Shown piece after piece: positions 1-64,000 of a stretch of 64,000 nucleotides of DNA (within the stretch, counting starts at the first letter, position 1; each line of letters starts with the position of its first letter). The stretch is taken from contig SKPH01000028.1 in the NCBI GenBank assembly GCA_007119615.1, forward strand, positions 4,134 to 68,133, in the 5' to 3' direction. This DNA is from Syntrophomonadaceae bacterium. Lineage in GTDB: Bacteria; Bacillota; Dethiobacteria; DTU022. A model generated the notes under the pieces. That model saw only the letters and a list, made by a program, of their open reading frames with translations, made no database searches and had not been told where the DNA came from. Made by a program: the position numbers and the translations under genes.

Positions 1-835
1 AATCCTTTCACCCCATACCGCTTATTCCGGAAAGACATTACGTGAAATTAATTTCCGTGAGAAATACGGAGTATCGGTTCTGGCCATCTGGCGCGGCAAT
101 CGCTCCTACCGGACTAACCTCGCTGACATACCCCTGGAGTTTGGCGATGCCCTGTTGTGCTACGGAACCAGGGAAAAGTTCGAGGTACTGGCCCGTGACC
201 AGGATTTTGTTGTGCTCAGGCTCGATCTTCAGGAAAAACTTCATGTAGAGAAAGCTCCATTATCAGGCCTGATTATGGCGGGTGTGCTGGCAGTAGTCCT
301 GCTAAACTGGCTTCCGATATATATAGCTGCTATAGCAGGAGCATCGCTAATGATCCTTACCCGCTGTTTAACCCTGGAGGAAGCTTACCGCGCCATAGAG
401 TGGAAAGCAGTTTTTCTTATTGCCGCAATGCTTCCCATGGGCCTGGCCATGCAGCAAACAGGTGCAGCGTTGATGTTCGCCGATGCAGTTATCAATGCCC
501 TGGGACCTTATGGCCCAACAGCTATTCTTGCCGGAATCATGACCCTGACGCTGGTGATAAACCAGTTTATTCCCAGTGCAGTTAATGCCGTGGTAATGAC
601 GCCTATTGCTATTGCCACTGCTGCAGGCCTGGGAGTTTCTCCCTATCCTTTTGTAATGGGTATTGCCTATGCAGTAGCCGCCAGCTTCATGACCCCGGTC
701 TCACATCCCGTCAATGTATTGGTAATGACCCCCGGTGGTTACCGCTTTGGAGATTATATTAAAAACGGTCTGCCACTTTCAATAATTGTTCTTGTTGTAA
801 GTGTACTGCTGCTCCCCATAATTTTTCCATATTAA
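1..835 (+). CDS. SLC13/DASS-family permease with TrkA-C (RCK_C) domain, 5' partial (runs in from upstream of window)
   Basis: Frame 2 is open from nt 2. Translation gives GKTLREINFREKYGVSVLAIWRGNRSYRTNLADIPLEFGDALLCYGTREKFEVLA (TrkA-C) followed by multi-TM permease repeats. Stop at 835. Confidence 0.75.
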   Translation, partial: ILSPHTAYSGKTLREINFREKYGVSVLAIWRGNRSYRTNLADIPLEFGDALLCYGTREKFEVLARDQDFVVLRLDLQEKLHVEKAPLSGLIMAGVLAVVLLNWLPIYIAAIAGASLMILTRCLTLEEAYRAIEWKAVFLIAAMLPMGLAMQQTGAALMFADAVINALGPYGPTAILAGIMTLTLVINQFIPSAVNAVVMTPIAIATAAGLGVSPYPFVMGIAYAVAASFMTPVSHPVNVLVMTPGGYRFGDYIKNGLPLSIIVLVVSVLLLPIIFPY

Positions 836-945
836 CTGCCGCTGTTTAGTATTAACCATCTATAAAAACCACAATCACCATTATAGGATCTTAACAATTA
901 AGCTGCTGTTTTTTGTATGCGATTGAAGCCGACGTGTAAGCTCTG

Positions 946-1374
946 TCATCCAAACCTGTTTGATCGATTTACAGGCTCCTTCAGCCTAAATAACTTCACT
1001 CTCCAATAAACCCACAGGGCATTAAAAGCAAGAAAAACAAGTAACAGCAGCCACATTGCTATTGGCCTGCCGTGATCCACATGAATAATTGAAATAATCA
1101 GGCCAAGAACAGCACCAAGTGACCATAGAATTTTAAGATTCAACATCCCGATATAGTTATCAATTGAAGATTTGTAACTTATTAGCGACTCAATCCCGAT
1201 CGCAAATAAGGCTGCAGCCACCAACCTTGCCGAAACCGGATCGACTACCTGCCAGCCCAAGGTTCTAAGGAAGTAGTCCGGGATGATGATTAATGGAATC
1301 GCGAATAATATATCCACCATGAAGTGGATTAAAAACCACTTTCTCAGGGCTGGAGGCACCTCTTTGTTCGCCAT
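946..1374 (-). CDS. hypothetical integral membrane protein (4-5 TM)
   Basis: ORF 946..1401. Start set at MANKE because GGGGAG lies 7 nt upstream. Hydrophobic helices throughout. No recognisable family. Confidence 0.5.
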   Translation of the reverse strand: MANKEVPPALRKWFLIHFMVDILFAIPLIIIPDYFLRTLGWQVVDPVSARLVAAALFAIGIESLISYKSSIDNYIGMLNLKILWSLGAVLGLIISIIHVDHGRPIAMWLLLLVFLAFNALWVYWRVKLFRLKEPVNRSNRFG

Positions 1375-1419
1375 GCTATAACTCCCCAAAATATATTTCA
1401 TCTCTTAGGGGCAGGTTAT

Positions 1420-2106
1420 TTACTCGGCAAGGAGCAGCTGTTCCAGGTCCAGAGGCTCCACCCGGGTGCCGTTTTTAAAAGCTCTCATATTGCCCCCGGA
1501 AATTTCATCGATTAAAACTATCTGACCACTTTCATCTATCCTGCCGAATTCAATTTTGATGTCATAGAGTTCGATATCTTTTTTGGCCAGTTCGTCTTTG
1601 ATGATTCCGCAAATTCTCCTGGTTAGATCCTTGATTGTCCTGCACTCCTCCACGGAGAGTAGACCCAGCATCTCCAGGGCGTCTTCGGTGATGGGCGGGT
1701 CCTCGCGCTTGTCGTCTTTAAGAGTAAATTCGACGAAAGCATCCAACTTCTGGCCTTCTTCGGCGTACATACCGTAACGGCGTATAAAGCTTCCGACAGC
1801 CCTGTAGCGGCAGATTACCTCTACTCCGTTCCCGAAAGTTTTAGCCGGCTTGACCGTCATCGTTGCTTCTTCCAGGTTAGAGTCGATATAGTGGGTCGGG
1901 ATGCCTTCTCTTTCCAGCAATTCGAAAAACAGCTTCGATATGCGCAGCCCGGCCTTTCCGGCCCCCTCTATGGATAAACCCACTTTATTGGCGCCCGGGT
2001 CAAAAACACCGCCTTCTCCGGTTACATCATCTTTAAACTTAAGCAGGTAACTGCCGTCTTCAAGAACGTAAACGTCCTTAGTCTTTCCTTCATAAACTAA
2101 TTCCAT
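1420..2106 (-). CDS. purC: phosphoribosylaminoimidazole-succinocarboxamide synthase (SAICAR synthetase)
   Basis: MELVYEGKTKDVY N-terminus and full-length PurC-like sequence. RBS AGGAGTG 7 nt upstream. Confidence 0.9.
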   Translation of the reverse strand: MELVYEGKTKDVYVLEDGSYLLKFKDDVTGEGGVFDPGANKVGLSIEGAGKAGLRISKLFFELLEREGIPTHYIDSNLEEATMTVKPAKTFGNGVEVICRYRAVGSFIRRYGMYAEEGQKLDAFVEFTLKDDKREDPPITEDALEMLGLLSVEECRTIKDLTRRICGIIKDELAKKDIELYDIKIEFGRIDESGQIVLIDEISGGNMRAFKNGTRVEPLDLEQLLLAE

Positions 2107-2456
2107 CAGGTCGCACTCCTATCATTTATTTTTGGATAATATTTTGCCTGCTTTAACTTTCATTACCCGTAAAATTATAAAGCAAATTTAGATCTATTAT
2201 TTCAACCTGGAATATAACCTTATTTCTTTAGATAAGAGCTTTAATCCTGCTTGTAATCATAAAATCATTACTACCGGTGCAAGTGCCCCGGGCGAGTTGC
2301 GATCAGTTCTTAAAGACCAAATAATTTTGACAGAAAAGAGTGCAATCGTGTAATATGAAGTAGTTAATCCAGCTATTTTACGGCTGTTGGCGAGTAAATA
2401 AATCGTTTAGATAAACTTTAGCTTGCAATTATATTTACGAGGCTGGAAGTGATTTT

Positions 2457-5414
2457 TTGCCTTACCGTAAAAGAATGTTCAAGCCGCGGGTGGTTCCACG
2501 CGCCTACTATGCACTGGTGCTGGTTGCCCTGCTCCTGCTGCTCGGTTTTTCCCTGGGCGGTTCTTTTTTAAGTGGAAGAAGCCTGGTTATTAATGAGGTT
2601 ATGTCCAGCAACCGCAGTACAATTGAAGATGAAGACGGCGATTACCCGGACTGGTTTGAAATATATAACCCGGGCGATCATCCTGTATCGCTGGACGGAT
2701 ACTGGGTTACCAACGATTCTGATCAGCCTTATTTATGGAAATTTCCTGCGGTGACAATTGAACCCGGTAATTACCAGGTAGTTTTTGCTTCAGGAAAAGA
2801 TCGCAGTGATCAAGAAAGCGGTTTCATCCACACCAACTTTACTCTCAGTGCAACTGGTAGCACGCTCTTGTTAATCAGTCCCGACGGCTCGGTTTTAGAT
2901 AGAATTTCAACACCAGAGATGCTCTCGAATGTATCCTACGGCAGAACTACTGATAATATAAGGCAGTGGGCCTTTTACCTTGATGCAACCCCGGGACAAG
3001 CCAATGAAGCTGTTCCTCATGATCAGGTAACTGAGATGCCGCACGCTGAAGAACAAAGCATCCTGATCAACGAATTTATGACCTCGAACCAAACTTCGCT
3101 TCCTGATGATGACGGTGATCTATCCGATTGGATTGAGCTGTATAACCCGGGAAACGAACCTGTCGATTTAACCGGATACTGGCTTTCTGATAAAAGCGAG
3201 AATGCCTTTCGCTGGAGGTTTCCTGCTGTAACCATTGAACCAAAAGATTTTCTGGTTGTCTTTGCGTCAGGTAAAAACCGAAGTGACCCGGAAAGGAATT
3301 ATCTTCACACCAACTTCAAACTAAATGACAGCAATGACACCCTGGTCCTTAGCTTACCGGACGGAGTAATTTTAGACATAAAAGAGATTAGAAATATGGA
3401 GCAGGATGTTTCTTACGGTCGTGATATTGATGAGCCTGAAAAGTGGCTCTACTATCCCCGTCCAACTCCGGGAGAGCCTAATTATACCCAGGGTTTCGAA
3501 AAGTTTAGCGGCTCTCCGGTACCCAACCTGCTGATTAGTGAAGTTATGGCCGTCAATACGGCAACTATTACCGACGAAGACGGCGAATATAGTGACTGGA
3601 TCGAGATTTATAACCCCGAAGCTTATGCGGTAAACCTTGACGGCTACGGACTATCCGATAGAACAGAGAACCCTTATCGCTGGGAATTTCCTGCGGTTAC
3701 GATAGAGCCCGGAGAGAGTTTTATGCTGTTTGCATCCGGAAAAGACCGCCGGGATCCTGAAAGTCCTTTTTTACATACAAATTTTAAAATCAAGGCTACA
3801 GGTGAAACCCTTGTCCTTTATCACCCTTCCGGAACCTTAATTGATTCCATGCCGACCGGTATGCTTACCCCCGACCTTTCGGCGGGTCGGCTAACCAACG
3901 GAGATGCACAGCGTTACTTTTTTCAGGCGCCCGCCCCGGGCAGCATTAATGAATCTACCGCTTTTAGTGGATACGCCCGGCAACCCGCAGTATCTCACCA
4001 GGGAGGCTTTTACGATGGCCCCTTCAACCTTGAATTCACAGCGCCTTCCTCTGACGCTGTTATCCGCTACACCCTGGACGGTTCTGAGCCCGACGCTGAC
4101 TCGAATCTCTACAGCGAACCACTTCCTGTTGATCAGACCATAGTTGTCCGGGCCAGGACTTTTGAAGAAGGAAAGTTGCCGAGTCGCGTGGTTAACCGCT
4201 CTTATTTCATGGATACGGAGCACAATCTGACAGTGATTTCCGTGCTAACGGATCCCGCGGGTCTCTGGCACCCGGTACACGGCATATATGTTATGGGTAA
4301 CAATGCTTCAAGCGTGTTCCCTTATTACGGGGCAAATTTTTGGAAGGATATGGAGAAACCAATTCATTTTGAGCTGTATGAGCCTGACGGAACTTTAGGC
4401 CTCGGTTTTGATGCCGGGATAAAAATTGGTGGACAATTCAGCCGCGCTATGGATCAGAAAATCTTCAACGTTTTCGCCCGCAATATTTACGGCCATAATG
4501 AAATTCGCTATCCCCTCTTTCCGGGTAAAGAACTGACCCACTTTAAAGCCCTTACCCTGCGCAGTTCAGGACAGGATGCTGTCTTCAGCAAAATCAGGGA
4601 TATCATGATGACCAGTCTGCTCGAAGATACCGGCCTCGATTACCAGGACCACCGCCAGGCCGTTTTATACCTGAACGGAGAATATTGGGGGATCTACAAT
4701 ATCAGGGAACGGGCTAACCGTTATTTTGTAGCCCATAACCACGGCCTCGATCCCGACAGGATCGACCTTCTACAAGCCAACTGGATGGTCCGGGCCGGTT
4801 CTAATGAACACTACCTGGCCCTGCTCGACTTTGTGCGTAATAACGACCTTGCACTGGAAGAAAACTATGAATATGTCAGGACACAGATGGATGTTACAAA
4901 CTATATTGATGCCCTGATCGCTCAAATATTTTATGCCCAAACCGACCAGGGTAACATCAGATACTGGCGGGAGCAAAGCCCCGATGGCAAGTGGCGCTGG
5001 TTAGTTTATGATCTAGACTGGTGCTTCTGGCCCGGCCATATTAACTATAATACCCTGGCAAGCATGACCAATCCGGCGGGAACCGGGATCGGCCAGAATA
5101 TCAGTACGCTTTTAACAGTTAACCTGTTGGAAAACAAAGATTTTCGGGAAGAATTTATAGTGCGCTTCGCATACCACTTGAAACACACTTTCGAACCTGA
5201 CCGGGTTATTGGCAGGATCGATGAGCTGGCGGCAAATATTGAGCCGGAGATGCCCCGGCACTTTGAACGTTGGGGCGGATCAGTCGATAGCTGGCACCGG
5301 GAAATTGAGAACCTGAGAGAATTCGCCAGGCAACGTCCGGCTATCGTGATCGAGCACATTCGCCAGAAATTCCAGCTTAGCGATGAAGAAATGAAGGTTT
5401 ATTACGGGAGGTAA
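2457..5414 (+). CDS. secreted/membrane-anchored CotH kinase-family protein with three N-terminal lamin-tail (LTD) repeats
   Basis: N-terminal hydrophobic anchor. Three ~155-aa repeats: LxINExM...DEDGDxxDWIEIYNP...FPAVTIEP...FASGK...LHTNFK (LTD). C-terminal CotH region: LYLNGEYWGIYNIRE, WRWLVYDLDW. Start could be TTG 2457 or ATG 2475. Confidence 0.8.
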   Translation: MPYRKRMFKPRVVPRAYYALVLVALLLLLGFSLGGSFLSGRSLVINEVMSSNRSTIEDEDGDYPDWFEIYNPGDHPVSLDGYWVTNDSDQPYLWKFPAVTIEPGNYQVVFASGKDRSDQESGFIHTNFTLSATGSTLLLISPDGSVLDRISTPEMLSNVSYGRTTDNIRQWAFYLDATPGQANEAVPHDQVTEMPHAEEQSILINEFMTSNQTSLPDDDGDLSDWIELYNPGNEPVDLTGYWLSDKSENAFRWRFPAVTIEPKDFLVVFASGKNRSDPERNYLHTNFKLNDSNDTLVLSLPDGVILDIKEIRNMEQDVSYGRDIDEPEKWLYYPRPTPGEPNYTQGFEKFSGSPVPNLLISEVMAVNTATITDEDGEYSDWIEIYNPEAYAVNLDGYGLSDRTENPYRWEFPAVTIEPGESFMLFASGKDRRDPESPFLHTNFKIKATGETLVLYHPSGTLIDSMPTGMLTPDLSAGRLTNGDAQRYFFQAPAPGSINESTAFSGYARQPAVSHQGGFYDGPFNLEFTAPSSDAVIRYTLDGSEPDADSNLYSEPLPVDQTIVVRARTFEEGKLPSRVVNRSYFMDTEHNLTVISVLTDPAGLWHPVHGIYVMGNNASSVFPYYGANFWKDMEKPIHFELYEPDGTLGLGFDAGIKIGGQFSRAMDQKIFNVFARNIYGHNEIRYPLFPGKELTHFKALTLRSSGQDAVFSKIRDIMMTSLLEDTGLDYQDHRQAVLYLNGEYWGIYNIRERANRYFVAHNHGLDPDRIDLLQANWMVRAGSNEHYLALLDFVRNNDLALEENYEYVRTQMDVTNYIDALIAQIFYAQTDQGNIRYWREQSPDGKWRWLVYDLDWCFWPGHINYNTLASMTNPAGTGIGQNISTLLTVNLLENKDFREEFIVRFAYHLKHTFEPDRVIGRIDELAANIEPEMPRHFERWGGSVDSWHREIENLREFARQRPAIVIEHIRQKFQLSDEEMKVYYGR

Positions 5415-5418
5415 TAAT

Positions 5419-6099
5419 ATGTGGCAACAAATAGTGGATTCTTTTTTTATTCCTGGAGAGCTAACTTTAAGCTTATTTACCGCCTTATTGATGGCCCTGA
5501 TCTTATCTTTTTTTATTGCCAGTATCTACCGGAACACCCATCGCGGGATGAACTACGAGCCTGCATTTTTGACTACCCTGGTCTTAATTGCCCCCGTTGT
5601 AGCCCTGGTAATGTTTTTTATCCGCGGCGACCTGGTTCTATCCCTGGGTCTAATCGGTTCGCTCTCTATTATCCGCTTCCGGACCCCGATCAAGGATACG
5701 CGTGACATGGTTTACCTTTTCTGGGCTATAGTAGTCGGATTGGGGTGCGGCACGGAAAACTGGACCCTGGCCCTTCTCGCAACCATTTTTATTTCAGTTA
5801 TCATCTTTCTGCTTTTTCTTTTTGAATACGGACGACCGAAACATTCTGACTTTGTGCTGGTTGTTTCCGGGCACAGTGAAAACTCCCCGGAAGAGGCAAA
5901 CCAGCTGATCAAGAGTTACAGCGCCCGCTCGCGGGTCCGATCCCATGATATGGTTGACAATGGCTGGGAAATAGTCTATGAACTGCGCTTCACCGGGACC
6001 CAGGAAAAGAAAACTCAGCAGCTTATCAGATCGATAAAAGAGCTTGAAGGAGTTAACAAAGTATCTTTGCTGGCGCCGCAGCTTGCCCTGCCGATGTAA
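5419..6099 (+). CDS. DUF4956 domain-containing membrane protein
   Basis: GGGAGGT RBS 6 nt upstream of ATG. 4 TM helices plus cytoplasmic tail. DUF4956-like. Genes are 4 nt apart from the CotH gene. Confidence 0.7.
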   Translation: MWQQIVDSFFIPGELTLSLFTALLMALILSFFIASIYRNTHRGMNYEPAFLTTLVLIAPVVALVMFFIRGDLVLSLGLIGSLSIIRFRTPIKDTRDMVYLFWAIVVGLGCGTENWTLALLATIFISVIIFLLFLFEYGRPKHSDFVLVVSGHSENSPEEANQLIKSYSARSRVRSHDMVDNGWEIVYELRFTGTQEKKTQQLIRSIKELEGVNKVSLLAPQLALPM

Positions 6100-6118
6100 G
6101 AGGAGGATAATCCGGTTA

Positions 6119-6856
6119 ATGATTTTGAAGAAAAACAGCACTGAAGTAATCCCCTGGCGGTTCGAATACAAATACAGACTTAACGTCTGGCAGTACTATC
6201 AACTCAAAAACGCGCTGACCCCGTACTTCAGGATGGACGATTTTACCAGAAAAACTCCGAGAGGGCGCTACCTGGTCCGCAGCCTTTATTTTGATAATGA
6301 TCAGTTCCAGGCTTATTTCGAAAAAATTGAAGGTAATTTCGGCAGAATTAAGTGCCGTATTCGCACCTACACAACTTCAATTGAAAATACCCCTGTTCTG
6401 CGAGCCGAACTGAAAAACCGCTGGGGGGAATCGATCGAAAAATACAGCACCTTTATCACTCCTGGGGATTACCTGGGTTTTATGCACAATCGCCACTGGC
6501 CCGATCATAGCAATCCTGTCCTGGAGGAATTCGAAAGAATTTATTATTTAAGAGCTATGCGGCCCAAGGTACTGGTTGAATATTACAGGGAAGGATACGT
6601 GCCGCGGACTAACGGTGATCTGCGCATAACCCTTGATCACCATGTGCGCAGCTGCAGTACGGATACTCTCTTCCCGAAGACACAACTGTTCAAAGCACAT
6701 CATAACAACATCGTTGTTTTAGAAATAAAATGCCGCCGCAAGCAGCCAGCCTGGTTAAGCCAGCTTGTGCGACAGCATAATCTGAAGTATATCGCAAACA
6801 GCAAATATGCACAGGGGGTTGAAGCTGTTTGCCCGGATCTGGTCAGCACATACTGA
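6119..6856 (+). CDS. VTC-domain (polyphosphate polymerase / CYTH-like) protein
   Basis: AGGAGG RBS then ATG 6119, in frame with ORF 6044..6856. Motifs: IPWRFEYKYRL, YLVRSLYFDN, RIKCRIRTY, LRAELKNRW, DLRITLDHHV. VTC domain. Confidence 0.75.
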   Translation: MILKKNSTEVIPWRFEYKYRLNVWQYYQLKNALTPYFRMDDFTRKTPRGRYLVRSLYFDNDQFQAYFEKIEGNFGRIKCRIRTYTTSIENTPVLRAELKNRWGESIEKYSTFITPGDYLGFMHNRHWPDHSNPVLEEFERIYYLRAMRPKVLVEYYREGYVPRTNGDLRITLDHHVRSCSTDTLFPKTQLFKAHHNNIVVLEIKCRRKQPAWLSQLVRQHNLKYIANSKYAQGVEAVCPDLVSTY

Positions 6857-6864
6857 CCCGCCAT

Positions 6865-7299
6865 TTAGTGCAGCTCTTCATCGCCGCCTTCACGGGCAAT
6901 GATATCCTGATAATCGTAGGTGAACTCAACCAGCTTTGTGGTCATGTAAATAGGTGAATCAAAACGCAAAGCCAGCGCAATAGCGTCGCTCGGCCTGGAA
7001 TCAACAACGATAGTTTCTCCGTTATGCTGAAGATAAATTTCGGCATAGAAAGTACTTTCCCTGATATCGGTTATTACGATTTTTTCCAATGTGCCACCGA
7101 GATTCTCACATATCGACTTCAGCAAATCGTGGGTCAGGGGCCTCGGTGGTGATTCTCCTTGCAAAACAAGAGCTATCGCCTGTGCTTCAAGAGGGCCGAT
7201 TGAAATTGGCAGTACTTTTTTTTCTTCGTCATCCATCAGCAAAACAAGAAAATTGCCGCCTTGATCTGCTGTAACTGTTTTGACCTCCATCTTGATCAT
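6865..7299 (-). CDS. bifunctional nuclease (BFN/DUF151) family protein
   Basis: GAGAGGTG RBS upstream of ATG (MIKMEVKTV). Conserved LLMDDEEKKVLPISIGPLEAQAI...SRPSDAIALAL. Confidence 0.75.
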   Translation of the reverse strand: MIKMEVKTVTADQGGNFLVLLMDDEEKKVLPISIGPLEAQAIALVLQGESPPRPLTHDLLKSICENLGGTLEKIVITDIRESTFYAEIYLQHNGETIVVDSRPSDAIALALRFDSPIYMTTKLVEFTYDYQDIIAREGGDEELH

Positions 7300-7546
7300 T
7301 ATTTTCAACACCTCTCAACTCACTTTTCTGTATTTTATCATAGATTATCGGAACATAAAACCGCTGCCGGGTTGATCTTATAACCCATTAGAGAAAAATT
7401 TATCTCCACGACTTAAACTTTAGCCCTAATAATGGACAAGCTTATGCTGCTGATTCATAATTTATTACTCTATTTTAATATATATATATTTTTCCTGGAA
7501 ACTTAAAAATAGATTAAAAAATATGGATAATTGAATTGTTGCAATA

Positions 7547-7575
7547 TTGACATGTAATTAAATTATCTATAGAAT
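7547..7575 (+). promoter_or_regulatory. sigma-A type promoter (TTGACA-17nt-TAGAAT) upstream of dodecin
   Basis: TTGACAtgtaattaaattatctaTAGAAT about 40 nt upstream of GTG 7614. Coordinates hand-indexed, +/-1. Confidence 0.55.
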
Positions 7576-7613
7576 AGTCTTATAAGTTTTGATCATTCGG
7601 AAGGAGTGATACA

Positions 7614-7817
7614 GTGGAAAGCGTCTATAAGGTAGTTGAAATTATCGGGACCAGTGAAAAGTCCTGGGAAGCAGCAGCCAGGGTAGCTGTGAGCACAGCT
7701 TCAAAAACACTGCGCGATCTAAGAATTGCCGAGGTAAAGGAAATGGATATAAAGATTGAAAATGGCAGTCTAATTTTCAGGGTTAAAATGAATCTTTCGT
7801 TTAAATACCAGGATTAA
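7614..7817 (+). CDS. dodecin (flavin-binding) family protein
   Basis: GTG start with GGAAGGAG RBS. YKVVEIIGTSEKSWEAAARVAV..TLRDLRIAEVKEMDIKIENG matches the dodecin signature. Confidence 0.85.
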   Translation: MESVYKVVEIIGTSEKSWEAAARVAVSTASKTLRDLRIAEVKEMDIKIENGSLIFRVKMNLSFKYQD

Positions 7818-7864
7818 CATCAGACAGGATAAACTGGAAGAAGCTGAAATCGTAACTTACTCAG

Positions 7865-7899
7865 AAAGCGGTATCTTAGGAGATACCGCTTTGTTTATT
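7865..7899 (+). terminator. rho-independent terminator after dodecin
   Basis: AAAGCGGTATC-ttagga-GATACCGCTTT followed by GTTTATT. Confidence 0.8.
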
Positions 7900-8366
7900 G
7901 CCTCGGCAGTCTGATTTTGGGTTGCGTCCGGGTATATCCCTCCCCATAATTGCAGGAGCGGTTGATAAACCAATTCATGATCGCTCAAATCTTTAAACAG
8001 CACTAGATACTTATTATTTTAGTCAGGATTACTGAACATGACCGCCGGGAATCATATTATAATTGTTTTATTAGATATATATTATAATTTACAGCAATTA
8101 TAATGCGTGCCAATTATTAAAAAGTTATAAAAAATTTGGTTGTGAAATATTGACCAAGCAGTTAAGTTTGTTATAATTAAGTGAAGTTTACTTTTAATCT
8201 GTTATTTCTGCTCCTGTTGTTGTATTTTTTATTGCATTAAATAGTTTGCATACTCTATAATATTATGTTTTTTAAAACAATCGCATACGGAAAAACTTAA
8301 ATTCAAGTTATGATAATGGAGTTGATTTGAATTAACCTTTGTGAATTTGGCCTGCTGGTAAAAACT

Positions 8367-9206
8367 TTGCGAAATAGCTGTTTCGATTACAGCGGTAACC
8401 GGTGGACCAGGGAAAGTCTGAGTGAGGCGATCCATCTTACACCTAACCAGTTGGGCCGGCTTGAAAGAGGCGACAGGAAATATCTCGATAACCAGACCCT
8501 GCAACTCCTGGCTAAAGCTTTAAACCTTACAAACCTGGAACAAAAAGAGTTCATGGCTGCCGCAGTTGGCCTCCATGATGAAGTGCTATTTGACCAGGAA
8601 AAACCCGAAGATCAACTGGTTAACCTGGTCAGTATGATGGAACATTTACAGGTTCCTGCTTTCTCCATCGACCCCTATGGGGACATTCTGGCAGCCAACG
8701 CTTCGATGATAAATCTCTTAGTTATTCCTCCCGAGTTAATTGAATATGCCCGCTCCATACCAGCAGGCTTAAATCATATGAAATTTGTTTATGCTCCGGA
8801 ATTTAGTTTCAGGGAAATGGTCGGTCCGCTGTGGCGGGAAGTGGCAGCCATTGAAATATTGCTATTTCGCCGTTCTACATTGCGCTACAGGCATACAGAG
8901 TATTTTAAATATATCTTTAAAGCCCTGATGAAAGAAAAGCAGTTTGACATCGATTGGTATGCAAGCCACAGGAATCCATATTACTGCGATTGGACCTACG
9001 AAGCTTTTAAATTTTACCATCCCCGTTACGGACCTTTAAACTACTTTGCCACAGAAACTATAATCAATACCCAAAGAGGCAATTTATACCTGATCATTTA
9101 TAACCCTGCTGATGCCGAAACCTCAGCCATATTCAACAAGTTGAAGAAGCCTGACAAGAATCATGTCACAAGACTGGCAAGCTGGCCGGAGAAAGAATAC
9201 GTTTAA
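8367..9206 (+). CDS. XRE-type HTH transcriptional regulator with unknown C-terminal (MmyB-like?) ligand domain; N-terminal HTH appears incomplete
   Basis: RESLSEAIHLTPNQLGRLERGDRK matches helices 2-3 of an XRE HTH. The only in-frame start after stop 8328-30 is TTG 8367. Low GC. Sits in an AT-rich islet. Confidence 0.5.
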   Translation: MRNSCFDYSGNRWTRESLSEAIHLTPNQLGRLERGDRKYLDNQTLQLLAKALNLTNLEQKEFMAAAVGLHDEVLFDQEKPEDQLVNLVSMMEHLQVPAFSIDPYGDILAANASMINLLVIPPELIEYARSIPAGLNHMKFVYAPEFSFREMVGPLWREVAAIEILLFRRSTLRYRHTEYFKYIFKALMKEKQFDIDWYASHRNPYYCDWTYEAFKFYHPRYGPLNYFATETIINTQRGNLYLIIYNPADAETSAIFNKLKKPDKNHVTRLASWPEKEYV

Positions 9207-9484
9207 ATAAATAGCAATCCCACCGGTAACTTACCCGCATGTAACAGTTAAGCCAAAATGCCTGCCGGCACAAATATATTTTTACCGGAAATGATCAGTT
9301 TTGGGACAGTAGTTTCAGATCCAGCTTTGCTTGTTCAGTTGAGGTAAATGCCTGACAAAAACCAGCCGGTCAAAGCTCATTTTGTTTTGACAATTTAGAT
9401 AAAAAAAAGTAAAATAACATTGAAATATATTACAAATATTATCGGTATTGTTTTATTATTTTTTCAACAGGAGGTTTGGGCAAA

Positions 9485-9910
9485 ATGCAAATGTCAACGA
9501 AGGTACGCTACGCCTCAAGGGCAATGATCGAACTGGCACTGAATTACAAAGTTGAACCGGTCCAACTTAATGATATCGCCTCCAAACAGGGCATATCGGT
9601 GAAGTACCTGGAACAGATTATGGCTCCGCTGAGGGCAAGGGGAATCGTGCGAACACAGAAGGGAAGCCGCGGCGGGTACCACCTAGCTTTGAAACCCGAG
9701 AATATTACCCTTTGTGATATTGTGGAAAGCATCGAAGGTTCACTGGCCCCTGTTGCCTGTGTTGACAACGGCGACTCCTGTGAAAGGTCCGAGATGTGTG
9801 TAACCCGTTCGGTTTGGGTCAGAGTTAAAGATGCAATAACTAACGAGTTGAAGGCTAAAACACTGGCTGAACTGGCTGCTGAACAGGAAAGCCTGTATCA
9901 TAAAGTTTAA
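9485..9910 (+). CDS. Rrf2-family transcriptional regulator (IscR/CymR-like)
   Basis: AGGAGG RBS then ATG. MQMSTKVRYASRAMIELA...GGYHLALKPENITLCDIVESIEG with three Cys (CVDNGDSCERSEMC). Confidence 0.85.
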   Translation: MQMSTKVRYASRAMIELALNYKVEPVQLNDIASKQGISVKYLEQIMAPLRARGIVRTQKGSRGGYHLALKPENITLCDIVESIEGSLAPVACVDNGDSCERSEMCVTRSVWVRVKDAITNELKAKTLAELAAEQESLYHKV

Positions 9911-9963
9911 TTTTTTAGGTGAAAGTTTTAACAATCTAACAGATTGTGACCTTTCAAAAATTT

Positions 9964-11094
9964 TTAGCTGACGCCCGGGTGGGTGCGGTAGCCATCTTTG
10001 CTGAGGAGATCGACTGCCTGGCGCTGCTGATCTTCACTTTTAAACCCGAGACGGATACTACCCCCTGACAATTCCCTGACATGTAGAATTTCGATAGCAT
10101 CGATATTGATGCCGGCATCGCCTAATAGGGTTGTCATCCGGCCGATCACACCGGGTGTATCACGTACAAGGACAATCACATCAAAGAGTTCGGGTAGTAT
10201 ACCTCGGCCGCGGTGTGGAATTGTGCGCCGGTAATCGCGGGCCTGGCGCAGGTATTCTTCCACGGCATCAGGATTTGGCTCGGTTAAATACTTTTCCAGG
10301 GAATCCAGGTTCGTTTTGAATCTTTTCAGCATGGCAAGCAGGGCCCAGCGATTACTGCTGAATATATCACGCCATACTGAAGGGCTGCCGAGAGCAATGC
10401 GGGTGCTGTCCCTGAAACCTCCCGCCGCCAGGGTGCGAACCAGCTCAATATCTTCTGTTCCCGCTACACTTTGCACCAGGGCTGCCGCCGTTATTTGCGG
10501 CAGATGGCTGACTGCTGCGGCAACCTGATCGTGTTTGAGTGGATCGAGACCGATCGTTTGAGCTCCCGCTTTTTCAAGCATTCGTGAAAGTCGGTCTACT
10601 AACGCAGCCGGTGTATTAGATCCGGGAGTAAGGACATAGAGAGCATTTTCGAGCAGGGCCGGATCGGCGCCCTTGATACCGCTTACTTCAGAGCCGGCCA
10701 TAGGGTGGCCTCCGATAAAGTAGATATCTGCCGGCAGAATTGCTTCAGCCGCTTCCATAATCCATCCCTTGGTGCTTCCTACATCTGTGATCAATGTACC
10801 TTTGCTGAGCACAGGCAGGATTTCCTTAAACAATTCAATTGTACTTAAAACCGGCACGGCGAGGATAACCAGGTCAGCTTCTCTGACAGCATCAACTGCG
10901 GAAGCTGCGGTTTCATCGATTGCCCCACGTTCAAAAGCCTGCGCTGCGAAATCGGGATCGATATCATAGCCGATAATATTCTCTATAAGATTATTTTCGC
11001 GCAGGGCGATACCGAGGCTTCCTCCAATCAGGCCGGTACCGATCAGGGCAGCATTATGAAAGTAGAAACTTTGTTTAGATAAATCTTCCGACAC
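9964..11094 (-). CDS. tyrA: prephenate dehydrogenase with C-terminal ACT domain
   Basis: [11 protein letters not shown] Rossmann motif and PDH catalytic region. C-terminal ACT ([26 protein letters not shown]). Confidence 0.85.
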
Positions 11095-12088
11095 TTGCAG
11101 CCACTCCTTTCAGCTCTTCCATTAAGTTCCGGAACTGGTCTGGGGTCAGGGATTGCGGCCCGTCGGAGACAGCCTCCTGTGGATTGGGATGGACTTCGAT
11201 CATCAGGCCGTCTGATCCTGCTGCCAGCGCCGCCTTACTCATAGCCGGAACAAGTCCGGACAGGCCGGTACCATGACTCGGGTCAACGATGACCGGAAGA
11301 TGGCTGAGTTGTTTGACCAGGGGAACAGCACTTAAATCGAGAGTGTTCCGGGTGTAGGGTTCAAAAGTGCGGATTCCTCTTTCGCAAAGGATTACGTCGT
11401 AATTACCTCCGCTTAAAATATATTCCGCCGCCATTAACCATTCCTCGATCGTTGCCGAGAGACCCCTCTTTAGCAGAACGGGCTTTCGGATCTTACCCAG
11501 TTCACGAAGCAGGTAGTAATTCTGCATATTTCGGGCTCCGACCTGAATAATATCGGCACATTCGGCCACCTCGTCAATTGTAAATTGGTCCATAACCTCA
11601 GTTACAATCAGCAGACCGGTTTTTGCGCGCACTTCATTCAGGAATTGAAGTCCCTGCTTCTCCAGACCCTGGAAACTGTACGGGGAAGTGCGCGGTTTGA
11701 AGGCCCCCGCCCGCAGGACTTTTGCCCCTGCAGCTTTTATCGCTTCTGCGGCCTGCAGCAGCTGATCCTCGTTTTCGATTGCGCAGGGACCGGCCATAAC
11801 TATCACTTCATCTGTACCGACAGATGTGTTCCCAATATTTATAACTGTGTCTTCAGGATGGAATTCGCGTCCGGCCAGTTTAAAAGGCCGGGTGATAAAT
11901 ACCACCTGTTCTACTTCCGGCATCGCTTCCATGGCCTGGGCCGCCTCTTCGCGGCGCTGGCCGATTACCCCGATTACAGTCCTGTTTTCACCTGTAGAAA
12001 GGTGTACACCGTAACCCATTGTTTTTAGTTTATCAGTGATCTTGGTTACATCTTTTTGCGTTGCTCCCGGATTCATTACAACGATCAT
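11075..12088 (-). CDS. aroF: 3-deoxy-7-phosphoheptulonate (DAHP) synthase, type I-beta with N-terminal regulatory domain
   Basis: [28 protein letters not shown] motifs. Overlaps tyrA by 20 nt. Confidence 0.85.
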
Positions 12089-12181
12089 AGATTCGACCTC
12101 CTTACTTTCGAGCTAATTCGGGCTTCAGGCCCTTGCTCAAAAATTTGTATTTTTATTAGGAATTAATTGCGGGTCGGGCTT

Positions 12182-13573
12182 TTAATATGCGGAAAAGGTG
12201 GAAAATGATTTGCGCTTTTGGAAACGGCCGTGGCCCGGTTTACCGGTATACTTGTTGTTTTCGAAGATCAGGCTGCCCCGGGAATAGACTTTTTGCGGCA
12301 CTCCTCTTCCTTTGAATCCTTCATACGGGTTGTAATCAACATTTTGGTACTGGCTGCTCTGGCTTATGGTAAATTCGGCTTCCGGATCGAAAATAATCAG
12401 ATCTGCATCGCTGCCAACAGCGATGGTTCCTTTCTGCGGGTAGAGACCGAATAACCTGGCAGGAGCGGTGCTAACCAGGTCTACAAATTTATTGATACCG
12501 ATTCGTCCGCCTTCCACTCCTTCTGCATAGAGCAGCTGGACTCTTGTTTCCACACCCGGAGCTCCATTAGGTATTTTGGTAAAATCGCTTTCACCCAAAT
12601 CTTTTTGTCCCTTAAGATTGAAAGAGCAATGATCCGAGGCGACAACCTGCAGGCTGCCGGAAGCCAGTCCGCTCCAGAGGAAATCTTCATTACCTGCTTC
12701 CCTTAGCGGGGGTGACATAACATACTTGGCCCCGCCGAAATCAGGCTCGCTGTAGCGGTCTAGATCCAGGAAAAGATACTGGGGGCAGGTTTCAGCATAG
12801 ACCGGCAATCCTCTAACCCGGGACTCGGCAACCCTTCCCAGCGCACCTGCATCGCTTAAGTGAACCACGTACCCGGGTGATTCACTCAGTTCGATCATTG
12901 TGATGAAGCGGTTTACAGCTTCTTCTTCAGCCTGCGGGGGACGGCTCAAGGCATGGTAGAGCGGTTCTACATGGCCCGCCGCCAGCATTTCCCTGGTCAA
13001 CAGATCGATCACATCACCGTTCTCAGCGTGGACAAGAACCAGTCCTCCCGCATCACCAGACTGCTTTAGAACTTTAAGCAGGGTGGCATCATCAACCTGA
13101 AATACTCCTTTGTAGGCCATGAACAGCTTAAATGAAGGATAACCTTCCTCGACCAGCAAGGGAATTTCCGCCAGGACACTTTCGTTAAGATCAGTGACAG
13201 CCACGTGAAATCCATAGTCGATGGCGCACTTGCCTTCAGCCTTCTTATGCCAGTCTTCGAGCGCCTCCTGGAGGAATTTGCCAGGCGTCTGGAGTGCATA
13301 ATCTACAATACAGGTTGTCCCTCCTGCGGCCGCTGCGATTGTGCCTGAAGTGAAATCATCGGCTGTTACAGTGCCTCCGAAGGGCATATCAAGGTGGGTA
13401 TGGACATCTATTGCTCCCGGAAAAATCAGCATGCCCGAGGCATCTGTAATTTCGTCTGCGTCAACAGTGGTTTCAGCTTCCAGGGCAATGATTTTTTCAT
13501 TCTCGATCAGGATATCGGCGCGGTAAATATCTGAAGCTGTGACGATGGTACCGTTTTTTATCAAGGTGCGCAT
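12182..13573 (-). CDS. dihydropyrimidinase / D-hydantoinase
   Basis: IDVHTHLDMPFGG, SFKLFMAY (carboxylated Lys), VLVHAENGD. Cyclic amidohydrolase signature. Confidence 0.85.
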   Translation of the reverse strand: MRTLIKNGTIVTASDIYRADILIENEKIIALEAETTVDADEITDASGMLIFPGAIDVHTHLDMPFGGTVTADDFTSGTIAAAAGGTTCIVDYALQTPGKFLQEALEDWHKKAEGKCAIDYGFHVAVTDLNESVLAEIPLLVEEGYPSFKLFMAYKGVFQVDDATLLKVLKQSGDAGGLVLVHAENGDVIDLLTREMLAAGHVEPLYHALSRPPQAEEEAVNRFITMIELSESPGYVVHLSDAGALGRVAESRVRGLPVYAETCPQYLFLDLDRYSEPDFGGAKYVMSPPLREAGNEDFLWSGLASGSLQVVASDHCSFNLKGQKDLGESDFTKIPNGAPGVETRVQLLYAEGVEGGRIGINKFVDLVSTAPARLFGLYPQKGTIAVGSDADLIIFDPEAEFTISQSSQYQNVDYNPYEGFKGRGVPQKVYSRGSLIFENNKYTGKPGHGRFQKRKSFSTFSAY

Positions 13574-13617
13574 TTGGAAATCCTCCTATTCTTATACTTT
13601 CATTCACCTCAACCACG

Positions 13618-14505
13618 TTATGGATCGATTATTTCACCGTAAGTTTCGGGGCGCCGATCGCGAAAGAACTGCCAGGTATTCCTGACTTCCCTGATCATGT
13701 CGAGATCAAGATCGCCTACTACCACTTCGTCATCGTCGCGGCTGCCTTCGGCTATAATCTGGCCCCGGGGGTTGCAGAGGTAGCTGCTGCCGTAAAAATG
13801 TCCCATGTTCCAGGGGGCTTCGGTGCCGACGCGATTGATGGCGGCAACAAAGTAGGCGTTGGCGACAGCGTGAGCCGGTTGCTCCAGCTTCCAAAGGTAT
13901 TCCGATAAACCTGCTACCGTGGCGGAAGGGTTGAAAACAATTTCGGCGCCTTTGAGGCCAAGAATTCGGGGGCCTTCGGGGAAATGGCGGTCGTAGCAGA
14001 TATAGACTCCGATTTTGGCAAAGGCGGTTTGGAAAACCGGGTGGCCGAGGTTGCCCGGTTTAAAATAATATTTTTCCCAGAAACCGGTGGCAGGAGATTT
14101 GCCGGCCTGGACGTGAGGTATGTGTATCTTGCGAAACTTGCCCAGGTATTCACCGCCGGCATCGATAACAGCAGCGGTATTATAGAATACTCCTGTTACA
14201 TCTTCTTCATACAGCGGAACAATCATGACCATACCATACTTTCTGGCCTGTTCCTGCATCAATTTAGTCGTCGGCCCGTCAGGAATTTTTTCCGTTGAAT
14301 CGTACCATTTTGTAACCTGTTCCGCGCAAAAATAGGGACCGGTGAAAATTTCCTGGAGACAGACGATCTGGGCTTTCTCTTCGGCGGCTTTTTCTATCAT
14401 CTTTAAATGCTTTTCAATTGCTGTTTCCCTGTGTTTTGCGACCGGTTCATCACCATGCAGTTCGTGCCTGGCCTGGATTAGAGCTACCCTTACGTTTCTG
14501 CTCAT
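13618..14505 (-). CDS. carbon-nitrogen hydrolase, beta-ureidopropionase / N-carbamoyl-amino-acid amidohydrolase type
   Basis: Nitrilase-superfamily E-K-C triad context (CLQE, RKIHIP, ICYDRHFPE). Start set at MSRNV because AAAAGGAG RBS lies upstream; the ORF track extends to 14556. Confidence 0.75.
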   Translation of the reverse strand: MSRNVRVALIQARHELHGDEPVAKHRETAIEKHLKMIEKAAEEKAQIVCLQEIFTGPYFCAEQVTKWYDSTEKIPDGPTTKLMQEQARKYGMVMIVPLYEEDVTGVFYNTAAVIDAGGEYLGKFRKIHIPHVQAGKSPATGFWEKYYFKPGNLGHPVFQTAFAKIGVYICYDRHFPEGPRILGLKGAEIVFNPSATVAGLSEYLWKLEQPAHAVANAYFVAAINRVGTEAPWNMGHFYGSSYLCNPRGQIIAEGSRDDDEVVVGDLDLDMIREVRNTWQFFRDRRPETYGEIIDP

Positions 14506-14617
14506 CGAAAAGTCTCCTTTTGATCGTCTGAATTTGTGTTTTCGAATTTCCACCAACAGATGAATACGGGTTGAATATTAAACCCGGTTACATTTAACTG
14601 CTTATATCAAATCCTCA

Positions 14618-14660
14618 TGTAAAAAAACCAGTTATTCTGTATTAAACTACGGCTGGTACG
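14618..14660 (-). terminator. possible weak intrinsic terminator after asd
   Basis: Minus strand: ACCAGccgtagtttaatacagaataaCTGGTTTTTTT. Short stem with a U-run. Confidence 0.3.
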
Positions 14661-14715
14661 TTGATCAGCCTACAGTCGCCGCTGAGAGTAGTTTCTTGCC
14701 GGTCAGGCTTTCAAC

Positions 14716-15738
14716 CTAAAGCAGAAGTTCGGCAATCTGAATTGAATTGGTCGCGGCGCCTTTACGGATGTTATCTGATACAACCCAGAGGTTTAGGCCA
14801 TGCTTTACTGTATGGTCGGGACGGATACGGCCGACAAAGACAGCATCTTTACCATCTGCCTGTAGCGGTGTGGGATATTCGAGCATATCCGGATCATCTA
14901 TTACTGTCACACCCGGGAAATTATCCAATAGCTTTCGGGCTTCGAGTTGAGACAATGCCTGATTCACCTCCAGGTTCAGAGCTATCGAGTGACAGTTTAT
15001 AACCGGGACCCGGACTGTAGTTGCAGTTAAGGACAGACCGGGGAGGCCCATTATCTTCCTGGTCTCCCTGAGCATTTTGATTTCTTCCTTGCAGTAACCG
15101 TCTTCGAGGAATATATCTATCTGAGGTACAAGGTTAAAAGCAATCTGGTAGCTGCGTAGAGCGTCTTTATGGGGCATTCGTTCTGCAGTAACAGTAGTTC
15201 CCTCCAGGCAGGCACGGCTTTGCTCCTGCAGTTCTTCCACCGCCTCCCTGCCCGCTCCGGAGACAGCCTGGTAGGTCGAGGCAACTACACGTTTAAGAAT
15301 TGAGGCGTCGTGCAGCGGCTTCAGGACCATAACCATCTGAATGGTTGAGCAATTCGGGTTGGCGATAATTCCCGTATGGTTGAAAACATCTTCAGGATTG
15401 ACTTCAGGAACAACCAGGGGTACTCCTTCGTCCATGCGGAAGGCATTGCTGTTATCGATAACTACCGCTCCGCGCCTGGCTGCCTCAGGCCCAAGATCTT
15501 TTGCGATTCCTTCTCCTGCACTGAAAAAAGCAAAATCAATTCCGTCAAAAGACTGAGGTTTAGCTTCTTCTACAGTATATACTTTTGATCCGGCTTTTTG
15601 CTGAAGATCAGCAGAACGGGATGAAGCCAAAAGTTTAAGTCTATTGAATGGGAATTGACGTTCAATCAAAACATCAATCATTTTTTGTCCAACCATACCT
15701 GTTGCGCCCACAACTGCTACATTGTACTTTTTAACCAC
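14716..15738 (-). CDS. asd: aspartate-semialdehyde dehydrogenase
   Basis: VAVVGATGMVGQ plus Asd catalytic region. GTG start with AGGAGG RBS. Overlaps the upstream gene's stop by 1 nt (TAGTG). Confidence 0.85.
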   Translation of the reverse strand: MVKKYNVAVVGATGMVGQKMIDVLIERQFPFNRLKLLASSRSADLQQKAGSKVYTVEEAKPQSFDGIDFAFFSAGEGIAKDLGPEAARRGAVVIDNSNAFRMDEGVPLVVPEVNPEDVFNHTGIIANPNCSTIQMVMVLKPLHDASILKRVVASTYQAVSGAGREAVEELQEQSRACLEGTTVTAERMPHKDALRSYQIAFNLVPQIDIFLEDGYCKEEIKMLRETRKIMGLPGLSLTATTVRVPVINCHSIALNLEVNQALSQLEARKLLDNFPGVTVIDDPDMLEYPTPLQADGKDAVFVGRIRPDHTVKHGLNLWVVSDNIRKGAATNSIQIAELLL

Positions 15739-16229
15739 TACTTCTCCTCCTGATAGCCGGTTTGATCCCCGGGAAGGTTTTCCTCGCATTCGGGTTTATC
15801 CAACAGGAGCCCGGTTATAACCGGTTTGAATTTCGGATCGTCTTTTACTCTCCGATCCCATTTGCGGATTAAATAGAAGACCAAAACCATTAAAGCAACT
15901 CCCGCCCCGACAGCCTGCAGATCCTGACTGCCCTCAAGACCAAGGGTTCCTGCTATGTAGGGCCAGATAAAAATACCGGCAACCAGGCCAGCGAGGGGCA
16001 CGATATAAAGCATGAAGGCCAGAAACAGCACCTGGCGGTCGTCCGATTCAATAACAACCCTCTGGCCTTCCTCGGCCTGAATGGGGTTATGGGCTTCAAT
16101 TAATATGTTCCGTTTACTCGAACCACTGAGAATACCGCACCTGCCGCACTGGCCGCAGATCACGTGGCGCTGCAGATTAACTGCAGCAATATCCCCCCTG
16201 GTTTCAGTTACTATCCCGTATTGATCCAC
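15738..16229 (-). CDS. rseC: RseC/MucC (SoxR-reducing system) family protein
   Basis: GIVTETRGDIAAVNLQRHVICGQCGRCG followed by 2 TM helices. Confidence 0.65.
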   Translation of the reverse strand: MDQYGIVTETRGDIAAVNLQRHVICGQCGRCGILSGSSKRNILIEAHNPIQAEEGQRVVIESDDRQVLFLAFMLYIVPLAGLVAGIFIWPYIAGTLGLEGSQDLQAVGAGVALMVLVFYLIRKWDRRVKDDPKFKPVITGLLLDKPECEENLPGDQTGYQEEK

Positions 16230-16337
16230 TTTATATCTCCTCCCACGAAGTTAAGTAAATCTTAGCATAACAGCGCAGTGCTAACAAGTAGATAAAGACT
16301 TAAGAAACAGCGTTCGGGATAGCAATAAAAATATTGC

Positions 16338-16394
16338 AACATTCAATAAGTTAAAAAAAGGTGTCTGACACCTTTTGTTAACTTATTGAATGTT
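16338..16394. repeat. 57-nt near-perfect palindrome: 17-bp inverted repeat arms flanking a 9-bp GC-containing hairpin with T-runs (bidirectional terminator-like)
   Basis: AACATTCAATAAGTTAA-aaaaaGGTGTCtgaGACACCttttg-TTAACTTATTGAATGTT. Confidence 0.6.
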
Positions 16395-16430
16395 TTGAAA
16401 AAGGGCGCTGCCCTGAGAAGGGAGCGCCCT
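16395..16430 (-). terminator. intrinsic terminator of the flx/hdr operon
   Basis: Minus strand: AGGGCGCT-cccttctcagggc-AGCGCCCTTTTTC, immediately 3' of the flxA-like stop. Confidence 0.8.
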
Positions 16431-16465
16431 GTAGTTGAATGACTTTTAAGTTATGGCCTGCGCCT

Positions 16466-17314
16466 TTAGGCGAAGGCTTCGGGTATTTCTTTTAAGACGG
16501 CGTAGCTGAATACGGGGCCGTCCTTGCACACGTACATACCGCCGGCATTACAGCGGCCGCATTTGCCGATACCGCATTTCATCCTGTTTTCCAGGGTGGT
16601 GTAGATCTGTTCATCGGAAAAGCCAAGTTTCTTCAGGTTCTCCAAAACAAAACGGATCATGATCGGCGGACCGCAGGTAATCGCAATCGTGTTTTCCGGA
16701 GAGGGGTTGAGGTCAAGCAACATCTGGGGAACAAAGCCAACGTTACCGCTCCAGTCTTCTTCTTCCACATCGATCGTCAGGTGGCAGGAAAGGTCGCTGC
16801 AACTTTCCATCTCTTCAAATTCTCCTTTGAAGCAGAGGTCACCTGAAGTGCGGGCACCATAGATCATGGTTAATCCTTCATACTGATCAAGATTTGCCCT
16901 GACATACTCTACTATGGGGCGCAGTGGCGCCTGGCCAATCCCTCCTCCGATGGTCAGGATCTTCTTACCCTGCCATTCATCGACCGGGAAACTGTTTCCA
17001 TACGGGCCGCGCACCATCATCTTATCGCCCGGCTCCAGCTGATGCAAGGCCTGGGTTACCTTACCCATGCGCATGACGGAAAAGCGCAGGAATTTGCCTT
17101 CGGTCGGAGAGCAAGAGATCGATATCATGCTTTCACCTGCACCCAGAACGCCAATCATGGCGCACTGGCCCGGCTGGTGGCTCCAGTTTTCACGCACTTC
17201 CTGATCATCAAAGACTACTTTGAAGGTTTTGATACAGCGCTCACCGTAGGTTTCAAACCAGGTTTCTTCTACGGTTGCAGTGTGGGGGATATAGGGGTTG
17301 CCGTTGGTTTTCAT
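16466..17314 (-). CDS. flxA: FAD/NAD(P)-binding oxidoreductase with C-terminal [2Fe-2S] (HydG/AsrB/PyrK-like); FlxA-like
   Basis: FNR-like fold (RFSV flavin motif, ILTIGGGIGQAPL NAD motif). C-terminal CGIGKCGRCN...C. Confidence 0.7.
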   Translation of the reverse strand: MKTNGNPYIPHTATVEETWFETYGERCIKTFKVVFDDQEVRENWSHQPGQCAMIGVLGAGESMISISCSPTEGKFLRFSVMRMGKVTQALHQLEPGDKMMVRGPYGNSFPVDEWQGKKILTIGGGIGQAPLRPIVEYVRANLDQYEGLTMIYGARTSGDLCFKGEFEEMESCSDLSCHLTIDVEEEDWSGNVGFVPQMLLDLNPSPENTIAITCGPPIMIRFVLENLKKLGFSDEQIYTTLENRMKCGIGKCGRCNAGGMYVCKDGPVFSYAVLKEIPEAFA

Positions 17315-18333
17315 AGCGCCTCCTCCACCTTCTTCAGAATTTCAACGATATCGATATTGACCGGGCAGAGGTTGATGCACCGCCCACATCCGACGCAAGC
17401 TATAACGTCAAACTTATCAACATAGTAACTGTATTTATGGCTGATCCGGTTCCGGGTCCTTTCCCGGCGGGTAGGTCGGGGATTGTGTCCCGAGGTGTGC
17501 AGAGTATATTCTCCGAACATACAAGAATCCCACATCCGGCAGCGTCTGGATTCAAAACCTTCCGTTTCGTCCTGGATGTCAAAGCAGTGGCAGGTCGGAC
17601 AGAGATAGGTACAGGTTCCACAGCCAAGGCATGATGCCGAAACGTTTTGCCAGAGAGGGTCTTCCCAAAGCCCCGGCAGTCCTTCGGGCACCCCTTCGGT
17701 TTTGACTTCACGCTTGATCTTTTTCTCTGCTTCAAGAACTAGCTTCTCTTTTTCCTTAACTGCGTCACTGTCTGCTTTCTCGAGCAGGTCACCAGCCGAT
17801 TCAAGCAGAGTTTCGCCTTTTTCAGTGAGAGCTTCGAGCAGGTAATTATCGCCGAGGTCGACCATCAGGAGGTCGAGTCCTTCAGTAGATGCGGGCCCGC
17901 CGCCGACCGAAGTGCAGAAGCAATTCAGTCCGGGATCGCTGCAGGCCAGTCCCACTACTGTAACCAGTTCGCGCCGCTTAACATAATAAGGATCGTCAAT
18001 GTCCCATCTAAATAGTTTCTCTACAATGGTCATGGCCCGCGCGTCGCATGGGCGCACACCGAGAAGTACGGTTTCGTCCTCGAGCTGAGGCTCTTCCATT
18101 TCTTCTGCGCCCAGCTGAAAGCGGTACATCGTTTCGGTTTGTGGAAAGAGCGCCTCCTTGGGCGGAACCCTTGTATTATTAAAGTCGAGGGCAGGTGTTT
18201 CACCTTCAGTTACCGGGGCAAAGCGCATCGCATCACCATCAGCCCCGGGAGCCCATAGCTTTTTACCGGCCAACTTTTCAACAAACTCAGGCCACTTTTC
18301 TTTTTTCAACAGCATCGCTGACATATCACCCAC
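17311..18333 (-). CDS. flxB: iron-sulfur protein, HydB/AsrA-like, with 2x[4Fe-4S] ferredoxin motifs; FlxB-like
   Basis: CLGCGTCTYLCP and CVGCGRCINLCP cluster motifs. 4-nt overlap with the flxA-like gene. Confidence 0.65.
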   Translation of the reverse strand: MGDMSAMLLKKEKWPEFVEKLAGKKLWAPGADGDAMRFAPVTEGETPALDFNNTRVPPKEALFPQTETMYRFQLGAEEMEEPQLEDETVLLGVRPCDARAMTIVEKLFRWDIDDPYYVKRRELVTVVGLACSDPGLNCFCTSVGGGPASTEGLDLLMVDLGDNYLLEALTEKGETLLESAGDLLEKADSDAVKEKEKLVLEAEKKIKREVKTEGVPEGLPGLWEDPLWQNVSASCLGCGTCTYLCPTCHCFDIQDETEGFESRRCRMWDSCMFGEYTLHTSGHNPRPTRRERTRNRISHKYSYYVDKFDVIACVGCGRCINLCPVNIDIVEILKKVEEAL

Positions 18334-18335
18334 CT

Positions 18336-19316
18336 CTACAGTATGAAGTCCTCAGGATCATCAGGCTTAAAGCTGGCCTGGAACGGTTCGGCCTCGGGAT
18401 CAACCCCGGGCTCGAAACCGTATTTATCCCGCACTTCCCGGGCCAGTTTGCGATTTAACCTGCCCAAAGGAATATTAGCCGGGCATACCCGCTCGCACTC
18501 ACCGCATTCGATGCAGCGGCCGGCGAGATGAAAAGCCCGGGCTATGTTGAAAGCCGTATTTTCGGAAAAGTTTACCGCACGGTTAACCCAGGTCGGGTTG
18601 AGACGATCAAGGATACAATCCTGGCAGTAGCAAAGGGGGCAAACATTACGGCAGCTGTAGCAGCGCACACATTTAGCGAACTGCTCCTCCCAGTAGGCTG
18701 CGCGCTCGTCGACATCCCTGTTTTCGATCTCTGCTACACCTTCATCTTCCACCAGCTCCCGGGTTTCTACCGGCTCACCCAGCATAACATCGCTGATAAC
18801 CGGATTTGGATAGCGGCAAAGACGGCATTTCTCAGCCAGCAGTTCATCCCTGCTTATTTCGATTTCTTCTTCACCGCGAACCAGAAGAAACCCGTCTTCA
18901 GTCCATTTTATTTCCACAGTTTCTTCCGTTTCGGGATATTTTTCAGCCAGCAGTTCAGGATCAACAACTCCCGGACAGGGGCACCCGATCACTACAACTT
19001 CTTCCCGGCCTATGCCCTTTTCTACCAGAAGTTGAGCTACCGCTCTGCTGTCGCATCCTTTAACCATAACGGCGACTTTGCGATCGTCCGCTTCCTGGCC
19101 GCGTGGAACCGGCAGTTTTTCTACCAGTGTCAGATAAGTAGCCAGGTTGGCGGTGCAGAGGGGTGAAAAGATCAACTCTGCAGCGCCGGCGGCATCTTCA
19201 ATAAAACCGGGGGCAACCCGGTAACCGTAGGAACCCTTTTTCCAACCGATAACGTATTTAACGTCCTCACGGTCCGCTACCTCCGCTGCGGTTTTTTGTA
19301 ATTGTTCCAGTTCCAT
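18336..19316 (-). CDS. flxC: iron-sulfur protein, FrhB/HydB-like N-domain plus 2x[4Fe-4S]; FlxC-like
   Basis: CVRCYSCRNVCP and CIECGECERVCP motifs. N-terminal FrhB-like region (VMVKGCDSRA). Confidence 0.65.
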   Translation of the reverse strand: MELEQLQKTAAEVADREDVKYVIGWKKGSYGYRVAPGFIEDAAGAAELIFSPLCTANLATYLTLVEKLPVPRGQEADDRKVAVMVKGCDSRAVAQLLVEKGIGREEVVVIGCPCPGVVDPELLAEKYPETEETVEIKWTEDGFLLVRGEEEIEISRDELLAEKCRLCRYPNPVISDVMLGEPVETRELVEDEGVAEIENRDVDERAAYWEEQFAKCVRCYSCRNVCPLCYCQDCILDRLNPTWVNRAVNFSENTAFNIARAFHLAGRCIECGECERVCPANIPLGRLNRKLAREVRDKYGFEPGVDPEAEPFQASFKPDDPEDFIL

Positions 19317-19331
19317 CTCTATAAACCCCTC

Positions 19332-19763
19332 CTACCAGTCGATCTGACGACGCCTGAAACCTTCAAACGGACCGGCTTCTCGTGCATCTTCAACGGTTTT
19401 TTCCACTACTTCTTTCCATTTATGTCCCTCGGAAGCAGATACCCAGCTCATATGAAAACGTCTGGGATCAACACCGATAAATTCCATCAGATCTTTAAGC
19501 ATGCCCAGGCGGCGCCTGGCATAGTAGTTGCCTTCCATGTAGTGGCAGTCCCCGGGATGGCATCCTGAAACGAGCACTCCGTCCGCGCCCTGCTGCAGAG
19601 CGTTCATCACATAGAGAGGATTTACCCGCCCGGAACACATAACCCGGATAATCTGGAGATTGGCCGGGTAGCGCTCCCTGCTTGTTCCGGCCAAATCGGC
19701 TCCGGCGTAGGAACACCAGTTGCAAAGGAAAGCTACAATGTTTGGTTCAAAGGTTGCACTCAT
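19332..19763 (-). CDS. mvhD: MvhD-type (methyl-viologen-reducing hydrogenase delta) [2Fe-2S] protein; FlxD
   Basis: IVAFLCNWCSYAGADLAG...IIRVMCSGRV...LVSGCHPGDCHY matches the MvhD signature. 4-nt overlap with hdrA. Confidence 0.85.
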   Translation of the reverse strand: MSATFEPNIVAFLCNWCSYAGADLAGTSRERYPANLQIIRVMCSGRVNPLYVMNALQQGADGVLVSGCHPGDCHYMEGNYYARRRLGMLKDLMEFIGVDPRRFHMSWVSASEGHKWKEVVEKTVEDAREAGPFEGFRRRQIDW

Positions 19764-21772
19764 TTTAAGACCCCCAATGCGGCAATCTGCGGTAAGATCT
19801 GGCGATCACGGAAAGATTTCGGTTGAATCGAATCTGACAGGCAGGCGGCCGAACATGAGCCGCAGCCTTTGCAGAGGGCCTCATTGACCCTGGCAACTTC
19901 CACCTCGTGTCCGAAGCGGTTAACGGTAACCATTTCAATAGCCGTATAGGGGCAGATGCTGACACAGAAACTGCAGCCCCTGCAGGTTGCCTCATTTACC
20001 GATGCAACCTGGGCGCCGATGGTCACCTTGCCGCGGGCCAGCGGGATCATTGCCGACGAAGCGGCACCCTTGGCCTGGGCCACCGTATCGGGAATATCTT
20101 TCGGGCCCTGGCAGCATCCGGCCAGGAAAACACCCTCTGTAGCCGTATCGACAGGCCGCAGTTTCGGGTGCGCTTCCAGGAAGAAGCGATCGGGCGACTG
20201 CGACAGCCGCAGCAGATCCATAACCTCGCGCATATCAGCGCGAGGCTCCAGGCCAACCCCCAAAACTACCAGATCGACTTCGTCTTCCAGCGGCGTGGCT
20301 GTCAGGGTGTCTTCAACCTTGACTACAAGCTTGTCACCACGCTTAAAGATTTCGGATGGGTTTCCACGGATGTAGCGGACGTTTTCACGGCGGACCCGAT
20401 CGTAAAACTCTTCGAAGCCCTTGCCGAAGGCCCGGACATCCATGTAGTATACCCTGATGTTAGCATCAGGCATTTTATCCCTGAGCAAGTGAGCCTGCTT
20501 GGCCACATACATACAGCAAACCCTTGAGCAGTATTCGTTACCGACACTTTTATCCCGGGAGCCGACGCACTTTATAAAAGCAATCTCTTTCGGTTCGATT
20601 TCTTCTTTACCGTTAAAGATCTTCACTTTTCCGCCGGTCGGACCCGATGCGGAAACAAGCCTTTCCATCTCCATACCGGTGATCACGTTGGGATAGTCGG
20701 CATAGCCGTATTCAGGTTTGCGCGAAGCATCGAAAGTATCAAATCCGGTCGCCACGATAACCGCACCGACTTTAAATTCAACCATTTCATCCTGCTGCTC
20801 AAAATTGATTGCTTCAGCTCCGCAAACTTCCTGGCATTTGGGGTTTTTACCGCATTTGCCCTTGCTGAGGAAAAGGCAGTTTTCGGCGTCAATGGTATAC
20901 TTGGCCGGAACCGCCTGGGGGAAGGGCAAATATATTGCCGAGCGTTTACCCATACCCTGGTCGAATTCGCTTGGAAAACGATCCTTAACCCGGCATGCCG
21001 CGGCACAATCGCCGCAGCCGGTGCACTTGTCAAAATCTACATAACGTGCTTTTTTGCGCACTTTTACATCGAAATTGCCGATAAAACCGGTAATCTCCTC
21101 AACTTCAGAGTAGCTCAGCAGCTCAATATTGGGGTGGCTGGCACAGTCGACCATTTTCGGGGTCAGAATACAGGCTGAACAGTCGAGGGTCGGAAATGTT
21201 TTATCAAGCTGGGCCATACGTCCGCCCACTGAAGGAGTTTTCTCCACCAGATAAACCTTGAACCCGGCATCAGCAATATCAAGCGAAGCCTGAATCCCCG
21301 CAATACCCGCCCCGATTACCAGGGCGGCAGGTTCAGCGTCTACTTCTTTTGATTCAAGCGCCTCCAGCAGCCTTGCCTTGGCGACAGCTGCTCCAACAAG
21401 CTTTTTCGCCTTCGCTGTGCCCTCTTCAATTTCTTCATGGACCCAGGAGCATTGTTCCCGAATATTGGCCATCTCAAGGAAAAAGGGGTTCACGCCCGCT
21501 TCCTTGATTGCTTTCCTGAAAGTCGGCTCGTGCATACGCGGCGAGCAGGAAGCGACAACAACCCGGTTCAATCCCAGTTCCCTGATATCATTTTTAATCA
21601 GGACCTGTCCGGGATCGGAACACATGTACGAATAGGTCCGCGCCACTTCCACATTCGGCAGTTTTTGCGCATATTCTGAAACTGCATCCACATCTACTGT
21701 CGACGAAATATTAATTCCGCAGTGACAGACATAGACGCCTACTTTCGGTTTTTCCGTCATCTGGCTTTTCAT
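19760..21772 (-). CDS. hdrA: heterodisulfide reductase subunit A (HdrA-like FAD/Fe-S flavoprotein)
   Basis: N-terminal Cys cluster, GAGIAGIQASLDIADAG FAD motif, inserted and C-terminal 4Fe-4S ferredoxin motifs (CTGCGDCAAAC, CRGCSFCVSICP, CKGCGSCSAAC). No in-frame TGA. Confidence 0.85.
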   Translation of the reverse strand: MKSQMTEKPKVGVYVCHCGINISSTVDVDAVSEYAQKLPNVEVARTYSYMCSDPGQVLIKNDIRELGLNRVVVASCSPRMHEPTFRKAIKEAGVNPFFLEMANIREQCSWVHEEIEEGTAKAKKLVGAAVAKARLLEALESKEVDAEPAALVIGAGIAGIQASLDIADAGFKVYLVEKTPSVGGRMAQLDKTFPTLDCSACILTPKMVDCASHPNIELLSYSEVEEITGFIGNFDVKVRKKARYVDFDKCTGCGDCAAACRVKDRFPSEFDQGMGKRSAIYLPFPQAVPAKYTIDAENCLFLSKGKCGKNPKCQEVCGAEAINFEQQDEMVEFKVGAVIVATGFDTFDASRKPEYGYADYPNVITGMEMERLVSASGPTGGKVKIFNGKEEIEPKEIAFIKCVGSRDKSVGNEYCSRVCCMYVAKQAHLLRDKMPDANIRVYYMDVRAFGKGFEEFYDRVRRENVRYIRGNPSEIFKRGDKLVVKVEDTLTATPLEDEVDLVVLGVGLEPRADMREVMDLLRLSQSPDRFFLEAHPKLRPVDTATEGVFLAGCCQGPKDIPDTVAQAKGAASSAMIPLARGKVTIGAQVASVNEATCRGCSFCVSICPYTAIEMVTVNRFGHEVEVARVNEALCKGCGSCSAACLSDSIQPKSFRDRQILPQIAALGVLK

Positions 21773-21806
21773 CCTCCCGCGAAGATTGGCCCCGGTATTA
21801 AACCGA

Positions 21807-22781
21807 TTACCCTTTTAATTCTTTCAGTTTCTCGGCTAACTTGGGCACAACCTTGAACATGTCATCGACAATGGCATAGTCGGCTACTGTAAAAATCGGG
21901 GCTTCGGGATCTTTGTTGATCGCCACCACTGTCTTGGCCCCTTTCATTCCGGCAAGATGCTGGAAAGCGCCGGATATGCCCATAGCAATATAGAGTTTCG
22001 GCTTGACAGTCTTGCCGGAAGTACCGACCTGACGGTCATGAGGTATCCATCCGGCATCTGTCGCCGCCCTGGAACCGGCAACATCGGCCTTGATCGCAGC
22101 GGCCAGCTCTTCGATTACAGGCAGGTTTTTATCTTCTTTGAGTCCGCGGCCGATGGCAATCAATATATCGGACTGCGTAATATCGACATCGCCGACTTCG
22201 GCTTCAATATATTCAACAAACTTGCGGTACGGAATATCTTCCTTCAAGGGTGACTCAATTTTTTCCACATCCGCTCCTGCTGAGGACTCCGGCGCTTCAA
22301 CAGCGCCTTCCCTGAATGTAACCAGGTAGGTATCGGCAGGCTTGAAAGCTACAGTGGCATTAACCTTACCGGAATAAAGCTGGCGTGTCACTTTCAGAAC
22401 ATCACCTTCGTATTCGAGGCCAATAGCTTCAGTAACCAGAGGCATTTTTTTCTCAACAGCCAGGGCAGGCATAAAATCGACCCCCTGGGCAGTGTGCCCG
22501 GTCATCAACAGGGCAGGTTTAAGATCATCGATCAGCGCCGACAATACTTTCTGATATTTTTCGGCATTGAAGTTTTCGAATAAGGGATCGTCAACCACCA
22601 TAACTTTAACCCCGTATCCGGCAATCTTTTTAGCCATTTCATCCATCCCGCTGCCAATTAACAGCACAACGGCTTCGCCGCCCATATTTCCGGCAAGCCC
22701 GGGGGCTACAGCCAGCATTTCGAACGAAATATCTCTTAGCGCACCCTGGCGGTGTTCGGCTAAAACTAAAACGTTACCCAT
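21807..22781 (-). CDS. etfA: electron transfer flavoprotein alpha subunit
   Basis: EtfA domains I-III with FAD-binding C-terminus ([19 protein letters not shown]). 34-nt gap to hdrA containing only a GGGAGG RBS and no terminator. Confidence 0.85.
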
Positions 22782-23569
22782 TATACCAAGCCTCCCTTAA
22801 CCAATATGGATGCCAGTTTTTCTGCTTTTTCTTCCGGTTCACCCTCAAGGAATTCAGCGGTTGATTCCACTTCGGGAATATAAAGTTTTTCTATGACAAC
22901 CTGGGATGCATCGGATCCGACTGAATCCGGATCAACACCGATATCATCGAGGCTGACAACTTTTAATTCTTTTTTCTGTGCCTGGCGGATACCACGAATC
23001 GGTGCATAACGGGGTTCATTAATCCCGGTCTGGATGGTCAGGACAGCGGGCAGTTCAACTTCAACTGATTCCAGCATCCCGCCTTCAAGTTCGCGATGAA
23101 CCGTGACTTTACCGTCGCCAACTTCCACTTTCTTGACCATCGTAGCATGGTTGACTCCCAGTTCTTCAGCCAGGGCCGCGCCGGTGGCCATATGCCCGTC
23201 ATCAACAGCCACACAGCCGGTCATGATCAGATCAAACTCGTGGCCCTTGATTGCTCCGGCCAGTGTTTTCGCCACCATCAGCGGATCATGGCCTGCAATG
23301 CGATCATCCTCCACCCGGACCGCCTGATCGCAACCCTTGGCCATGGCCATACGGATCATTACATCAGACTTTTTCGGCCCGATCGAAAAGACGGTAACCT
23401 CTCCGCCCTGCGCTTCCTTAATCAATACCGATTCTTCAACTGCATAGTTGTCGGAATCGTTGATATCGAAGGAAAAACGACTGTCATCGACCGATATGCC
23501 GTCCGGATTCACCTTGACTTCCGCTTCGGAAGTGTCGGGCACATACTTGATACAAACCAGGGTTTTCAT
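22781..23569 (-). CDS. etfB: electron transfer flavoprotein beta subunit
   Basis: MKTLVCIKYVPD start is typical of EtfB. 1-nt overlap with etfA. Confidence 0.85.
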   Translation of the reverse strand: MKTLVCIKYVPDTSEAEVKVNPDGISVDDSRFSFDINDSDNYAVEESVLIKEAQGGEVTVFSIGPKKSDVMIRMAMAKGCDQAVRVEDDRIAGHDPLMVAKTLAGAIKGHEFDLIMTGCVAVDDGHMATGAALAEELGVNHATMVKKVEVGDGKVTVHRELEGGMLESVEVELPAVLTIQTGINEPRYAPIRGIRQAQKKELKVVSLDDIGVDPDSVGSDASQVVIEKLYIPEVESTAEFLEGEPEEKAEKLASILVKGGLV

Positions 23570-23604
23570 TCGTTCTTTCCACCTCCTGCTAAATTATAAA
23601 ATGC

Positions 23605-24741
23605 TTAAGCTTCAATATGCTCACCCAGAAGCTCCATGATTTCCGCTACGCGCATCTCTTCTTCAAAGCCGAGCCCTTTCATTGAATCTTCCAGGGTCAT
23701 AACGCAGAAAGGACAGGCGACGGCGACAATATCGGCCTGCAAATCTTTTGCATCTTTAATCCGCGTGTCGGCCAGCCGCTCCTTCTTCGATTCAGACTCC
23801 ACCCACATCTTACCGCCGCCTCCTTCACAGCATAGGCTGCGTTCGCGGCTTCGGTCAAACTCAACCACTTCCACTCCGGGAATACTTTTCAATAATTCCC
23901 GGGGCTCGTCGTAGACATCTCCCTGTTTGCCAAGGTAGCATGGATCGTGGTAAACAATCCTCTTTTGTAAATCGCCTTTCCAGGTTAGCTTGCCTTCGTG
24001 AAGCAGTTCAACCAGGAGCTGAGTATAGTGAAGAATCGGAGTCTTGAGATCAGGATAGTGAGTTTTGTAGGTGGTAAAACAGTGCGGTGAAAGGGTTACA
24101 ATTCGCTTTGCGGAATATTCATTTAAATACTCCGTATTGTCTTCAACCAGCATTTCAAACAGCCCTTCCTCGCCCAGGGTGAAAACTTCACTGCCGCAGC
24201 AGCTCTCTTCCTCGGGCAAAAAGGCGTAGTCAATGCCGGCCTTGTTTAACAGCCTGACCATATTTTTAGCAATAGCCTGGACCCGTGGGTCGTATGCAAT
24301 CGTGCAGCAGACAAAAAAGAGGTTCTCTACCTCAACCCCGGGTTCGGCAATCTTTACATCAAGTCCTTCCATCCAATCCGAACGGGCCGCCCTGGATTTC
24401 TCCCAGGGGTTTCCTTCGAGGAGAACACTCTGCAGAGCATCGCGCACGGTTGGTTCGACCTTGCCGCTTTCGACTATCATGGAGCGGAGTCCGATTAAAA
24501 CCTCCAGCGGCTTTAAGCCCTTGGGACAGCGTACGGCACAGGTGTGGCAGGCTGTACAATCCCAAATTTCGGCCAGCCTGGCCAACTCGTCAAGCTTTTC
24601 TTCGTTGTAGGCATCGTAAACGAATTGGCGTACATTCAGATTAGCCCGCACAGTAACCGGGCAACCGCCGGTACAACGACCACATTGGATGCAACCAAGC
24701 AGATCATACTTTTCGGTAAAGGTCTGGATTTCGGTACTCAT
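23605..24741 (-). CDS. soluble HdrD/GlcF-like Fe-S oxidoreductase (N-terminal 2x[4Fe-4S], two CCG domains = HdrC+HdrB fusion)
   Basis: CIQCGRCTGGCP and CTACHTCAVRCP motifs. Two CCG-type Cys-rich domains (CCGSE..., CCEGGGG). No TM helix. Start at MSTEIQ has a GGGGT RBS; the ORF track start is 24759. Confidence 0.75.
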   Translation of the reverse strand: MSTEIQTFTEKYDLLGCIQCGRCTGGCPVTVRANLNVRQFVYDAYNEEKLDELARLAEIWDCTACHTCAVRCPKGLKPLEVLIGLRSMIVESGKVEPTVRDALQSVLLEGNPWEKSRAARSDWMEGLDVKIAEPGVEVENLFFVCCTIAYDPRVQAIAKNMVRLLNKAGIDYAFLPEEESCCGSEVFTLGEEGLFEMLVEDNTEYLNEYSAKRIVTLSPHCFTTYKTHYPDLKTPILHYTQLLVELLHEGKLTWKGDLQKRIVYHDPCYLGKQGDVYDEPRELLKSIPGVEVVEFDRSRERSLCCEGGGGKMWVESESKKERLADTRIKDAKDLQADIVAVACPFCVMTLEDSMKGLGFEEEMRVAEIMELLGEHIEA

Positions 24742-25010
24742 CAGCATACCCCGCATCATTTAGTGATTATTTAACTTCCAGGCTCCCGGCAAACCCAATC
24801 ACTTTCGCCGGATAAAAATTCAAAATAGATCCCCGCAGGCGCCACCTCCCGGTTCTTTGATGATAATTATCAGACAATTGCGATATATATAGCCTATCTT
24901 AGTAAATTTCGACATTTCCTTTAATTCTTCCTGCCTGAATTTTTAAATTCATAAATATTTAACATAATCAACTATTAACTTAATAAATTGATTGACGGTC
25001 CGGTTAAAAC

Positions 25011-26060
25011 TCAAGCTATAACGATTCTGCCGGCCGGTCCCTCTGTGATACGGCCGATAGTCTGACCGCTTACTCCGTTTTCCTGCAGCACAGTTAAATA
25101 TTGTTTATGCCTGTCCGGGGGAACAGCAACCAGCAGCCCGCCCGAGGTTTGCGGATCAGACAAAATGATCAGAGCGTCATCTTTCTTTTCGGGTTCGCCA
25201 CTCCAGGTTATATACGGCCTCATATAATCGAGGTTGCGGTAAGCCCCCCCGGGGATCATGCCCATTGCTGCCATCTCTTCAACAGCAGGATACAGGGGCA
25301 CTTTTTGATAATCTATTTCGGCAGCGCTTATGCTGGAAAGCAGCATTTCATAAAGATGACCCAGCAAACTAAATCCGGTTACATCGGTACAGGCCGATAC
25401 ACCGACCCTGATCATCGATTCGGAAGCCGCGGCACTGAGCGCTTTCATGCCGTTGATTACCTCTTCGGCATCTTTTTCCGTAATTATTTCACCTTTAAGT
25501 GCGGTAGCGATAATTCCCGTTCCGATCGGCTTGGTCAAAACGAGAAGGTCATCCGGGTTTGCGCCTTCGGAGGTAACCATCTTGTCGATGTCGACCACAC
25601 CGGTAACTGAAAGCCCGTACTTGGGTTCCGGGTCTTCAACACTGTGACCACCAACCAGGGCCGCTCCGGCTTCGATAATTTTGTCGCAGCCGCCACGTAA
25701 AATTGACTCCATCACTTCAAGCGGCTGGCACGATACCGGGAAACAGATAATATTTAAGGCGGTAAGCGGTTTTCCACCCATGGCGTAAACATCACTAAAC
25801 GCATTGGCCGCAGCGATTTGGCCGAACGTGTAAGGGTCGTCAACAATGGGCGTGAAGAAGTCCACCGTCTGAACCAGAGCCTGGTTTTCCGATATACGGT
25901 AAATACCGGCATCGGAAAAGTGCTGTTCGCGGTTCAAATAGTCCGGATCGTCTGTAGCGGGCAAATGGCGCAGAACCTGCGCCAGGGCCTCGGGCCCGAT
26001 TTTAGCCGCTCAGCCGGCACTCGTAGTCATGGCAGTCAGACGTATCTCATCAAAACTCAT
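25011..26060 (-). CDS. selD: selenide, water dikinase (selenophosphate synthetase), selenoprotein with in-frame UGA (Sec) at 26010..26012
   Basis: The ORF track stops at TTG 25964. Reading upstream through TGA gives MSFDEIRLTAMTTSAG-U-AAKIGPEALAQVL, homologous to the E. coli SelD N-terminus (Cys17 position). ATG 26058-26060 has a GGAAGGTGA RBS. Confidence 0.85.
25967..25997 (-). promoter_or_regulatory. putative bacterial SECIS element (two adjacent hairpins 13-45 nt 3' of the UGA)
   Basis: Minus strand after UGA: gcggcuaaaaucGGGCCcgaGGCCCu-GGCGCAGguuCUGCGCC. Confidence 0.55.
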
Positions 26061-26064
26061 CGGC

Positions 26065-27993
26065 TCACCTTCCTTTCCTCTGCCGCTCAAGTTTCAATGC
26101 CACCCGGTGATCTTCAACCCGCCTGGTCATCCTGGCCTGGTCAAAATGCTCAAGCAGGGCCTGGGCGAACTTTCGGGAGCTCCCGGTGATATCCCTGAAC
26201 TGGGCCAGGGTCAGGGTTTCGTTTTCGGCAAAGTGCCCCCTCAGCAGGTTTAAAGCTTCATCGTAGGCATCGCTGTGAAAGTAGAGCTCTTCAGTTATTT
26301 TGATCAGACTTTCTTGCGCCAGAAGGTAATTTATAAGTTCATCCCTGCGCCCCGGATCTGCTCCCGCTTTTTCCAGGGCATTTTTTACCGCGGGAGGCTG
26401 GAACCAACCCGACCGGTAAATTTCAGCTAAACTGTCAAGCCGCTTTTTATCTTCGGACGATGGCTCGGGCTTAAAATGATAAAGCGACACCAGGTCGCCT
26501 TTTGATACAGCGAGCTTTCTTTCCCGGAGGCTGCCCAGCAGGGCATCGTAATCGCGCTGACTGAATGCGGAAGGTAAAAACCCTTTTAACTGGGCCCGTG
26601 AAATTCCCGGCGATAGTGGATATTTTTTATGATATTTATCCAGTTGGGCCAGTAAACCTGCTTCATATTCCTTCAGAACCGTGGTAATAATAAATGCGTT
26701 TCCCATCTTTTGCACCAGCCCCTGTGATGCAAGTTCCCCAAGGATTGAATTTACTTTTCCCCGGTCCAGGCGGGTTTCCCCGGCCAGCAGGTCACTGTCG
26801 GCTGCAACGAGTTCTTCCAGTTTGCGTCTCACGAAAGCGGAATCCCCTCCCTCGGTCGGCGCCTGTCTTAATTCATTTAAGCGTTCAATAACCTCGGTCC
26901 GAAAACGTCGATGCCTATGGGGATAGGGGTCGAGTACCAGCCCACCGCCAATAGTAGTCATCGGCGAATAGGATCGGATTACAAACGGATCGCCGCGTTC
27001 GGCAACTACGGGGCGCTCTAAACGACACTGCACAAGGGCGCTATCTCCGGGGCGCAGCTCTTCGCTGTCGAGCAGTAAAAGCCGGCCCACGGTACGGGCC
27101 GTGCCCAAAAAAAAGTGGACCGGGTCTAGATTCTTAAGGCGACGCGGAGCCCGCTCCAGGAGCTGAACTGAAACATCAATTAGATCGGTCTGGCGATAGT
27201 AGCCAGGATTGCTGATCACGCTGCCTCTTATAATCCGATCTTTTTCCAACCCTGACAGGTTCAGGGCAACCCTGGCACCCGCTTTTACTTCCCTGACATC
27301 CGCATCATGAACCTGGATGTTGCGCACCCTTGCTTCAGCGCCGGGGGGAACAACCGATACTGTGTCGCCGACGCGAACAGAACCCTGAATCAGGGTCCCT
27401 GTTACCACGGTTCCAAAACCGGCAATAACGAAAGAACGGTCTACAGGCAGGCGAAGGGGTCCGGAAGCATTGCGCGGCTCCAGGTCGGCAGTCATAGAAT
27501 CGATCAACTCTTTGAGCTCTTCTATCCCCTGTCCCTGAATGGCTGATACGGAGTGAACCGGCGCACCTTCCAAAAATGTTCCCTGCAGCTCTTCTGCTAT
27601 TTGCTCCCGGACCAGCTCCCGCCATTCTTCTTCAACCAGATCGATCTTGGTAATAACAACAAGGCCTTTTTGAGTTCCGAGCAGCTCCAGGATGTCGAGA
27701 TGTTCCCTGGTCTGAGGCATTACTCCCTCGACAGCATCGACAACCAGCATTACCAGGTCCATACCGGCCGCACCGGCAAGCATATTGTGTATAAATCGCT
27801 CGTGACCGGGCACATCGATAACTCCCGCCAATCTTCCGCCCGGTAGCCGGAAAGGGGCAAAACCGAGGTCGATTGAAATGCCTCGTTCTTTTTCTTCCTG
27901 AAGCCGATCGGTGTCAATGCCGGTTAGCGCCTTAATCAGCACTGTTTTGCCGTGGTCAACATGGCCGGCTGTGCCTATTATTAACTGCTCCAA
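26065..27993 (-). CDS. selB: selenocysteine-specific translation elongation factor
   Basis: [14 protein letters not shown]-domain plus C-terminal winged-helix region. TTG start with AAGGAGTG RBS; the ORF track start 28035 is over-extended. Confidence 0.85.
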
Positions 27994-28015
27994 GTTGCTG
28001 CCACTCCTTGTGTCG

Positions 28016-29449
28016 CTAGTTCCCGTCAGTTTCAAAAGCGATGCGTACTGCCTCGATCAAAGCATTTTCCTGGTCTTCGAAGATGGTTCGCGGATCAAAA
28101 AACAGGGTATCCTGATGGAGACGCAAGATTACAGGGGGATCGCCACGGCGTAGTTTCTCAACCAGTTCAGCAGGATGTATGCCACCCCCTGAAAGCTTTA
28201 CCGCCGCCAGGTAAGTGGGCAGCTCCGCCATGGGCAGGGCCCCGCCTCCTACCCTGGATATACCTTCTGCTACAAATACGTTATCCGTTCCGAATATTCC
28301 GGAGAGGCCTCCGGCAAGCGCCCGGGCGCGCTTGTTAAGGGTCTCTTTATCAGCGGTAAGCATCCGCCAGACCGGTATCTCTTTTATTGCGGTTTCCTCC
28401 TCGAGGTAGAGGCGCAGGGTTGCCTCAAGGGCGGCAATTGAAAATTTATCGACGCGCAGGGTCCTGGCCAGCTGGTTGGCGCGGATATATGATATCAGGT
28501 CTTTGCGTCCGACAATTATTCCGGCCTGAGGGCCGCCTAGCATTTTATCCCCGCTAAAGGTAACCAGATCGGCTCCGGAGGCGATACTGTCCTGAACCCG
28601 GGGCTCCGCAGGGAGGTTATATTTATTAAGATCGATAAATACACCGCTGCCAAGATCTTCAATTAGAAGCAGGCTGTATTTATGGGCCAGGGTAGAAAGA
28701 TCTTCTGTATCTACCGCTGCTGTAAAACCGATCATATGGTAATTACTGGTATGGACCTTAAGCAAGGCAGCGGTATTTTCATTCACCGCTGCTTCATAAT
28801 CGCGGAGGTATGTTTTGTTGGTTGTTCCGACCTCTACCATTGAAGCGCCGCTGGCGGCCATAATCTCAGGGATGCGAAATGATCCGCCAATTTCGACAAG
28901 CTGGCCCCTCGATACAACCACTTCCCTGCCTGAGGCTGTTGCATTCAGGGCAAGAAACACCGCTGCTGCATTGTTATTCAAAACAACGGCCGCCTCGGCT
29001 CCGCTCAATTCACAAAGAAGCTCTTCAAGGTGTTCCTGGCGTGAACCGCGGTTGCCGCTTTCCAGGGAAAGCTCGAGATTGTTGTAATTTTCCGCTATGG
29101 ATGTCATGGCCTTAACCGCCGCTTCGGGAAGCGGAGCTCGTCCAAGGTTGGTGTGGATGATAATTCCCGTAGCGTTGATCAGAGCTCTCAGGTTTGATCC
29201 GGCTTTTTTTTCTGCCATCGCAGCGGCCTCCAGGGCCAGCCCGGCAGGGGAGAGATCAATTCTCCCGGCTGCATCTTCTGCACCGACTTGATCTGTCAAC
29301 CGGCGGCGGTAAGAATCTATTGTTTCCTGGGCCGAATGCAGGACCACACGGCGAGGTAACCGCTGCAGGAGTTCCTCCAGCACCGGCTCTCGGAGCAGCC
29401 GATCAACCGCCGGCAATTCACGAAGCAGCGACTGATACTTGCCCACCAT
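28016..29449 (-). CDS. selA: L-seryl-tRNA(Sec) selenium transferase
   Basis: Full-length SelA-like (PLP fold, ...[15 protein letters not shown]...). Confidence 0.85.
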
Positions 29450-29535
29450 CGTTAACCCCTTTTCACAGTAAGCCTGTTTAAAATGAATTTATTATGTTAA
29501 TTATACCAATACTAAAAGCCCCTTGGCAACTAAAG

Positions 29536-30099
29536 TCAGTCCTGTTTTTTTTTGGTGTAACCGATGGAACGGTCCAGCGGTTTTGTCCCCAGGTAGCTTC
29601 CAGCGCAGAATCCGAGCAGGCTGATCCGGTTAAAATCGATTTTCCCCTGGTCATCAATTGCATCCGGCGAGACATATGTGGACACCACCCGGCCTAAAAA
29701 TAGTGTATGGCTACCCAGTTCCAGGGTCTTTTCTACTTTACATTCCAAGCTGACCGGGCACTCATCAATCAGCGGCGCATGCTCCAGGGTGCCCCTGACT
29801 GCAGTGAGGTTAAAATGCTCAAACTTATCGAGATCCCGGCCGCTCAAAGTGCCGCAGCCGTCGCTTAGATCAACCTGGTCTGCCCTGGGCAGGTTAACCG
29901 AGAATTCTCCTGTGTCCCGGATTATATCGTGAGAATGGCGGTTGGGGCGAACTGCGGCTGAAATCATCGGCGGTGATGAATTCACCACACCGACCCAGGC
30001 CAGGGTGATAATATTGTTTTCTTTTTTGTTGCCGCAGGCAATCAGGGCCGGAGGAATCGGGCCGAGCAAGATCTGGGTGGACTGCTTTTTCTTGATCAT
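29536..30099 (-). CDS. flavin reductase-like domain protein
   Basis: Flavin_Reduct-type sequence (ITLAWVGVVNSSPPMISAAV...). Start at MIKKKQ has an AGAGGAGTG RBS. Confidence 0.65.
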   Translation of the reverse strand: MIKKKQSTQILLGPIPPALIACGNKKENNIITLAWVGVVNSSPPMISAAVRPNRHSHDIIRDTGEFSVNLPRADQVDLSDGCGTLSGRDLDKFEHFNLTAVRGTLEHAPLIDECPVSLECKVEKTLELGSHTLFLGRVVSTYVSPDAIDDQGKIDFNRISLLGFCAGSYLGTKPLDRSIGYTKKKQD

Positions 30100-30127
30100 T
30101 TGGGATACACTCCTCTGTTTCCTTTTT

Positions 30128-30868
30128 TCAGACCAAAACACTATAGGTTTTTCCTTCCCTGGCCAGGTCGGCACCGGGAAAGTGTTTTTTTGCCTCAGTC
30201 AGCAATATCTCCGGATCCCTTGCCGGATGCCGGTGAGTCAGAAGTAGCCTCTTAACCCGGGCCTCCGAAGCAACTTCGGCTGCCTGGGCGGCGCTGAGAT
30301 GATTCGGCAGGTTCCTTTGCATGTCTGCATCCTGGAAACTTGATTCGCAGAGGAATAAATCAGCGTCTGCAGCAAACTCTGCGAGGCTGTTATGGTACTC
30401 TGTATCTCCAGAGTAAACCATAGTTTCCGATGATGATTGTATTCTATAGGCCAGGGAAGGGATAGAATGGACTCCCAGCCTGGTTTGAATATTAAACGGT
30501 CCGATTTGCAGTTCCTGATCTGTACCCAGGGGGATTACATCATAAGCATTTTTATACGGCAGTCTTTCAAACTCTGGTCCGGGTTCAGCAGGAGCATAAA
30601 GAGGCAGGGGTTCACTGCGCAAGCCCCGCTCGTAAGCCATCTCGAGACCATAGCGCATGATCATGATATCTGAGACGTGATCGGCATGCAGGTGAGAAAG
30701 GATCACGGCATTTAAGTAATAGTAGCTCATATGCTCCTGCAGCCGGCTTAATACGCCGTTACCGCAGTCGATTAAAAGGCTGTACCCTTCTTTACGGAGC
30801 AGATACCCGGAACAACAACCTCCTGCAGGCGGGTAGGGCCCATAACAGCCAAGAATGGTCAGTTTCAT
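30128..30868 (-). CDS. MBL-fold metallo-hydrolase
   Basis: HLHADHVSD metal-binding motif and beta-lactamase fold. Confidence 0.75.
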   Translation of the reverse strand: MKLTILGCYGPYPPAGGCCSGYLLRKEGYSLLIDCGNGVLSRLQEHMSYYYLNAVILSHLHADHVSDIMIMRYGLEMAYERGLRSEPLPLYAPAEPGPEFERLPYKNAYDVIPLGTDQELQIGPFNIQTRLGVHSIPSLAYRIQSSSETMVYSGDTEYHNSLAEFAADADLFLCESSFQDADMQRNLPNHLSAAQAAEVASEARVKRLLLTHRHPARDPEILLTEAKKHFPGADLAREGKTYSVLV

Positions 30869-31098
30869 TATTTACACCTCCGGCTTTTTCAAAATATTTT
30901 ACCGATCACCGATTTTGGACCCGGCCGGTTCTGTTTCAAGGATCTAATATTTTCCAGGTTATCTTGTTGCCCGCTATAATCAACCTGTCTGTCAGTTATC
31001 AAAGTAATTATTTAACTTTTAATCCCGGTTATACAGGAAACTGCCCTTCCTGCTGACAGCAGCAGAAATAAAATAATCCGGACAAGGCAGAAAGTCTG

Positions 31099-33420
31099 CT
31101 AAGTTACAGTTAATGCTTTGACTTCACCCCGATCAATTTTCGGCTGCAAAATTTCTTTAACTTCCCCCTTGGAACTGAAATAAAGAATTTGCCAGCCGTC
31201 GGCGCAGATTCCGGCCAGCATATTCATAAGCAGCTTTAACCTTTCAGAGTCGGCCTTGATAAAAGGATCGTCGAGGATGAAAAAACCTTTATTCCCTTCA
31301 AGCAGTTTTTCACCGAGAGCCAGCCTGATCGAGAAGTACAGCTGATCGTAAGCTCCTCCTGAAAGCTGATAAGCATCAAGCTCGATCCCGTCATCACGAA
31401 TAACCCTGATTTTATTTTCCCTGCTCTCAAAAACCACTTCCCGGTAACGTCCCCCGGTAATCTGGCTGAAATATCCGCTGACCGGGTTATCGGAACCGAA
31501 CAGGGCGGTAACTTTTTCTTCTTCCTCCTGCTCCAGGGCGCTAAGTATTTCAAGGGCTGCAGTAGCATTGGCCCTGTTATCTTCATGATCCCGGATCCAC
31601 TGATCAAGTTTTTGCTGGATTACTTCCAGATCTAAGGTGGTCTGGCAGGGCAGCATGCTCCCTTCAGATTCATGGAGCAGTTCATTAATTCCTTTTTCAA
31701 TATCGCGCAGCGCATCATGACGTTCCTGCATTTTTTCACTCAACTTTTTTTCGTCCCGGTCCAGCTCCTCAATTTCTTCGTTCAGTCTTGTAAATTCTTT
31801 CTGGTCATATCTTAAACCCTTTGCGGCTTCTGCATAGTCCTGAACGCCTTTTACCTCTTCCTCCCAGAATGATATCCGGGCCTCCCCGGAAGTCAACTCA
31901 GAGCCTTCCCCAAAATGGCTGCTCAATATGCTGCTCTGCCTTTCCGCTTCACCTTTGCACTTCTCTTTCTTATCCAGGACAGCGCTATATTGATCCAGTG
32001 TATCGAGCCCCGAATCCCTCCGGATTTTATCGATCTTTTCTTCTGTTTCGTTTATTTTCAATAATTTTTCCTGCAGTTCTGACTGAAAACGTTTTTCTTC
32101 TTTCAGCTGCCACTGCAGCCCGGTTTCTGCTTCGCTTAGCTGATCGGCTGCAACAGCCAGGCTCTTCTTAAGGCTGCTGATTTTTGCCCGGACTGTCTGG
32201 ATATCACCCGCGGGCAAACCGGCTTTTTCGGCTTCACCACGGACTTTTGCTTCAATTTCCGCCAGTTCGCTCTTCTTTTTTAAAAAGCGGTATTTATTCC
32301 AGGCCAGCGTTGCGGTTACGGCAAAGGAAACCGCAAGCATTGTTAAGAGCCACCATGCAGGCTGGAAAATGGCGCCGGTCAGGGCCAGTATAAATACCAG
32401 GGTTGAGACTACAGCCGTCCGATTGTAGAGAGTTGAGCTGACAAGCGGCTCCTGCCCCTGAACGGCAAGATATTTACGTTCATATTCTGCCAGCACCGGT
32501 TCGACCTTTTCTGATACAGCGGCAGTCTCAAACTCGGCCTTTTTATATGCACTCTTTTTTTCGCTTAAATCGTCCCGGGCTACCTGCAAAACTGTTTTAT
32601 GTTCTTCCATCTCCCGTTCCAGCCTTACCAGGTCATTGCGGAAATGATTAAGGCTTGTTTCAGCAAGCTGCCAGGCATCGAAATCGTCCCGGTTGTAATT
32701 TTTTAACTCTTCCGCTTCAGCAAGGACCCGTTTCAACCGCCCGAGGGCCTCTTCCCCTTTTTCAAACAGTTCCCTGTTCTGAGCGGCCCGGTACAGGTTC
32801 AACTTTTCCACCTTATCGCGGTTCCGGGCTTCCAACCCGGCAAGCTCTTCTTCAAACCGGCTGAAACCTTCTTCATTCAAATCAGCCAGCAGTTCTTCAA
32901 CTCTTTCCGACAAACTTTGCGCCTTCCTGATTTTGTCTTTCAATTTTACCGGGGTCACATTCTGATATTCACCGCCTGCAGTGATCCCGCCCAACTCATA
33001 AATCCTGTTTTTTATTTCATCGATCTCTCCGGTGCGAAGACCGGTCAACCGGTTGGTAATATCCCGGTAAAACATACTTTCATTGTTAATCGAGAGATCA
33101 CTGTCGCGGATGACAAAGATACTTGCAAACTCGGTAGGACTGAGACCAAATAGCTCTTCGACAGTGCCGGCGTCGGGCAGTTTGAACTCTTTGCGATCCC
33201 CGTCCTCTAGAACCAGGTAGCCGTCGGGGTTTTCATCTACCCTTTTAATGCCTTTAAACTGCCTGATACCTTTACCGAGCAGCATCCTGAGCAGGGCATC
33301 AATGGTCAGGGTTTTGCCTTCCTCATTGGGTCCCGAAAACAGGTTGAAAGAGCCTGTTTTTTTCAGTCCGGTATCAGGCAGGGGCCCGTAGCGCCTGATT
33401 GAAAACTCTTTCAGGAACAT
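31099..33420 (-). CDS. SbcC/Rad50-like AAA ATPase with central transmembrane hairpin (Bacillus YhaN/SbcE-type)
   Basis: N-terminal Walker A (GPNEEGKT). Long coiled coils. Two central TM helices (VVSTLVFILALTGAIF, WWLLTMLAVSFAVTATLAW). C-terminal signature LSGGAYDQ and D-loop ILDDPF. Confidence 0.75.
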   Translation of the reverse strand: MFLKEFSIRRYGPLPDTGLKKTGSFNLFSGPNEEGKTLTIDALLRMLLGKGIRQFKGIKRVDENPDGYLVLEDGDRKEFKLPDAGTVEELFGLSPTEFASIFVIRDSDLSINNESMFYRDITNRLTGLRTGEIDEIKNRIYELGGITAGGEYQNVTPVKLKDKIRKAQSLSERVEELLADLNEEGFSRFEEELAGLEARNRDKVEKLNLYRAAQNRELFEKGEEALGRLKRVLAEAEELKNYNRDDFDAWQLAETSLNHFRNDLVRLEREMEEHKTVLQVARDDLSEKKSAYKKAEFETAAVSEKVEPVLAEYERKYLAVQGQEPLVSSTLYNRTAVVSTLVFILALTGAIFQPAWWLLTMLAVSFAVTATLAWNKYRFLKKKSELAEIEAKVRGEAEKAGLPAGDIQTVRAKISSLKKSLAVAADQLSEAETGLQWQLKEEKRFQSELQEKLLKINETEEKIDKIRRDSGLDTLDQYSAVLDKKEKCKGEAERQSSILSSHFGEGSELTSGEARISFWEEEVKGVQDYAEAAKGLRYDQKEFTRLNEEIEELDRDEKKLSEKMQERHDALRDIEKGINELLHESEGSMLPCQTTLDLEVIQQKLDQWIRDHEDNRANATAALEILSALEQEEEEKVTALFGSDNPVSGYFSQITGGRYREVVFESRENKIRVIRDDGIELDAYQLSGGAYDQLYFSIRLALGEKLLEGNKGFFILDDPFIKADSERLKLLMNMLAGICADGWQILYFSSKGEVKEILQPKIDRGEVKALTVT

Positions 33421-34481
33421 GCCTTCACCACCCTGAAAGCCCTGATGGCCATCTTTTTTACTGCTTCTTTTTGGTCCCGAGGGTAATCGGCCTGTTCAAG
33501 TTTTTCGTTAAACTGCTTAAAGAGATCATCTTCCAGGATATGCTGAACATCGTAAAATTCCAGGGCTGGTTCTTCGGCAAAACGGGATCCGGCCCTTTCC
33601 ATAATCCCTGCCGCCAGCTCATTTTCATCCATGCCGAGGGCTGAGCCATTAAACAGACCGCGGACAGTAAGGATCACTTTTGCATTCCGGTGCAGCTCCT
33701 GCATTTTATTATCAAGGAGAGAAAGAGGATCTTCCAGGTTGAAGGGGTCAAGCGATATAACCAGTTCTTCGAAGTAATGCGTGTCCAGAGGTATTTCTAC
33801 CGGATCCTCACCCGGCGCAACCAGGTTTGCGGCCCTCCTGCCGGCCTCCCGCCTGGTAACTGCGACCGGAGAGCCGGAATAGATAAATAATCCCCCGCCG
33901 GGTATCTGCCAGCTCGTATACCGGGAATGGAAATGCCCCGCCAGAACATACTGAAGGGGTAGCGATTCGAAGTAAGAGAGGCGGACCGGCATGTATCTCA
34001 GGTCGCCTTCATCTCCCAGATCTTCGCGGGAGAAAAATGCATCCAGGAGCTCTCCGTGAAAAAGCAGAAAGTTCGCTTGATCAGGATTCATGCGCCCGGC
34101 CATATCCCGCAAGCGGCTTACCATTCTGCCACCGCTCAAACGCTCGTAAGGAAGGCCCCAGATTGCCGCATCGTCGATGTAAACCGGCTCTTCCCAGTTG
34201 GTGATTACTGTTACATTCTCACCAAAGTAGAGACCACTGCGGTAAGACCTGTAATCGTGGTTTCCCGGAAGGATTATTGTCATGAAATCTGCGCCGCCGA
34301 GCTCGGATCGCAGCCGGGCCCTGAGCTTCTCTGCTTCAATATTATGATCAAAAAGATCGCCGGCTATTACCAGGGCTGAAACCTGATGCTTCCTGGCGAT
34401 TTCCACGAGTTCACCCAGGGCATCCCATCGTTCAGCAGCAGTTTCTGTTAAATGTAAATCAGCGGTATGCAGCAGCTTCAA
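33411..34481 (-). CDS. SbcD/Mre11-like metallophosphoesterase (YhaO/SbcF-type)
   Basis: LLHTADLHL, IAGDLFDH, LPGNHD motifs. TTG start. 10-nt overlap with the ATPase gene. Confidence 0.75.
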   Translation of the reverse strand: MKLLHTADLHLTETAAERWDALGELVEIARKHQVSALVIAGDLFDHNIEAEKLRARLRSELGGADFMTIILPGNHDYRSYRSGLYFGENVTVITNWEEPVYIDDAAIWGLPYERLSGGRMVSRLRDMAGRMNPDQANFLLFHGELLDAFFSREDLGDEGDLRYMPVRLSYFESLPLQYVLAGHFHSRYTSWQIPGGGLFIYSGSPVAVTRREAGRRAANLVAPGEDPVEIPLDTHYFEELVISLDPFNLEDPLSLLDNKMQELHRNAKVILTVRGLFNGSALGMDENELAAGIMERAGSRFAEEPALEFYDVQHILEDDLFKQFNEKLEQADYPRDQKEAVKKMAIRAFRVVKACS

Positions 34482-34699
34482 GGTTATGGATTTACCTCCC
34501 TGCGGTTAAATACGGCAATAATTGATCCTGTTTTCAGGGCTTGCGGGGTTAAGAGAGCTGTTACGCCCGGCTAACTGCCCGGGGTAGGAACAGCTTCACC
34601 TTTATTCCCGGTAGATGAGAAGGTTTTAAAATTGCAATCAGGATCAGAACGACAATAAGTTCCTACCCGAAACACCGCGAGTATCATCTCAGAGACATT

Positions 34700-34737
34700 C
34701 AAAAACAGGGCGGCAAGGGCCCGCCGCATGGCGGGCA
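34700..34737 (-). terminator. probable intrinsic terminator after membrane protein gene
   Basis: Minus strand: GCCCGCCaugcGGCGGGC overlapping GGCGGgcccuugCCGCC-CUGUUUUUG. Alternative hairpins with a U-run. Confidence 0.4.
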
Positions 34738-34815
34738 GAAAGCTCCGGGATTCCGGCTGGTGAATTGTCTAATCGATTTATTATTGTAAACCAGGCGTTT
34801 CGACAACACCGGTTT

Positions 34816-35316
34816 TTATGCTTGCTTTTTCTTAAAAATCTGATCGCCCTTTAAACCAATGGCTGTCAGCAGAAGTCCGAAAATAGCCATACCTATAGCC
34901 GCCTGCCTGAAGCGATATACGGCAGTTTCAAGGTATACGTCGGTAGTCGGACCGGTAAAGTATAAAATCGAATCACGTGAGACTGTAACCATCACGACCA
35001 GGACCAGTGTAAAAATCATGCATAACAACCCGGGTGGAAGAAAAACCCTGAACTTGTGATCGATAAAATATAAAAAGATCAGCATAAATCCAAAACCGGC
35101 CAGACAGAGCCAGAAGACATTATGGATAACCATCGGCTGAAGGTAAGCCTGAAAGATCACCATATCCCTTTCCAGACCGGTCGCTTCTGTAATAATTAAG
35201 CGGACCCTGTCTTCGGCCTGAACCCCGAACAGGGACAGGGTAAGAAAGGTCAATAATATTGTTATCGAAAATAGAAAACCAATTATTATTTTTACTGCAA
35301 CTCGCAAGCTGTGCAA
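34816..35316 (-). CDS. hypothetical integral membrane protein
   Basis: 5 predicted TM helices. No family assignable. Confidence 0.5.
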   Translation of the reverse strand: MHSLRVAVKIIIGFLFSITILLTFLTLSLFGVQAEDRVRLIITEATGLERDMVIFQAYLQPMVIHNVFWLCLAGFGFMLIFLYFIDHKFRVFLPPGLLCMIFTLVLVVMVTVSRDSILYFTGPTTDVYLETAVYRFRQAAIGMAIFGLLLTAIGLKGDQIFKKKQA

Positions 35317-35432
35317 AACGATATCCCTCCCACTTATTGATTTATCTCTTAATCCGGCAAATATCGTATGAAGATTAGGAATTAACCTTTACAATTCGAC
35401 CGCTGTTACAGATAATCCTGCCTGAATAAAAT

Positions 35433-36752
35433 TTACTTTTCAGGTTCGATCCAATCGACCAATCGTGAGCCGGGGCAGGTGATGGTCTGAGAGCGGTCCG
35501 GTCCGATCGAAATAAGTTCAACTTTAACTCCAACCGCTTCTTCGAGAGCGCTGATAAAATGCCTGGCGGCAGCCGGCAATTCCTCAAACCGGCGGACCCT
35601 GGAGAGATCCTCGTCCCAGCCGGGGAATGATTCATAGATTGGGCTGCAATCTTTCAGCTCTTCGATGCTCATAGGGAAGTGTTTAATTTCTTTTCCGTTA
35701 CAGCGATAGGCAACCGCCAGATTAATCATTTCCATACCGCTCAATACATCCAGCTTAGTTAGGGCCAGGCCCGTCAGACCGTTAATCAATGCTGCATAAC
35801 GGGCAATTACAGCATCGAACCACCCACAGCGACGTGGCCGGCCTGTCGTTGTCCCGAATTCATTGCCCCGCTGCCTGAGTTGTTCTCCTGCTTCGGTATT
35901 GTCTTCCGATGGGAACGGTCCTTCTCCGACTCGTGTTGTATAGGCTTTAATGACACCCAGGGCCTGCCCGATATACTGAGGGCCAAGCCCGGTCCCGGTC
36001 GCCGCTGCTGCGGCCACAGTCGAAGAAGAAGTGACATAGGGGAAAGTTCCGTGATCAATATCCAGCAATGCACCCTGGGCTCCTTCAAAGAGAATTTTTT
36101 TCCCACTTCGGAGGTTATCATCCAGCAGCAGAGACACGTCGGTAACCAGGGGTCCCAGTTTTTCCAGAGCGGAACGGTAACGATCGGCTAATTGATCCAA
36201 ATCGTAGCCGGGGTGATCAAAAATTTCTTCAAGTAACCGGTTCTGCAGCGGGAGTATTTCAGATAAACGATTCCGGAAACGATCAAAGTCGGTCAAATCA
36301 ATGGCCCTGATCCCACGGCGCAAAGCCTTGTCGGCGTAGGCCGGACCGATTCCGCGCCCGGTGGTTCCGATCTTCTTTTCGCCCAATAATTTTTCATTTG
36401 CCTCATCAAGATCTTCGTGATAAGCCATAATCAAGTGGGCTTTTCCGCTAATCCGCAGGTTTGAGATGCCGATGCCGCGTTTTTCCAGTTCGTCGAGCTC
36501 CTGAATTAAGACCAGCGGGTTAATAACCATTCCGTTTCCCAGGAGGCAAAGTGTGCCCGGGTTAAGAATTCCTGAAGGCACATGGTGCAGTTTGAAAATA
36601 TTTGCCCCGTATACTACGGTGTGGCCGGCATTATTGCCGCCCTGAAAACGAACTACCAGGTCGGCTTGTTTGGCAAGGTAATCGACAACCTTGCCCTTCC
36701 CCTCATCACCCCACTGGGTTCCAACTACCACCAGGCTTTTTACTTTATCCAT
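35433..36752 (-). CDS. purA: adenylosuccinate synthetase
   Basis: VVVGTQWGDEGKGK, GGNNAGHT, TTGRGIGP motifs. The internal ATG (MDKVKSL) is more likely than the track start 36770, by alignment to PurA N-termini. Confidence 0.85.
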   Translation of the reverse strand: MDKVKSLVVVGTQWGDEGKGKVVDYLAKQADLVVRFQGGNNAGHTVVYGANIFKLHHVPSGILNPGTLCLLGNGMVINPLVLIQELDELEKRGIGISNLRISGKAHLIMAYHEDLDEANEKLLGEKKIGTTGRGIGPAYADKALRRGIRAIDLTDFDRFRNRLSEILPLQNRLLEEIFDHPGYDLDQLADRYRSALEKLGPLVTDVSLLLDDNLRSGKKILFEGAQGALLDIDHGTFPYVTSSSTVAAAAATGTGLGPQYIGQALGVIKAYTTRVGEGPFPSEDNTEAGEQLRQRGNEFGTTTGRPRRCGWFDAVIARYAALINGLTGLALTKLDVLSGMEMINLAVAYRCNGKEIKHFPMSIEELKDCSPIYESFPGWDEDLSRVRRFEELPAAARHFISALEEAVGVKVELISIGPDRSQTITCPGSRLVDWIEPEK

Positions 36753-36766
36753 ACGGACACCGCCCA

Positions 36767-38203
36767 TCATTGACTGATTTTTTCCTTAAGCAGTTTATTT
36801 ATTTCTCCCGGGTCAGCTCTTCCACCGGTTAAAGCCATTACCCGGCCGACTAAAAAGGAAATAGCCTTATCTTTACCCTGGAGATATTTTTCAACCACAG
36901 CAGGATTTTCTGCAACCACTCGTTCAACCAGGGGCATAAGTTTTTCCCGTCCCGATACCCTTTCCAGACCTTGTTCCTTAACCAATTCTTTGGGGCCTTT
37001 GCCGCTTTTAACCATTTCCGAAAGCAGCTCCTTGGCCACAGGGCGATTAATGGTCTCCTGATCAAGCAGCGTTAGCAATTCAATAAGCTGTTTCGGCTGG
37101 ATCTCTTCGACAGGTTTACCGGATTCACGAATCTGGTAAAGCAGATCACCCCGGACCCATTTTGCAAGGCTGCGGTAATTACTGTATTCTTCGGCTGCCG
37201 ATTCAAAAAAATCTCCCAGGGCCCGGTTTTCTGTAAACAGCCCGGCTTCCCCGGCTTCAAGGCCGTATTGCTGCTTTAATCGTGTGCGGCGCTGAAGCGG
37301 CAGTTCCGGGAGTTGTTCGGAAATGTTTTGAATTAACGCGCGGTCAAGCGTTAAGGGTAAAAGATCCGGTTCGGGAAAATAGCGGTAATCGGAAGAACCC
37401 TCTTTGCCCCGCAGCGGTATGGTTTCCTTTTTTGCTTCATCCCAGTGGCAGGTTTCCTGAGCGATCGAACCGCCTGCCTTAAGTATTGCTTCCTGTCTTT
37501 TCGCTTCAAAGTTCAGGGCGGTCTCAACCGCGCGGAATGAGTTCATGTTCTTAACCTCTGTCTTAGTTCCCAGGCTGGAAAGACCTGATGGGCGTAGCGA
37601 TATGTTGGCGTCGCAGCGCAGTGAACCTTCTTCCATTTTACAGTCTGAAGCGCCTGTATAGAGTAGAAGCAGGCGCAGATCTTCCAGGAACAGACGTGCT
37701 TCGCGGCCGGAACGAATATCGGGCGCTGTAACAATTTCCAGCAATGGAATCCCGGCCCGGTTATAATCTACCAGAGAGTATTCAGAGCCCAGAATAGAAC
37801 TTCCGGAGTGTATCAACTTACCGGCCTCTTCTTCCAGGTGTACCCTTTCCAGTTTAATTTTTTTAAAAGACTGCTCAGATTCAATTTCCAGGAAACCGCC
37901 TCTGGCCAGCGGTTGTTCATATTGCGAAATCTGGTAAGCCTTGGGCAGGTCCGGGTAGTGATAATTCTTGCGGTCGAAACGGCTCTGATCACTGACAGCG
38001 CTATTCAGGGCTATCGCTGCAGTTACAGCCAGCTCGATCGCCCGGCGGTTAAAAACCGGAAGCGTGCCTGGAAGGCCGAGACAAATCGGGCAGCAGTTTA
38101 CATTGGGCTCCCTGCCAAAGGTTGTACTGCATCCGCAAAAAAGTTTAGATTTGGTCTGAAGTTCAAGGTGTATTTCCAGGCCGATGGCAACTTCATATTT
38201 CAT
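36767..38203 (-). CDS. gatB: Asp-tRNA(Asn)/Glu-tRNA(Gln) amidotransferase subunit B
   Basis: MKYEVAIGLEIHLELQT... is the canonical GatB start. Confidence 0.9.
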   Translation of the reverse strand: MKYEVAIGLEIHLELQTKSKLFCGCSTTFGREPNVNCCPICLGLPGTLPVFNRRAIELAVTAAIALNSAVSDQSRFDRKNYHYPDLPKAYQISQYEQPLARGGFLEIESEQSFKKIKLERVHLEEEAGKLIHSGSSILGSEYSLVDYNRAGIPLLEIVTAPDIRSGREARLFLEDLRLLLLYTGASDCKMEEGSLRCDANISLRPSGLSSLGTKTEVKNMNSFRAVETALNFEAKRQEAILKAGGSIAQETCHWDEAKKETIPLRGKEGSSDYRYFPEPDLLPLTLDRALIQNISEQLPELPLQRRTRLKQQYGLEAGEAGLFTENRALGDFFESAAEEYSNYRSLAKWVRGDLLYQIRESGKPVEEIQPKQLIELLTLLDQETINRPVAKELLSEMVKSGKGPKELVKEQGLERVSGREKLMPLVERVVAENPAVVEKYLQGKDKAISFLVGRVMALTGGRADPGEINKLLKEKISQ

Positions 38204-39685
38204 TTAAAGTTCCCCTCCTTCCGACAGCTTCACCCGCGGACGAAGAGGGAACGGATCCCTTTTTTGTTCCAGGAAGCCGGCTATTTTAAGCAACAGCCCT
38301 TCCCGGGAAGGAGGCGCGGTCATCTGCATCCCCAACGGCAGCCCGCAGCTGTCGATGCCGCTTGGAACAGACAGGGAAGGAACCCCGGCCAGGGCATCGT
38401 TAATATTGCAGATATCAGAAAGGTACATTTGCAGGGGATCATCGGCCTTTTCACCGATATTAAAAGCGGGAGTCGGGGTCGTTGCTCCCACCAGCAGATC
38501 AAATTTTTTGAAGGCTGCCTCGTAATCACGGCGAATAAGGGTCCGCACTTTCATGGCCTGAAGGTAGTAGGCATCATAATAACCGGCACTCAAGGCATAG
38601 GTTCCGATTATAATCCTGCGTTTTACTTCGGGGCCAAACCCTTCTCCCCTGGTCCGGCTAAACATAACTTCAATATTGTCCCCGCCGGCATTATACCCGT
38701 AGCGGACACCATCATAACGGCCCAGGTTTGAACTGGCTTCCGATGGGGCAATCAGATAGTACGCCCCGAGCCCGTAATCTGCAAGGGGCAGGGAAATTTC
38801 ATCAATTTCTGCGCCGTTGGCCCCCAACAGGGCTACCAGCTTCAGTACCGCCGCCTTCACTTCGGGATTAAAACCATCAGCCAGATTCTGCTTTATTACC
38901 CCTACTCTCAGTTTTTTTATCTCACCTTCAAGTCCGGCGGCATAATCGGGAACCGCTTCCGGAAGCGAAGTTGAATCGAGAGGATCGTAACCGGCCACAA
39001 CATCCATCAGCAGGGCACTGTCGTGAGCGGTAAGCGACAGGGGGCCAATTTGATCAAGCGATGAAGCAAAGGCAATTAAGCCGTAGCGGGAAACCCGGCC
39101 GTAAGTAGGCCTTAATCCGATCAGGCCGCAAAAAGAAGCCGGCTGGCGGATAGATCCCCCGGTGTCCGAACCGAGAGCCAGGGGAGCCATTCCCGTCGAG
39201 ACCGCGGCGGCGGAACCCCCGCTGGAGCCACCGGGTACTTTGTCCAGGTTCCACGGATTAGCGGTGCTAAAAAAGGCTGAGTTTTCAGTGGATGATCCCA
39301 TGGCGAACTCATCCATATTTGTTTTTCCGAGCAAGGGCATCCCGGCCCTCTTTATCGCTTCGACAACTGTCGCATCGTAAGGCGGGATAAAATTTTCGAG
39401 GATTCGCGAAGCACAGGTTGTACGTAAACCGGCAGTACACAGATTATCTTTGATTGCTATCGGCACTCCGGCCAGGGGGTGCAGATCTTCCCCGAGCAGC
39501 CTTTTTTTATCTACGGCGGATGCTGTTTCAAGGGCTATCAAAGGTGTATGAGTAATAAAAGCTTTGACATGAGGCTCAACCAGTTCGATGCGATCCAAAA
39601 AACTCTGGACGACTTCAACCGAACTAACCTCTTTTTTTTGAAGCATCAGGCTAAGATTCGCTGCCGTCTTTTGATATAGTTCCAT
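38204..39685 (-). CDS. gatA: Glu-tRNA(Gln) amidotransferase subunit A (amidase)
   Basis: Amidase signature GGSSGGSAAAV. GAGGG RBS before MELYQK. Stop abuts the gatB ATG. Confidence 0.9.
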   Translation of the reverse strand: MELYQKTAANLSLMLQKKEVSSVEVVQSFLDRIELVEPHVKAFITHTPLIALETASAVDKKRLLGEDLHPLAGVPIAIKDNLCTAGLRTTCASRILENFIPPYDATVVEAIKRAGMPLLGKTNMDEFAMGSSTENSAFFSTANPWNLDKVPGGSSGGSAAAVSTGMAPLALGSDTGGSIRQPASFCGLIGLRPTYGRVSRYGLIAFASSLDQIGPLSLTAHDSALLMDVVAGYDPLDSTSLPEAVPDYAAGLEGEIKKLRVGVIKQNLADGFNPEVKAAVLKLVALLGANGAEIDEISLPLADYGLGAYYLIAPSEASSNLGRYDGVRYGYNAGGDNIEVMFSRTRGEGFGPEVKRRIIIGTYALSAGYYDAYYLQAMKVRTLIRRDYEAAFKKFDLLVGATTPTPAFNIGEKADDPLQMYLSDICNINDALAGVPSLSVPSGIDSCGLPLGMQMTAPPSREGLLLKIAGFLEQKRDPFPLRPRVKLSEGGEL

Positions 39686-39733
39686 ATTAGCCCTCATTTC
39701 AAACTTAAATGGAGAAGGCCTAAAAAGGCCGAC

Positions 39734-40042
39734 CTACTTTTCAGCCTGCACATTGGAAATAATGCTTGGGACACGAAAAAAGTTTTTTTGGCGGCGGGGG
39801 GCATTTTGCAGCACTCTGTTCAGCGGCAGAGAAGGCCTGGTTTCATCTTCCCTCAGCACAACCGGTAGATCTAGAACATGGGAAGTAGGTTCAACCCCAC
39901 CGGTGTCGAGTTCCTGGATCCGGCGGGCGGTATCCAGGATATCGCTTAACTGGCCGGTCATCCGTTCTTTTTCTTCCGGTTCGAGGGTCAGACGGGCCAG
40001 GCGGGCTACATGGTCCACTTCCTTGCCAAAATCAACAGCCAT
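39734..40042 (-). CDS. gatC: Glu-tRNA(Gln) amidotransferase subunit C
   Basis: VDHVARLARLTLEPEE... AGGAGG RBS. Confidence 0.85.
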   Translation of the reverse strand: MAVDFGKEVDHVARLARLTLEPEEKERMTGQLSDILDTARRIQELDTGGVEPTSHVLDLPVVLREDETRPSLPLNRVLQNAPRRQKNFFRVPSIISNVQAEK

Positions 40043-40329
40043 TATTTCAACCTCCTGAAATTAAATAGCGCTAAAAACAGCAAACCGGCTTCCCTAAGCC
40101 GGTCTGAATGTTAGCAAAAGTTTAGCGGACATAACACATGTTTCTCTTCCAGGCCCGTTATAAGCCGCAGCTTCATGGTTCTTTTGGCTTTGCTTGCTGA
40201 TAGTATCACAGAATAATTTTAATCTATCCACACAAACCAGTCAAGGTTGAAGATTATTTTAACCCAATCGATTATGTTATAATTTTCCGTAGTCGGATTA
40301 ACAGGCAGGACAAAACCAGGGAACCGGGA

Positions 40330-41469
40330 ATGCAAACAGATATGAAACATGAAAAAACAGATCAAGCAGGCAACTATTATGACCTTGCTGTAATTGGGGG
40401 CGGTCCTGCCGGAACGTTTGCCGCCGCACTGGCAGTCAAAGCAGGCCTGTCAACTGTAATCATGGAAAAAAAAGCTTATCCGCGTTCAAAGATCTGCGGG
40501 GGTTTTATATCCGCGCGCAGTATTTCCCTGCTGCCGGTAGACCTCAACCTGATTTCAATACCTTCCGAAGCAATTTACCAGGTAAGTGTATTAAAAGGGA
40601 GACAGCCTCGTACCTACAACAGTAAAACCCGCCTGGGACTGGTTGTAGAAAGAACTGCACTGGATCACCTCATGGCCGGTTACGCCCGCGCTAAAGGGGC
40701 CGTGCTGCTGGAAGAGCAGAGCCTGGAAGCAATTAGCTGGATTAAAAATAAAACCGGGGAGAACTACACTTACATCCTGGAAACCGGTAGCCCTATTAGA
40801 AATAAATTAACAGCACGTTATGTAATTGCAGCCGACGGAGCCCTGGGGAATACTGCCCGGCTTGCGGGATTGAGAAATAATAAAAAAGATCCTCGTGGAT
40901 GGGGGCTGTCGAAAGTAATTAAAGCAAGATCAAAAGTTGCGGAAACAGGTGCGGCAAAATTTTATCCCCTGCCCTTTCTGGGCGGTATGGGCTGGTCCTT
41001 AAGCGGGCCGGACTGGACAAACCAGGGGGTCGGGGGGTTCTGCAGCAAAAGCCGGCTTCAAAAAGCCTACCAGTCCATCTTCAACGGGTATCCGGATCCT
41101 GCCGGGCTTCTTTCCTGGCCGCTGCCTTTTCTCGGGCCGCTGAAAAAAGCGGCTAGCAACAACCTGCTTCTTATCGGGGATGCTGCGGGTCTGGTGGACC
41201 CTTTTTCGGGAGAAGGCCTTTACAATTCTTTCAAAAGCGCCATCCTTGCTGTCAGGTCCATTACGGAAGCAGGGAAAGAGAACAAACCGGCCGGTGAACT
41301 CTACAACGAACTTTTTAAGATCAATTTCCGCAGAAATTTTGCCGCTTCACTCTCGGGAGCTATCCTCCTGCATGCCCGCGCTGTTCTTAGCCCCTCTTCC
41401 CTGCCGCCGTTAATTGCCTCCCTCATGGAAAACAGACTCTGGTTTAACCGGGATATAGACTATCTTTAG
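40330..41469 (+). CDS. geranylgeranyl reductase-family NAD(P)/FAD-dependent oxidoreductase
   Basis: DLAVIGGGPAGTFAAALAVKAGLSTVIMEKK...KICGG. Confidence 0.7.
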   Translation: MQTDMKHEKTDQAGNYYDLAVIGGGPAGTFAAALAVKAGLSTVIMEKKAYPRSKICGGFISARSISLLPVDLNLISIPSEAIYQVSVLKGRQPRTYNSKTRLGLVVERTALDHLMAGYARAKGAVLLEEQSLEAISWIKNKTGENYTYILETGSPIRNKLTARYVIAADGALGNTARLAGLRNNKKDPRGWGLSKVIKARSKVAETGAAKFYPLPFLGGMGWSLSGPDWTNQGVGGFCSKSRLQKAYQSIFNGYPDPAGLLSWPLPFLGPLKKAASNNLLLIGDAAGLVDPFSGEGLYNSFKSAILAVRSITEAGKENKPAGELYNELFKINFRRNFAASLSGAILLHARAVLSPSSLPPLIASLMENRLWFNRDIDYL

Positions 41470-41570
41470 CCTGTGTATCAACCGGCAAGCTCATTAAACC
41501 TGATCAACCTCTGCGGGTTGTTGCTTGGCCGACAGGCTGACAGCAAAAGCGTACCCATGCATCAGGCAGC

Positions 41571-42752
41571 TCAGAAAGTGCAGTTTTCAAGAAAGTCGTG
41601 GATTGACGATAGCTTGCCTTCCCGGAAGTAGAGGCGGGCGACCCGCTTACCGACCGAACAAAGCAGTTCGTAACTTATTGTACCAACTTTATCTGCCGCT
41701 TCCTCCACACTGACCTGTTGATCCCCCTGGCGGCCGTAGATAACCACCTCATCATTTAACTGCACCCCCGGAATATGGCTGACATCAGCCATGAAGTGAT
41801 CCATACAGATATTCCCAACTACCGGGGCACGCTGTCCCCGAATCAGGATTTGGCCTTTATTGGAGAGAAGTCTGCTGTACCCATCGGCATAGCCAACCGG
41901 TATGGTGGCAATTAACGACTCCTCTTTAGTCCGGTATGTGCATCCGTAGCTGATAGCTGTGCCGGGAGCCACCCTTTTAACCAGGACAACTCTGCTTTTA
42001 AAGGTAAGGACCGGGAGGAGATAAAAATCATTATTATCCTGATCAGGTGAGGGGTAAGAGCCGTACATTGCCAGACCAAGACGGATCAGGTTATACCGCG
42101 CCGCTGGATAGTCCATCGCAGCGGCGCTGTTGGCGGCATGAATCAAAGGAAAAATTATCCCCTTTTTATGGCATTGGTCAAGGATCCGATTAAAGAGTCT
42201 TAGCTGCTCCCGGGTGTAGGTTTTATCTTTTTCTTCTGCAGCGGCCAAATGGGTAAATATACCTTCAGTGATCAGACCGGGAAGCAATTTGATGCGGGAT
42301 ACAACTTCGACTGCTTCTTCAGGCAAAAGTCCTAACCTTCCCATGCCTGTATCAACCTTGATGTGAACAGGGATCGTAACACCATCCTCTACCGCCATTT
42401 TTGATAAAGCAAGTGCAGTGTCGAAGCCGAAGACGGTAGGAGTCAGCTTATATTCGACCAGGTACGGAAAATTGTCCGGATCGGTATAACCGAGCAGGAG
42501 AATCGGCGCCTCTATACCTTTCCGGCGTAAATCAATCGCTTCTGCGGCAAAGGCTACTGCCAGGCTGGAAGCCCCGGAGTTAAGCGCTGTTTCTGCGACC
42601 GCCGCAGCGCCGTGACCGTAACCGTCGGCTTTTACCACAGCCATGATTTGTGTCATCGGGCCGATCGACTGCCTGAACTGCCTGACGTTGTGAGCAATAT
42701 GATCCAAATTGACTTCCGCCCAGGCAGGCCGTGCTGAAAATAGGGATTGCAT
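41571..42752 (-). CDS. alr: alanine racemase
   Basis: AVVKADGYGHG PLP-lysine motif and full-length Alr. Confidence 0.85.
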   Translation of the reverse strand: MQSLFSARPAWAEVNLDHIAHNVRQFRQSIGPMTQIMAVVKADGYGHGAAAVAETALNSGASSLAVAFAAEAIDLRRKGIEAPILLLGYTDPDNFPYLVEYKLTPTVFGFDTALALSKMAVEDGVTIPVHIKVDTGMGRLGLLPEEAVEVVSRIKLLPGLITEGIFTHLAAAEEKDKTYTREQLRLFNRILDQCHKKGIIFPLIHAANSAAAMDYPAARYNLIRLGLAMYGSYPSPDQDNNDFYLLPVLTFKSRVVLVKRVAPGTAISYGCTYRTKEESLIATIPVGYADGYSRLLSNKGQILIRGQRAPVVGNICMDHFMADVSHIPGVQLNDEVVIYGRQGDQQVSVEEAADKVGTISYELLCSVGKRVARLYFREGKLSSIHDFLENCTF

Positions 42753-42787
42753 TTATGGGCTCCGCCTTCCTGTCAGCACGATTTGCC

Positions 42788-44077
42788 TCAATCAAGCAGG
42801 CGAATCATGCTTGGTTTCGGTTTTATGGCCGGGAGATCCATGATTTTTTCAAAAGCTTTCTGAAAAGCTTCTTCTTTCACCTTGTGGGTAACAAGAACAA
42901 TTTCTGCTGTGCTGCCGATGCGCTTTTTCTGAATTACCATATCAAGACTGACCTGTTCATCGCCAAAGGCATTTGCCAGGGCGGCAAATACACCCGGCCG
43001 GTCATCAGCGAGAAAACGCATATAAAACCGGCTCGTGAGATCGTTAATCGAAACGAAAGATGTCTTCTGAAAATAACCCTCAGCCAGGTCATTATTACAC
43101 TGATGTTTTATACAGCGAGCCGCCTCGACTACATCGGCCAACACAGCAGTTGCAGTCGGCTTTGCACCGGCGCCGGGACCGTAAAACATTACTTCTCCAA
43201 CAGAATCGCCTTCGATAAATATTGCATTAAACTCATCGGAAACGACGGCGAGGGGATGATCCCGGGCCACCAGGGTAGGATGAACCCGTAAAGCAAGCCC
43301 TTCAGGCAATTTCTCGCCGATGGCCAGAAGCTTGATCACATACCCGATTTCCCGGGCATACGCTATATCTTCATAGGTGACCCCGCTAATGCCCTGGAGA
43401 TAAACCCTGCCGGGCTCAATGATGCTGTCGAAAGCGAGGCCGGCCAGGATAACAAGCTTATACGCAGCATCCCGGCCTTCTATATCATTAGACGGATCGG
43501 CTTCTGCAAAACCAAGTTCCTGGGCCTGGGAGAGAGCATCTTCCAAACTTAACTGATCGAGGGCCATACGGGTAAAAATATAATTCGTTGTGCCGTTAAC
43601 GATTCCAATCAGGCGGTTGATGCGATCAGCTATAAGGCTTTCTTTGAGAGGGCGAATCAGTGGTATGCCTCCGCCGACACTGGCTTCATAGAAAACATTG
43701 AGCTTTTTCCTCCGGGCGACAGCCAGCAACTCTTCACCGTGGGTGGCCATTAAGTCTTTATTTGCCGTAACCACATATTTATCATTCTCCAGAGCTTTGA
43801 TAACAAAACTACGGGCCGGCTCCAGGCCGCCGATCAACTCAATCACTACTTTAATATCAGGATCTTCAAGAACCCGGTCGGGATCCCCGGTAATAGAATC
43901 TTCAGGAAGCCCGAAAGTTCGCATCCGGGACAGATCACGATCCATAACCCGTTCCAGGACTAAATCAATATTTATTTTTTTGCTGACCAGACTGCCGTTT
44001 CTTTTTAAAAGATCGGCGACGCCACTACCGATAGTGCCCATACCCAGCAAGCCTATCTTTACCATTTCACGTTCCAT
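42788..44077 (-). CDS. hom: homoserine dehydrogenase with C-terminal ACT domain
   Basis: IGLLGMGTIGSGV Rossmann motif, HSDH catalytic region, C-terminal ACT. The exact start (M1 vs M5) is uncertain. Confidence 0.8.
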   Translation of the reverse strand: MEREMVKIGLLGMGTIGSGVADLLKRNGSLVSKKINIDLVLERVMDRDLSRMRTFGLPEDSITGDPDRVLEDPDIKVVIELIGGLEPARSFVIKALENDKYVVTANKDLMATHGEELLAVARRKKLNVFYEASVGGGIPLIRPLKESLIADRINRLIGIVNGTTNYIFTRMALDQLSLEDALSQAQELGFAEADPSNDIEGRDAAYKLVILAGLAFDSIIEPGRVYLQGISGVTYEDIAYAREIGYVIKLLAIGEKLPEGLALRVHPTLVARDHPLAVVSDEFNAIFIEGDSVGEVMFYGPGAGAKPTATAVLADVVEAARCIKHQCNNDLAEGYFQKTSFVSINDLTSRFYMRFLADDRPGVFAALANAFGDEQVSLDMVIQKKRIGSTAEIVLVTHKVKEEAFQKAFEKIMDLPAIKPKPSMIRLLD

Positions 44078-44098
44078 TAACTTTTTCGACGCCCCTTC

Positions 44099-45337
44099 CT
44101 ATTCGTAAACCTTCTCGTCAACCTGTTCAGCCTCTGGAGCATCAAACTCGATATCCCGGCCTTTAAACCCTTCTTTTTCCAACTCTTTATAGTATTCATG
44201 TTGAATGATCAGGTCCATAATTTCGTTGGTCCCGGTCCAGATCATGATCAGGCGGACATCGCGAAGCATTTTCTCAATCGGATAAATATTTGAATAACCG
44301 ATCCCGCCCATAATCTGCATCGCGTTATTTACAATTTTCCAGGCATTCTCGGTCGCCACTTTTTTGGCTTCAGAGACCAGGCGCCGGGATCTTCCCGGCG
44401 GGTCGCCGGCATCAACGGATCGGGCGGCCAGGTAAATTATACCCCTTGCCGTATCAAGGCAGGTGGCGCTGTCGGCCACTTTAAAACTTACCGCCTGGAA
44501 GTTTCTTATTTCCGCCCCAAAAGCTTTGCGCCGCATACTGTAGCGTGCCGCAACATCAAGGGCGGCCCGTCCCATACCAACGGCGCCTCCGGCACTGGTC
44601 ATCCGCTCGGGGATCATCATCTGGTAGAAAATTGCAGAGCCGTTGTTTTCTTCTCCCAGCAGGTTTTCAGCCGGCACCCGGACATCATTAAAAACCAAAC
44701 GCCCGGTTCCGCCACCGCGGGTACCCATTAAGCCGTAAATATACTCAACCTGAACTTCGGGACTGCGATCAACCAGAAAAGCGCTTATTGACCTGTGCGG
44801 CGGCCCATCCGGATCGGTGCGGGCATAAACCATAAAATAATCGGCCCCCTCAGCCCCAACCACAAAACGTTTTTGCCCTCTCAGAACGTAATAATCGTCA
44901 ACTTTCCTCGCTGTGCAGGTTGCTCCGAAAAAATCAGATCCACCGCGCGGTTCAGTTAAGGCTTCCGCAGTCATGAGCCGGCCTTCGATGGTAGGGCGCA
45001 GGTATTTTTCCTTCAACAATTCGGAGCCAAATTTATCGATCGCTTCCCCGACAATGCTAACCAGGGAATAGAGGCAGCCCAGGGAGGTCCCCAGCACACC
45101 GACCTCTTCCAGGGCTATAATTTCTGAAACCCAGGGCATTCCCCGTCCCCCGTATTTATCAGGGAATCTCAGGCCGAGCAGGCCGCGAGCGGCAGCTTTC
45201 TCCAGAAATTCACGCGGGTAACGAACTTTGTCTTCGTCCATATCACGTAACAGCTGACTGTCTACATCCTCTTTTACGAAAGTGCGCACTTCATCGCGCA
45301 AGGCTTTTTCTTCCACTGACATCAGGCAATCCAGCAT
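44099..45337 (-). CDS. acyl-CoA dehydrogenase family protein
   Basis: ACAD N-, middle and C-domains (PDKYGGRGM, catalytic-region motifs). GGGGGG RBS before M3. Confidence 0.75.
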
Positions 45338-45357
45338 ATTCATCCCCCCAGGTTAAA

Positions 45358-46938
45358 TTACGCCGGTCTTGTCCCGATCAAATAGGGGTTTCCGGCAATT
45401 CTTTGATCGCAACTTTCCAGATATCGAAATGCTTCTTTATACTGAGCAAGAATATCCCGGGCCATATGGCCGCGTCCTGCCGGCATCAAGTCTCCGGCAA
45501 GGCCGTGCATGAAAGCGCCGGCCCCGGCAGCATTCTCAGGCGCCATGCCCTGAGCAATAAATGATGCAACCAGACCGGTCAGCAAATCACCCGATCCGGC
45601 TGTAGCAAGCGACATGCTCCCTGAAGGGTTAATAAAAGCCCGTCCTTCCGGAGTAGCAATTATTGTGTTTGGCCCTTTCAGCATTATAATACAATTCCAT
45701 AGGTTGGCATTCTTCAGGGCAACCTCAAGTCTGCTGCTCTGGACCTGCCCGGCAGTTTTACCGATAAGCCGGGCCATTTCCCCCGGGTGAGGAGTAATAA
45801 CCGGCATAAACCTGGCTGAACGAAGCATGTGCATCTTTCGGCCCAGGGCACCCAGGGCACCGGCATCGAAAACCATCGGTACCGGGCAAAGCTGGACCAG
45901 ATTATTGAGAAGTTCCGAGGTCACTTCCCCGGCATCTAAACCGGGGCCAACCGCCAAAACATCACACTCCCGCGCTTTGTCAATTATTATATCTGCAGCA
46001 GAAGGATCAATAATTCCCGTGCTGCTTTCAGGCAGAACGATCGTAATAACCTCAACTAATTTTGCATCCAGCGCTGTGCAGGCGCTTTCCGGTGTTGCAA
46101 GGTAAACCAGGCCCGCTCCACCTCTAAGGGCTGATTCGGCAGCCATAGCGGCAGCGCCGCTCATGCCTGGCGAACCGGCGACAATCAGCACCCGGCCCAG
46201 ACTTCCTTTGTGAGCATCAAACGGCCGATCGGGCAATAGCTTCCTCACAAATGAAGAGGTAATCAGATCTACTTTTTCATCTTCCAGCAGCGATTCGGGT
46301 ATATTAATATCGGCGACAAATATTTTACCGGCTAAACCGGCCCCGGGATAAAACATTAATCCCAGTTTCGGAAAAGCAAAGGTTACCGTCCAATCAGCCC
46401 TGATGGCATAGCCCATAACAGAACCGCTGTCGGCATTCACACCGGAAGGGATATCAACCGCTAAAACCGGCAGCCCGCTGTTGTTAACCGTGTTAATAAT
46501 TTCCGCCAGCAGCCCGGTCACCTCCCGATCGGCACCGATGCCCAGGATAGCATCAACTACCAGGTCGGCACAGCTTAATTCTGGCCGGAGACGATCAAGA
46601 TCAGCAGAGCTCTGCAATCGCTGGATTTGAAAAGATGCCTTATCCAAATATTTTTCATTTATAGCCGCATCTCCACGGTATCCACCCGGTTTGACAGTGC
46701 TCCACAGGGATACAGATACTCCCGCTTTATTTAACAACCTGGCAATTACCAGGCCGTCGCCGCCATTATTACCTGGACCGGCCAGAACGATAACCCTCTT
46801 CGAACCGGGTACGCGGGATCGAATAAACTCTGTTACTCTCAAACCGGCAGTTTCCATCAGAACCGTCCCGGGCAGGCCGAAATTTTCAATAGTCCGCCGA
46901 TCGGCGTCAATCATTGCTTCACGACTTAGCACCTTCAT
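45358..46938 (-). CDS. nnr: bifunctional NAD(P)H-hydrate epimerase / ADP-dependent dehydratase
   Basis: YjeF-N (LAGPGNNGGDGLVIAR) plus C-terminal carbohydrate-kinase-like domain. GGAAGGTGG RBS. Confidence 0.85.
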   Translation of the reverse strand: MKVLSREAMIDADRRTIENFGLPGTVLMETAGLRVTEFIRSRVPGSKRVIVLAGPGNNGGDGLVIARLLNKAGVSVSLWSTVKPGGYRGDAAINEKYLDKASFQIQRLQSSADLDRLRPELSCADLVVDAILGIGADREVTGLLAEIINTVNNSGLPVLAVDIPSGVNADSGSVMGYAIRADWTVTFAFPKLGLMFYPGAGLAGKIFVADINIPESLLEDEKVDLITSSFVRKLLPDRPFDAHKGSLGRVLIVAGSPGMSGAAAMAAESALRGGAGLVYLATPESACTALDAKLVEVITIVLPESSTGIIDPSAADIIIDKARECDVLAVGPGLDAGEVTSELLNNLVQLCPVPMVFDAGALGALGRKMHMLRSARFMPVITPHPGEMARLIGKTAGQVQSSRLEVALKNANLWNCIIMLKGPNTIIATPEGRAFINPSGSMSLATAGSGDLLTGLVASFIAQGMAPENAAGAGAFMHGLAGDLMPAGRGHMARDILAQYKEAFRYLESCDQRIAGNPYLIGTRPA

Positions 46939-47160
46939 TTAGTTTTCCACCTTCCGCCCGAACTAAATGGCTTTTCTGTATACTTCGATGCATACATATT
47001 TGACTCCTTCCTGGTTCGAATATTGTAAAACTACGCCTATCTGTCCCAAAAATAAAAATTTCGTAAATATTTGGGGTCTTAAATAGAACTTAGACTTGCT
47101 TTTTATCAGCGCTGATGATAGTATTTTAGTGTTCTAAAGCACAGGAAGGAGGTTACAATC

Positions 47161-47430
47161 TTGCCTAATATTAAATCGGCTGCAAAAAGAGCCAGACAAA
47201 ACATAAAACGGGAAGAGCGCAACCGGCGGATTAAAAGTTTGTTAAAATCTTCAATCCGCCGTTTCGAGGAATCCCTGCAAAATGGAGACGTTGAAGATGC
47301 TCAGGCCAAGCTTAACGCCGCAGTACGCCAGATCGACAAGGCCGCGTCCAAAGGAATTTTGCATAAAAATAACGCAGCCCGGAAAAAGTCACGCCTGAGC
47401 CGGCAGTTTCATAGTAATACCGCTGTGTAG
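47161..47430 (+). CDS. rpsT: 30S ribosomal protein S20
   Basis: TTG start with AGGAGG RBS. PNIKSAAKRARQ... Confidence 0.9.
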   Translation: MPNIKSAAKRARQNIKREERNRRIKSLLKSSIRRFEESLQNGDVEDAQAKLNAAVRQIDKAASKGILHKNNAARKKSRLSRQFHSNTAV

Positions 47431-47483
47431 TACTATTTTAAAATCAATTGTTCTCAGGTAAACTGGCTTAGCTGTAAATAAAT

Positions 47484-47530
47484 ACCGACCTTCATCCTGC
47501 ATAAACGGATCAGAGGTCGGTTAGTTTTAT
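47484..47530. terminator. bidirectional hairpin terminator between convergent rpsT and C_GCAxxG_C_C gene
   Basis: ACCGACCT-23nt loop-AGGTCGGT followed by TAGTTTTAT. Confidence 0.5.
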
Positions 47531-47560
47531 ACTGAGCATAATTTTAAGTCCATAACCGGA

Positions 47561-48088
47561 TCATCCTTTCAGGATCGGCACTTTGTTGTCAAGCAGCAGC
47601 TCAGCCAGCCAGGCTCCGGCCTGGCCTACGACCGCAGGGCACTTATCACGATGTCCACCCGCTTCTTCATATTGAGCGTATTCGATGCTGTCCAAAAAGT
47701 GATAAGCTTTGCCGAACAGGTGGTATTGAACCTGCCTGCAAGAATCGCCGCCGTAATTTTGCTTAAATTTATCCCAATAAACCCGCACCATGGGTCCGGG
47801 GCGGCGCAGCAAACCGATGTCGGAATATTCCTCACGGGAGCGTCCAAAAAAATAACTGAGAACCATAATGCCACCGGTCAGCGCTCCACAGGGGCCTTCA
47901 ATTGTCGAACCAAATCCGCCTGAAAATGATGTCGCCGCCTTGAACAAGGCGCTGTTTACCGGGAAAAAATCCTGTACGGCAGCTACCACACACTGAGCGC
48001 AGCCATAATAGCGCTGCTCCAATTCATAACCTCGCTGATACACGCCTTTTATTATTTTTTCCCTGTCGCTTTCAGCTCCGCCAGTCAT
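47561..48088 (-). CDS. C_GCAxxG_C_C-family putative redox protein (Cys form)
   Basis: YYGCAQCVVAAVQDFF and GPCGALTGGIMVL motifs. Confidence 0.55.
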   Translation of the reverse strand: MTGGAESDREKIIKGVYQRGYELEQRYYGCAQCVVAAVQDFFPVNSALFKAATSFSGGFGSTIEGPCGALTGGIMVLSYFFGRSREEYSDIGLLRRPGPMVRVYWDKFKQNYGGDSCRQVQYHLFGKAYHFLDSIEYAQYEEAGGHRDKCPAVVGQAGAWLAELLLDNKVPILKG

Positions 48089-48117
48089 ATTTTATACTCC
48101 TTCCAGATTACCTGATT

Positions 48118-49209
48118 TTAAGAGATGCTTTTCCGGGCCCTGTCCTGAACATAATCGATCCGGTTTAAAGTGAGTCTCAAAGCCTGCATGGGCTCAATTT
48201 GCCCTGTTTTAATCTGCATATCGGCTTTTTGCAGGGCAATCAGCACCTCTTCCAGGGCATACCTGTTGTAAATAGCAGCCTGGTCTCTGAGCTTGCGGGC
48301 AACAAAGGGATGGACCTCCAGCGCGGAGATATATTCACTCTGAGACAGGCCTTCTTCGAGCAAACAGTGAGCCAGCAAAAGCAGGCGGTAATGCCTGACA
48401 AGCATGAAAAATATAAGCAGCGGTTTCTCACGCCTTCTGATTAAAAGCTCAAGGATATTATGAGCTTCGGTGATGCCGCCTTCGGCCATGGCATCGGATA
48501 ACTTAAAAATATCTCCCTGTATGTCTCCTGAAAAGAGGGTATCGACAGTCTGAGCTGTAATCGTTGGATGGTTTTCTCCCAGGTAAGCAGCGTATTTCTC
48601 CAATTCACCGGACAGGTAATGAAGATTAGTCTCACCGGCCAGAAGCAGACGGTCAATTGCAGCCCGATCAATTTTTTTTCCCAGTCGGGCGACCTTATTC
48701 CAAATCCATGAAGCAAGCGCTTCTCCTTTTAGCGGGCTGCACTCTACCGCAGTTCCGTGCTTATCGATAAGCTTGTAAAAACGCTTTCTGCGATCCGGCC
48801 GGACAGCCAGAAATACCAGCATACTATTCGGAACACCCGGAGCCTGCTGCTTAAGGTAGCCTTCCAATAGGTCGGTATAATCTTTTTCGAGGGAATCCTT
48901 AGCCCCCTCTTTATCAGATGCAGACTTCTCTTCTTTTCGAGATGGCACAAGGTAAGGAGGGTTGTCGACGATCAACATCCGGCGTTCAGTAAATAGTTCA
49001 GTTTCACCGAGCCTGGCCAGCACTTCTTCCAGGTTTAGAGTATTTCCATCCACTTTCTGTTTTCCAAAGTCGCTATCCTGTCCCAGAAAGGCACCGGCTA
49101 ATTGTTGAACCAGTTCTTCCTGCAGATATTTCTCCTCTCCGAAAAACAGGTAAACCGGAGCATATTTGCCCTCTTTAATCTGTTTTAACATGGCCTGGCA
49201 GGTCAGCAT
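48118..49209 (-). CDS. holA: DNA polymerase III subunit delta
   Basis: PVYLFFGEEKYLQEE plus HolA fold. GAGAGAGGT RBS. Confidence 0.8.
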   Translation of the reverse strand: MLTCQAMLKQIKEGKYAPVYLFFGEEKYLQEELVQQLAGAFLGQDSDFGKQKVDGNTLNLEEVLARLGETELFTERRMLIVDNPPYLVPSRKEEKSASDKEGAKDSLEKDYTDLLEGYLKQQAPGVPNSMLVFLAVRPDRRKRFYKLIDKHGTAVECSPLKGEALASWIWNKVARLGKKIDRAAIDRLLLAGETNLHYLSGELEKYAAYLGENHPTITAQTVDTLFSGDIQGDIFKLSDAMAEGGITEAHNILELLIRRREKPLLIFFMLVRHYRLLLLAHCLLEEGLSQSEYISALEVHPFVARKLRDQAAIYNRYALEEVLIALQKADMQIKTGQIEPMQALRLTLNRIDYVQDRARKSIS

Positions 49210-49211
49210 TT

Positions 49212-50687
49212 TTAACCTCTCTCTTTTATGGATCTTATCCAGAGACGCCTTGATTCGGGAAGAAATATAACCAGGACGGTATAAATCTCCAGGCGGCCGA
49301 CGACCATCATTACCGTAAGCAGCAATTTACCGGCATCGGGAATAACCTGGTACGTTTCTGTCGGACCTACGCCTGAAAGCCCGGGGCCTACATTGCCTAT
49401 CGTCGCCGCTACGGCCGAAAAAGCAGTATCGAGATCGAGTCCCATAAATGCCAGGACGAGCGTGGCCAGGGCTGTAAGCGACAGGTAGATAAATCCAAAA
49501 CCCATAACCGGCCGTAATATCTCTTCATTGATATAGGTACTGCCCAGCTTAACTGATGAGACCGCAGAAGGATGCACCAGGTGATAAAGTTCGCGGAAAG
49601 AATACTTAATCATCAGCATCCAGCGCACCTGCTTCATCGCGCCCCCGGTAGACCCGCCGCAGGCCCCGAGAAACATAAGCAATAACAGGAGCACCCGGGG
49701 AAAACTGTGCCAGCTATCGAAATCTACAGTAGTATACCCGGTTGTGGTAGTAATTGAAACAACCTGAAACGCGCTCTGCCTCAGGGCAAGGAAAAGATCG
49801 CTGCCGGCAAGATCATAGGTTCTTGCAGTAACGAGCACTGTGCCAATAGCAATTACAGCCAGGTAGAAGCGCAGCTCGGGATTTTTAAAGATTTTGAAGT
49901 CACCACGAATCAGGCGGAAATAGAGGGCAAAGTTGATTCCGGCGAACAGCATGAAAAAGATAATTACAATTTCAGCCAACGGATTATTAAAAGCGGCAAT
50001 ACTGCCGTTATAAGTGGAAAAACCACCGGTAGGCATAGTAGTAAACGCATGGGTCAGGGCATCGAAAAAACTGATTCCGGTTGCCATCAACAGGATCAAC
50101 TGGGCCAGGGTTAGGGCAACATAAATAAACCAGAGCCGGCGCGCTGTTTCAACAACCCTCGGCACAACCCTCTCTGCGATCGGTCCCGGAAGCTCGGCTT
50201 TAAACATAGTCATGCTGCGGAAACCAAAGCGGGGCAGGATTGCCAGAAAAAGGACAATAATCCCCATACCACCGAGCCACTGGGTGACTGCCCGCCAGAG
50301 CAGCAGTCCACGGGGTATACTTTCGATATCTTCAATCAGTGTCGCTCCGGTGGTGGTAAAACCTGACACTGATTCAAAAAAAGCCTGCAAATAATTCCCA
50401 TCAAAAACACCATAGAAGTGATAGGGAAGCGCACCGAAAATTCCCGCTGCAAACCAGGCTATGGTAACGAGAATAAAGTTTTCGATAATATTGAGGTCCT
50501 TGCCGCGGGATGGAGTAAAATACCAGAAGAGCAACAATCCGGAAAAAGCGGTTACGAGGATGGCCTGAGCAAATGCTACCCGATCCGGCCCCTGCTCGGC
50601 AACCGACCAGATTGCCGAGAGGAACATGGTCAGGGCTAAAAATAGAAGCATTATTCCGACCAGGTAAAAAACACGCAGATGCCGCAC
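49212..50687 (-). CDS. trkH: TrkH/KtrB-family potassium uptake membrane protein
   Basis: Multi-TM with repeated GGSTGG-like selectivity loops (TTGYTT, TGGFST). GTG start with GGGAGGT RBS. Confidence 0.85.
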   Translation of the reverse strand: MRHLRVFYLVGIMLLFLALTMFLSAIWSVAEQGPDRVAFAQAILVTAFSGLLLFWYFTPSRGKDLNIIENFILVTIAWFAAGIFGALPYHFYGVFDGNYLQAFFESVSGFTTTGATLIEDIESIPRGLLLWRAVTQWLGGMGIIVLFLAILPRFGFRSMTMFKAELPGPIAERVVPRVVETARRLWFIYVALTLAQLILLMATGISFFDALTHAFTTMPTGGFSTYNGSIAAFNNPLAEIVIIFFMLFAGINFALYFRLIRGDFKIFKNPELRFYLAVIAIGTVLVTARTYDLAGSDLFLALRQSAFQVVSITTTTGYTTVDFDSWHSFPRVLLLLLMFLGACGGSTGGAMKQVRWMLMIKYSFRELYHLVHPSAVSSVKLGSTYINEEILRPVMGFGFIYLSLTALATLVLAFMGLDLDTAFSAVAATIGNVGPGLSGVGPTETYQVIPDAGKLLLTVMMVVGRLEIYTVLVIFLPESRRLWIRSIKERG

Positions 50688-50741
50688 AAGCCAACCTCCC
50701 CGTTTTTAACCACTGTTCCGCCCGGTTCGCGGGCAGGGAAA

Positions 50742-52148
50742 TCAATCTTTTTCAAGATGGATCAGCTTATTGCGTAAATATTCTCTATCTTCTTTACCGC
50801 CAGCCGGAGCGAAGTAGCGATCCAGTATAACGCTGACTTTCGGTATGGCAAATATGATCAGGTGATCGCCCGGCATTAATTTTGTATTTCCCCCGGGAAT
50901 GATTACTTCTCCCTGACGGACAATAGAGCCAATGATCATTCCGTGGGGCAGGTTTAATGATGCAATCTTTTTATTGACAACCCTGGCTGTGTCCGGCAGT
51001 ACGATTTCCACAATTTCAGCTTTTTCGTCCTGCAATATTGAGAGCGCCACAACTTCTTCCCGCCGGGTCAGGCGAACAATCTGAGCTGCCGCCAGTAAAC
51101 GCGGATTGATGGTACTGTCAATACCCAGGGCGCTGTATACCGGCACATACTGAGGTTTCATGACTTCACAGATTATTTTTTTCACCCCGAATTGCCTGGC
51201 CAGTAGGGCGGAAACAATATTGGTGCGATCATCCCCGGTAGCGGCAATTACCGCATCGGCACTAGCCGTATCTTCTTCCTGCAACATGGCAATCTCTGTA
51301 GCATCACCCTGCAAGACCAGGGTTTTATCCAATTGGCGGCAAAGTTCGCCACAGCGCTCAACATCCCTTTCGATTAATTTCACATTAAAAGATTGCTTGC
51401 TTTCTTCGAGCAGGCGGGCCACCTGGAGACCGATCTTTCCACCACCAAGGATTGTAACCTGGTTAACCCTTGTCTTTTCATGGTGCAGCAGGGAGCTGAT
51501 ATCCTTCAGGGTCCGGGTCTTGCCCAGAAGATATATTTTATCGCCGGGCCGGATCACGTCATTGCCCCCCGGAACAATAAATTTTCCATCGGGATCGCTT
51601 ATGCCGACAACGATACATTCGGAATTAAGCGGCAATTTATGGAGGGGTACATCTGTTATATCAGCTTCAGCTCCGACGATCACTCCAAGCATCATAACCT
51701 TACCATGATTAAAATATTCTACTTCGCTGGCATCAGGAAAATGAAGCATCTTTGATATTTCCATCGCTGCAACCCGTTCCGGGTTGATAACTATATCGAT
51801 CCCAAGCTGCTTGGGAGTAAGTACAGATGTATCCTCCGCATATCCCGAATTGCGAATCCTGCAGATCGTGATCGGAACATCGTACTGCTTGGCAAGCATG
51901 CAGGCAATAATGTTTACCTCATCAACCTGGGTAACGGCGATCATCATATCGGCCTTTTTAATATTGGCTTTCTCCAAAACGGCAGCATTGGCTCCGTTAT
52001 CTTCAATAACCATTACATCGAGCGATTCGTTAAACCGCCTGGCTTTAAGCTCGTTTTTTTCGATAACGACAACGTCCTGGTTCTTCTCTGACAGGTTGCG
52101 GGCCACTTCATAACCGACCCCGCCGCCTCCGACAATTATAATATGCAT
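50742..52148 (-). CDS. trkA: Trk system potassium uptake protein TrkA (2x NAD-binding + 2x TrkA-C)
   Basis: MHIIIVGGGGVG and a second IGGGKIG Rossmann motif. The start could also be TTG 52157. Confidence 0.85.
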   Translation of the reverse strand: MHIIIVGGGGVGYEVARNLSEKNQDVVVIEKNELKARRFNESLDVMVIEDNGANAAVLEKANIKKADMMIAVTQVDEVNIIACMLAKQYDVPITICRIRNSGYAEDTSVLTPKQLGIDIVINPERVAAMEISKMLHFPDASEVEYFNHGKVMMLGVIVGAEADITDVPLHKLPLNSECIVVGISDPDGKFIVPGGNDVIRPGDKIYLLGKTRTLKDISSLLHHEKTRVNQVTILGGGKIGLQVARLLEESKQSFNVKLIERDVERCGELCRQLDKTLVLQGDATEIAMLQEEDTASADAVIAATGDDRTNIVSALLARQFGVKKIICEVMKPQYVPVYSALGIDSTINPRLLAAAQIVRLTRREEVVALSILQDEKAEIVEIVLPDTARVVNKKIASLNLPHGMIIGSIVRQGEVIIPGGNTKLMPGDHLIIFAIPKVSVILDRYFAPAGGKEDREYLRNKLIHLEKD

Positions 52149-52173
52149 TATCGTCAAAACCTTCCTTTCAGCT

Positions 52174-52202
52174 AAAAAAAGAGACAGCGGCTACGCTGCC
52201 TC
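52174..52202 (-). terminator. possible intrinsic terminator after FAH-family gene
   Basis: Minus strand: GGCAGCGuagcCGCUGUC-UCUUUUUUU. Confidence 0.4.
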
Positions 52203-52401
52203 ATCAGGGAGAAAAAGTTAAATACAAAATTGCTAATGACCGTCAGTCTCAGGATTTTCTTTGTGTTAAAGCTTCCCAAGGTATACAAGCCCGCCTTGAG
52301 CCAGGTTTGCCCTGAACGGTCTGATAGGCTAATCTTATTATATACTATCAATTGCCTGGTGACAACACTATATTTTAATAAATTTATCAAATTGAAAACC
52401 T

Positions 52402-53178
52402 CTATTTCACCTTTATTACTGTGTTATGTAACGATCCGATTCCCTCAATCGATACTTCGAAACTATCACCCGGATTTAACGGGCCAATTCCGGCAGGAGT
52501 TCCGGTCATGATCACGTCGCCCGGCAGTAAGGTCATGCATCCCGCAACAAATTCGATAATTTCGGCCACTGGAAAAAAGTGATCCGAAGTCGGAGCTTCC
52601 TGCACCAGGCTGCCGTTTAGATAACCGCGTACCGTTAACAATTCAGGATTTTCTATACCGGTTTCAATTACAGGACCAAGGGGACAAAAAGTATCAAATC
52701 CCTTGGCATAAGTCCACTGTCCTTCCTTGGGCTGCTTGTCGCGCGCTGTAACATCGTTGGCGCAGGTGTAACCTAGTACATAATCCAGAGCTTCCGCCTT
52801 CCCGACCCGGTAAGTGCGCCGGCCGATTACAACACCAAGCTCGGCCTCATAATCAACCCTGCGGCTTTGAGTTGGATAAATTATTGCTTCACCGGGCCCG
52901 ATAACCGAGGTCGAAGGCTTGAGAAAAATAATCGGTTTTTTGGGCAGTGAATGTTTCATTTCCTCGGCATGTGAACGATAGTTTAAGCCCAGGCAGATAA
53001 CTTTTGAAGGCAGGCAGGGAGACATCAGCCTGACATCGTCGGCCTCAAACTGCCGACCGGTTTCTACGAACCGATCGCTGCACCAATCCGGGCCGGGATC
53101 CTTAACTTCAACAATGATTTCTTCTACAAGCTTTCCGTAACATATGGTATGCTGATCTAAAAAACGAACCAGTTTCAA
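52402..53178 (-). CDS. fumarylacetoacetate hydrolase (FAH) family protein
   Basis: FAH fold motifs (VDYEAELGVVIG). TTG start with GGGGGAGGGT RBS. Confidence 0.8.
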   Translation of the reverse strand: MKLVRFLDQHTICYGKLVEEIIVEVKDPGPDWCSDRFVETGRQFEADDVRLMSPCLPSKVICLGLNYRSHAEEMKHSLPKKPIIFLKPSTSVIGPGEAIIYPTQSRRVDYEAELGVVIGRRTYRVGKAEALDYVLGYTCANDVTARDKQPKEGQWTYAKGFDTFCPLGPVIETGIENPELLTVRGYLNGSLVQEAPTSDHFFPVAEIIEFVAGCMTLLPGDVIMTGTPAGIGPLNPGDSFEVSIEGIGSLHNTVIKVK

Positions 53179-53253
53179 AGGAGACCCTCCCCCGGTATTT
53201 ATAGCAAAAAAGATAAAGAAACCCGGGTAATATCCCGGGCTTCCGTTGATAAC

Positions 53254-53826
53254 CTACCAGTTCTCGCAGATTGTTTCGAAATGATCACGCTTGTGATAGC
53301 AGGAGGGGCAGACTTCTGGAGCTTCCAAACCTTCTTCGACATAGCCACAGTTACGGCAGTACCATTTTACCGGCTCATCTTTTCTGAATACTGACCCGTT
53401 TTTTATGTTGGTCAACAGGGCCAGGTAGCGCCTCTCATGCTGTTTCTCGGCCATGGCAATTGAATCAAAGATATCGGCTATTTCATTAAAACCTTCATCC
53501 CGAGCTGCCCTGGCAAAACCGGGATACATGTCGGACCATTCATATTTCTCGCCATCGGCGGCTTCTTTCAGATTATCTACAGTGCCGCCGATCACACCGG
53601 CCGGGAAGGAAGCCTGGATTTCAACTTCACCGCCTTCGAGAAGCTTAAAAAGCCTCTTGGCGTGCTCTTTCTCCTGGTTTGCAGTCTCTTCAAAAATTGC
53701 CGAAATCTGCACATACCCATCTTTCTTGGCCTGACTGGCAAAATAAGTGTAGCGATTCCGGGCCTGTGATTCCCCGGCAAACGCGGTTAAAATGTTTTTT
53801 TCGGTTTTAGTGCCCTTTAAGCTCAA
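53254..53826 (-). CDS. rbr: rubrerythrin
   Basis: Di-iron ferritin-like domain plus C-terminal rubredoxin CxxC...CxxC. TTG start ([13 protein letters not shown]) with AAGGAGAG RBS; the ORF track start is over-extended. Confidence 0.85.
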
Positions 53827-54137
53827 GATCAACACTCTCCTTCTGTAATTCAGACTGTTGTTAATATTTGACCCGGGGGGGTTAATAACCTGCATATCAA
53901 TATAATTTTTTGCTTTAAACTAACTTCCCCCTGGATTGAGCCAACCCGATCCGTACAAACAGCAGTAGGCGCAGGTAAGTGGCCAGGGTATACCGGGCAA
54001 AAATCAGCAACCATATGAACGATATCAGGACCGGCTTTTATTGATTCTATTTTCACGATTACTTTTCCTCCAGGCAGGAGTTTTGCCGGCAATAGCCAAT
54101 TAGTTAAGTTATCATATTTGCAGGGAGGAATTTTTTT

Positions 54138-55130
54138 ATGGCAGTTATGTACTATGACCAGGATGCAGATTTAAATATCCTGAAGAACAAAAAAATCGCT
54201 GTGCTGGGTTACGGCAGCCAGGGCCACTCACAGGCCCAGAATCTGAAGGATAGCGGGCTAGATGTTATAGTTGGCCTGCATAAAGAAAGTAAAAGCTGGG
54301 ACCAGGTCAAAAAAGACGGCCTGGAGGTAGCAACTGTAAGCGAAGCATCTGAAGCGGCAGAGATAATTCAGATTCTAATCGGAGACAATGTTCAACCGGC
54401 AGTGTATAAAGAATCGGTCCTGCCGTACCTTACTGAAGGTAAGGCGCTGGTTGTATCTCACGGTTTCAACATTATTTACAACCAGGTTGTTCCCCCCGAG
54501 AATATCGACGTTTTTATGATCGCTCCGAAAAGCCCCGGGCATCTCCTGCGGAGGCTCTACCTGGAGGATGCGGGCGTTCCGGCCCTGATGGCTATTCACC
54601 AGGACTTTACCGGCAAAGCAAAAGAACTGGCCCTGGCCTATGCCAGGGGTATCGGCTCTACCCGGGCTGGAGTAATCGAGACTACACTCCAGGAAGAAAC
54701 GGAAACAGATCTCTTTGGAGAGCAGGTCATCCTTTGCGGTGGAGTATCATCACTGATCAAAGCCAGCTTCGATACCCTGGTGGAAGCAGGATATCAGCCG
54801 GAAGTAGCGTACTTTGAGTGCCTGCATGAACTTAAACTAATTGTTGATCTGATTTATGAGGGTGGATTGGAAAGAATGCGCTACTCGGTCAGCGATACAG
54901 CTGAATACGGAGATCTGACCCGGGGTCCGAGGATTATCAATGCTCAGGTCCGTGAAGAAATGAAAAAGATCCTTGATGAAATCCAAACCGGCCGGTTCGC
55001 CCTTGAGTGGGTAACAGAAAACCAGGCCAATCAGCCTCAATTCAAGGCTCTCAGAAAAATTGAAGAAAATCATCTGATTGTTAAAGTCGGTAAACAGCTG
55101 CGTAAAATGATGAAGTATATTAAACCTTAA
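54138..55130 (+). CDS. ilvC: ketol-acid reductoisomerase
   Basis: [21 protein letters not shown] plus full-length class I KARI. GGAGGAA RBS. Confidence 0.9.
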
Positions 55131-55142
55131 TCTCGATCAGGT

Positions 55143-55901
55143 TTAATCGAGAGAAGCTGCTATTTCTTCCAAATCTTCTTCCGGTATGAAACCAAATAGA
55201 ACCAGAAGGGCCTGGTTGACGCCGTTATCCTGCCACGCCAGGCCCGGACGGTCTTCCACCTTCAGGCGTATAAACCCATTTGTTCTTTCCAGATCGTGCA
55301 GTTTAAGCAGCAGATGATCGTCCAGATGGTTCAAAAATGTATGTATGTCTTCACCTGGATCTTCTGATTTAACCAGCAACAAGGTCATCCCGTCGTTGTG
55401 ATAGATAGCCCCGCTGTACTCGGGCGCTCCCGCATCAACTAACAGCAGCTCCTCGCTTAATCTGAAATCTCCGGGTAATACAACGGGCCAGTCCGGAGGA
55501 AGGGGATCGGCTTCGGCGAGTGTAACCTGCCGGTCAGAATCTGCAACCGTTTCCTCCGGTTCATCAGCTTCAAAGCTATCATTATCAGTCCGGAGGGCGC
55601 CTACCTCATCAGCCGATTCCGGGGCCATTCCGAGATCAGCCAGGGGAGCAGAGAAATCAACTGTCCGGTAAATACCAATTCCCCCCAGGGTAAGGATCAG
55701 GCAGGCGGCGGCAACTGCTGCCGCACGGCTCCAGGTTAAACTAAATCTCCGTTTTTTTATTGATGACCGGGGTTGTTCAAGCCTGGATTCAATACGGGCC
55801 CAGGCCGGTCCGGCCGGCGGCGCTTCAATGTATTCTATTTCCTGTTTTACGGCTTCCCTGATCAGATCATCGTTCAGGTTTGGGCTTGATTTATCAGGCA
55901 T
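55143..55901 (-). CDS. anti-sigma factor (single TM)
   Basis: AGGAGGTGA RBS before the internal ATG. Start overlaps the sigma-factor stop (ATGccTGA). TM helix AAVAAACLILTLGGIGIY. Confidence 0.65.
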   Translation of the reverse strand: MPDKSSPNLNDDLIREAVKQEIEYIEAPPAGPAWARIESRLEQPRSSIKKRRFSLTWSRAAAVAAACLILTLGGIGIYRTVDFSAPLADLGMAPESADEVGALRTDNDSFEADEPEETVADSDRQVTLAEADPLPPDWPVVLPGDFRLSEELLLVDAGAPEYSGAIYHNDGMTLLLVKSEDPGEDIHTFLNHLDDHLLLKLHDLERTNGFIRLKVEDRPGLAWQDNGVNQALLVLFGFIPEEDLEEIAASLD

Positions 55902-56475
55902 TTTCCCGGTCACCTCCTTCATAGTTTAGACAAGCTGAATCCCGATCAGGTTCCAGGGATTCGGCCAATTTCTGCCTGGCACGAAAAAGGCGAGATTTAA
56001 CCGTTCCGGATCGGATCTTAAGTAGATCAGCAATTTCATCTACTTTTAAGTCGTGGTAAAACTGGAGGACAATAACCTGGTACTGCTCGGGGGGAAGTGT
56101 TCTTACAGCATTTCTGATTCGATCCACTTCCAGGCTGCGTATAGCCGCTTCTTCTGTGTCATTCGATTCTGAACCTGACCGAGCCTCCGGCAACTCATCA
56201 ACCAGGACAATCCTTTTCTCACGTTTCAAAAAATTACGGGCCAGATTGGATGCAATGACAGCCAGCCAGGCTCCGAATTTCTCTTTATCCTGGAGTTGAT
56301 GGAGATTTTGAAACGCCTTGATAAAAGCCTCCTGGGTAATATCTTCAGCATTCTCACGGCGGCGGAGGATATTGTAAGCCACGGCATAAGTACGCTTATA
56401 ATATGCTTCGAAAAGCGCACGGCGGGATTCCACGTCATTTTGCCTGATCAGTCTTGCTATTTTCTCCGGTTCCAA
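55894..56475 (-). CDS. ECF-type RNA polymerase sigma-70 family factor
   Basis: Region 2 and region 4 motifs (DITQEAFIKAF, DLKVDEIADLLKIRSGTVKSRL). Confidence 0.8.
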   Translation of the reverse strand: MEPEKIARLIRQNDVESRRALFEAYYKRTYAVAYNILRRRENAEDITQEAFIKAFQNLHQLQDKEKFGAWLAVIASNLARNFLKREKRIVLVDELPEARSGSESNDTEEAAIRSLEVDRIRNAVRTLPPEQYQVIVLQFYHDLKVDEIADLLKIRSGTVKSRLFRARQKLAESLEPDRDSACLNYEGGDRENA

Positions 56476-56594
56476 AATATGGTATGTCCGCCTTTCTCTC
56501 CATTGGTTTATGCCGGTTCAATATATTATAGCACCAATCCTACCATAATTTGTTACGTTAAAATGATTTTTCCCCTGTAATGGACAAAAATCAA

Positions 56595-59102
56595 TTATGG
56601 TACAGGAACCATTCGTTCCATAATCGTAATTTCCATCCAGCTGCCATCGGTACTGACGATAATAGCGCCGTGCAAATCATTGCGGTAAGTTAAAACTTCC
56701 TTTTCTTCCAGAGCGCTGATGATGTAAGGGTGAGGATGGCCAAAGGGATTTATACCAACCTGGATTACAGCAATTTCAGGCCCGACCGCTTCCAGGAATT
56801 CTGGCATGCCCTCCAGGTAGCCTCCGTGGTGAGGAACTAGCAGTACATCGGCACTGAGATCAGCCTGACGCCTGAGAAGTTCGGTAACAGCCTCAACTTC
56901 GATATCCCCGGTAAAAAGCATCCGGATTTCTCCGTAATGGAGCAGAAAAACGATCGAGTTATTGTTGAGATCACTGTTTGTCCCCCGATGCAGGGTGCCC
57001 GGAGGCCCAATTACTTCCAGCATTAAAACTTCTCCGCAATACCAACCTTGACCTTCGCCTGCTTCGCTAATAACCGCTCCGGCCAGTTCTAACCGGCTGA
57101 GAAGGTTGTGATAATCAGCAGTTTCACCCGCGACCGGTGAAATCAGGACCCTTTCAATAACCATCTGCTCTGCCAGGGGGATAAATCCACCAAAGTGATC
57201 TTCGTGAGGGTGAGTAATCACAGCCAGATCAATCCTGCTAATTCCCTTCCGTCTTAAGAAAGGCAGCAGTACCCTATCCCCTATTTCCCCGGGATTACCC
57301 CGCCAGGCGGGCTCACCGCCGGCATCGACCATGATCACTGCTCCACAGGGAGTTTCAATCAATGCCGAGGCTCCCTGTCCAACGTCAATGAAAGTCACTG
57401 TCAACAAATCCTGTGATGGAAACAGTATCCCCGACCAGATCATTAATACTGCAAAAATTAACACTGCCCCGACAGCGATCCGGAACCGGATCCGCTTATC
57501 GGAAAGCAATCCGGGCAGGATCTCTTTAGCAAAACCAACAGGTGAAGTTTTTTCTAAATTGATGTTCCAACTATCCCGGCGGTAATAACCAAGTAAGGTG
57601 GCGGCAAGCAGGCCGTAGAAGATCAATAAAAATGTGATATCCGGAGGATTAATAGAGATATAAAACCCGGGCAGGCGGCTAAATTCGGTTATGATCAACA
57701 TTAGCTCCAGCAGGGGACGGGAAGCCCAGAGCATGATTGACCCTATCATGGGAGCGAACAGGCTGAATACCACCCCGGTTAGACCCAGCCCGACAGTAAA
57801 AGCAACCAGAGGTAGCAGCGCCAGATTAAAGATAAGCGCTCCTGCAGGCAGATGATGAAAATAATATACGGAAAGGGGCAAAACTCCAATCTGTGCCCCC
57901 ATGGTTACAGCAAGAGGTGATATTAAAATACGGGGGCAACCAATACAGCTTAATAATCTTTCCAGGGGGCGGTAACCGTAAACCAGGGCCAGGGTGGCCA
58001 CATAAGAAAACTGAAAACCGATTGTAAACAGCAGCAGCGGATTAATGAATAGCGTAATCAGTGCGGCGAAAGCAATCGCCGTCGGCAGGTCATGCTCCCG
58101 ATCCAGCAGCAGAGCGCCGAGGGCGGTAGCAACCATAAGCGCAGCCCTGAGCGCCGAAGGCCGCATTCCGGTAAGGTAAGCGTACGCGATAACCAGGATT
58201 ATAGCCAGGACCAGGGGCAGATGACCCCGAAAATTAAGTCGATGCCAGAGCCCGAGAATCATTGCGGCAACCAGCCCGACATGTAAACCGGATACAGCCA
58301 TCAGGTGGCCTGCGCCGGCTCTCCGAAAATTATCTTCCACCTCCTCCGACAAACGATGCCTCTGACCGAAAAGTATTGCTGTCAGCAATTCGGCGGATGG
58401 CGAAGGCAGGGTCCTGTTGATGATATCAACCATCTTTCCGCGCAGTTCGACAGCCGAACCGGCTAAAATGCCAATATCAGCCGGGCCCAATGATTGCACT
58501 CCGGCCGGGTTGGGATAGATCAGGGCATCGATCCCCCGGCTGCGCAGGTAATAACGGTAATCGAAACCTCCCGGATTACGCTGGCCGCGTGGTTGTACTA
58601 TCGTTCCACGCAGACGCAGGCGTTCACCGAACCAGTAGCTGTCCTCTTTATCACTATATATTTTTACCAGCAGAGTTCCTGACACCCGATATCGGCCTTC
58701 TCCGGTCTCTACCACTTCCACCCGCAGGCAATACTCGGTATGATCAGCATAGAATAGAGGCTCATCAATCACTGTCCCCTCTAAGGTTACAGGAAAACCG
58801 CTGTAGTTAACCAAACCTCCGGCGGGATACTGCACCGCATAGAAAAAGGCAACCCCCCCGGCGATTGCGACCACCAGGAACAGGATTACCCTGTAAATAT
58901 TAAGCAGTTTTGAATAAATAACAGCTACAACTAAAACCAAAATAACCCCGGCGGGCCAATGGGAACCTGACAATTGCACCATCCAGAAACGGCCAATAAT
59001 CATGCCAGTGATATAGGATACGGTTGCGGCCACAAGCAACCGATCAGAGAATTCACGGCTGATATTGCTATTTCGAGTAGTTAGTGTAGTTTTAGTTATC
59101 AT
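56595..59102 (-). CDS. comEC: DNA internalization-related competence protein ComEC/Rec2 (with C-terminal MBL domain)
   Basis: Multi-TM competence domain plus C-terminal ITHPHEDHFGG. Confidence 0.85.
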   Translation of the reverse strand: MITKTTLTTRNSNISREFSDRLLVAATVSYITGMIIGRFWMVQLSGSHWPAGVILVLVVAVIYSKLLNIYRVILFLVVAIAGGVAFFYAVQYPAGGLVNYSGFPVTLEGTVIDEPLFYADHTEYCLRVEVVETGEGRYRVSGTLLVKIYSDKEDSYWFGERLRLRGTIVQPRGQRNPGGFDYRYYLRSRGIDALIYPNPAGVQSLGPADIGILAGSAVELRGKMVDIINRTLPSPSAELLTAILFGQRHRLSEEVEDNFRRAGAGHLMAVSGLHVGLVAAMILGLWHRLNFRGHLPLVLAIILVIAYAYLTGMRPSALRAALMVATALGALLLDREHDLPTAIAFAALITLFINPLLLFTIGFQFSYVATLALVYGYRPLERLLSCIGCPRILISPLAVTMGAQIGVLPLSVYYFHHLPAGALIFNLALLPLVAFTVGLGLTGVVFSLFAPMIGSIMLWASRPLLELMLIITEFSRLPGFYISINPPDITFLLIFYGLLAATLLGYYRRDSWNINLEKTSPVGFAKEILPGLLSDKRIRFRIAVGAVLIFAVLMIWSGILFPSQDLLTVTFIDVGQGASALIETPCGAVIMVDAGGEPAWRGNPGEIGDRVLLPFLRRKGISRIDLAVITHPHEDHFGGFIPLAEQMVIERVLISPVAGETADYHNLLSRLELAGAVISEAGEGQGWYCGEVLMLEVIGPPGTLHRGTNSDLNNNSIVFLLHYGEIRMLFTGDIEVEAVTELLRRQADLSADVLLVPHHGGYLEGMPEFLEAVGPEIAVIQVGINPFGHPHPYIISALEEKEVLTYRNDLHGAIIVSTDGSWMEITIMERMVPVP

Positions 59103-59123
59103 GGTGCGAAGTTATGAATTTCT

Positions 59124-60647
59124 TTAACTGATTTTATGCTGACCCCCGCTGCCCGGTTCATTAACCGGGCCGGTAAAAACTTTATCAAAGATACCGAAGG
59201 TTTTTTCCCGTTGTTCCGGCGGTGGAGCAGGTGTCAGGTACGAAACGGCAACCAGGGTCAGGATGGCCAGGATGAAAGCCGGAAAGACCGGCATAAAGCC
59301 AAAGGTCGTCCAGCGCGGCAGGATCCCGAGGTACCAGAGGTGAAGCATAACTGCCGGCAGGACCAGGGCTGCACAGGCGCCATACTTATTTGCGCGCGGC
59401 CAGTACAGGGCTCCGATCATCACCGGTAATATCACGGAAAAACCGGAAAAAGCAAAAGCAGCAATGCTTAAAATCGCTGCCGGGCGAGCCAGTGCAATAT
59501 AATACGCTGCTGCGGCAAAGATAACCAGCAGAAGACGGCCCCATAGGACTAATTGCCGGGGGTTAATGCGTCTGAGACGGGGCAACAGATCTACTGTAAC
59601 CAGATGGGTAACAGAGAGAAGCTGGGAATCGATCGAAGATTTGACTACAGCCAGGATGACAACCAGCCCGAGGATCATCCAGGCCGGCGAAAGGAACCGG
59701 TGGATTAAGAGCGGCACAATATTATCTGTATCTACGCCCGCTAACCCCGGGACAGCGACCGAACCCCAAACCCCCAGCAGGGTAGAAACCCCGAATATTG
59801 CCGCCAGCGCCAGCGGATAATATATACTGACCTGCTTTAAATTTCTACTGCTGCGGGTGGCAAGAATTCGTGTATACATCTGGGGGAAAACGATCACGGC
59901 AATGGAATTTATAAATGAAAAGCTAAACCAGTTTATCGGTTCAAGCTGTGGTGAAAGGGCTCTTTGCAACATTTCCGGTCTATCCTGCAAAATCCGTTCC
60001 GTAATAGCGGAAAAACCTCCGAGCGCCTGGGCTACGGCAAATAACAGCATTACTGCAACCACGAGAAAAATTGTTCCCTGAAATATATCGGTCCAGACAG
60101 TGCCTCTCATACCGGCAGGAATAGTATAAATCAAAGAAATAACAATAATAATTACCGCTGACAGCCAGTAGGGAACAGCACCGTCAGATATAGTGGTAAA
60201 GGCCAGGCTGCCGCCGATTATACTGACTACCAGGTAAGGCAGCGTGTAGTAAAGAAGTAAAATTAAAAATAACATCGCAACCAGTTTGCTATTAAAGATG
60301 CCTCCGAAGACCTGGGGCTGGGTGGCGTAACCGTAACGTTTGCCAAGTAACCATGAACGGTAGCCTACCAGGTAATATGTGAACGGGGTAATAAAGATAC
60401 TCCAGCCGATCACATAACCGTAAGCACCATACCCTGCCTGATAAGCAAACCCGGCATGGCCGATGATAGTAAAAGCAGTTATATTGCTGGCGAAAAGGGC
60501 CATAAAAATAGCAATACTGCCAAGGCCGCGTCCGGCCAGAAAATAATCTTCGCTCGTTTTCAGGTTTAGTTTTGCACCGTAGATGCCAAACCCGATTAAA
60601 ACAGAGACATACAGGAGCAGAATACCGATTCCCAGCGTGTTGATCAT
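59124..60647 (-). CDS. sodium:solute symporter (SSS) family transporter
   Basis: 13-TM SSS architecture. Start ATG overlaps the upstream small-subunit stop (ATGA). Confidence 0.8.
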   Translation of the reverse strand: MINTLGIGILLLYVSVLIGFGIYGAKLNLKTSEDYFLAGRGLGSIAIFMALFASNITAFTIIGHAGFAYQAGYGAYGYVIGWSIFITPFTYYLVGYRSWLLGKRYGYATQPQVFGGIFNSKLVAMLFLILLLYYTLPYLVVSIIGGSLAFTTISDGAVPYWLSAVIIIVISLIYTIPAGMRGTVWTDIFQGTIFLVVAVMLLFAVAQALGGFSAITERILQDRPEMLQRALSPQLEPINWFSFSFINSIAVIVFPQMYTRILATRSSRNLKQVSIYYPLALAAIFGVSTLLGVWGSVAVPGLAGVDTDNIVPLLIHRFLSPAWMILGLVVILAVVKSSIDSQLLSVTHLVTVDLLPRLRRINPRQLVLWGRLLLVIFAAAAYYIALARPAAILSIAAFAFSGFSVILPVMIGALYWPRANKYGACAALVLPAVMLHLWYLGILPRWTTFGFMPVFPAFILAILTLVAVSYLTPAPPPEQREKTFGIFDKVFTGPVNEPGSGGQHKIS

Positions 60648-60901
60648 AACTCAGACGGCTCCTTATCGCTAATAAGCTTAATCACATCTGCAGGAGGATC
60701 AGGCCAGGCCAGGTTAACAATTAACCTCATCGCTAACACCGCCAGGACCGTGTAACCAACATAAAATGAAAAAGCGAAAGGCATAAACCCAAAAAGCAAA
60801 GGAATCCGGGCATCAAATTCCCAGAGCCAAAAACTGTTATGCAGAATAAACATAACCATTACGATCAACCCCACCAGGGCCAGGCGAATCCTGAATGACA
60901 T
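60644..60901 (-). CDS. DUF3311-like small membrane subunit associated with SSS transporter
   Basis: 2 TM helices. GGAGGGAT RBS before MSFRIR. Translationally coupled to the symporter. Confidence 0.6.
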   Translation of the reverse strand: MSFRIRLALVGLIVMVMFILHNSFWLWEFDARIPLLFGFMPFAFSFYVGYTVLAVLAMRLIVNLAWPDPPADVIKLISDKEPSEL

Positions 60902-60995
60902 TTTATGAATCCCTCCACAGAAGTTTGCCGTTAACAACCGGCCGGACATCTCTCTGCTTATTCGACGGCCTGATTATTATTCCTGCCTGCCTACA

Positions 60996-61026
60996 AGAAT
61001 AAATAAGCCGGAGCTCTGCTCCGGCA
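60996..61026 (-). terminator. intrinsic terminator downstream of lipoprotein gene
   Basis: Minus strand: GCCGGAGCagaGCUCCGGC-UUAUUUAUUCUU. Confidence 0.6.
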
Positions 61027-61180
61027 GTATTTCAGCGCAACCAACTTAATCATGATCAGCCTTTCTACTGTTTCGGATGATCCCGTAACCGAGAAACTAA
61101 TGTTCCGGCAATGAAGCCCTGCTTAATATCCATTAGCCGAATAAACTATCGCTTTAAGATTGCTCCACGCTGTATTGCTG

Positions 61181-61612
61181 TTACTCAATAATTACTTCCC
61201 GGGTTGCCCTAACTACTCCCCGGACCTCTGCTGCTATGGTATACCTGCCGGGGCTCCCAAACCAGATTATATCGGTGATAGAATTGTGGTCAGGGTTAAC
61301 TTCATAATCACTTTCGGCCAAAACTTTTTCGCTGCTGTTATCAATAAGCTGAATAGTTACCTGCTCAGAATCGAAGGGCATATTATTGTTAAAAGAAAAA
61401 TAGAATTCCTCCCCGGCTTGAAATCTATCCTGGACAGAGACAAGCTCCCAGTCATCGTCAATTTCAGGTCCGGTTTCCATCAGGGCCCCTCCCACTGATG
61501 TGCCGGTCGGCGGAAGCTCCTGAGTATTAACATCATTTCCCTCATTACCGCAGGCGGCCCCAATGAAGATGATGGTGATTATGACGGCAACAAATAAAAA
61601 ATGCTTGATCAT
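61181..61612 (-). CDS. hypothetical lipoprotein
   Basis: Signal peptide MIKHFLFVAVIITIIFIGAACG with lipobox Cys. No family. Confidence 0.55.
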   Translation of the reverse strand: MIKHFLFVAVIITIIFIGAACGNEGNDVNTQELPPTGTSVGGALMETGPEIDDDWELVSVQDRFQAGEEFYFSFNNNMPFDSEQVTIQLIDNSSEKVLAESDYEVNPDHNSITDIIWFGSPGRYTIAAEVRGVVRATREVIIE

Positions 61613-61812
61613 CTGATTTGTCTCCTTTCCCACTAAGCAACCAGTTACGGGCTAGTTCTTCACAGGGGTATATTATTCCTTCTGCAGGTATTATAATATA
61701 AAAGTCGGCGGATAGGTCGATTCGCCCGGGGATGGAAGGATTCATCTGTACAGATGTAGAACTGTAGAACTTGATTTTAATTAACATTACAGCCATAGGG
61801 GGAACCAGCATA

Positions 61813-62337
61813 ATGAACTTATCCGTTCGAAAAATCGTAATTTCAGGCATTCTAGGAGCAATATCAATTTTACTGGGTGTAACCCGCCTGGGATTTATTC
61901 CGGTGCCCACTCCGGCCGGCCATGCAACAATCATGCATATCCCGGCTATTCTCGGGGGAGTACTGGAAGGCCCGGTGGTTGGGCTGATTACCGGGGCGAT
62001 TTTCGGATTGTTCAGCTTTCTGCAGCCGGGCGCTCCTTTTTTTGCCGATCCGCTTGTTTCGGTTGTACCCCGCCTTTTTATTGGCGTAGTTGCATTTCTT
62101 ATTTATTATTCCACAAAAAAAATCAACAATATTTTAGCCTGCATCCTGGCAGGCGCTTTCGGTTCCGCGACCAATACTGTTTTAGTCCTGGGCATGGCAA
62201 CCTGGAGAGGATACCTGCCACCTGAGGTCTCGATATCGATCGGCGTCCTGCACGGAGTACCGGAGCTTATAGTTGCTGCCGTGTTAACAGTAATTCTGGT
62301 TAAAGGTATTCAGCGCATCAGGTCGATAGAGGAGTAA
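61813..62337 (+). CDS. ECF transporter S (substrate-capture) component
   Basis: AGGGGGA RBS then ATG (MNLSVRKIV). 5-6 TM helices. Directly upstream of ecfA1/ecfA2. Confidence 0.65.
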   Translation: MNLSVRKIVISGILGAISILLGVTRLGFIPVPTPAGHATIMHIPAILGGVLEGPVVGLITGAIFGLFSFLQPGAPFFADPLVSVVPRLFIGVVAFLIYYSTKKINNILACILAGAFGSATNTVLVLGMATWRGYLPPEVSISIGVLHGVPELIVAAVLTVILVKGIQRIRSIEE

Positions 62338-62375
62338 GCTAACGTTATACTTTGTTTAACATGTATTAAGGGGCT

Positions 62376-63224
62376 GTGTTGATTTTGAATCCATTTATCG
62401 AAACAACTGACCTTTCATTCTCCTACCGTACCGGCAGCAGCAATGCTGTCAGAGCTTTAAAAAAGGTCAATATGCAGGTTAAGCTCGGCGAACTACTGGC
62501 CATCACCGGTCAAAATGGTTCGGGAAAATCTACCCTGGCCCGTCATTTTAACGGGTTGTTAACAGCCAGAGAGGGTAAAGTCTTAGTAGATGGACTTTCC
62601 GCCGCCGATAAAGAAAATACGGCAGCTATACGCAGGCTGGTGGGAATGGTTTTTCAGAACCCGGACAACCAGCTGGTGAGCAGTATCGTCGAAGAAGATA
62701 TCGCCTTCGGCCCTGAAAACCTGGGCCTGCCTCCTGCTGAAATAAGAGAAAGGGTCGATTGGGCTCTTGATACCCTTAATATCAGTAACCTGCGCCGCGA
62801 ATCACCCAACCAGCTATCAGAAGGTCAAAAACAACTTGTCGCCATTGCCGGAGTTTTAGCCATGAAGCCGCGCTGTATCGTTCTCGATGAACCGACAGCA
62901 CATCTTGATCCCCGAGGCAGACGGGAAGTTATTGAGAATGTACTCTGCCTGAACCGTATAGAGGGAATCACAATAGTACTTCTGACTCACTTTATGAGCG
63001 AAGTCGTAAACTGCGACCGGATGATTGTTATGGATAAGGGCGAAGTTAAGATGGAAGGCGCTCCCTGCGATGTTTTCCGTCAGGGTGAAAAAATACTCAA
63101 CCTGGGGCTTGATTTTCCGGTCGCCGCAAGATTGTCGGCAGGTCTGCGCCGGAAAGGCTTCCCATTACCTGATCATATTATTCACATTGAGGAGCTCATT
63201 GACAGCCTATGCCAATTGAAGTAA
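62376..63224 (+). CDS. ecfA1: energy-coupling factor transporter ATPase
   Basis: Walker A GQNGSGKST, signature LSEGQKQ, Walker B IVLDEPT. The start (GTG 62376 or TTG 62385) is uncertain. Confidence 0.85.
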   Translation: MLILNPFIETTDLSFSYRTGSSNAVRALKKVNMQVKLGELLAITGQNGSGKSTLARHFNGLLTAREGKVLVDGLSAADKENTAAIRRLVGMVFQNPDNQLVSSIVEEDIAFGPENLGLPPAEIRERVDWALDTLNISNLRRESPNQLSEGQKQLVAIAGVLAMKPRCIVLDEPTAHLDPRGRREVIENVLCLNRIEGITIVLLTHFMSEVVNCDRMIVMDKGEVKMEGAPCDVFRQGEKILNLGLDFPVAARLSAGLRRKGFPLPDHIIHIEELIDSLCQLK

Positions 63225-64000
63225 ACGGACTCTTCCACAGCTATAAAAAAGGCACCCCATTTGAGAAAGAAGTGCTCTTTGATATTAACCTTACCATTGA
63301 CGATGGTGAATTCATCGGCATCATCGGGCCCACCCAATCCGGCAAAACTACTCTGGCCCAACATTTTAATGCTCTTTTTATTCCGCGGCAGGGCAGGGTA
63401 ATAGTTAATGGCGCTAATACCGCCGACAAAACGGCGGACCTGGTCACCCTGAGACACAATGTAGGTTACGTATTCCAAAATCCCGATTACCAACTCTTCG
63501 CGCCAACTGTCGGGGAAGATATCGCTTTCGGCCCCAGAAACCAGGGGCTTGCAGGTGAAGAAATCGAGCATAGGGTTCGGGAAGCTATGGAACAGGTCGG
63601 ACTCGATTACGGAACTTTTTTGGGACGTGATATTTACGCCTTAAGCGGAGGCCAGAAAAGACGGGCAGCCATTGCCGGAGTCTTAGCCTGTCACCCGCGG
63701 ATACTGATTCTCGATGATATTACAGCCGGCCTGGATCCAAGAGGTCGGGATGAAATACTCGGGGTGATCCGTAAACTGCACCGTGAACAGAATATCACAA
63801 TCATATATATATCGAACAGTATGGACGAAGTAGCGGAACTTGCTGAAAGGATCGTTGTCCTCGACCGGGGCCGAATTGCCTTTGACGGAACTACAAGAGA
63901 AATCTTCTCGCACGCAGAGCAGCTTTATGCAATCGGACTTGAACTTCCTGAAGTAATGGTTATAGCCGACAGGTTTCGGGAGCTCGGTTATTCCCTGCCT
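63209..64000 (+). CDS. ecfA2: energy-coupling factor transporter ATPase, 3' partial (runs off window)
   Basis: MPIEVNGLFHSYKKG...GPTQSGKTTLAQ (Walker A), LSGGQKRRAAIAG, ILDDITAGLDP. Overlaps ecfA1 by 16 nt. Not in the ORF track because there is no stop in the window. Confidence 0.85.
   Translation, partial: MPIEVNGLFHSYKKGTPFEKEVLFDINLTIDDGEFIGIIGPTQSGKTTLAQHFNALFIPRQGRVIVNGANTADKTADLVTLRHNVGYVFQNPDYQLFAPTVGEDIAFGPRNQGLAGEEIEHRVREAMEQVGLDYGTFLGRDIYALSGGQKRRAAIAGVLACHPRILILDDITAGLDPRGRDEILGVIRKLHREQNITIIYISNSMDEVAELAERIVVLDRGRIAFDGTTREIFSHAEQLYAIGLELPEVMVIADRFRELGYSLP

Follow-up and report, generated by a model that had tools for sequence, protein, structure and literature searches.

Gene content and transcription signals of the operon

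The locus is situated in a window of 64,000 nucleotides (the whole stretch of DNA that was analysed) from an uncultured alkaliphilic Firmicute of the class Dethiobacteria. Between positions 16466 and 24759, eight genes are densely spaced on the minus strand in the 5' to 3' order CCG - etfB - etfA - hdrA - mvhD - flxC - flxB - flxA, with a leader upstream and terminator-like structures downstream:

24760..25010, minus strand: leader/promoter region upstream of the CCG gene, a 250-nt AT-rich gap after selD
23605..24759, minus strand: gene for a soluble CCG protein of the EtfD/EMO type, with an HdrC-like 2x[4Fe-4S] domain and two CCG domains
22781..23569, minus strand: etfB, ETF beta, probably of the non-bifurcating type (Pfam ETF, 130 bits)
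21807..22781, minus strand: etfA, ETF alpha with an alpha-FAD domain (Pfam ETF and ETF_alpha)
19760..21772, minus strand: hdrA, canonical full-length HdrA of the bifurcating type (NCBIfam HdrA2, 888 bits)
19332..19763, minus strand: mvhD (flxD), [2Fe-2S] adaptor (Pfam FlpD/MvhD, 179 bits; NCBIfam VhuD, 116 bits)
18336..19316, minus strand: flxC, FrhB/FdhB-like Fe-S subunit (Pfam FrhB_FdhB_C and Fer4)
17311..18333, minus strand: flxB, sulfhydrogenase-beta-like Fe-S subunit, ShyB/HydB/AsrA (Pfam Fer4_22, 115 bits; NCBIfam ShyB, 216 bits)
16466..17314, minus strand: flxA, NAD(P)H-binding flavoprotein with a [2Fe-2S] site, HydG/AsrB-like (Pfam NAD_binding_1 and DHODB_Fe-S_bind)
16347..16430, minus strand: tandem terminator-like hairpins downstream of flxA (folding energy and U-tract)

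The tight linkage and the gene composition that an earlier, sequence-only reading had proposed both stand. All ORFs are present with gaps of at most 35 nt, the successive junctions from the CCG gene to flxA being +35, -1 (an overlap), +34, -4 (the 4-nt overlap of mvhD with hdrA), +15, +2 and -4 nt, and profile searches of each ORF (Pfam and NCBIfam) agree with every domain assignment. Downstream of flxA, where a strong terminator had been claimed, a first hairpin (from 16398 or 16402 to 16430; -21.9 kcal/mol, z = -7.2) is indeed followed by UUUUU; a second one lies next to it (16347-16385; -16.5 kcal/mol, z = -6.5) and is picked up by the consensus scan as well. The etfA-hdrA spacer, on the other hand, had been described as free of hairpins, but it contains one of 5 bp, with no U-tract after it. 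Inside the operon, neither promoter-like matches (5, with 7.7 expected from shuffles) nor terminator-like matches (13, with 10.2 expected) rise above chance. The eight genes are predicted to be co-transcribed.

In the leader, the blocks AATAGTT, AAATATTTA.GAATT.AAAAAT, GCAGGA, ATGTCGAA, AATTGTC and GGAGGTG are kept across 14 related loci, as is a 5-bp stem, CCGGC...GCCGG. No Rfam match is found in 24760-25010, nor a sigma-70 consensus at the threshold of the scan. Kyte-Doolittle analysis of the eight proteins (19-residue mean, maximum at most 1.66) gives no evidence of a membrane helix, the highest peak being the FAD-binding motif of HdrA.

On balance, it seems probable that these genes encode one soluble, HdrA-centred bifurcating or confurcating oxidoreductase that joins a conventional one-FAD ETF to NAD(P)H and ferredoxin.

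Recurrence of the Etf-HdrA association

Sixty-five related loci of the Dethiobacteria type (EtfA identity 63-88%) are available for comparison. The same eight-gene order occurs in all 38 that are long enough, the others being cut by contig ends, and the arrangement is therefore no accident of one genome. Moreover, etfA and hdrA are adjacent in 57 of 57 loci, 26-53 nt apart. In metagenome bins labelled as Cloacimonadota, Neomarinimicrobiota and WOR-3, the clusters run etfB-etfA-hdrA-CCG, so that hdrA separates etfA from the CCG gene. Immediately before etfB, these clusters have three acyl-CoA dehydrogenase genes, and they are flanked by ptb, meaB and an acyl-CoA mutase gene. HdrA is joined by different NAD(P)H modules: two loci (L066 and L076) have a GltD/NfnB-like insertion in an HdrA of 1110 aa, and a third (L072) has HdrA in split pieces with NuoE-like and NuoF-like domains, while the Dethiobacteria window has Flx instead. 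Such swapping is what an Etf-CCG-HdrA core that acts as the constant functional unit would lead one to expect. Synteny thus gives strong backing to the earlier proposal that Etf and HdrA/Flx form one system, a pairing of which no description for the Dethiobacteria lineage was found in the searched literature. Dethiobacteria HdrA is about 57% identical to a methanogen HdrA, compared with about 51% to the HdrA that accompanies Etf in the other phyla. Since it is nearer to the methanogen protein, the two Etf-HdrA associations may be independent inventions and not one orthologous complex.

The nearest acyl-CoA dehydrogenase gene (44099-45343) lies 20 kb off, among housekeeping genes, and no gene for an ETF-dependent dehydrogenase is found in the operon itself. 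The earlier suggestion of such an enzyme as substrate-side partner gains plausibility from the three dehydrogenase genes next to etfB in the other phyla.

It could be imagined that two independent systems merely share a promoter: EtfAB with a soluble EtfD-like oxidoreductase, and HdrA-MvhD-FlxCBA using hdrBC from elsewhere. The Etf-CCG pair can occur without HdrA in its cluster, as at three loci (L065, L077 and L080) with etfBA-CCG and no neighbouring hdrA. Furthermore, in the described relatives 'Ca. Contubernalis alkaliaceticus' and 'Ca. Syntrophonatronum acetioxidans', the hdrB and hdrC genes are situated away from hdrA, and these separately encoded proteins could in principle serve such an HdrA. 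In the literature, too, an ETF-linked Fe-S oxidoreductase (PMC5371069) and Flox-Hdr (PMC7382037) are handled separately. Such a division is nevertheless rather unlikely in view of the order that does not vary over this span of EtfA identities, the insertion of hdrA between etfA and the CCG gene in other phyla, and the CCG protein itself, which possesses the HdrC-like domain needed for contact with HdrA and for which, devoid as it is of a membrane or quinone part, no separate acceptor is evident.

Properties of the subunits

HdrA aligns over its whole length with 5odc_A of the solved HdrABC-MvhAGD complex (829 bits, ~57% identity). All cysteine clusters visible in this alignment are conserved, and K425 (CCMYxxK motif) aligns to K409 of 5odc_A. 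The best solved relatives of FlxC are the FdhB proteins of Fdh-Hdr supercomplexes (9t1s_M, 1.6e-29; 8rvu_E, 2.4e-24; 7bkb_E, 2.1e-23), a likeness that counts for the single-complex model because FdhB is a subunit of solved Fdh-MvhD-Hdr supercomplexes. FlxB matches the beta subunit of P. furiosus sulfhydrogenase I over its full length (9nez_B, 1.3e-49), and FlxA matches the gamma subunit (9nez_C, 1.5e-66) as well as NCBIfam HydG (228 bits).

For the CCG gene, ATG 24741 (378 aa) is a more probable start than 24759, since a conserved GCGGGGT followed by 7 nt precedes the former and many homologues measure 374-380 aa. Its product combines a Pfam 4Fe-4S dicluster (Fer4) with two CCG domains (114 bits). 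Residues 65-377 have M. smegmatis EtfD as closest solved relative (9ojn_A, E 1.2e-50), and residues 20-116 match HdrC (5odc_C, E 1.3e-13), whereas HdrB is reached with an E-value of 8.7e-4 only. A Foldseek search with the AF2 model (pLDDT mostly 85-95 in the CCG part, low confidence in the N-terminal 125 residues) ranks EtfD first (3.5e-19), LutA second and HdrB third. The N-terminal cluster cysteines are C23/26/29/33 and C68/71/74/78. The second CCG site is complete (C274, C310/C311, C349/C352). The first retains five cysteines (C151/C152, C187/C188, C227), and in the first CxxC motif (SPHC) the leading Cys is replaced by S224, a Ser that is invariant in every member of this CCG family. The soluble fusion of HdrC and HdrB types claimed by the sequence-only reading is thus borne out, and so is the absence of hdrB and hdrC: no separate HdrB or HdrC is found in the operon or in the whole 64-kb window. 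By sequence, the protein is related to mycobacterial EtfD, though it has no membrane anchor, and is not a canonical HdrB; it reads as a predicted ETF-docking subunit rather than a heterodisulfide reductase. EtfD takes electrons from ETF (PMC13083937).

The composition of the downstream half, which is that of Flx-HdrA, also allows for a classical Flx-Hdr NAD(P)H:disulfide/ferredoxin oxidoreductase, in which the CCG protein would reduce a thiol-disulfide carrier and EtfAB would be an alternative second donor. The complete second CCG motif, the five cysteines of the first and the presence of HdrB among the Foldseek matches are consistent with this, and a disulfide acceptor is assumed in the Flx-Hdr literature (PMC6687939), DsrC being proposed for FlxABCD-HdrABC. 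We consider it unlikely. The match to EtfD far exceeds that to HdrB, the first CxxC is SxxC throughout the family, and the conserved neighbourhood contains no dsrC-like or other thiol-carrier gene. Also, the CCG and Etf genes of other phyla stand beside acyl-CoA dehydrogenases, not sulfur genes, and in the related fusion BamD, which binds ETF, the heterodisulfide site is blocked (bioRxiv 10.64898/2026.04.10.717634).

EtfB was compared with five solved EtfBs, three of them bifurcating. Its top PDB match is Methylophilus W3A1 ETF-beta (1o94_C, 2e-54), which is 60 bits nearer than the best-scoring bifurcating EtfB (CarD, 2e-36; C. difficile, 2e-32; A. fermentans, 1e-29). The W3A1 ETF binds AMP. 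EtfB has neither 'GGADT' nor 'GRQAIDGDTAQVG', the motifs common to the three bifurcating proteins, which we take to mark the beta-FAD site; it shows 'AGHDPLMVAK' and 'TGCVAVDDGHMATG' where these have 'GGADTWATS' and 'GRQAIDGDTAQVG'. Because of the missing motifs and the W3A1 relationship, EtfB is probably not bifurcating, and the earlier description of EtfAB as a bifurcating scaffold has to be given up. EtfA aligns over its full length to W3A1 EtfA (2e-57), and its alignment to CarE starts at CarE residue 71, the N-terminal extension of CarE having no counterpart. That EtfAB might be a group 2 Etf oxidising NADH, with two bifurcating modules in series, is very improbable: the EtfB N-terminus 'VCIKYVPDT' resembles the 'VCxKQVPDT' of bifurcating EtfBs, and CarE and W3A1 EtfA give about the same score with EtfA, but to the motifs and scores of EtfB are added the failure to find an N-terminal ferredoxin domain in EtfA and the presence in the operon of FlxA as a subunit dedicated to NAD(P)H entry.

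A putative electron path and its precedents

In the single HdrA-centred oxidoreductase favoured here, FlxA (FAD and [2Fe-2S]) would oxidise NAD(P)H and pass electrons through the Fe-S subunits FlxB and FdhB-like FlxC and the MvhD adaptor to the FAD of HdrA. With EtfB non-bifurcating by motif and nearest relative, HdrA has the only candidate for a bifurcating flavin, and bifurcation would take place there. The low-potential electron would leave through the ferredoxin domains of HdrA to free ferredoxin. The high-potential electron would enter the EtfD-like subunit, travel along its HdrC-like clusters and then its two CCG-domain clusters, and arrive at the alpha-FAD of EtfAB. The CCG protein is the presumed HdrA partner because the window holds no HdrB or HdrC and its N-terminal domain is HdrC-like. 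In solved Hdr complexes, an HdrC-type domain is the element that wires HdrB to HdrA. ETF would exchange electrons reversibly with acyl-CoA dehydrogenases or another ETF-dependent flavoenzyme, so that the net reaction would be NAD(P)H + Fd(ox) + ETF(ox) <-> NAD(P)+ + Fd(red) + ETF(red). That the proteins assemble physically, which way the electrons run, which nucleotide is used and what ETF reacts with are all inferences. Run backwards, the complex would spend reduced ferredoxin to lift electrons from beta-oxidation to NAD(P)H, with no need for a membrane.

The path has elements of several known systems. HdrA (~57%), MvhD and FdhB-like FlxC recall the methanogen complexes MvhADG-HdrABC and FdhAB-MvhD-HdrABC (5odc, 7bkb, 8rvu, 9t1s), but the operon has no catalytic subunit of a hydrogenase or formate dehydrogenase and no HdrB or HdrC, and its host is a bacterium without CoM/CoB heterodisulfide. 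From FlxABCD-HdrABC, the NADH dehydrogenase/heterodisulfide reductase of Desulfovibrio vulgaris (Ramos et al. 2015), the Dethiobacteria operon differs in having the hdr side first, which is the usual order in Firmicutes (hdrCBA-flxDCBA). Both systems have a FlxA flavoprotein with [2Fe-2S], FlxB and FlxC, a FlxD of the MvhD type, a full-length HdrA encoded alongside these and a proposed NADH-driven bifurcation to ferredoxin and a high-potential acceptor; the Dethiobacteria operon differs further in that one EtfD-like CCG fusion stands for separate HdrB and HdrC, etfBA lies between the CCG gene and hdrA, and no link to DsrC is visible.

EtfD, EMO, 'Efd' and FadF are membrane ETF:menaquinone oxidoreductases (PMC13083937; HdrF, PMC2702500; PMC5109826). 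EtfD, the top match of the CCG protein in sequence and fold, shares its two [4Fe-4S] clusters and two CCG domains, and EtfD systems likewise have etfBA as neighbours, with acyl-CoA dehydrogenases in other phyla. However, the CCG protein is without the transmembrane, quinone-reducing part and the C-terminal tail, has 'CCG' and Ser224 at the first CCG site as opposed to 'CTG' and Cys581, and would have HdrA as electron partner instead of menaquinone. With Bcd-EtfAB, CarCDE, Ldh-EtfAB and FixABCX/EtfABCX, the operon has the involvement of an ETF in common and, in other phyla, acyl-CoA dehydrogenases. The overall chemistry may even be identical to that of Bcd-EtfAB (NADH, ferredoxin, enoyl-CoA/acyl-CoA couple), except that EtfB has no beta-FAD motifs and bifurcation would occur at the HdrA flavin.

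The closest precedent is the BamDEF-ETF part of class II benzoyl-CoA reductase, described in a 2026 preprint (bioRxiv 10.64898/2026.04.10.717634). There, an MvhD-like adaptor feeds an HdrA-type subunit, and BamD, an HdrBC fusion with a Cys-to-Ser-modified non-cubane cluster, is the exit for the high-potential electron, which it hands to a docked non-bifurcating ETF (~+16 mV). Both BamDEF(GHI) with BamOP and the operon have an NADH module, an MvhD-like adaptor and an HdrA-type bifurcating flavin in series, and the CCG protein resembles BamD, compared by description only, in the HdrBC-type fusion and the Cys-to-Ser change. BamOP is the ETF that docks at the BamD clusters, and the same docking is proposed for EtfAB. 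The differences lie at the ends: the operon lacks a BamBC tungsten module, so that free ferredoxin is presumably the acceptor of the low-potential electron, and the input module is Flx (sulfhydrogenase beta/gamma-like and FdhB-like) in place of HydBC-like BamGHI. Furthermore, its HdrA is a single canonical copy, compared with the fused permuted dimer of Bam, and the ETF genes lie within the operon.

Organisation of the operon

The sequence-only reading had proposed a single eight-gene operon on the minus strand, and all eight ORFs were located:

23605-24759, minus strand, CCG gene (ORF)
22781-23569, minus strand, etfB (ORF)
21807-22781, minus strand, etfA (ORF)
19760-21772, minus strand, hdrA (ORF)
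19332-19763, minus strand, mvhD (ORF; 4-nt overlap with hdrA)
18336-19316, minus strand, flxC (ORF)
17311-18333, minus strand, flxB (ORF)
16466-17314, minus strand, flxA (ORF)

The successive junctions from the CCG gene to flxA measure +35, -1, +34, -4, +15, +2 and -4 nt. An AT-rich intergenic region of 250 nt (24760-25010, minus strand) separates the CCG gene from the upstream selA-selB-selD cluster. Past flxA, a terminator-like hairpin (16402-16430; -21.9 kcal/mol, z = -7.2) is followed by UUUUU, and a second downstream hairpin reaches -16.5 kcal/mol. Inside the cluster, promoter- and terminator-like consensus matches showed no excess over shuffled sequence, in a scan that overlooked the main terminator on account of the bulge in its hairpin. 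The etfA-hdrA spacer holds GGGAGG and a 5-bp hairpin that lacks a U-tract. The eight genes appear to be co-transcribed. The CCG start at ATG 24759 (MMRGMLM...) is probably too early; the true start would be ATG 24741 (378 aa), for which the conserved GCGGGGT was placed as ribosome-binding site, and homologues are called at 374-384 aa. Horizontal transfer of the operon was rejected on its unremarkable GC content, and a selenoprotein among the eight genes on the lack of in-frame stops.

In the leader preceding the CCG gene, sequence blocks are conserved across 14 related loci. GGAGGTG, about 90 nt 5' of the CCG start, is one of them, and another is a 5-bp stem, CCGGC...GCCGG, whose loop varies. 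Comparison of the related loci revealed no covariation for this hairpin, and no Rfam family was assigned to it; a search of 16200-26200 against Rfam likewise gave no credible match. A further leader element, the 12-nt palindrome TGATAATTATCA, is not kept in relatives. The leader may have a regulatory role or be bound by a protein.

As to the flanks, selA (28016-29449) and selB (26065-28035) precede selD (25011-26060, minus strand), which lies directly upstream of the operon. With an in-frame TGA at 26010-26012 (motif 'TSAG*AAK'), selD runs to about 349 codons and encodes a selenoprotein itself; a plain ORF list gives only the 317-aa part after the TGA. An RseC/MucC-family gene (PF04246; 15738-16229, minus strand), followed by asd, comes next after the terminator in the majority of related loci that extend this far. 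RseC-type proteins have been linked to Rnf/Rsx ferredoxin-dependent systems, and a functional link of this gene with the operon is possible.

Identity of the subunits

Profile searches upheld every assignment of the sequence-only reading, with both Pfam and NCBIfam. HdrA scores 888 bits on the NCBIfam HdrA2 model and aligns over residues 7-664 with the HdrA of the HdrABC-MvhAGD complex (5odc_A; 829 bits, about 57% identity). All its cysteine motifs are conserved in this alignment, and K425 is aligned with K409 of 5odc_A, which is, according to the literature, the lysine at the HdrA flavin. By these alignments, HdrA is classed as canonical and full-length, with a bifurcating-type architecture. 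MvhD scores 179 bits on FlpD. FlxA combines NAD_binding_1 and DHODB_Fe-S_bind domains, scores 228 bits on the HydG model and matches the gamma subunit of P. furiosus sulfhydrogenase I (9nez_C, 1.5e-66), while FlxB, with a Fer4_22 domain, matches the beta subunit (9nez_B, 1.3e-49). FlxA and FlxB correspond to the gamma and the beta subunit of the Pyrococcus enzyme, respectively, a pair that forms an NAD(P)H-oxidising diaphorase. FlxC has FrhB_FdhB_C and Fer4 domains, and among solved structures it is nearest to the FdhB subunits of methanogen Fdh-MvhD-Hdr supercomplexes (9t1s_M, 1.6e-29), which fits a subunit passing electrons to MvhD.

EtfB is closest to the ETF-beta of Methylophilus W3A1 (2e-54), with solved bifurcating EtfBs at 2e-36 to 1e-29. 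In a joint alignment, three solved bifurcating EtfBs (CarD, C. difficile and A. fermentans) share 'GGADT(W/L)ATS' and 'GRQAIDGDTAQVG', motifs that presumably line the second-FAD (beta-FAD) site. The EtfB of the operon has 'AGHDPLMVAK' and 'TGCVAVDDGHMATG' at those positions, like the non-bifurcating W3A1 and Paracoccus ETFs; the W3A1 protein binds AMP, not a second FAD, and is not known to bifurcate. EtfA lacks the N-terminal extension found in CarE and LctC. From the EtfB motifs, the W3A1 likeness and the missing extension, we read EtfAB as a conventional one-FAD, non-bifurcating ETF. The proposal that EtfAB provides a second bifurcating scaffold beside HdrA is not supported.

The CCG protein (384 aa) has two CCG domains behind an N-terminal dicluster domain that matches HdrC (5odc_C, 1.3e-13). 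Among solved proteins, M. smegmatis EtfD is the closest by a wide margin (9ojn_A, 1.2e-50; residues 65-377 versus 409-737), as against only 8.7e-4 for HdrB, and the aligned part of EtfD is its soluble region only. A Foldseek search with an AF2 model likewise placed EtfD first (3.5e-19), followed by LutA and then HdrB. The model is confident for the CCG half and of low confidence for residues 1-125, where the HdrC-like assignment therefore rests on sequence. Cysteines were mapped on the published EtfD ligands (PMC13083937). The eight dicluster cysteines are all conserved, and the second CCG site has its full set (C274, C310, C311, C349, C352). The first site comprises C151/C152, C187/C188, S224 and C227; 'CCG' is retained here, whereas it is lost in the first site of EtfD, and the first cysteine of its CxxC is replaced by serine (SPHC). 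This serine is invariant among close homologues and in the relatives from other phyla. No membrane helix is evident in the CCG protein (maximum 19-residue hydropathy 1.28), nor any hydrophobic helix in the eight operon proteins, and a membrane-bound complex was rejected for this reason.

Recurrence of the gene cluster

A search with EtfA, restricted to one genome per species, returned 80 loci. Dethiobacteria-type loci make up 65 of these (EtfA identity 63-88%), labelled Syntrophomonadaceae, Bacillota or Dethiobacter; many are metagenome bins with names suggestive of samples from soda-lake sediment, serpentinite and digesters. The full eight genes are colinear in 38 of them and the remaining loci end at contig ends. 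In this group, etfA is followed by hdrA in 57/57 cases, with a gap of 26-53 nt, and the flanks are mostly preserved, selB-selD upstream and rseC-asd downstream. This conserved synteny strengthens the idea of a larger complex of Etf with HdrA/Flx, an idea that had been linked to two bifurcating scaffolds, a part that is not strengthened. The 3.3-Mb record FZPS01000036.1 has the look of a complete genome but consists of short contigs joined by 100-N spacers, and it yielded the CCG-etfB adjacency only.

The other 15 loci, with 44-52% EtfA identity, bear the labels Cloacimonadota, Neomarinimicrobiota, WOR-3 or 'Armatimonadota', or are unclassified. The order here is etfB-etfA-hdrA-CCG, hdrA being placed between etfA and the CCG gene, and all Etf and CCG proteins of these loci carry the motif variants of the window. 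One locus (L070) reads ptb, ptb, three acyl-CoA dehydrogenases, etfB, etfA, hdrA, CCG, meaB, acyl-CoA mutase. Three genes of acyl-CoA dehydrogenase size precede the cluster in seven loci (L064, L067, L070, L074, L066, L076 and L065), their identity being Pfam-confirmed in L070. HdrA itself takes several forms: it stands alone at about 650-660 aa (L064, L067, L070, L074), reaches 1110 aa where a GltD/NfnB-like NAD(P)H domain is inserted (L066, 9431-12763; L076, 10975-14310), or is split into pieces with NuoE-like and NuoF-like domains (L072, 2086-7057). The 1110-aa Etf-linked form resembles the protein named HdrL in the D. autotrophicum genome paper. In L065, L077 and L080, etfBA-CCG occurs with no hdrA. 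Some bin labels are doubtful: the HdrA of L064, labelled 'Armatimonadota', is 94% identical to that of L070, and L034 is labelled 'Candidatus Limnocylindrales', yet its EtfA is 81% identical to that of the window.

The HdrA of the window is closer to methanogen HdrA than to the Cloacimonadota type, so that the Etf-HdrA association may have more than one origin. Such a repeated origin would count for a functional association, not against it.

Proposed electron route and related systems

HdrC-like domains link HdrB to HdrA in solved complexes, and a separate HdrB or HdrC was found neither in the operon nor in the 64-kb window. The CCG protein carries such an HdrC-like domain, and the protein most closely related to it among those characterised oxidises ETF. 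Together with the non-bifurcating type of the Etf and the NAD(P)H entry that the operon encodes, this is most simply read as a route from NAD(P)H through bifurcation at HdrA to ferredoxin and ETF. Electrons of NAD(P)H would pass over FlxA, FlxB/FlxC and MvhD to the FAD of HdrA, the site of bifurcation. From there, the low-potential electron would go to ferredoxin and the high-potential electron through the CCG subunit to ETF, which would connect onward to acyl-CoA dehydrogenases. In the opposite direction, reduced ETF and reduced ferredoxin would together reduce NAD(P)+, a soluble disposal of beta-oxidation electrons. NAD(P)H-driven bifurcation is estimated to be exergonic from potentials of -320 mV for NADH and about -450 to -500 mV for ferredoxin, as quoted in the literature, and a value near 0 mV for ETF, which comes from the preprint on BamDEF-ETF (bioRxiv 10.64898/2026.04.10.717634). 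Established directly are the gene content, the motifs and the synteny; the assembly of the proteins, the direction of flow and the partner of ETF in Dethiobacteria are what we infer here.

Could the operon simply place two unrelated systems under one promoter? The etfBA-CCG loci without hdrA and the hdrBC genes elsewhere in related genomes would agree with this, but the gene order is invariant, hdrA is sandwiched between etfA and the CCG gene in other phyla, and an anchor-less EtfD would be left without any acceptor; we consider it improbable. A genuine disulfide reductase of the FlxABCD-HdrABC kind, to which Etf would be an additional donor, is disfavoured by the EtfD likeness of the CCG protein, its invariant SxxC and a context of acyl-CoA dehydrogenases, not of sulfur metabolism. 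A bifurcating Etf is not supported, the motifs being absent from EtfB.

In several aspects, the route through HdrA to ETF is reminiscent of described systems. The Flx-Hdr clusters are common in syntrophs and fermenters, in Firmicutes presumably in the order hdrCBA-flxDCBA, and we know of no high-potential acceptor for them outside sulfate reducers. With FlxABCD-HdrABC the operon shares FlxA (FAD/NAD(P)H, [2Fe-2S]), two HydB/FrhB-kind Fe-S subunits (FlxB and FlxC, by their domains and nearest solved relatives), and FlxD (MvhD) together with a full-length HdrA in one operon. Instead of separate HdrB and HdrC, however, it has a single EtfD-type HdrC+CCG fusion, and its conserved neighbourhood contains no dsrC-like gene. 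With EtfD/EMO the CCG protein shares the HdrBC-homologous soluble region of 2x[4Fe-4S] and two CCG domains, and also the association with etfAB and acyl-CoA dehydrogenases, as the CCG gene adjoins etfB in the window and the clusters of other phyla contain acyl-CoA dehydrogenases. The membrane domain of EtfD, five transmembrane helices reaching the quinone pool (PMC13083937), is absent from it. The operon thus falls outside FlxABCD-HdrABC (no HdrB/HdrC), EtfD/EMO (no membrane domain) and group 2 bifurcating EtfAB (no EtfB motifs), and plausibly works as a hybrid of the first two. In class II benzoyl-CoA reductase, the MvhD-like BamF feeds the HdrA-type BamE, and BamD, in which HdrBC are fused and a non-cubane cluster has a Cys-to-Ser change, is the high-potential exit from which the electron reaches a docked non-bifurcating ETF at about +16 mV (bioRxiv 10.64898/2026.04.10.717634). 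This BamDEF-ETF wiring is the same as that proposed for the operon; the tungsten AOR subunit BamB and BamC belong to the reductase, whereas no AOR-family gene occurs in the operon or its conserved flanks. The parts are all of known kinds and the wiring has this precedent, so that the operon is not a new category.

In the literature searched (full text), neither a description of an Etf-HdrA-Flx operon nor names such as 'Etf-Hdr' or 'EtfAB-HdrA' were found. Work on the nearest described organisms discusses only the HdrA/MvhD of the acs cluster and does not describe the operon. The 'ETF-linked Fe-S oxidoreductase' and 'Flox-Hdr' are handled as separate systems (PMC5371069, PMC7382037), and PMC10397141 contains nothing on Etf motifs.

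The operon appears to encode its own acceptor, an ordinary ETF reached via an EtfD-like subunit, and it offers a testable answer to what Flx-Hdr-type modules reduce without DsrC. Two routes connecting acyl-CoA/enoyl-CoA redox with other carriers are known: Bcd-EtfAB, in which Etf itself bifurcates, and the membrane-bound EMO/EtfD, leading to the quinone pool. If the model is right, there would be a third, soluble and HdrA-based route to and from NAD(P)H and ferredoxin, and the ETF-as-acceptor principle of benzoyl-CoA reductase would extend to a general design in several phyla. This bears on the balance of redox carriers in anaerobes living under energy limitation, for example soda-lake and digester Dethiobacteria and Cloacimonadota. 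More tentatively, with a chance that we put a little short of even, the operon could be the Firmicute representative of a widespread and so far unnamed modular family in several phyla. Its core would be acyl-CoA dehydrogenase, non-bifurcating EtfAB, a soluble EtfD-like CCG protein and HdrA, combined with swappable NAD(P)H modules (Flx, GltD-like, NuoEF-like); HdrA, not Etf, would bifurcate, and ETF would be the physiological high-potential partner. Such a family would connect beta-oxidation electrons with the pools of NAD(P)H and ferredoxin independently of a membrane, and would identify the acceptor that is missing for Flx-Hdr-type complexes where an organism lacks DsrC.

Elsewhere in the window, the lone acyl-CoA dehydrogenase gene to which the sequence-only reading had pointed (44099-45343, minus strand) lies between homoserine dehydrogenase and NAD(P)HX repair genes, a context that shows no tie to the operon; its best models, acryloyl-CoA reductase and glutaryl-CoA dehydrogenase, score far under their cut-offs. 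A 773-aa ORF (31099-33420, minus strand), with no Pfam match at E <= 1e-5, overlaps a calcineurin-like phosphoesterase gene (33411-34481) at the latter's end, and the two look like an SbcCD-type nuclease-ATPase pair. Finally, 2457-5414 (plus strand) encodes a 985-aa protein with three lamin-tail domains, a CHB_HEX_C domain and a CotH kinase domain.

Follow-up and report, generated by a model that had tools for sequence, protein, structure and literature searches.

A selD gene with an in-frame UGA codon and two downstream hairpins in the selA–selB–selD operon of an uncultured Bacillota bacterium

The locus described here encodes selenide, water dikinase (selenophosphate synthetase; SelD) and lies in a 64-kb stretch of bacterial DNA, hereafter the window, where it directly follows selA and selB (Table 1). 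Read from the window, the selD frame runs on the minus strand from ATG 26060–26058 to the stop codon TGA 25013–25011 and consists of the ATG, 15 more sense codons, an in-frame TGA at 26012–26010 (codon 17), 332 sense codons and the stop; its translation with read-through begins MSFDEIRLTAMTTSAG*AAKIGPEALAQVL... The stop codon of selB (TGA 26067–26065) is located 4 nt ahead of the selD ATG. The mechanical ORF for selD opens only at TTG 25964–25962 and gives 317 amino acids, and the public gene calls for GCA_007124665.1 (contig SLES01000096.1) and for the matching ENA assembly cut selD to the same 317 amino acids. The 317-residue call is devoid of the entire catalytic loop, and the correct product has 349 residues with selenocysteine (Sec) predicted at position 17. 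An initial annotation of this DNA had given the ATG, the in-frame TGA, the TTG and the stop at coordinates that all match the sequence, and had noted that the ORF track truncates selD, a truncation whose start at TTG 25964 is now seen to recur in the public calls. It had also proposed a proper ATG with an RBS at 26058–26060, in line with the purine tract GGAAAGGAAGGTGA that precedes this codon.

Table 1. Positions of the genes and sequence elements of the selA–selB–selD locus and of the adjoining redox cluster in the window.
Feature	Position	Strand	Details and basis
selD, selenide, water dikinase (selenophosphate synthetase)	25011..26060	-	349 residues, Sec predicted at residue 17; HMMs, domains, alignments
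In-frame UGA, codon 17, predicted to be read as selenocysteine	26010..26012	-	Cys17 alignment, homologues, assemblies
Shine–Dalgarno-like purine tract GGAAAGGAAGGTGA	26061..26076	-	Overlaps selB stop codon; read from sequence
Hairpin 1, GGGCC-CGA-GGCCC	25985..25997	-	G16–C20 with G24–C28, loop C21 G22 A23; MFE fold
Hairpin 2, (U)GGCGCAG-GUU-CUGCGCC(A), 8 bp	25966..25984	-	U29–G36 with C40–A47, loop G37 U38 U39; MFE fold
selB, selenocysteine-specific elongation factor, 642 amino acids	26065..27993	-	TIGR00475, 369.1 bits (cut-off 242); start as in public gene calls
selA, L-seryl-tRNA(Sec) selenium transferase	28016..29449	-	TIGR00474, 587.3 bits (cut-off 268); Pfam SelA, 502.7 bits
HdrD/GlpC-like CCG iron–sulfur protein (CCG + 2x[4Fe-4S])	23605–24759	-	Downstream of selD
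EtfB	22781–23569	-	
EtfA	21807–22781	-	
HdrA	19760–21772	-	
MvhD/FlpD	19332–19763	-	
Three Flx-like iron–sulfur and NAD-binding subunits	16466–19316	-	

The SelB protein contains the GTP_EFTU and Beta-barrel_SelB domains followed by the winged-helix, SECIS-binding domains SelB-wing_2 and SelB-wing_3, and it aligns along its whole length to the ribosome-bound E. coli SelB (5LZB). The start of selB is ambiguous (27993–28035): the mechanical ORF, from TTG 28035, overlaps the 3′ end of selA by 20 nt, the public start lies 14 codons later at 27993, and on the longer version TIGR00475 matches only from residue 18 onward. The initial assignment of selB and selA to the region directly upstream of selD is borne out by HMM matches above the respective cut-offs on the same strand. 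Of the Sec machinery, the window holds selA, selB and selD, all adjacent, and no tRNA-Sec was found within the 64 kb. ARAGORN and Rfam detected no tRNA gene at all in the window, and hence no selC; a selC gene would therefore lie elsewhere, unlinked to selAB–selD in this genome.

Downstream of selD, an AT-rich gap of 251 nt precedes a series of redox genes; a promoter and terminator scan of this 3′ flank found nothing. The redox cluster (16466–24759, minus strand) suggests a flavin-based electron-bifurcating Etf/Hdr/Flx module. The earlier description of an Hdr/Flx operon next to selD is broadly borne out; the HdrA–MvhD–Flx-like cluster is located downstream, with the HdrD-like iron–sulfur protein and EtfBA lying between it and selD. 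HdrA, MvhD and GlpC-like proteins are of the Sec type in some anaerobes (PMC1794560). In the window, the HdrA, MvhD and HdrD-like genes are uninterrupted ORFs with full domain matches and no in-frame UGA. A six-frame scan in which two ORFs were linked across one TGA gave 39 candidates, the longest coding-strand ones of which were inspected by translation; those inspected were ordinary stop-codon overlaps or antisense frames and were rejected as selenoproteins. The scan yielded no plausible second candidate, in agreement with the earlier statement that no other gene with an in-frame TGA is present in the window.

Some further genes of the window deserve mention. A 246-residue protein of the metallo-beta-lactamase fold is encoded at 30128–30868 (minus strand). 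It matches NF041851, the 'cyclic nucleotide-degrading phosphodiesterase' family, with 152 bits, far short of the cut-off of 400, as well as RNase Z models, and its public precomputed Pfam matches include Anti-Pycsar_Apyc1; the candidates are a housekeeping RNase Z-like enzyme and an Apyc1-like nuclease. The interval 31099–34481 (minus strand) includes the gene of a 773-residue protein whose matches, of the SMC/Rad50 type, are all weak (about 25 bits) and for which the public calls list no Pfam family. This gene is preceded and slightly overlapped by a gene for a 356-residue metallophosphoesterase, and the pair looks SbcCD-like.

For the profile searches of the selD product, the TGA was replaced by Cys in the 349-residue query. 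The product matches TIGR00476 over residues 7–317 with 369.7 bits (cut-off 125) and NF002098 with 326.9 bits (cut-off 299), and comprises an AIRS domain (PF00586, 96.4 bits) and an AIRS_C domain (PF02769, 64.5 bits). The features that define the family are all present, namely the equivalog match (TIGR00476), the N- and C-terminal AIRS domains and the Gly-rich loop with Sec/Cys and Lys; judged by these, the read-through product is a bona fide full-length SelD of the PurM-like AIRS superfamily. E. coli SelD (PDB entry 3U0O) is alignable over its full length (residues 1–348, E = 3.5e-70) and shares the same Gly-rich loop, Lys20 and the Asp-containing motifs, the conserved motifs including DAG/DAA, VDFFTPIVD, SDVYAMGG and TDVTGF. 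The N-terminal loop reads SAG-U-AAK in the window, GAG-C-GCK in 3U0O and SSG-C-AAK in 2YYE. E. coli SelD has Cys17 where the window gene has UGA/Sec, and hence E. coli selD has no SECIS. In mutagenesis of the E. coli enzyme, Cys17 and Lys20 are both reported to be needed for catalysis. The selD gene of E. coli is not known to lie in a cluster with selAB. The Sec residue had initially been placed at the position of E. coli Cys17, and the alignment with 3U0O puts the UGA exactly there. The alignment of the 26060–25011 translation with SelD families likewise returned a full-length SelD, in which the UGA does not fall outside the conserved Cys/Sec position. The best structural relative by sequence is Aquifex aeolicus SelD (2YYE and 2ZOD; E = 6.6e-73 for 2YYE, which also aligns over its full length), the local motif of which, SSG-C-AAKVGP, closely resembles the SAG-U-AAKIGP of the window protein. 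Native A. aeolicus SelD is of the Sec type and was reportedly crystallised as a Cys mutant. A. aeolicus belongs to a different phylum from the window organism, and the comparison is one of proteins only.

A homologue scan covering one genome per prokaryotic species gave 80 loci encoding SelD relatives, each of which was translated in frame. The homologous codon is TGA in 73 of them and Cys (TGT/TGC) in the other seven, and the loci with TGA or Cys span Bacillota, Chloroflexota, Deltaproteobacteria, Acidobacteriota and others. Read in frame, the peptide is conserved before as well as after the UGA (...RLT-MT-SAG-*-AAKIGP...). The gene accordingly presents the pattern by which selenoproteins are recognised, an in-frame UGA facing Cys or UGA in homologues, with coding conservation on both flanks. 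Such a Sec/Cys dichotomy at one codon, as read from the aligned homologues, is the signature of true selenoproteins. The initial proposal that selD is itself a selenoprotein gene with an in-frame UGA gains support from the 73 homologous loci that share the TGA. At the protein level, the closest SelD relatives are encoded by Bacillota metagenome-assembled genomes (MAGs; 74% identity), a Syntrophomonadaceae MAG (68%) and Pelotomaculum (53–55%). The selD gene of the window is an undescribed species-level ortholog, the closest sequenced relatives being only 68–74% identical.

Two hairpins follow the UGA in the coding region, and their positions are numbered with the U of the UGA as 1. Hairpin 1 occupies nt 13–25 and hairpin 2 nt 26–44 past the UGA; the two abut with zero spacer, and their loops, CGA and GUU, are 17 and 33 nt from the UGA, respectively. 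They had been described as two perfect hairpins 13–45 nt 3′ of the UGA, a placement that is confirmed at nt 13–44, and both are present in the MFE structure predicted by RNAfold for a 71-nt segment (−33.6 kcal/mol, z = −2.68 versus dinucleotide shuffles). As a stricter null for a coding region, the same 17-residue peptide was recoded synonymously with the codon usage of the window (n = 5000). The 36-nt two-hairpin core has an energy of −23.0 kcal/mol, compared with a mean of −9.5 ± 3.0 kcal/mol for the recodings, none of which was equally stable. The stability of the hairpins is well beyond chance or coding constraint. In the MFE fold, the UGA itself is part of an additional closing stem (GCGG...CCGC), the bases of which are not conserved among relatives; this stem was not counted as part of the element.

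Both hairpins have the form of a bacterial SECIS, i.e. a stable stem-loop that lies just 3′ of the UGA and whose apical loop carries a guanosine. The SECIS model of Zhang and Gladyshev from 2005 reportedly places the loop about 16–37 nt from the UGA. The loop guanosines of SECIS elements are conserved (PMC2398784). Rfam at gathering thresholds detected no SECIS, tRNA-Sec or any other family in the whole 64-kb window, and at E values up to 10 the region 25800–26200 gave just chance-level snoRNA and lncRNA matches. To our knowledge, Rfam has no model covering coding-region bacterial SECIS elements of this kind. Bacterial SECIS elements are too diverse for a single model (PMC12013277), which accounts for the lack of an Rfam match to the hairpins; for the same reason the non-match is no argument against a bacterial SECIS.

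To score the two-hairpin structure, 70 Sec-type selD genes were aligned without gaps over the UGA and the following 51 nt. Pairing occurs in 72.6% of cells compared with 65.0 ± 0.9% in column shuffles, none of which reached 72.6% in 500 trials, and falls to 25–50% in controls in which the 3′ partners were slid by 1–3 columns. Changes on both sides are found in ten of the 13 pairs. Pair 18–26 of hairpin 1 occurs as U-A (30 genes), G-C (11) and A-U (8), and pair 33–43 of hairpin 2 as A-U (15), G-C (12), C-G (5) and U-A (4). The Ala27 codon has its wobble base at position 33, and position 43 is the first base of the codon following Leu30, so that covariation in hairpin 2 changes the residue after Leu30 (GCA/UGY, Cys; GCG/CGC, Arg; GCU/AGC, Ser; GCC/GGU, Gly). 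The RNA structure appears to dictate the amino acid after Leu30 in those Sec-type selD genes that carry hairpin 2, where this residue tracks the wobble base of the Ala27 codon. In one Acidobacteriota selD, a Gln-to-Glu change (CAG to GAG) is offset by a Leu codon change from CUG to CUC.

The two hairpins differ in their distribution. In the hairpin 1 zone, 69 of the 70 Sec-type genes have a hairpin of 4 bp or more. Hairpin 2, with at least six of its seven pairs, is found in 32 of the 70, with a GUN loop every time; its carriers in this alignment are mainly Clostridia-type Bacillota, with a few Chloroflexota and one Deltaproteobacteria MAG, and it also occurs in one Acidobacteriota gene outside the alignment. 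Several Clostridia-type genes have a perfect hairpin 2 and a hairpin 1 that has decayed to 3–4 bp or is shifted in register. Among the seven Cys-type genes, pair 19–25 of hairpin 1 forms in none and pair 18–26 in two, and every position of hairpin 2 pairs in four at most; on this pairing count, neither hairpin is predicted to form in these genes. Hairpin 2 has five stem codons (Leu, Ala, Gln, Leu and Arg), each of which is identical across five sequences, that of the window and those of the four relatives closest to it, whereas the loop Val codon varies (GTT, GTA and GTG). Further downstream in the same five sequences, only eight of 67 degenerate codons with an invariant amino acid are identical, which gives a hypergeometric estimate of about 1e-4. 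From the invariance of the stem codons, the covariation and the absence from Cys-type genes, it follows that the hairpins are under RNA-level selection tied to the UGA. The hairpins had been said to lie where a bacterial SECIS is expected, and this is strengthened by their conservation and covariation over the 70 Sec-type genes.

The locus is very probably a normal selA–selB–selD operon of an uncultured member of the Bacillota, in which selD encodes the Sec form of selenophosphate synthetase. This account builds on observed features: the identity of the gene, the position and conservation of the UGA, the two hairpins, which are conserved in evolution, and the selA and selB genes. We infer that Sec is inserted at UGA17 and that a hairpin is contacted by SelB. 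Translation would be coupled to the end of selB and begin at ATG 26060, and the ribosome would reach the UGA at codon 17. The complex of SelB, GTP and Sec-tRNA(Sec), tethered to the downstream mRNA stem-loop (the bacterial SECIS) by the C-terminal winged-helix domains of SelB, would then deliver selenocysteine and out-compete RF2 termination at UGA17. Within the Gly-rich N-terminal loop (SAG-U-AAK), Sec would take the place that the catalytic Cys17, next to Lys20, has in E. coli SelD. SelD would also need its own product, via SelA, for its synthesis, the long-recognised autocatalytic loop of Sec-type SelD.

Three other readings of the UGA were considered. Little credence can be given to read-through without Sec, by near-cognate Trp or Cys or by Cys-tRNA(Sec) under selenium scarcity, with the hairpins serving mainly as a read-through or pausing element. 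Read-through of this kind has been proposed for insect SPS1-UGA genes, where it is enhanced by stem-loops adjoining the UGA (PMC4561486), and some bootstrapping route is logically required for the first SelD molecules; however, selA and selB are located immediately upstream in the same operon, the hairpins occupy the position of a bacterial SECIS and carry loop guanosines, and the homologues show the Sec/Cys dichotomy at this very codon. That the UGA is a genuine stop, selD being a pseudogene or a gene truncated at its N-terminus and started downstream (e.g. at TTG 25964), is hardly tenable. The mechanical and public calls of 317 residues from TTG 25964 agree with such a stop, and TGA serves as a normal stop elsewhere in the window, where it terminates selB, selD itself and other genes (four of the 16 long ORFs sampled); this ordinary usage rules out a general reassignment of TGA. 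A truncated SelD would nevertheless be without the Gly-rich loop and the equivalents of Sec/Cys17 and Lys20 on which catalysis in E. coli depends. Moreover, the 16 codons before the UGA (IRLT-MT-SAG) are conserved in frame in dozens of distant genomes, the same TGA is kept in 73 of the 80 homologues, a start codon with a Shine–Dalgarno-like tract is present at 26060, and conserved, covarying hairpins lie 3′ of the UGA. There is practically no chance that the TGA arose by a mistake in the sequencing or assembly of a MAG. The window derives from metagenomic assemblies, but 73 other genomes likewise have TGA at this codon, and an assembly error is excluded because three independent assemblies agree through the TGA and the hairpins. 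The identical sequence is found in the NCBI MAG GCA_007124665.1 (SLES01000096.1) and an ENA assembly (121-kb contig), both with the complete 141-nt stretch compared, and in the Logan assembly of SRR7083931, a separate run, where the contig ends after the first 114 nt.

Given a Sec-encoding UGA, the question is which hairpin SelB would contact. The reference bacterial element for comparison is the SECIS of E. coli fdhF, with its minimal hairpin at 11 nt, G23, GGUC loop and bulged U. Like the window element, it is a coding-region stem-loop that follows the UGA, and it is bound by SelB in E. coli. Hairpin 1, a nearly universal element among Sec-type selD genes, starts 12 nt after the UGA, compared with 11 nt for the minimal fdhF hairpin, and its loop residue G22 adjoins the position of fdhF G23. 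The G-GUU-C apex of hairpin 2 resembles the fdhF GGUC loop. The window has two abutting hairpins with 3-nt loops and no bulged U, in contrast to the one long, bulged stem of fdhF, and its GU-containing loop is 33 nt from the UGA, compared with about 19 nt in fdhF. We favour hairpin 2 as the one that would bind SelB in this lineage, the folded hairpin 1 being an ancestral or spacer element, because the apex of hairpin 2 is similar to the characterised SECIS loops of the GGUC type and because hairpin 2 is kept in Clostridia-type genes despite the decay of hairpin 1.

It is possible, although rather doubtful, that the arrangement represents a distinct 'tandem' class of SECIS. Hairpin 2, with its GUN loop, would bind SelB, and the folded hairpin 1 would act as a spacer that brings hairpin 2 to the ribosomal mRNA entrance with the UGA in the A site. 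RNA pairing, and not protein function, would determine which of Cys, Arg, Ser or Gly follows Leu30. If this were true, only the division of labour between the hairpins would be new, as the layout itself is already depicted for selD of Clostridiales (PMC4561486, Suppl. S6). There, in RNAz models of the selD bSECIS, stem2 appears to lie downstream of stem1 in Clostridiales, and stem2 by itself fits the bSECIS model (Mariotti et al., 2015; PMC4561486, Suppl. S6). This tandem stem1/stem2 layout equals hairpins 1 and 2 of the window, and the optional extra stem of the Clostridiales model that includes the UGA (PMC4561486) is also seen in the window MFE fold. The Sec-type SelDs of Clostridiales and other anaerobes (PMC1794560; PMC4561486, Suppl. 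S6, Fig. SM6.1A) belong to the same family and have a single Sec site with the SECIS within the coding sequence after the UGA; nothing of substance differs between the catalogued Sec-type SelDs and that of the window.

The Sec-containing selD found here is a textbook arrangement, very widespread and already described, and brings no new concept. Knowledge of Sec-type SelD, of its autocatalytic logic and of its SECIS goes back to the 1990s, and genome-wide surveys have covered them. Among bacterial selenoproteins, FdhA and SelD have by far the widest distribution, and retention of the Sec trait for SelD itself has been discussed (Zhang et al., 2006; PMC1794560). Sec-type genes make up 19% of prokaryotic SelD genes, with the Sec position always identical (Mariotti et al., 2015; PMC4561486). 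The novelty that the initial annotation implied for a 'self-referential' SelD is not upheld, as few selenoproteins of bacteria are better known than this one (PMC1794560, PMC4561486). The practical result is one of annotation, the correction of a truncated selD call in a public MAG. In addition, a Sec-type selD marks the organism as a selenocysteine user, and other UGA-interrupted genes of this organism (FdhA, Grd, HdrA and MvhD types) should therefore not be dismissed as split genes or pseudogenes.
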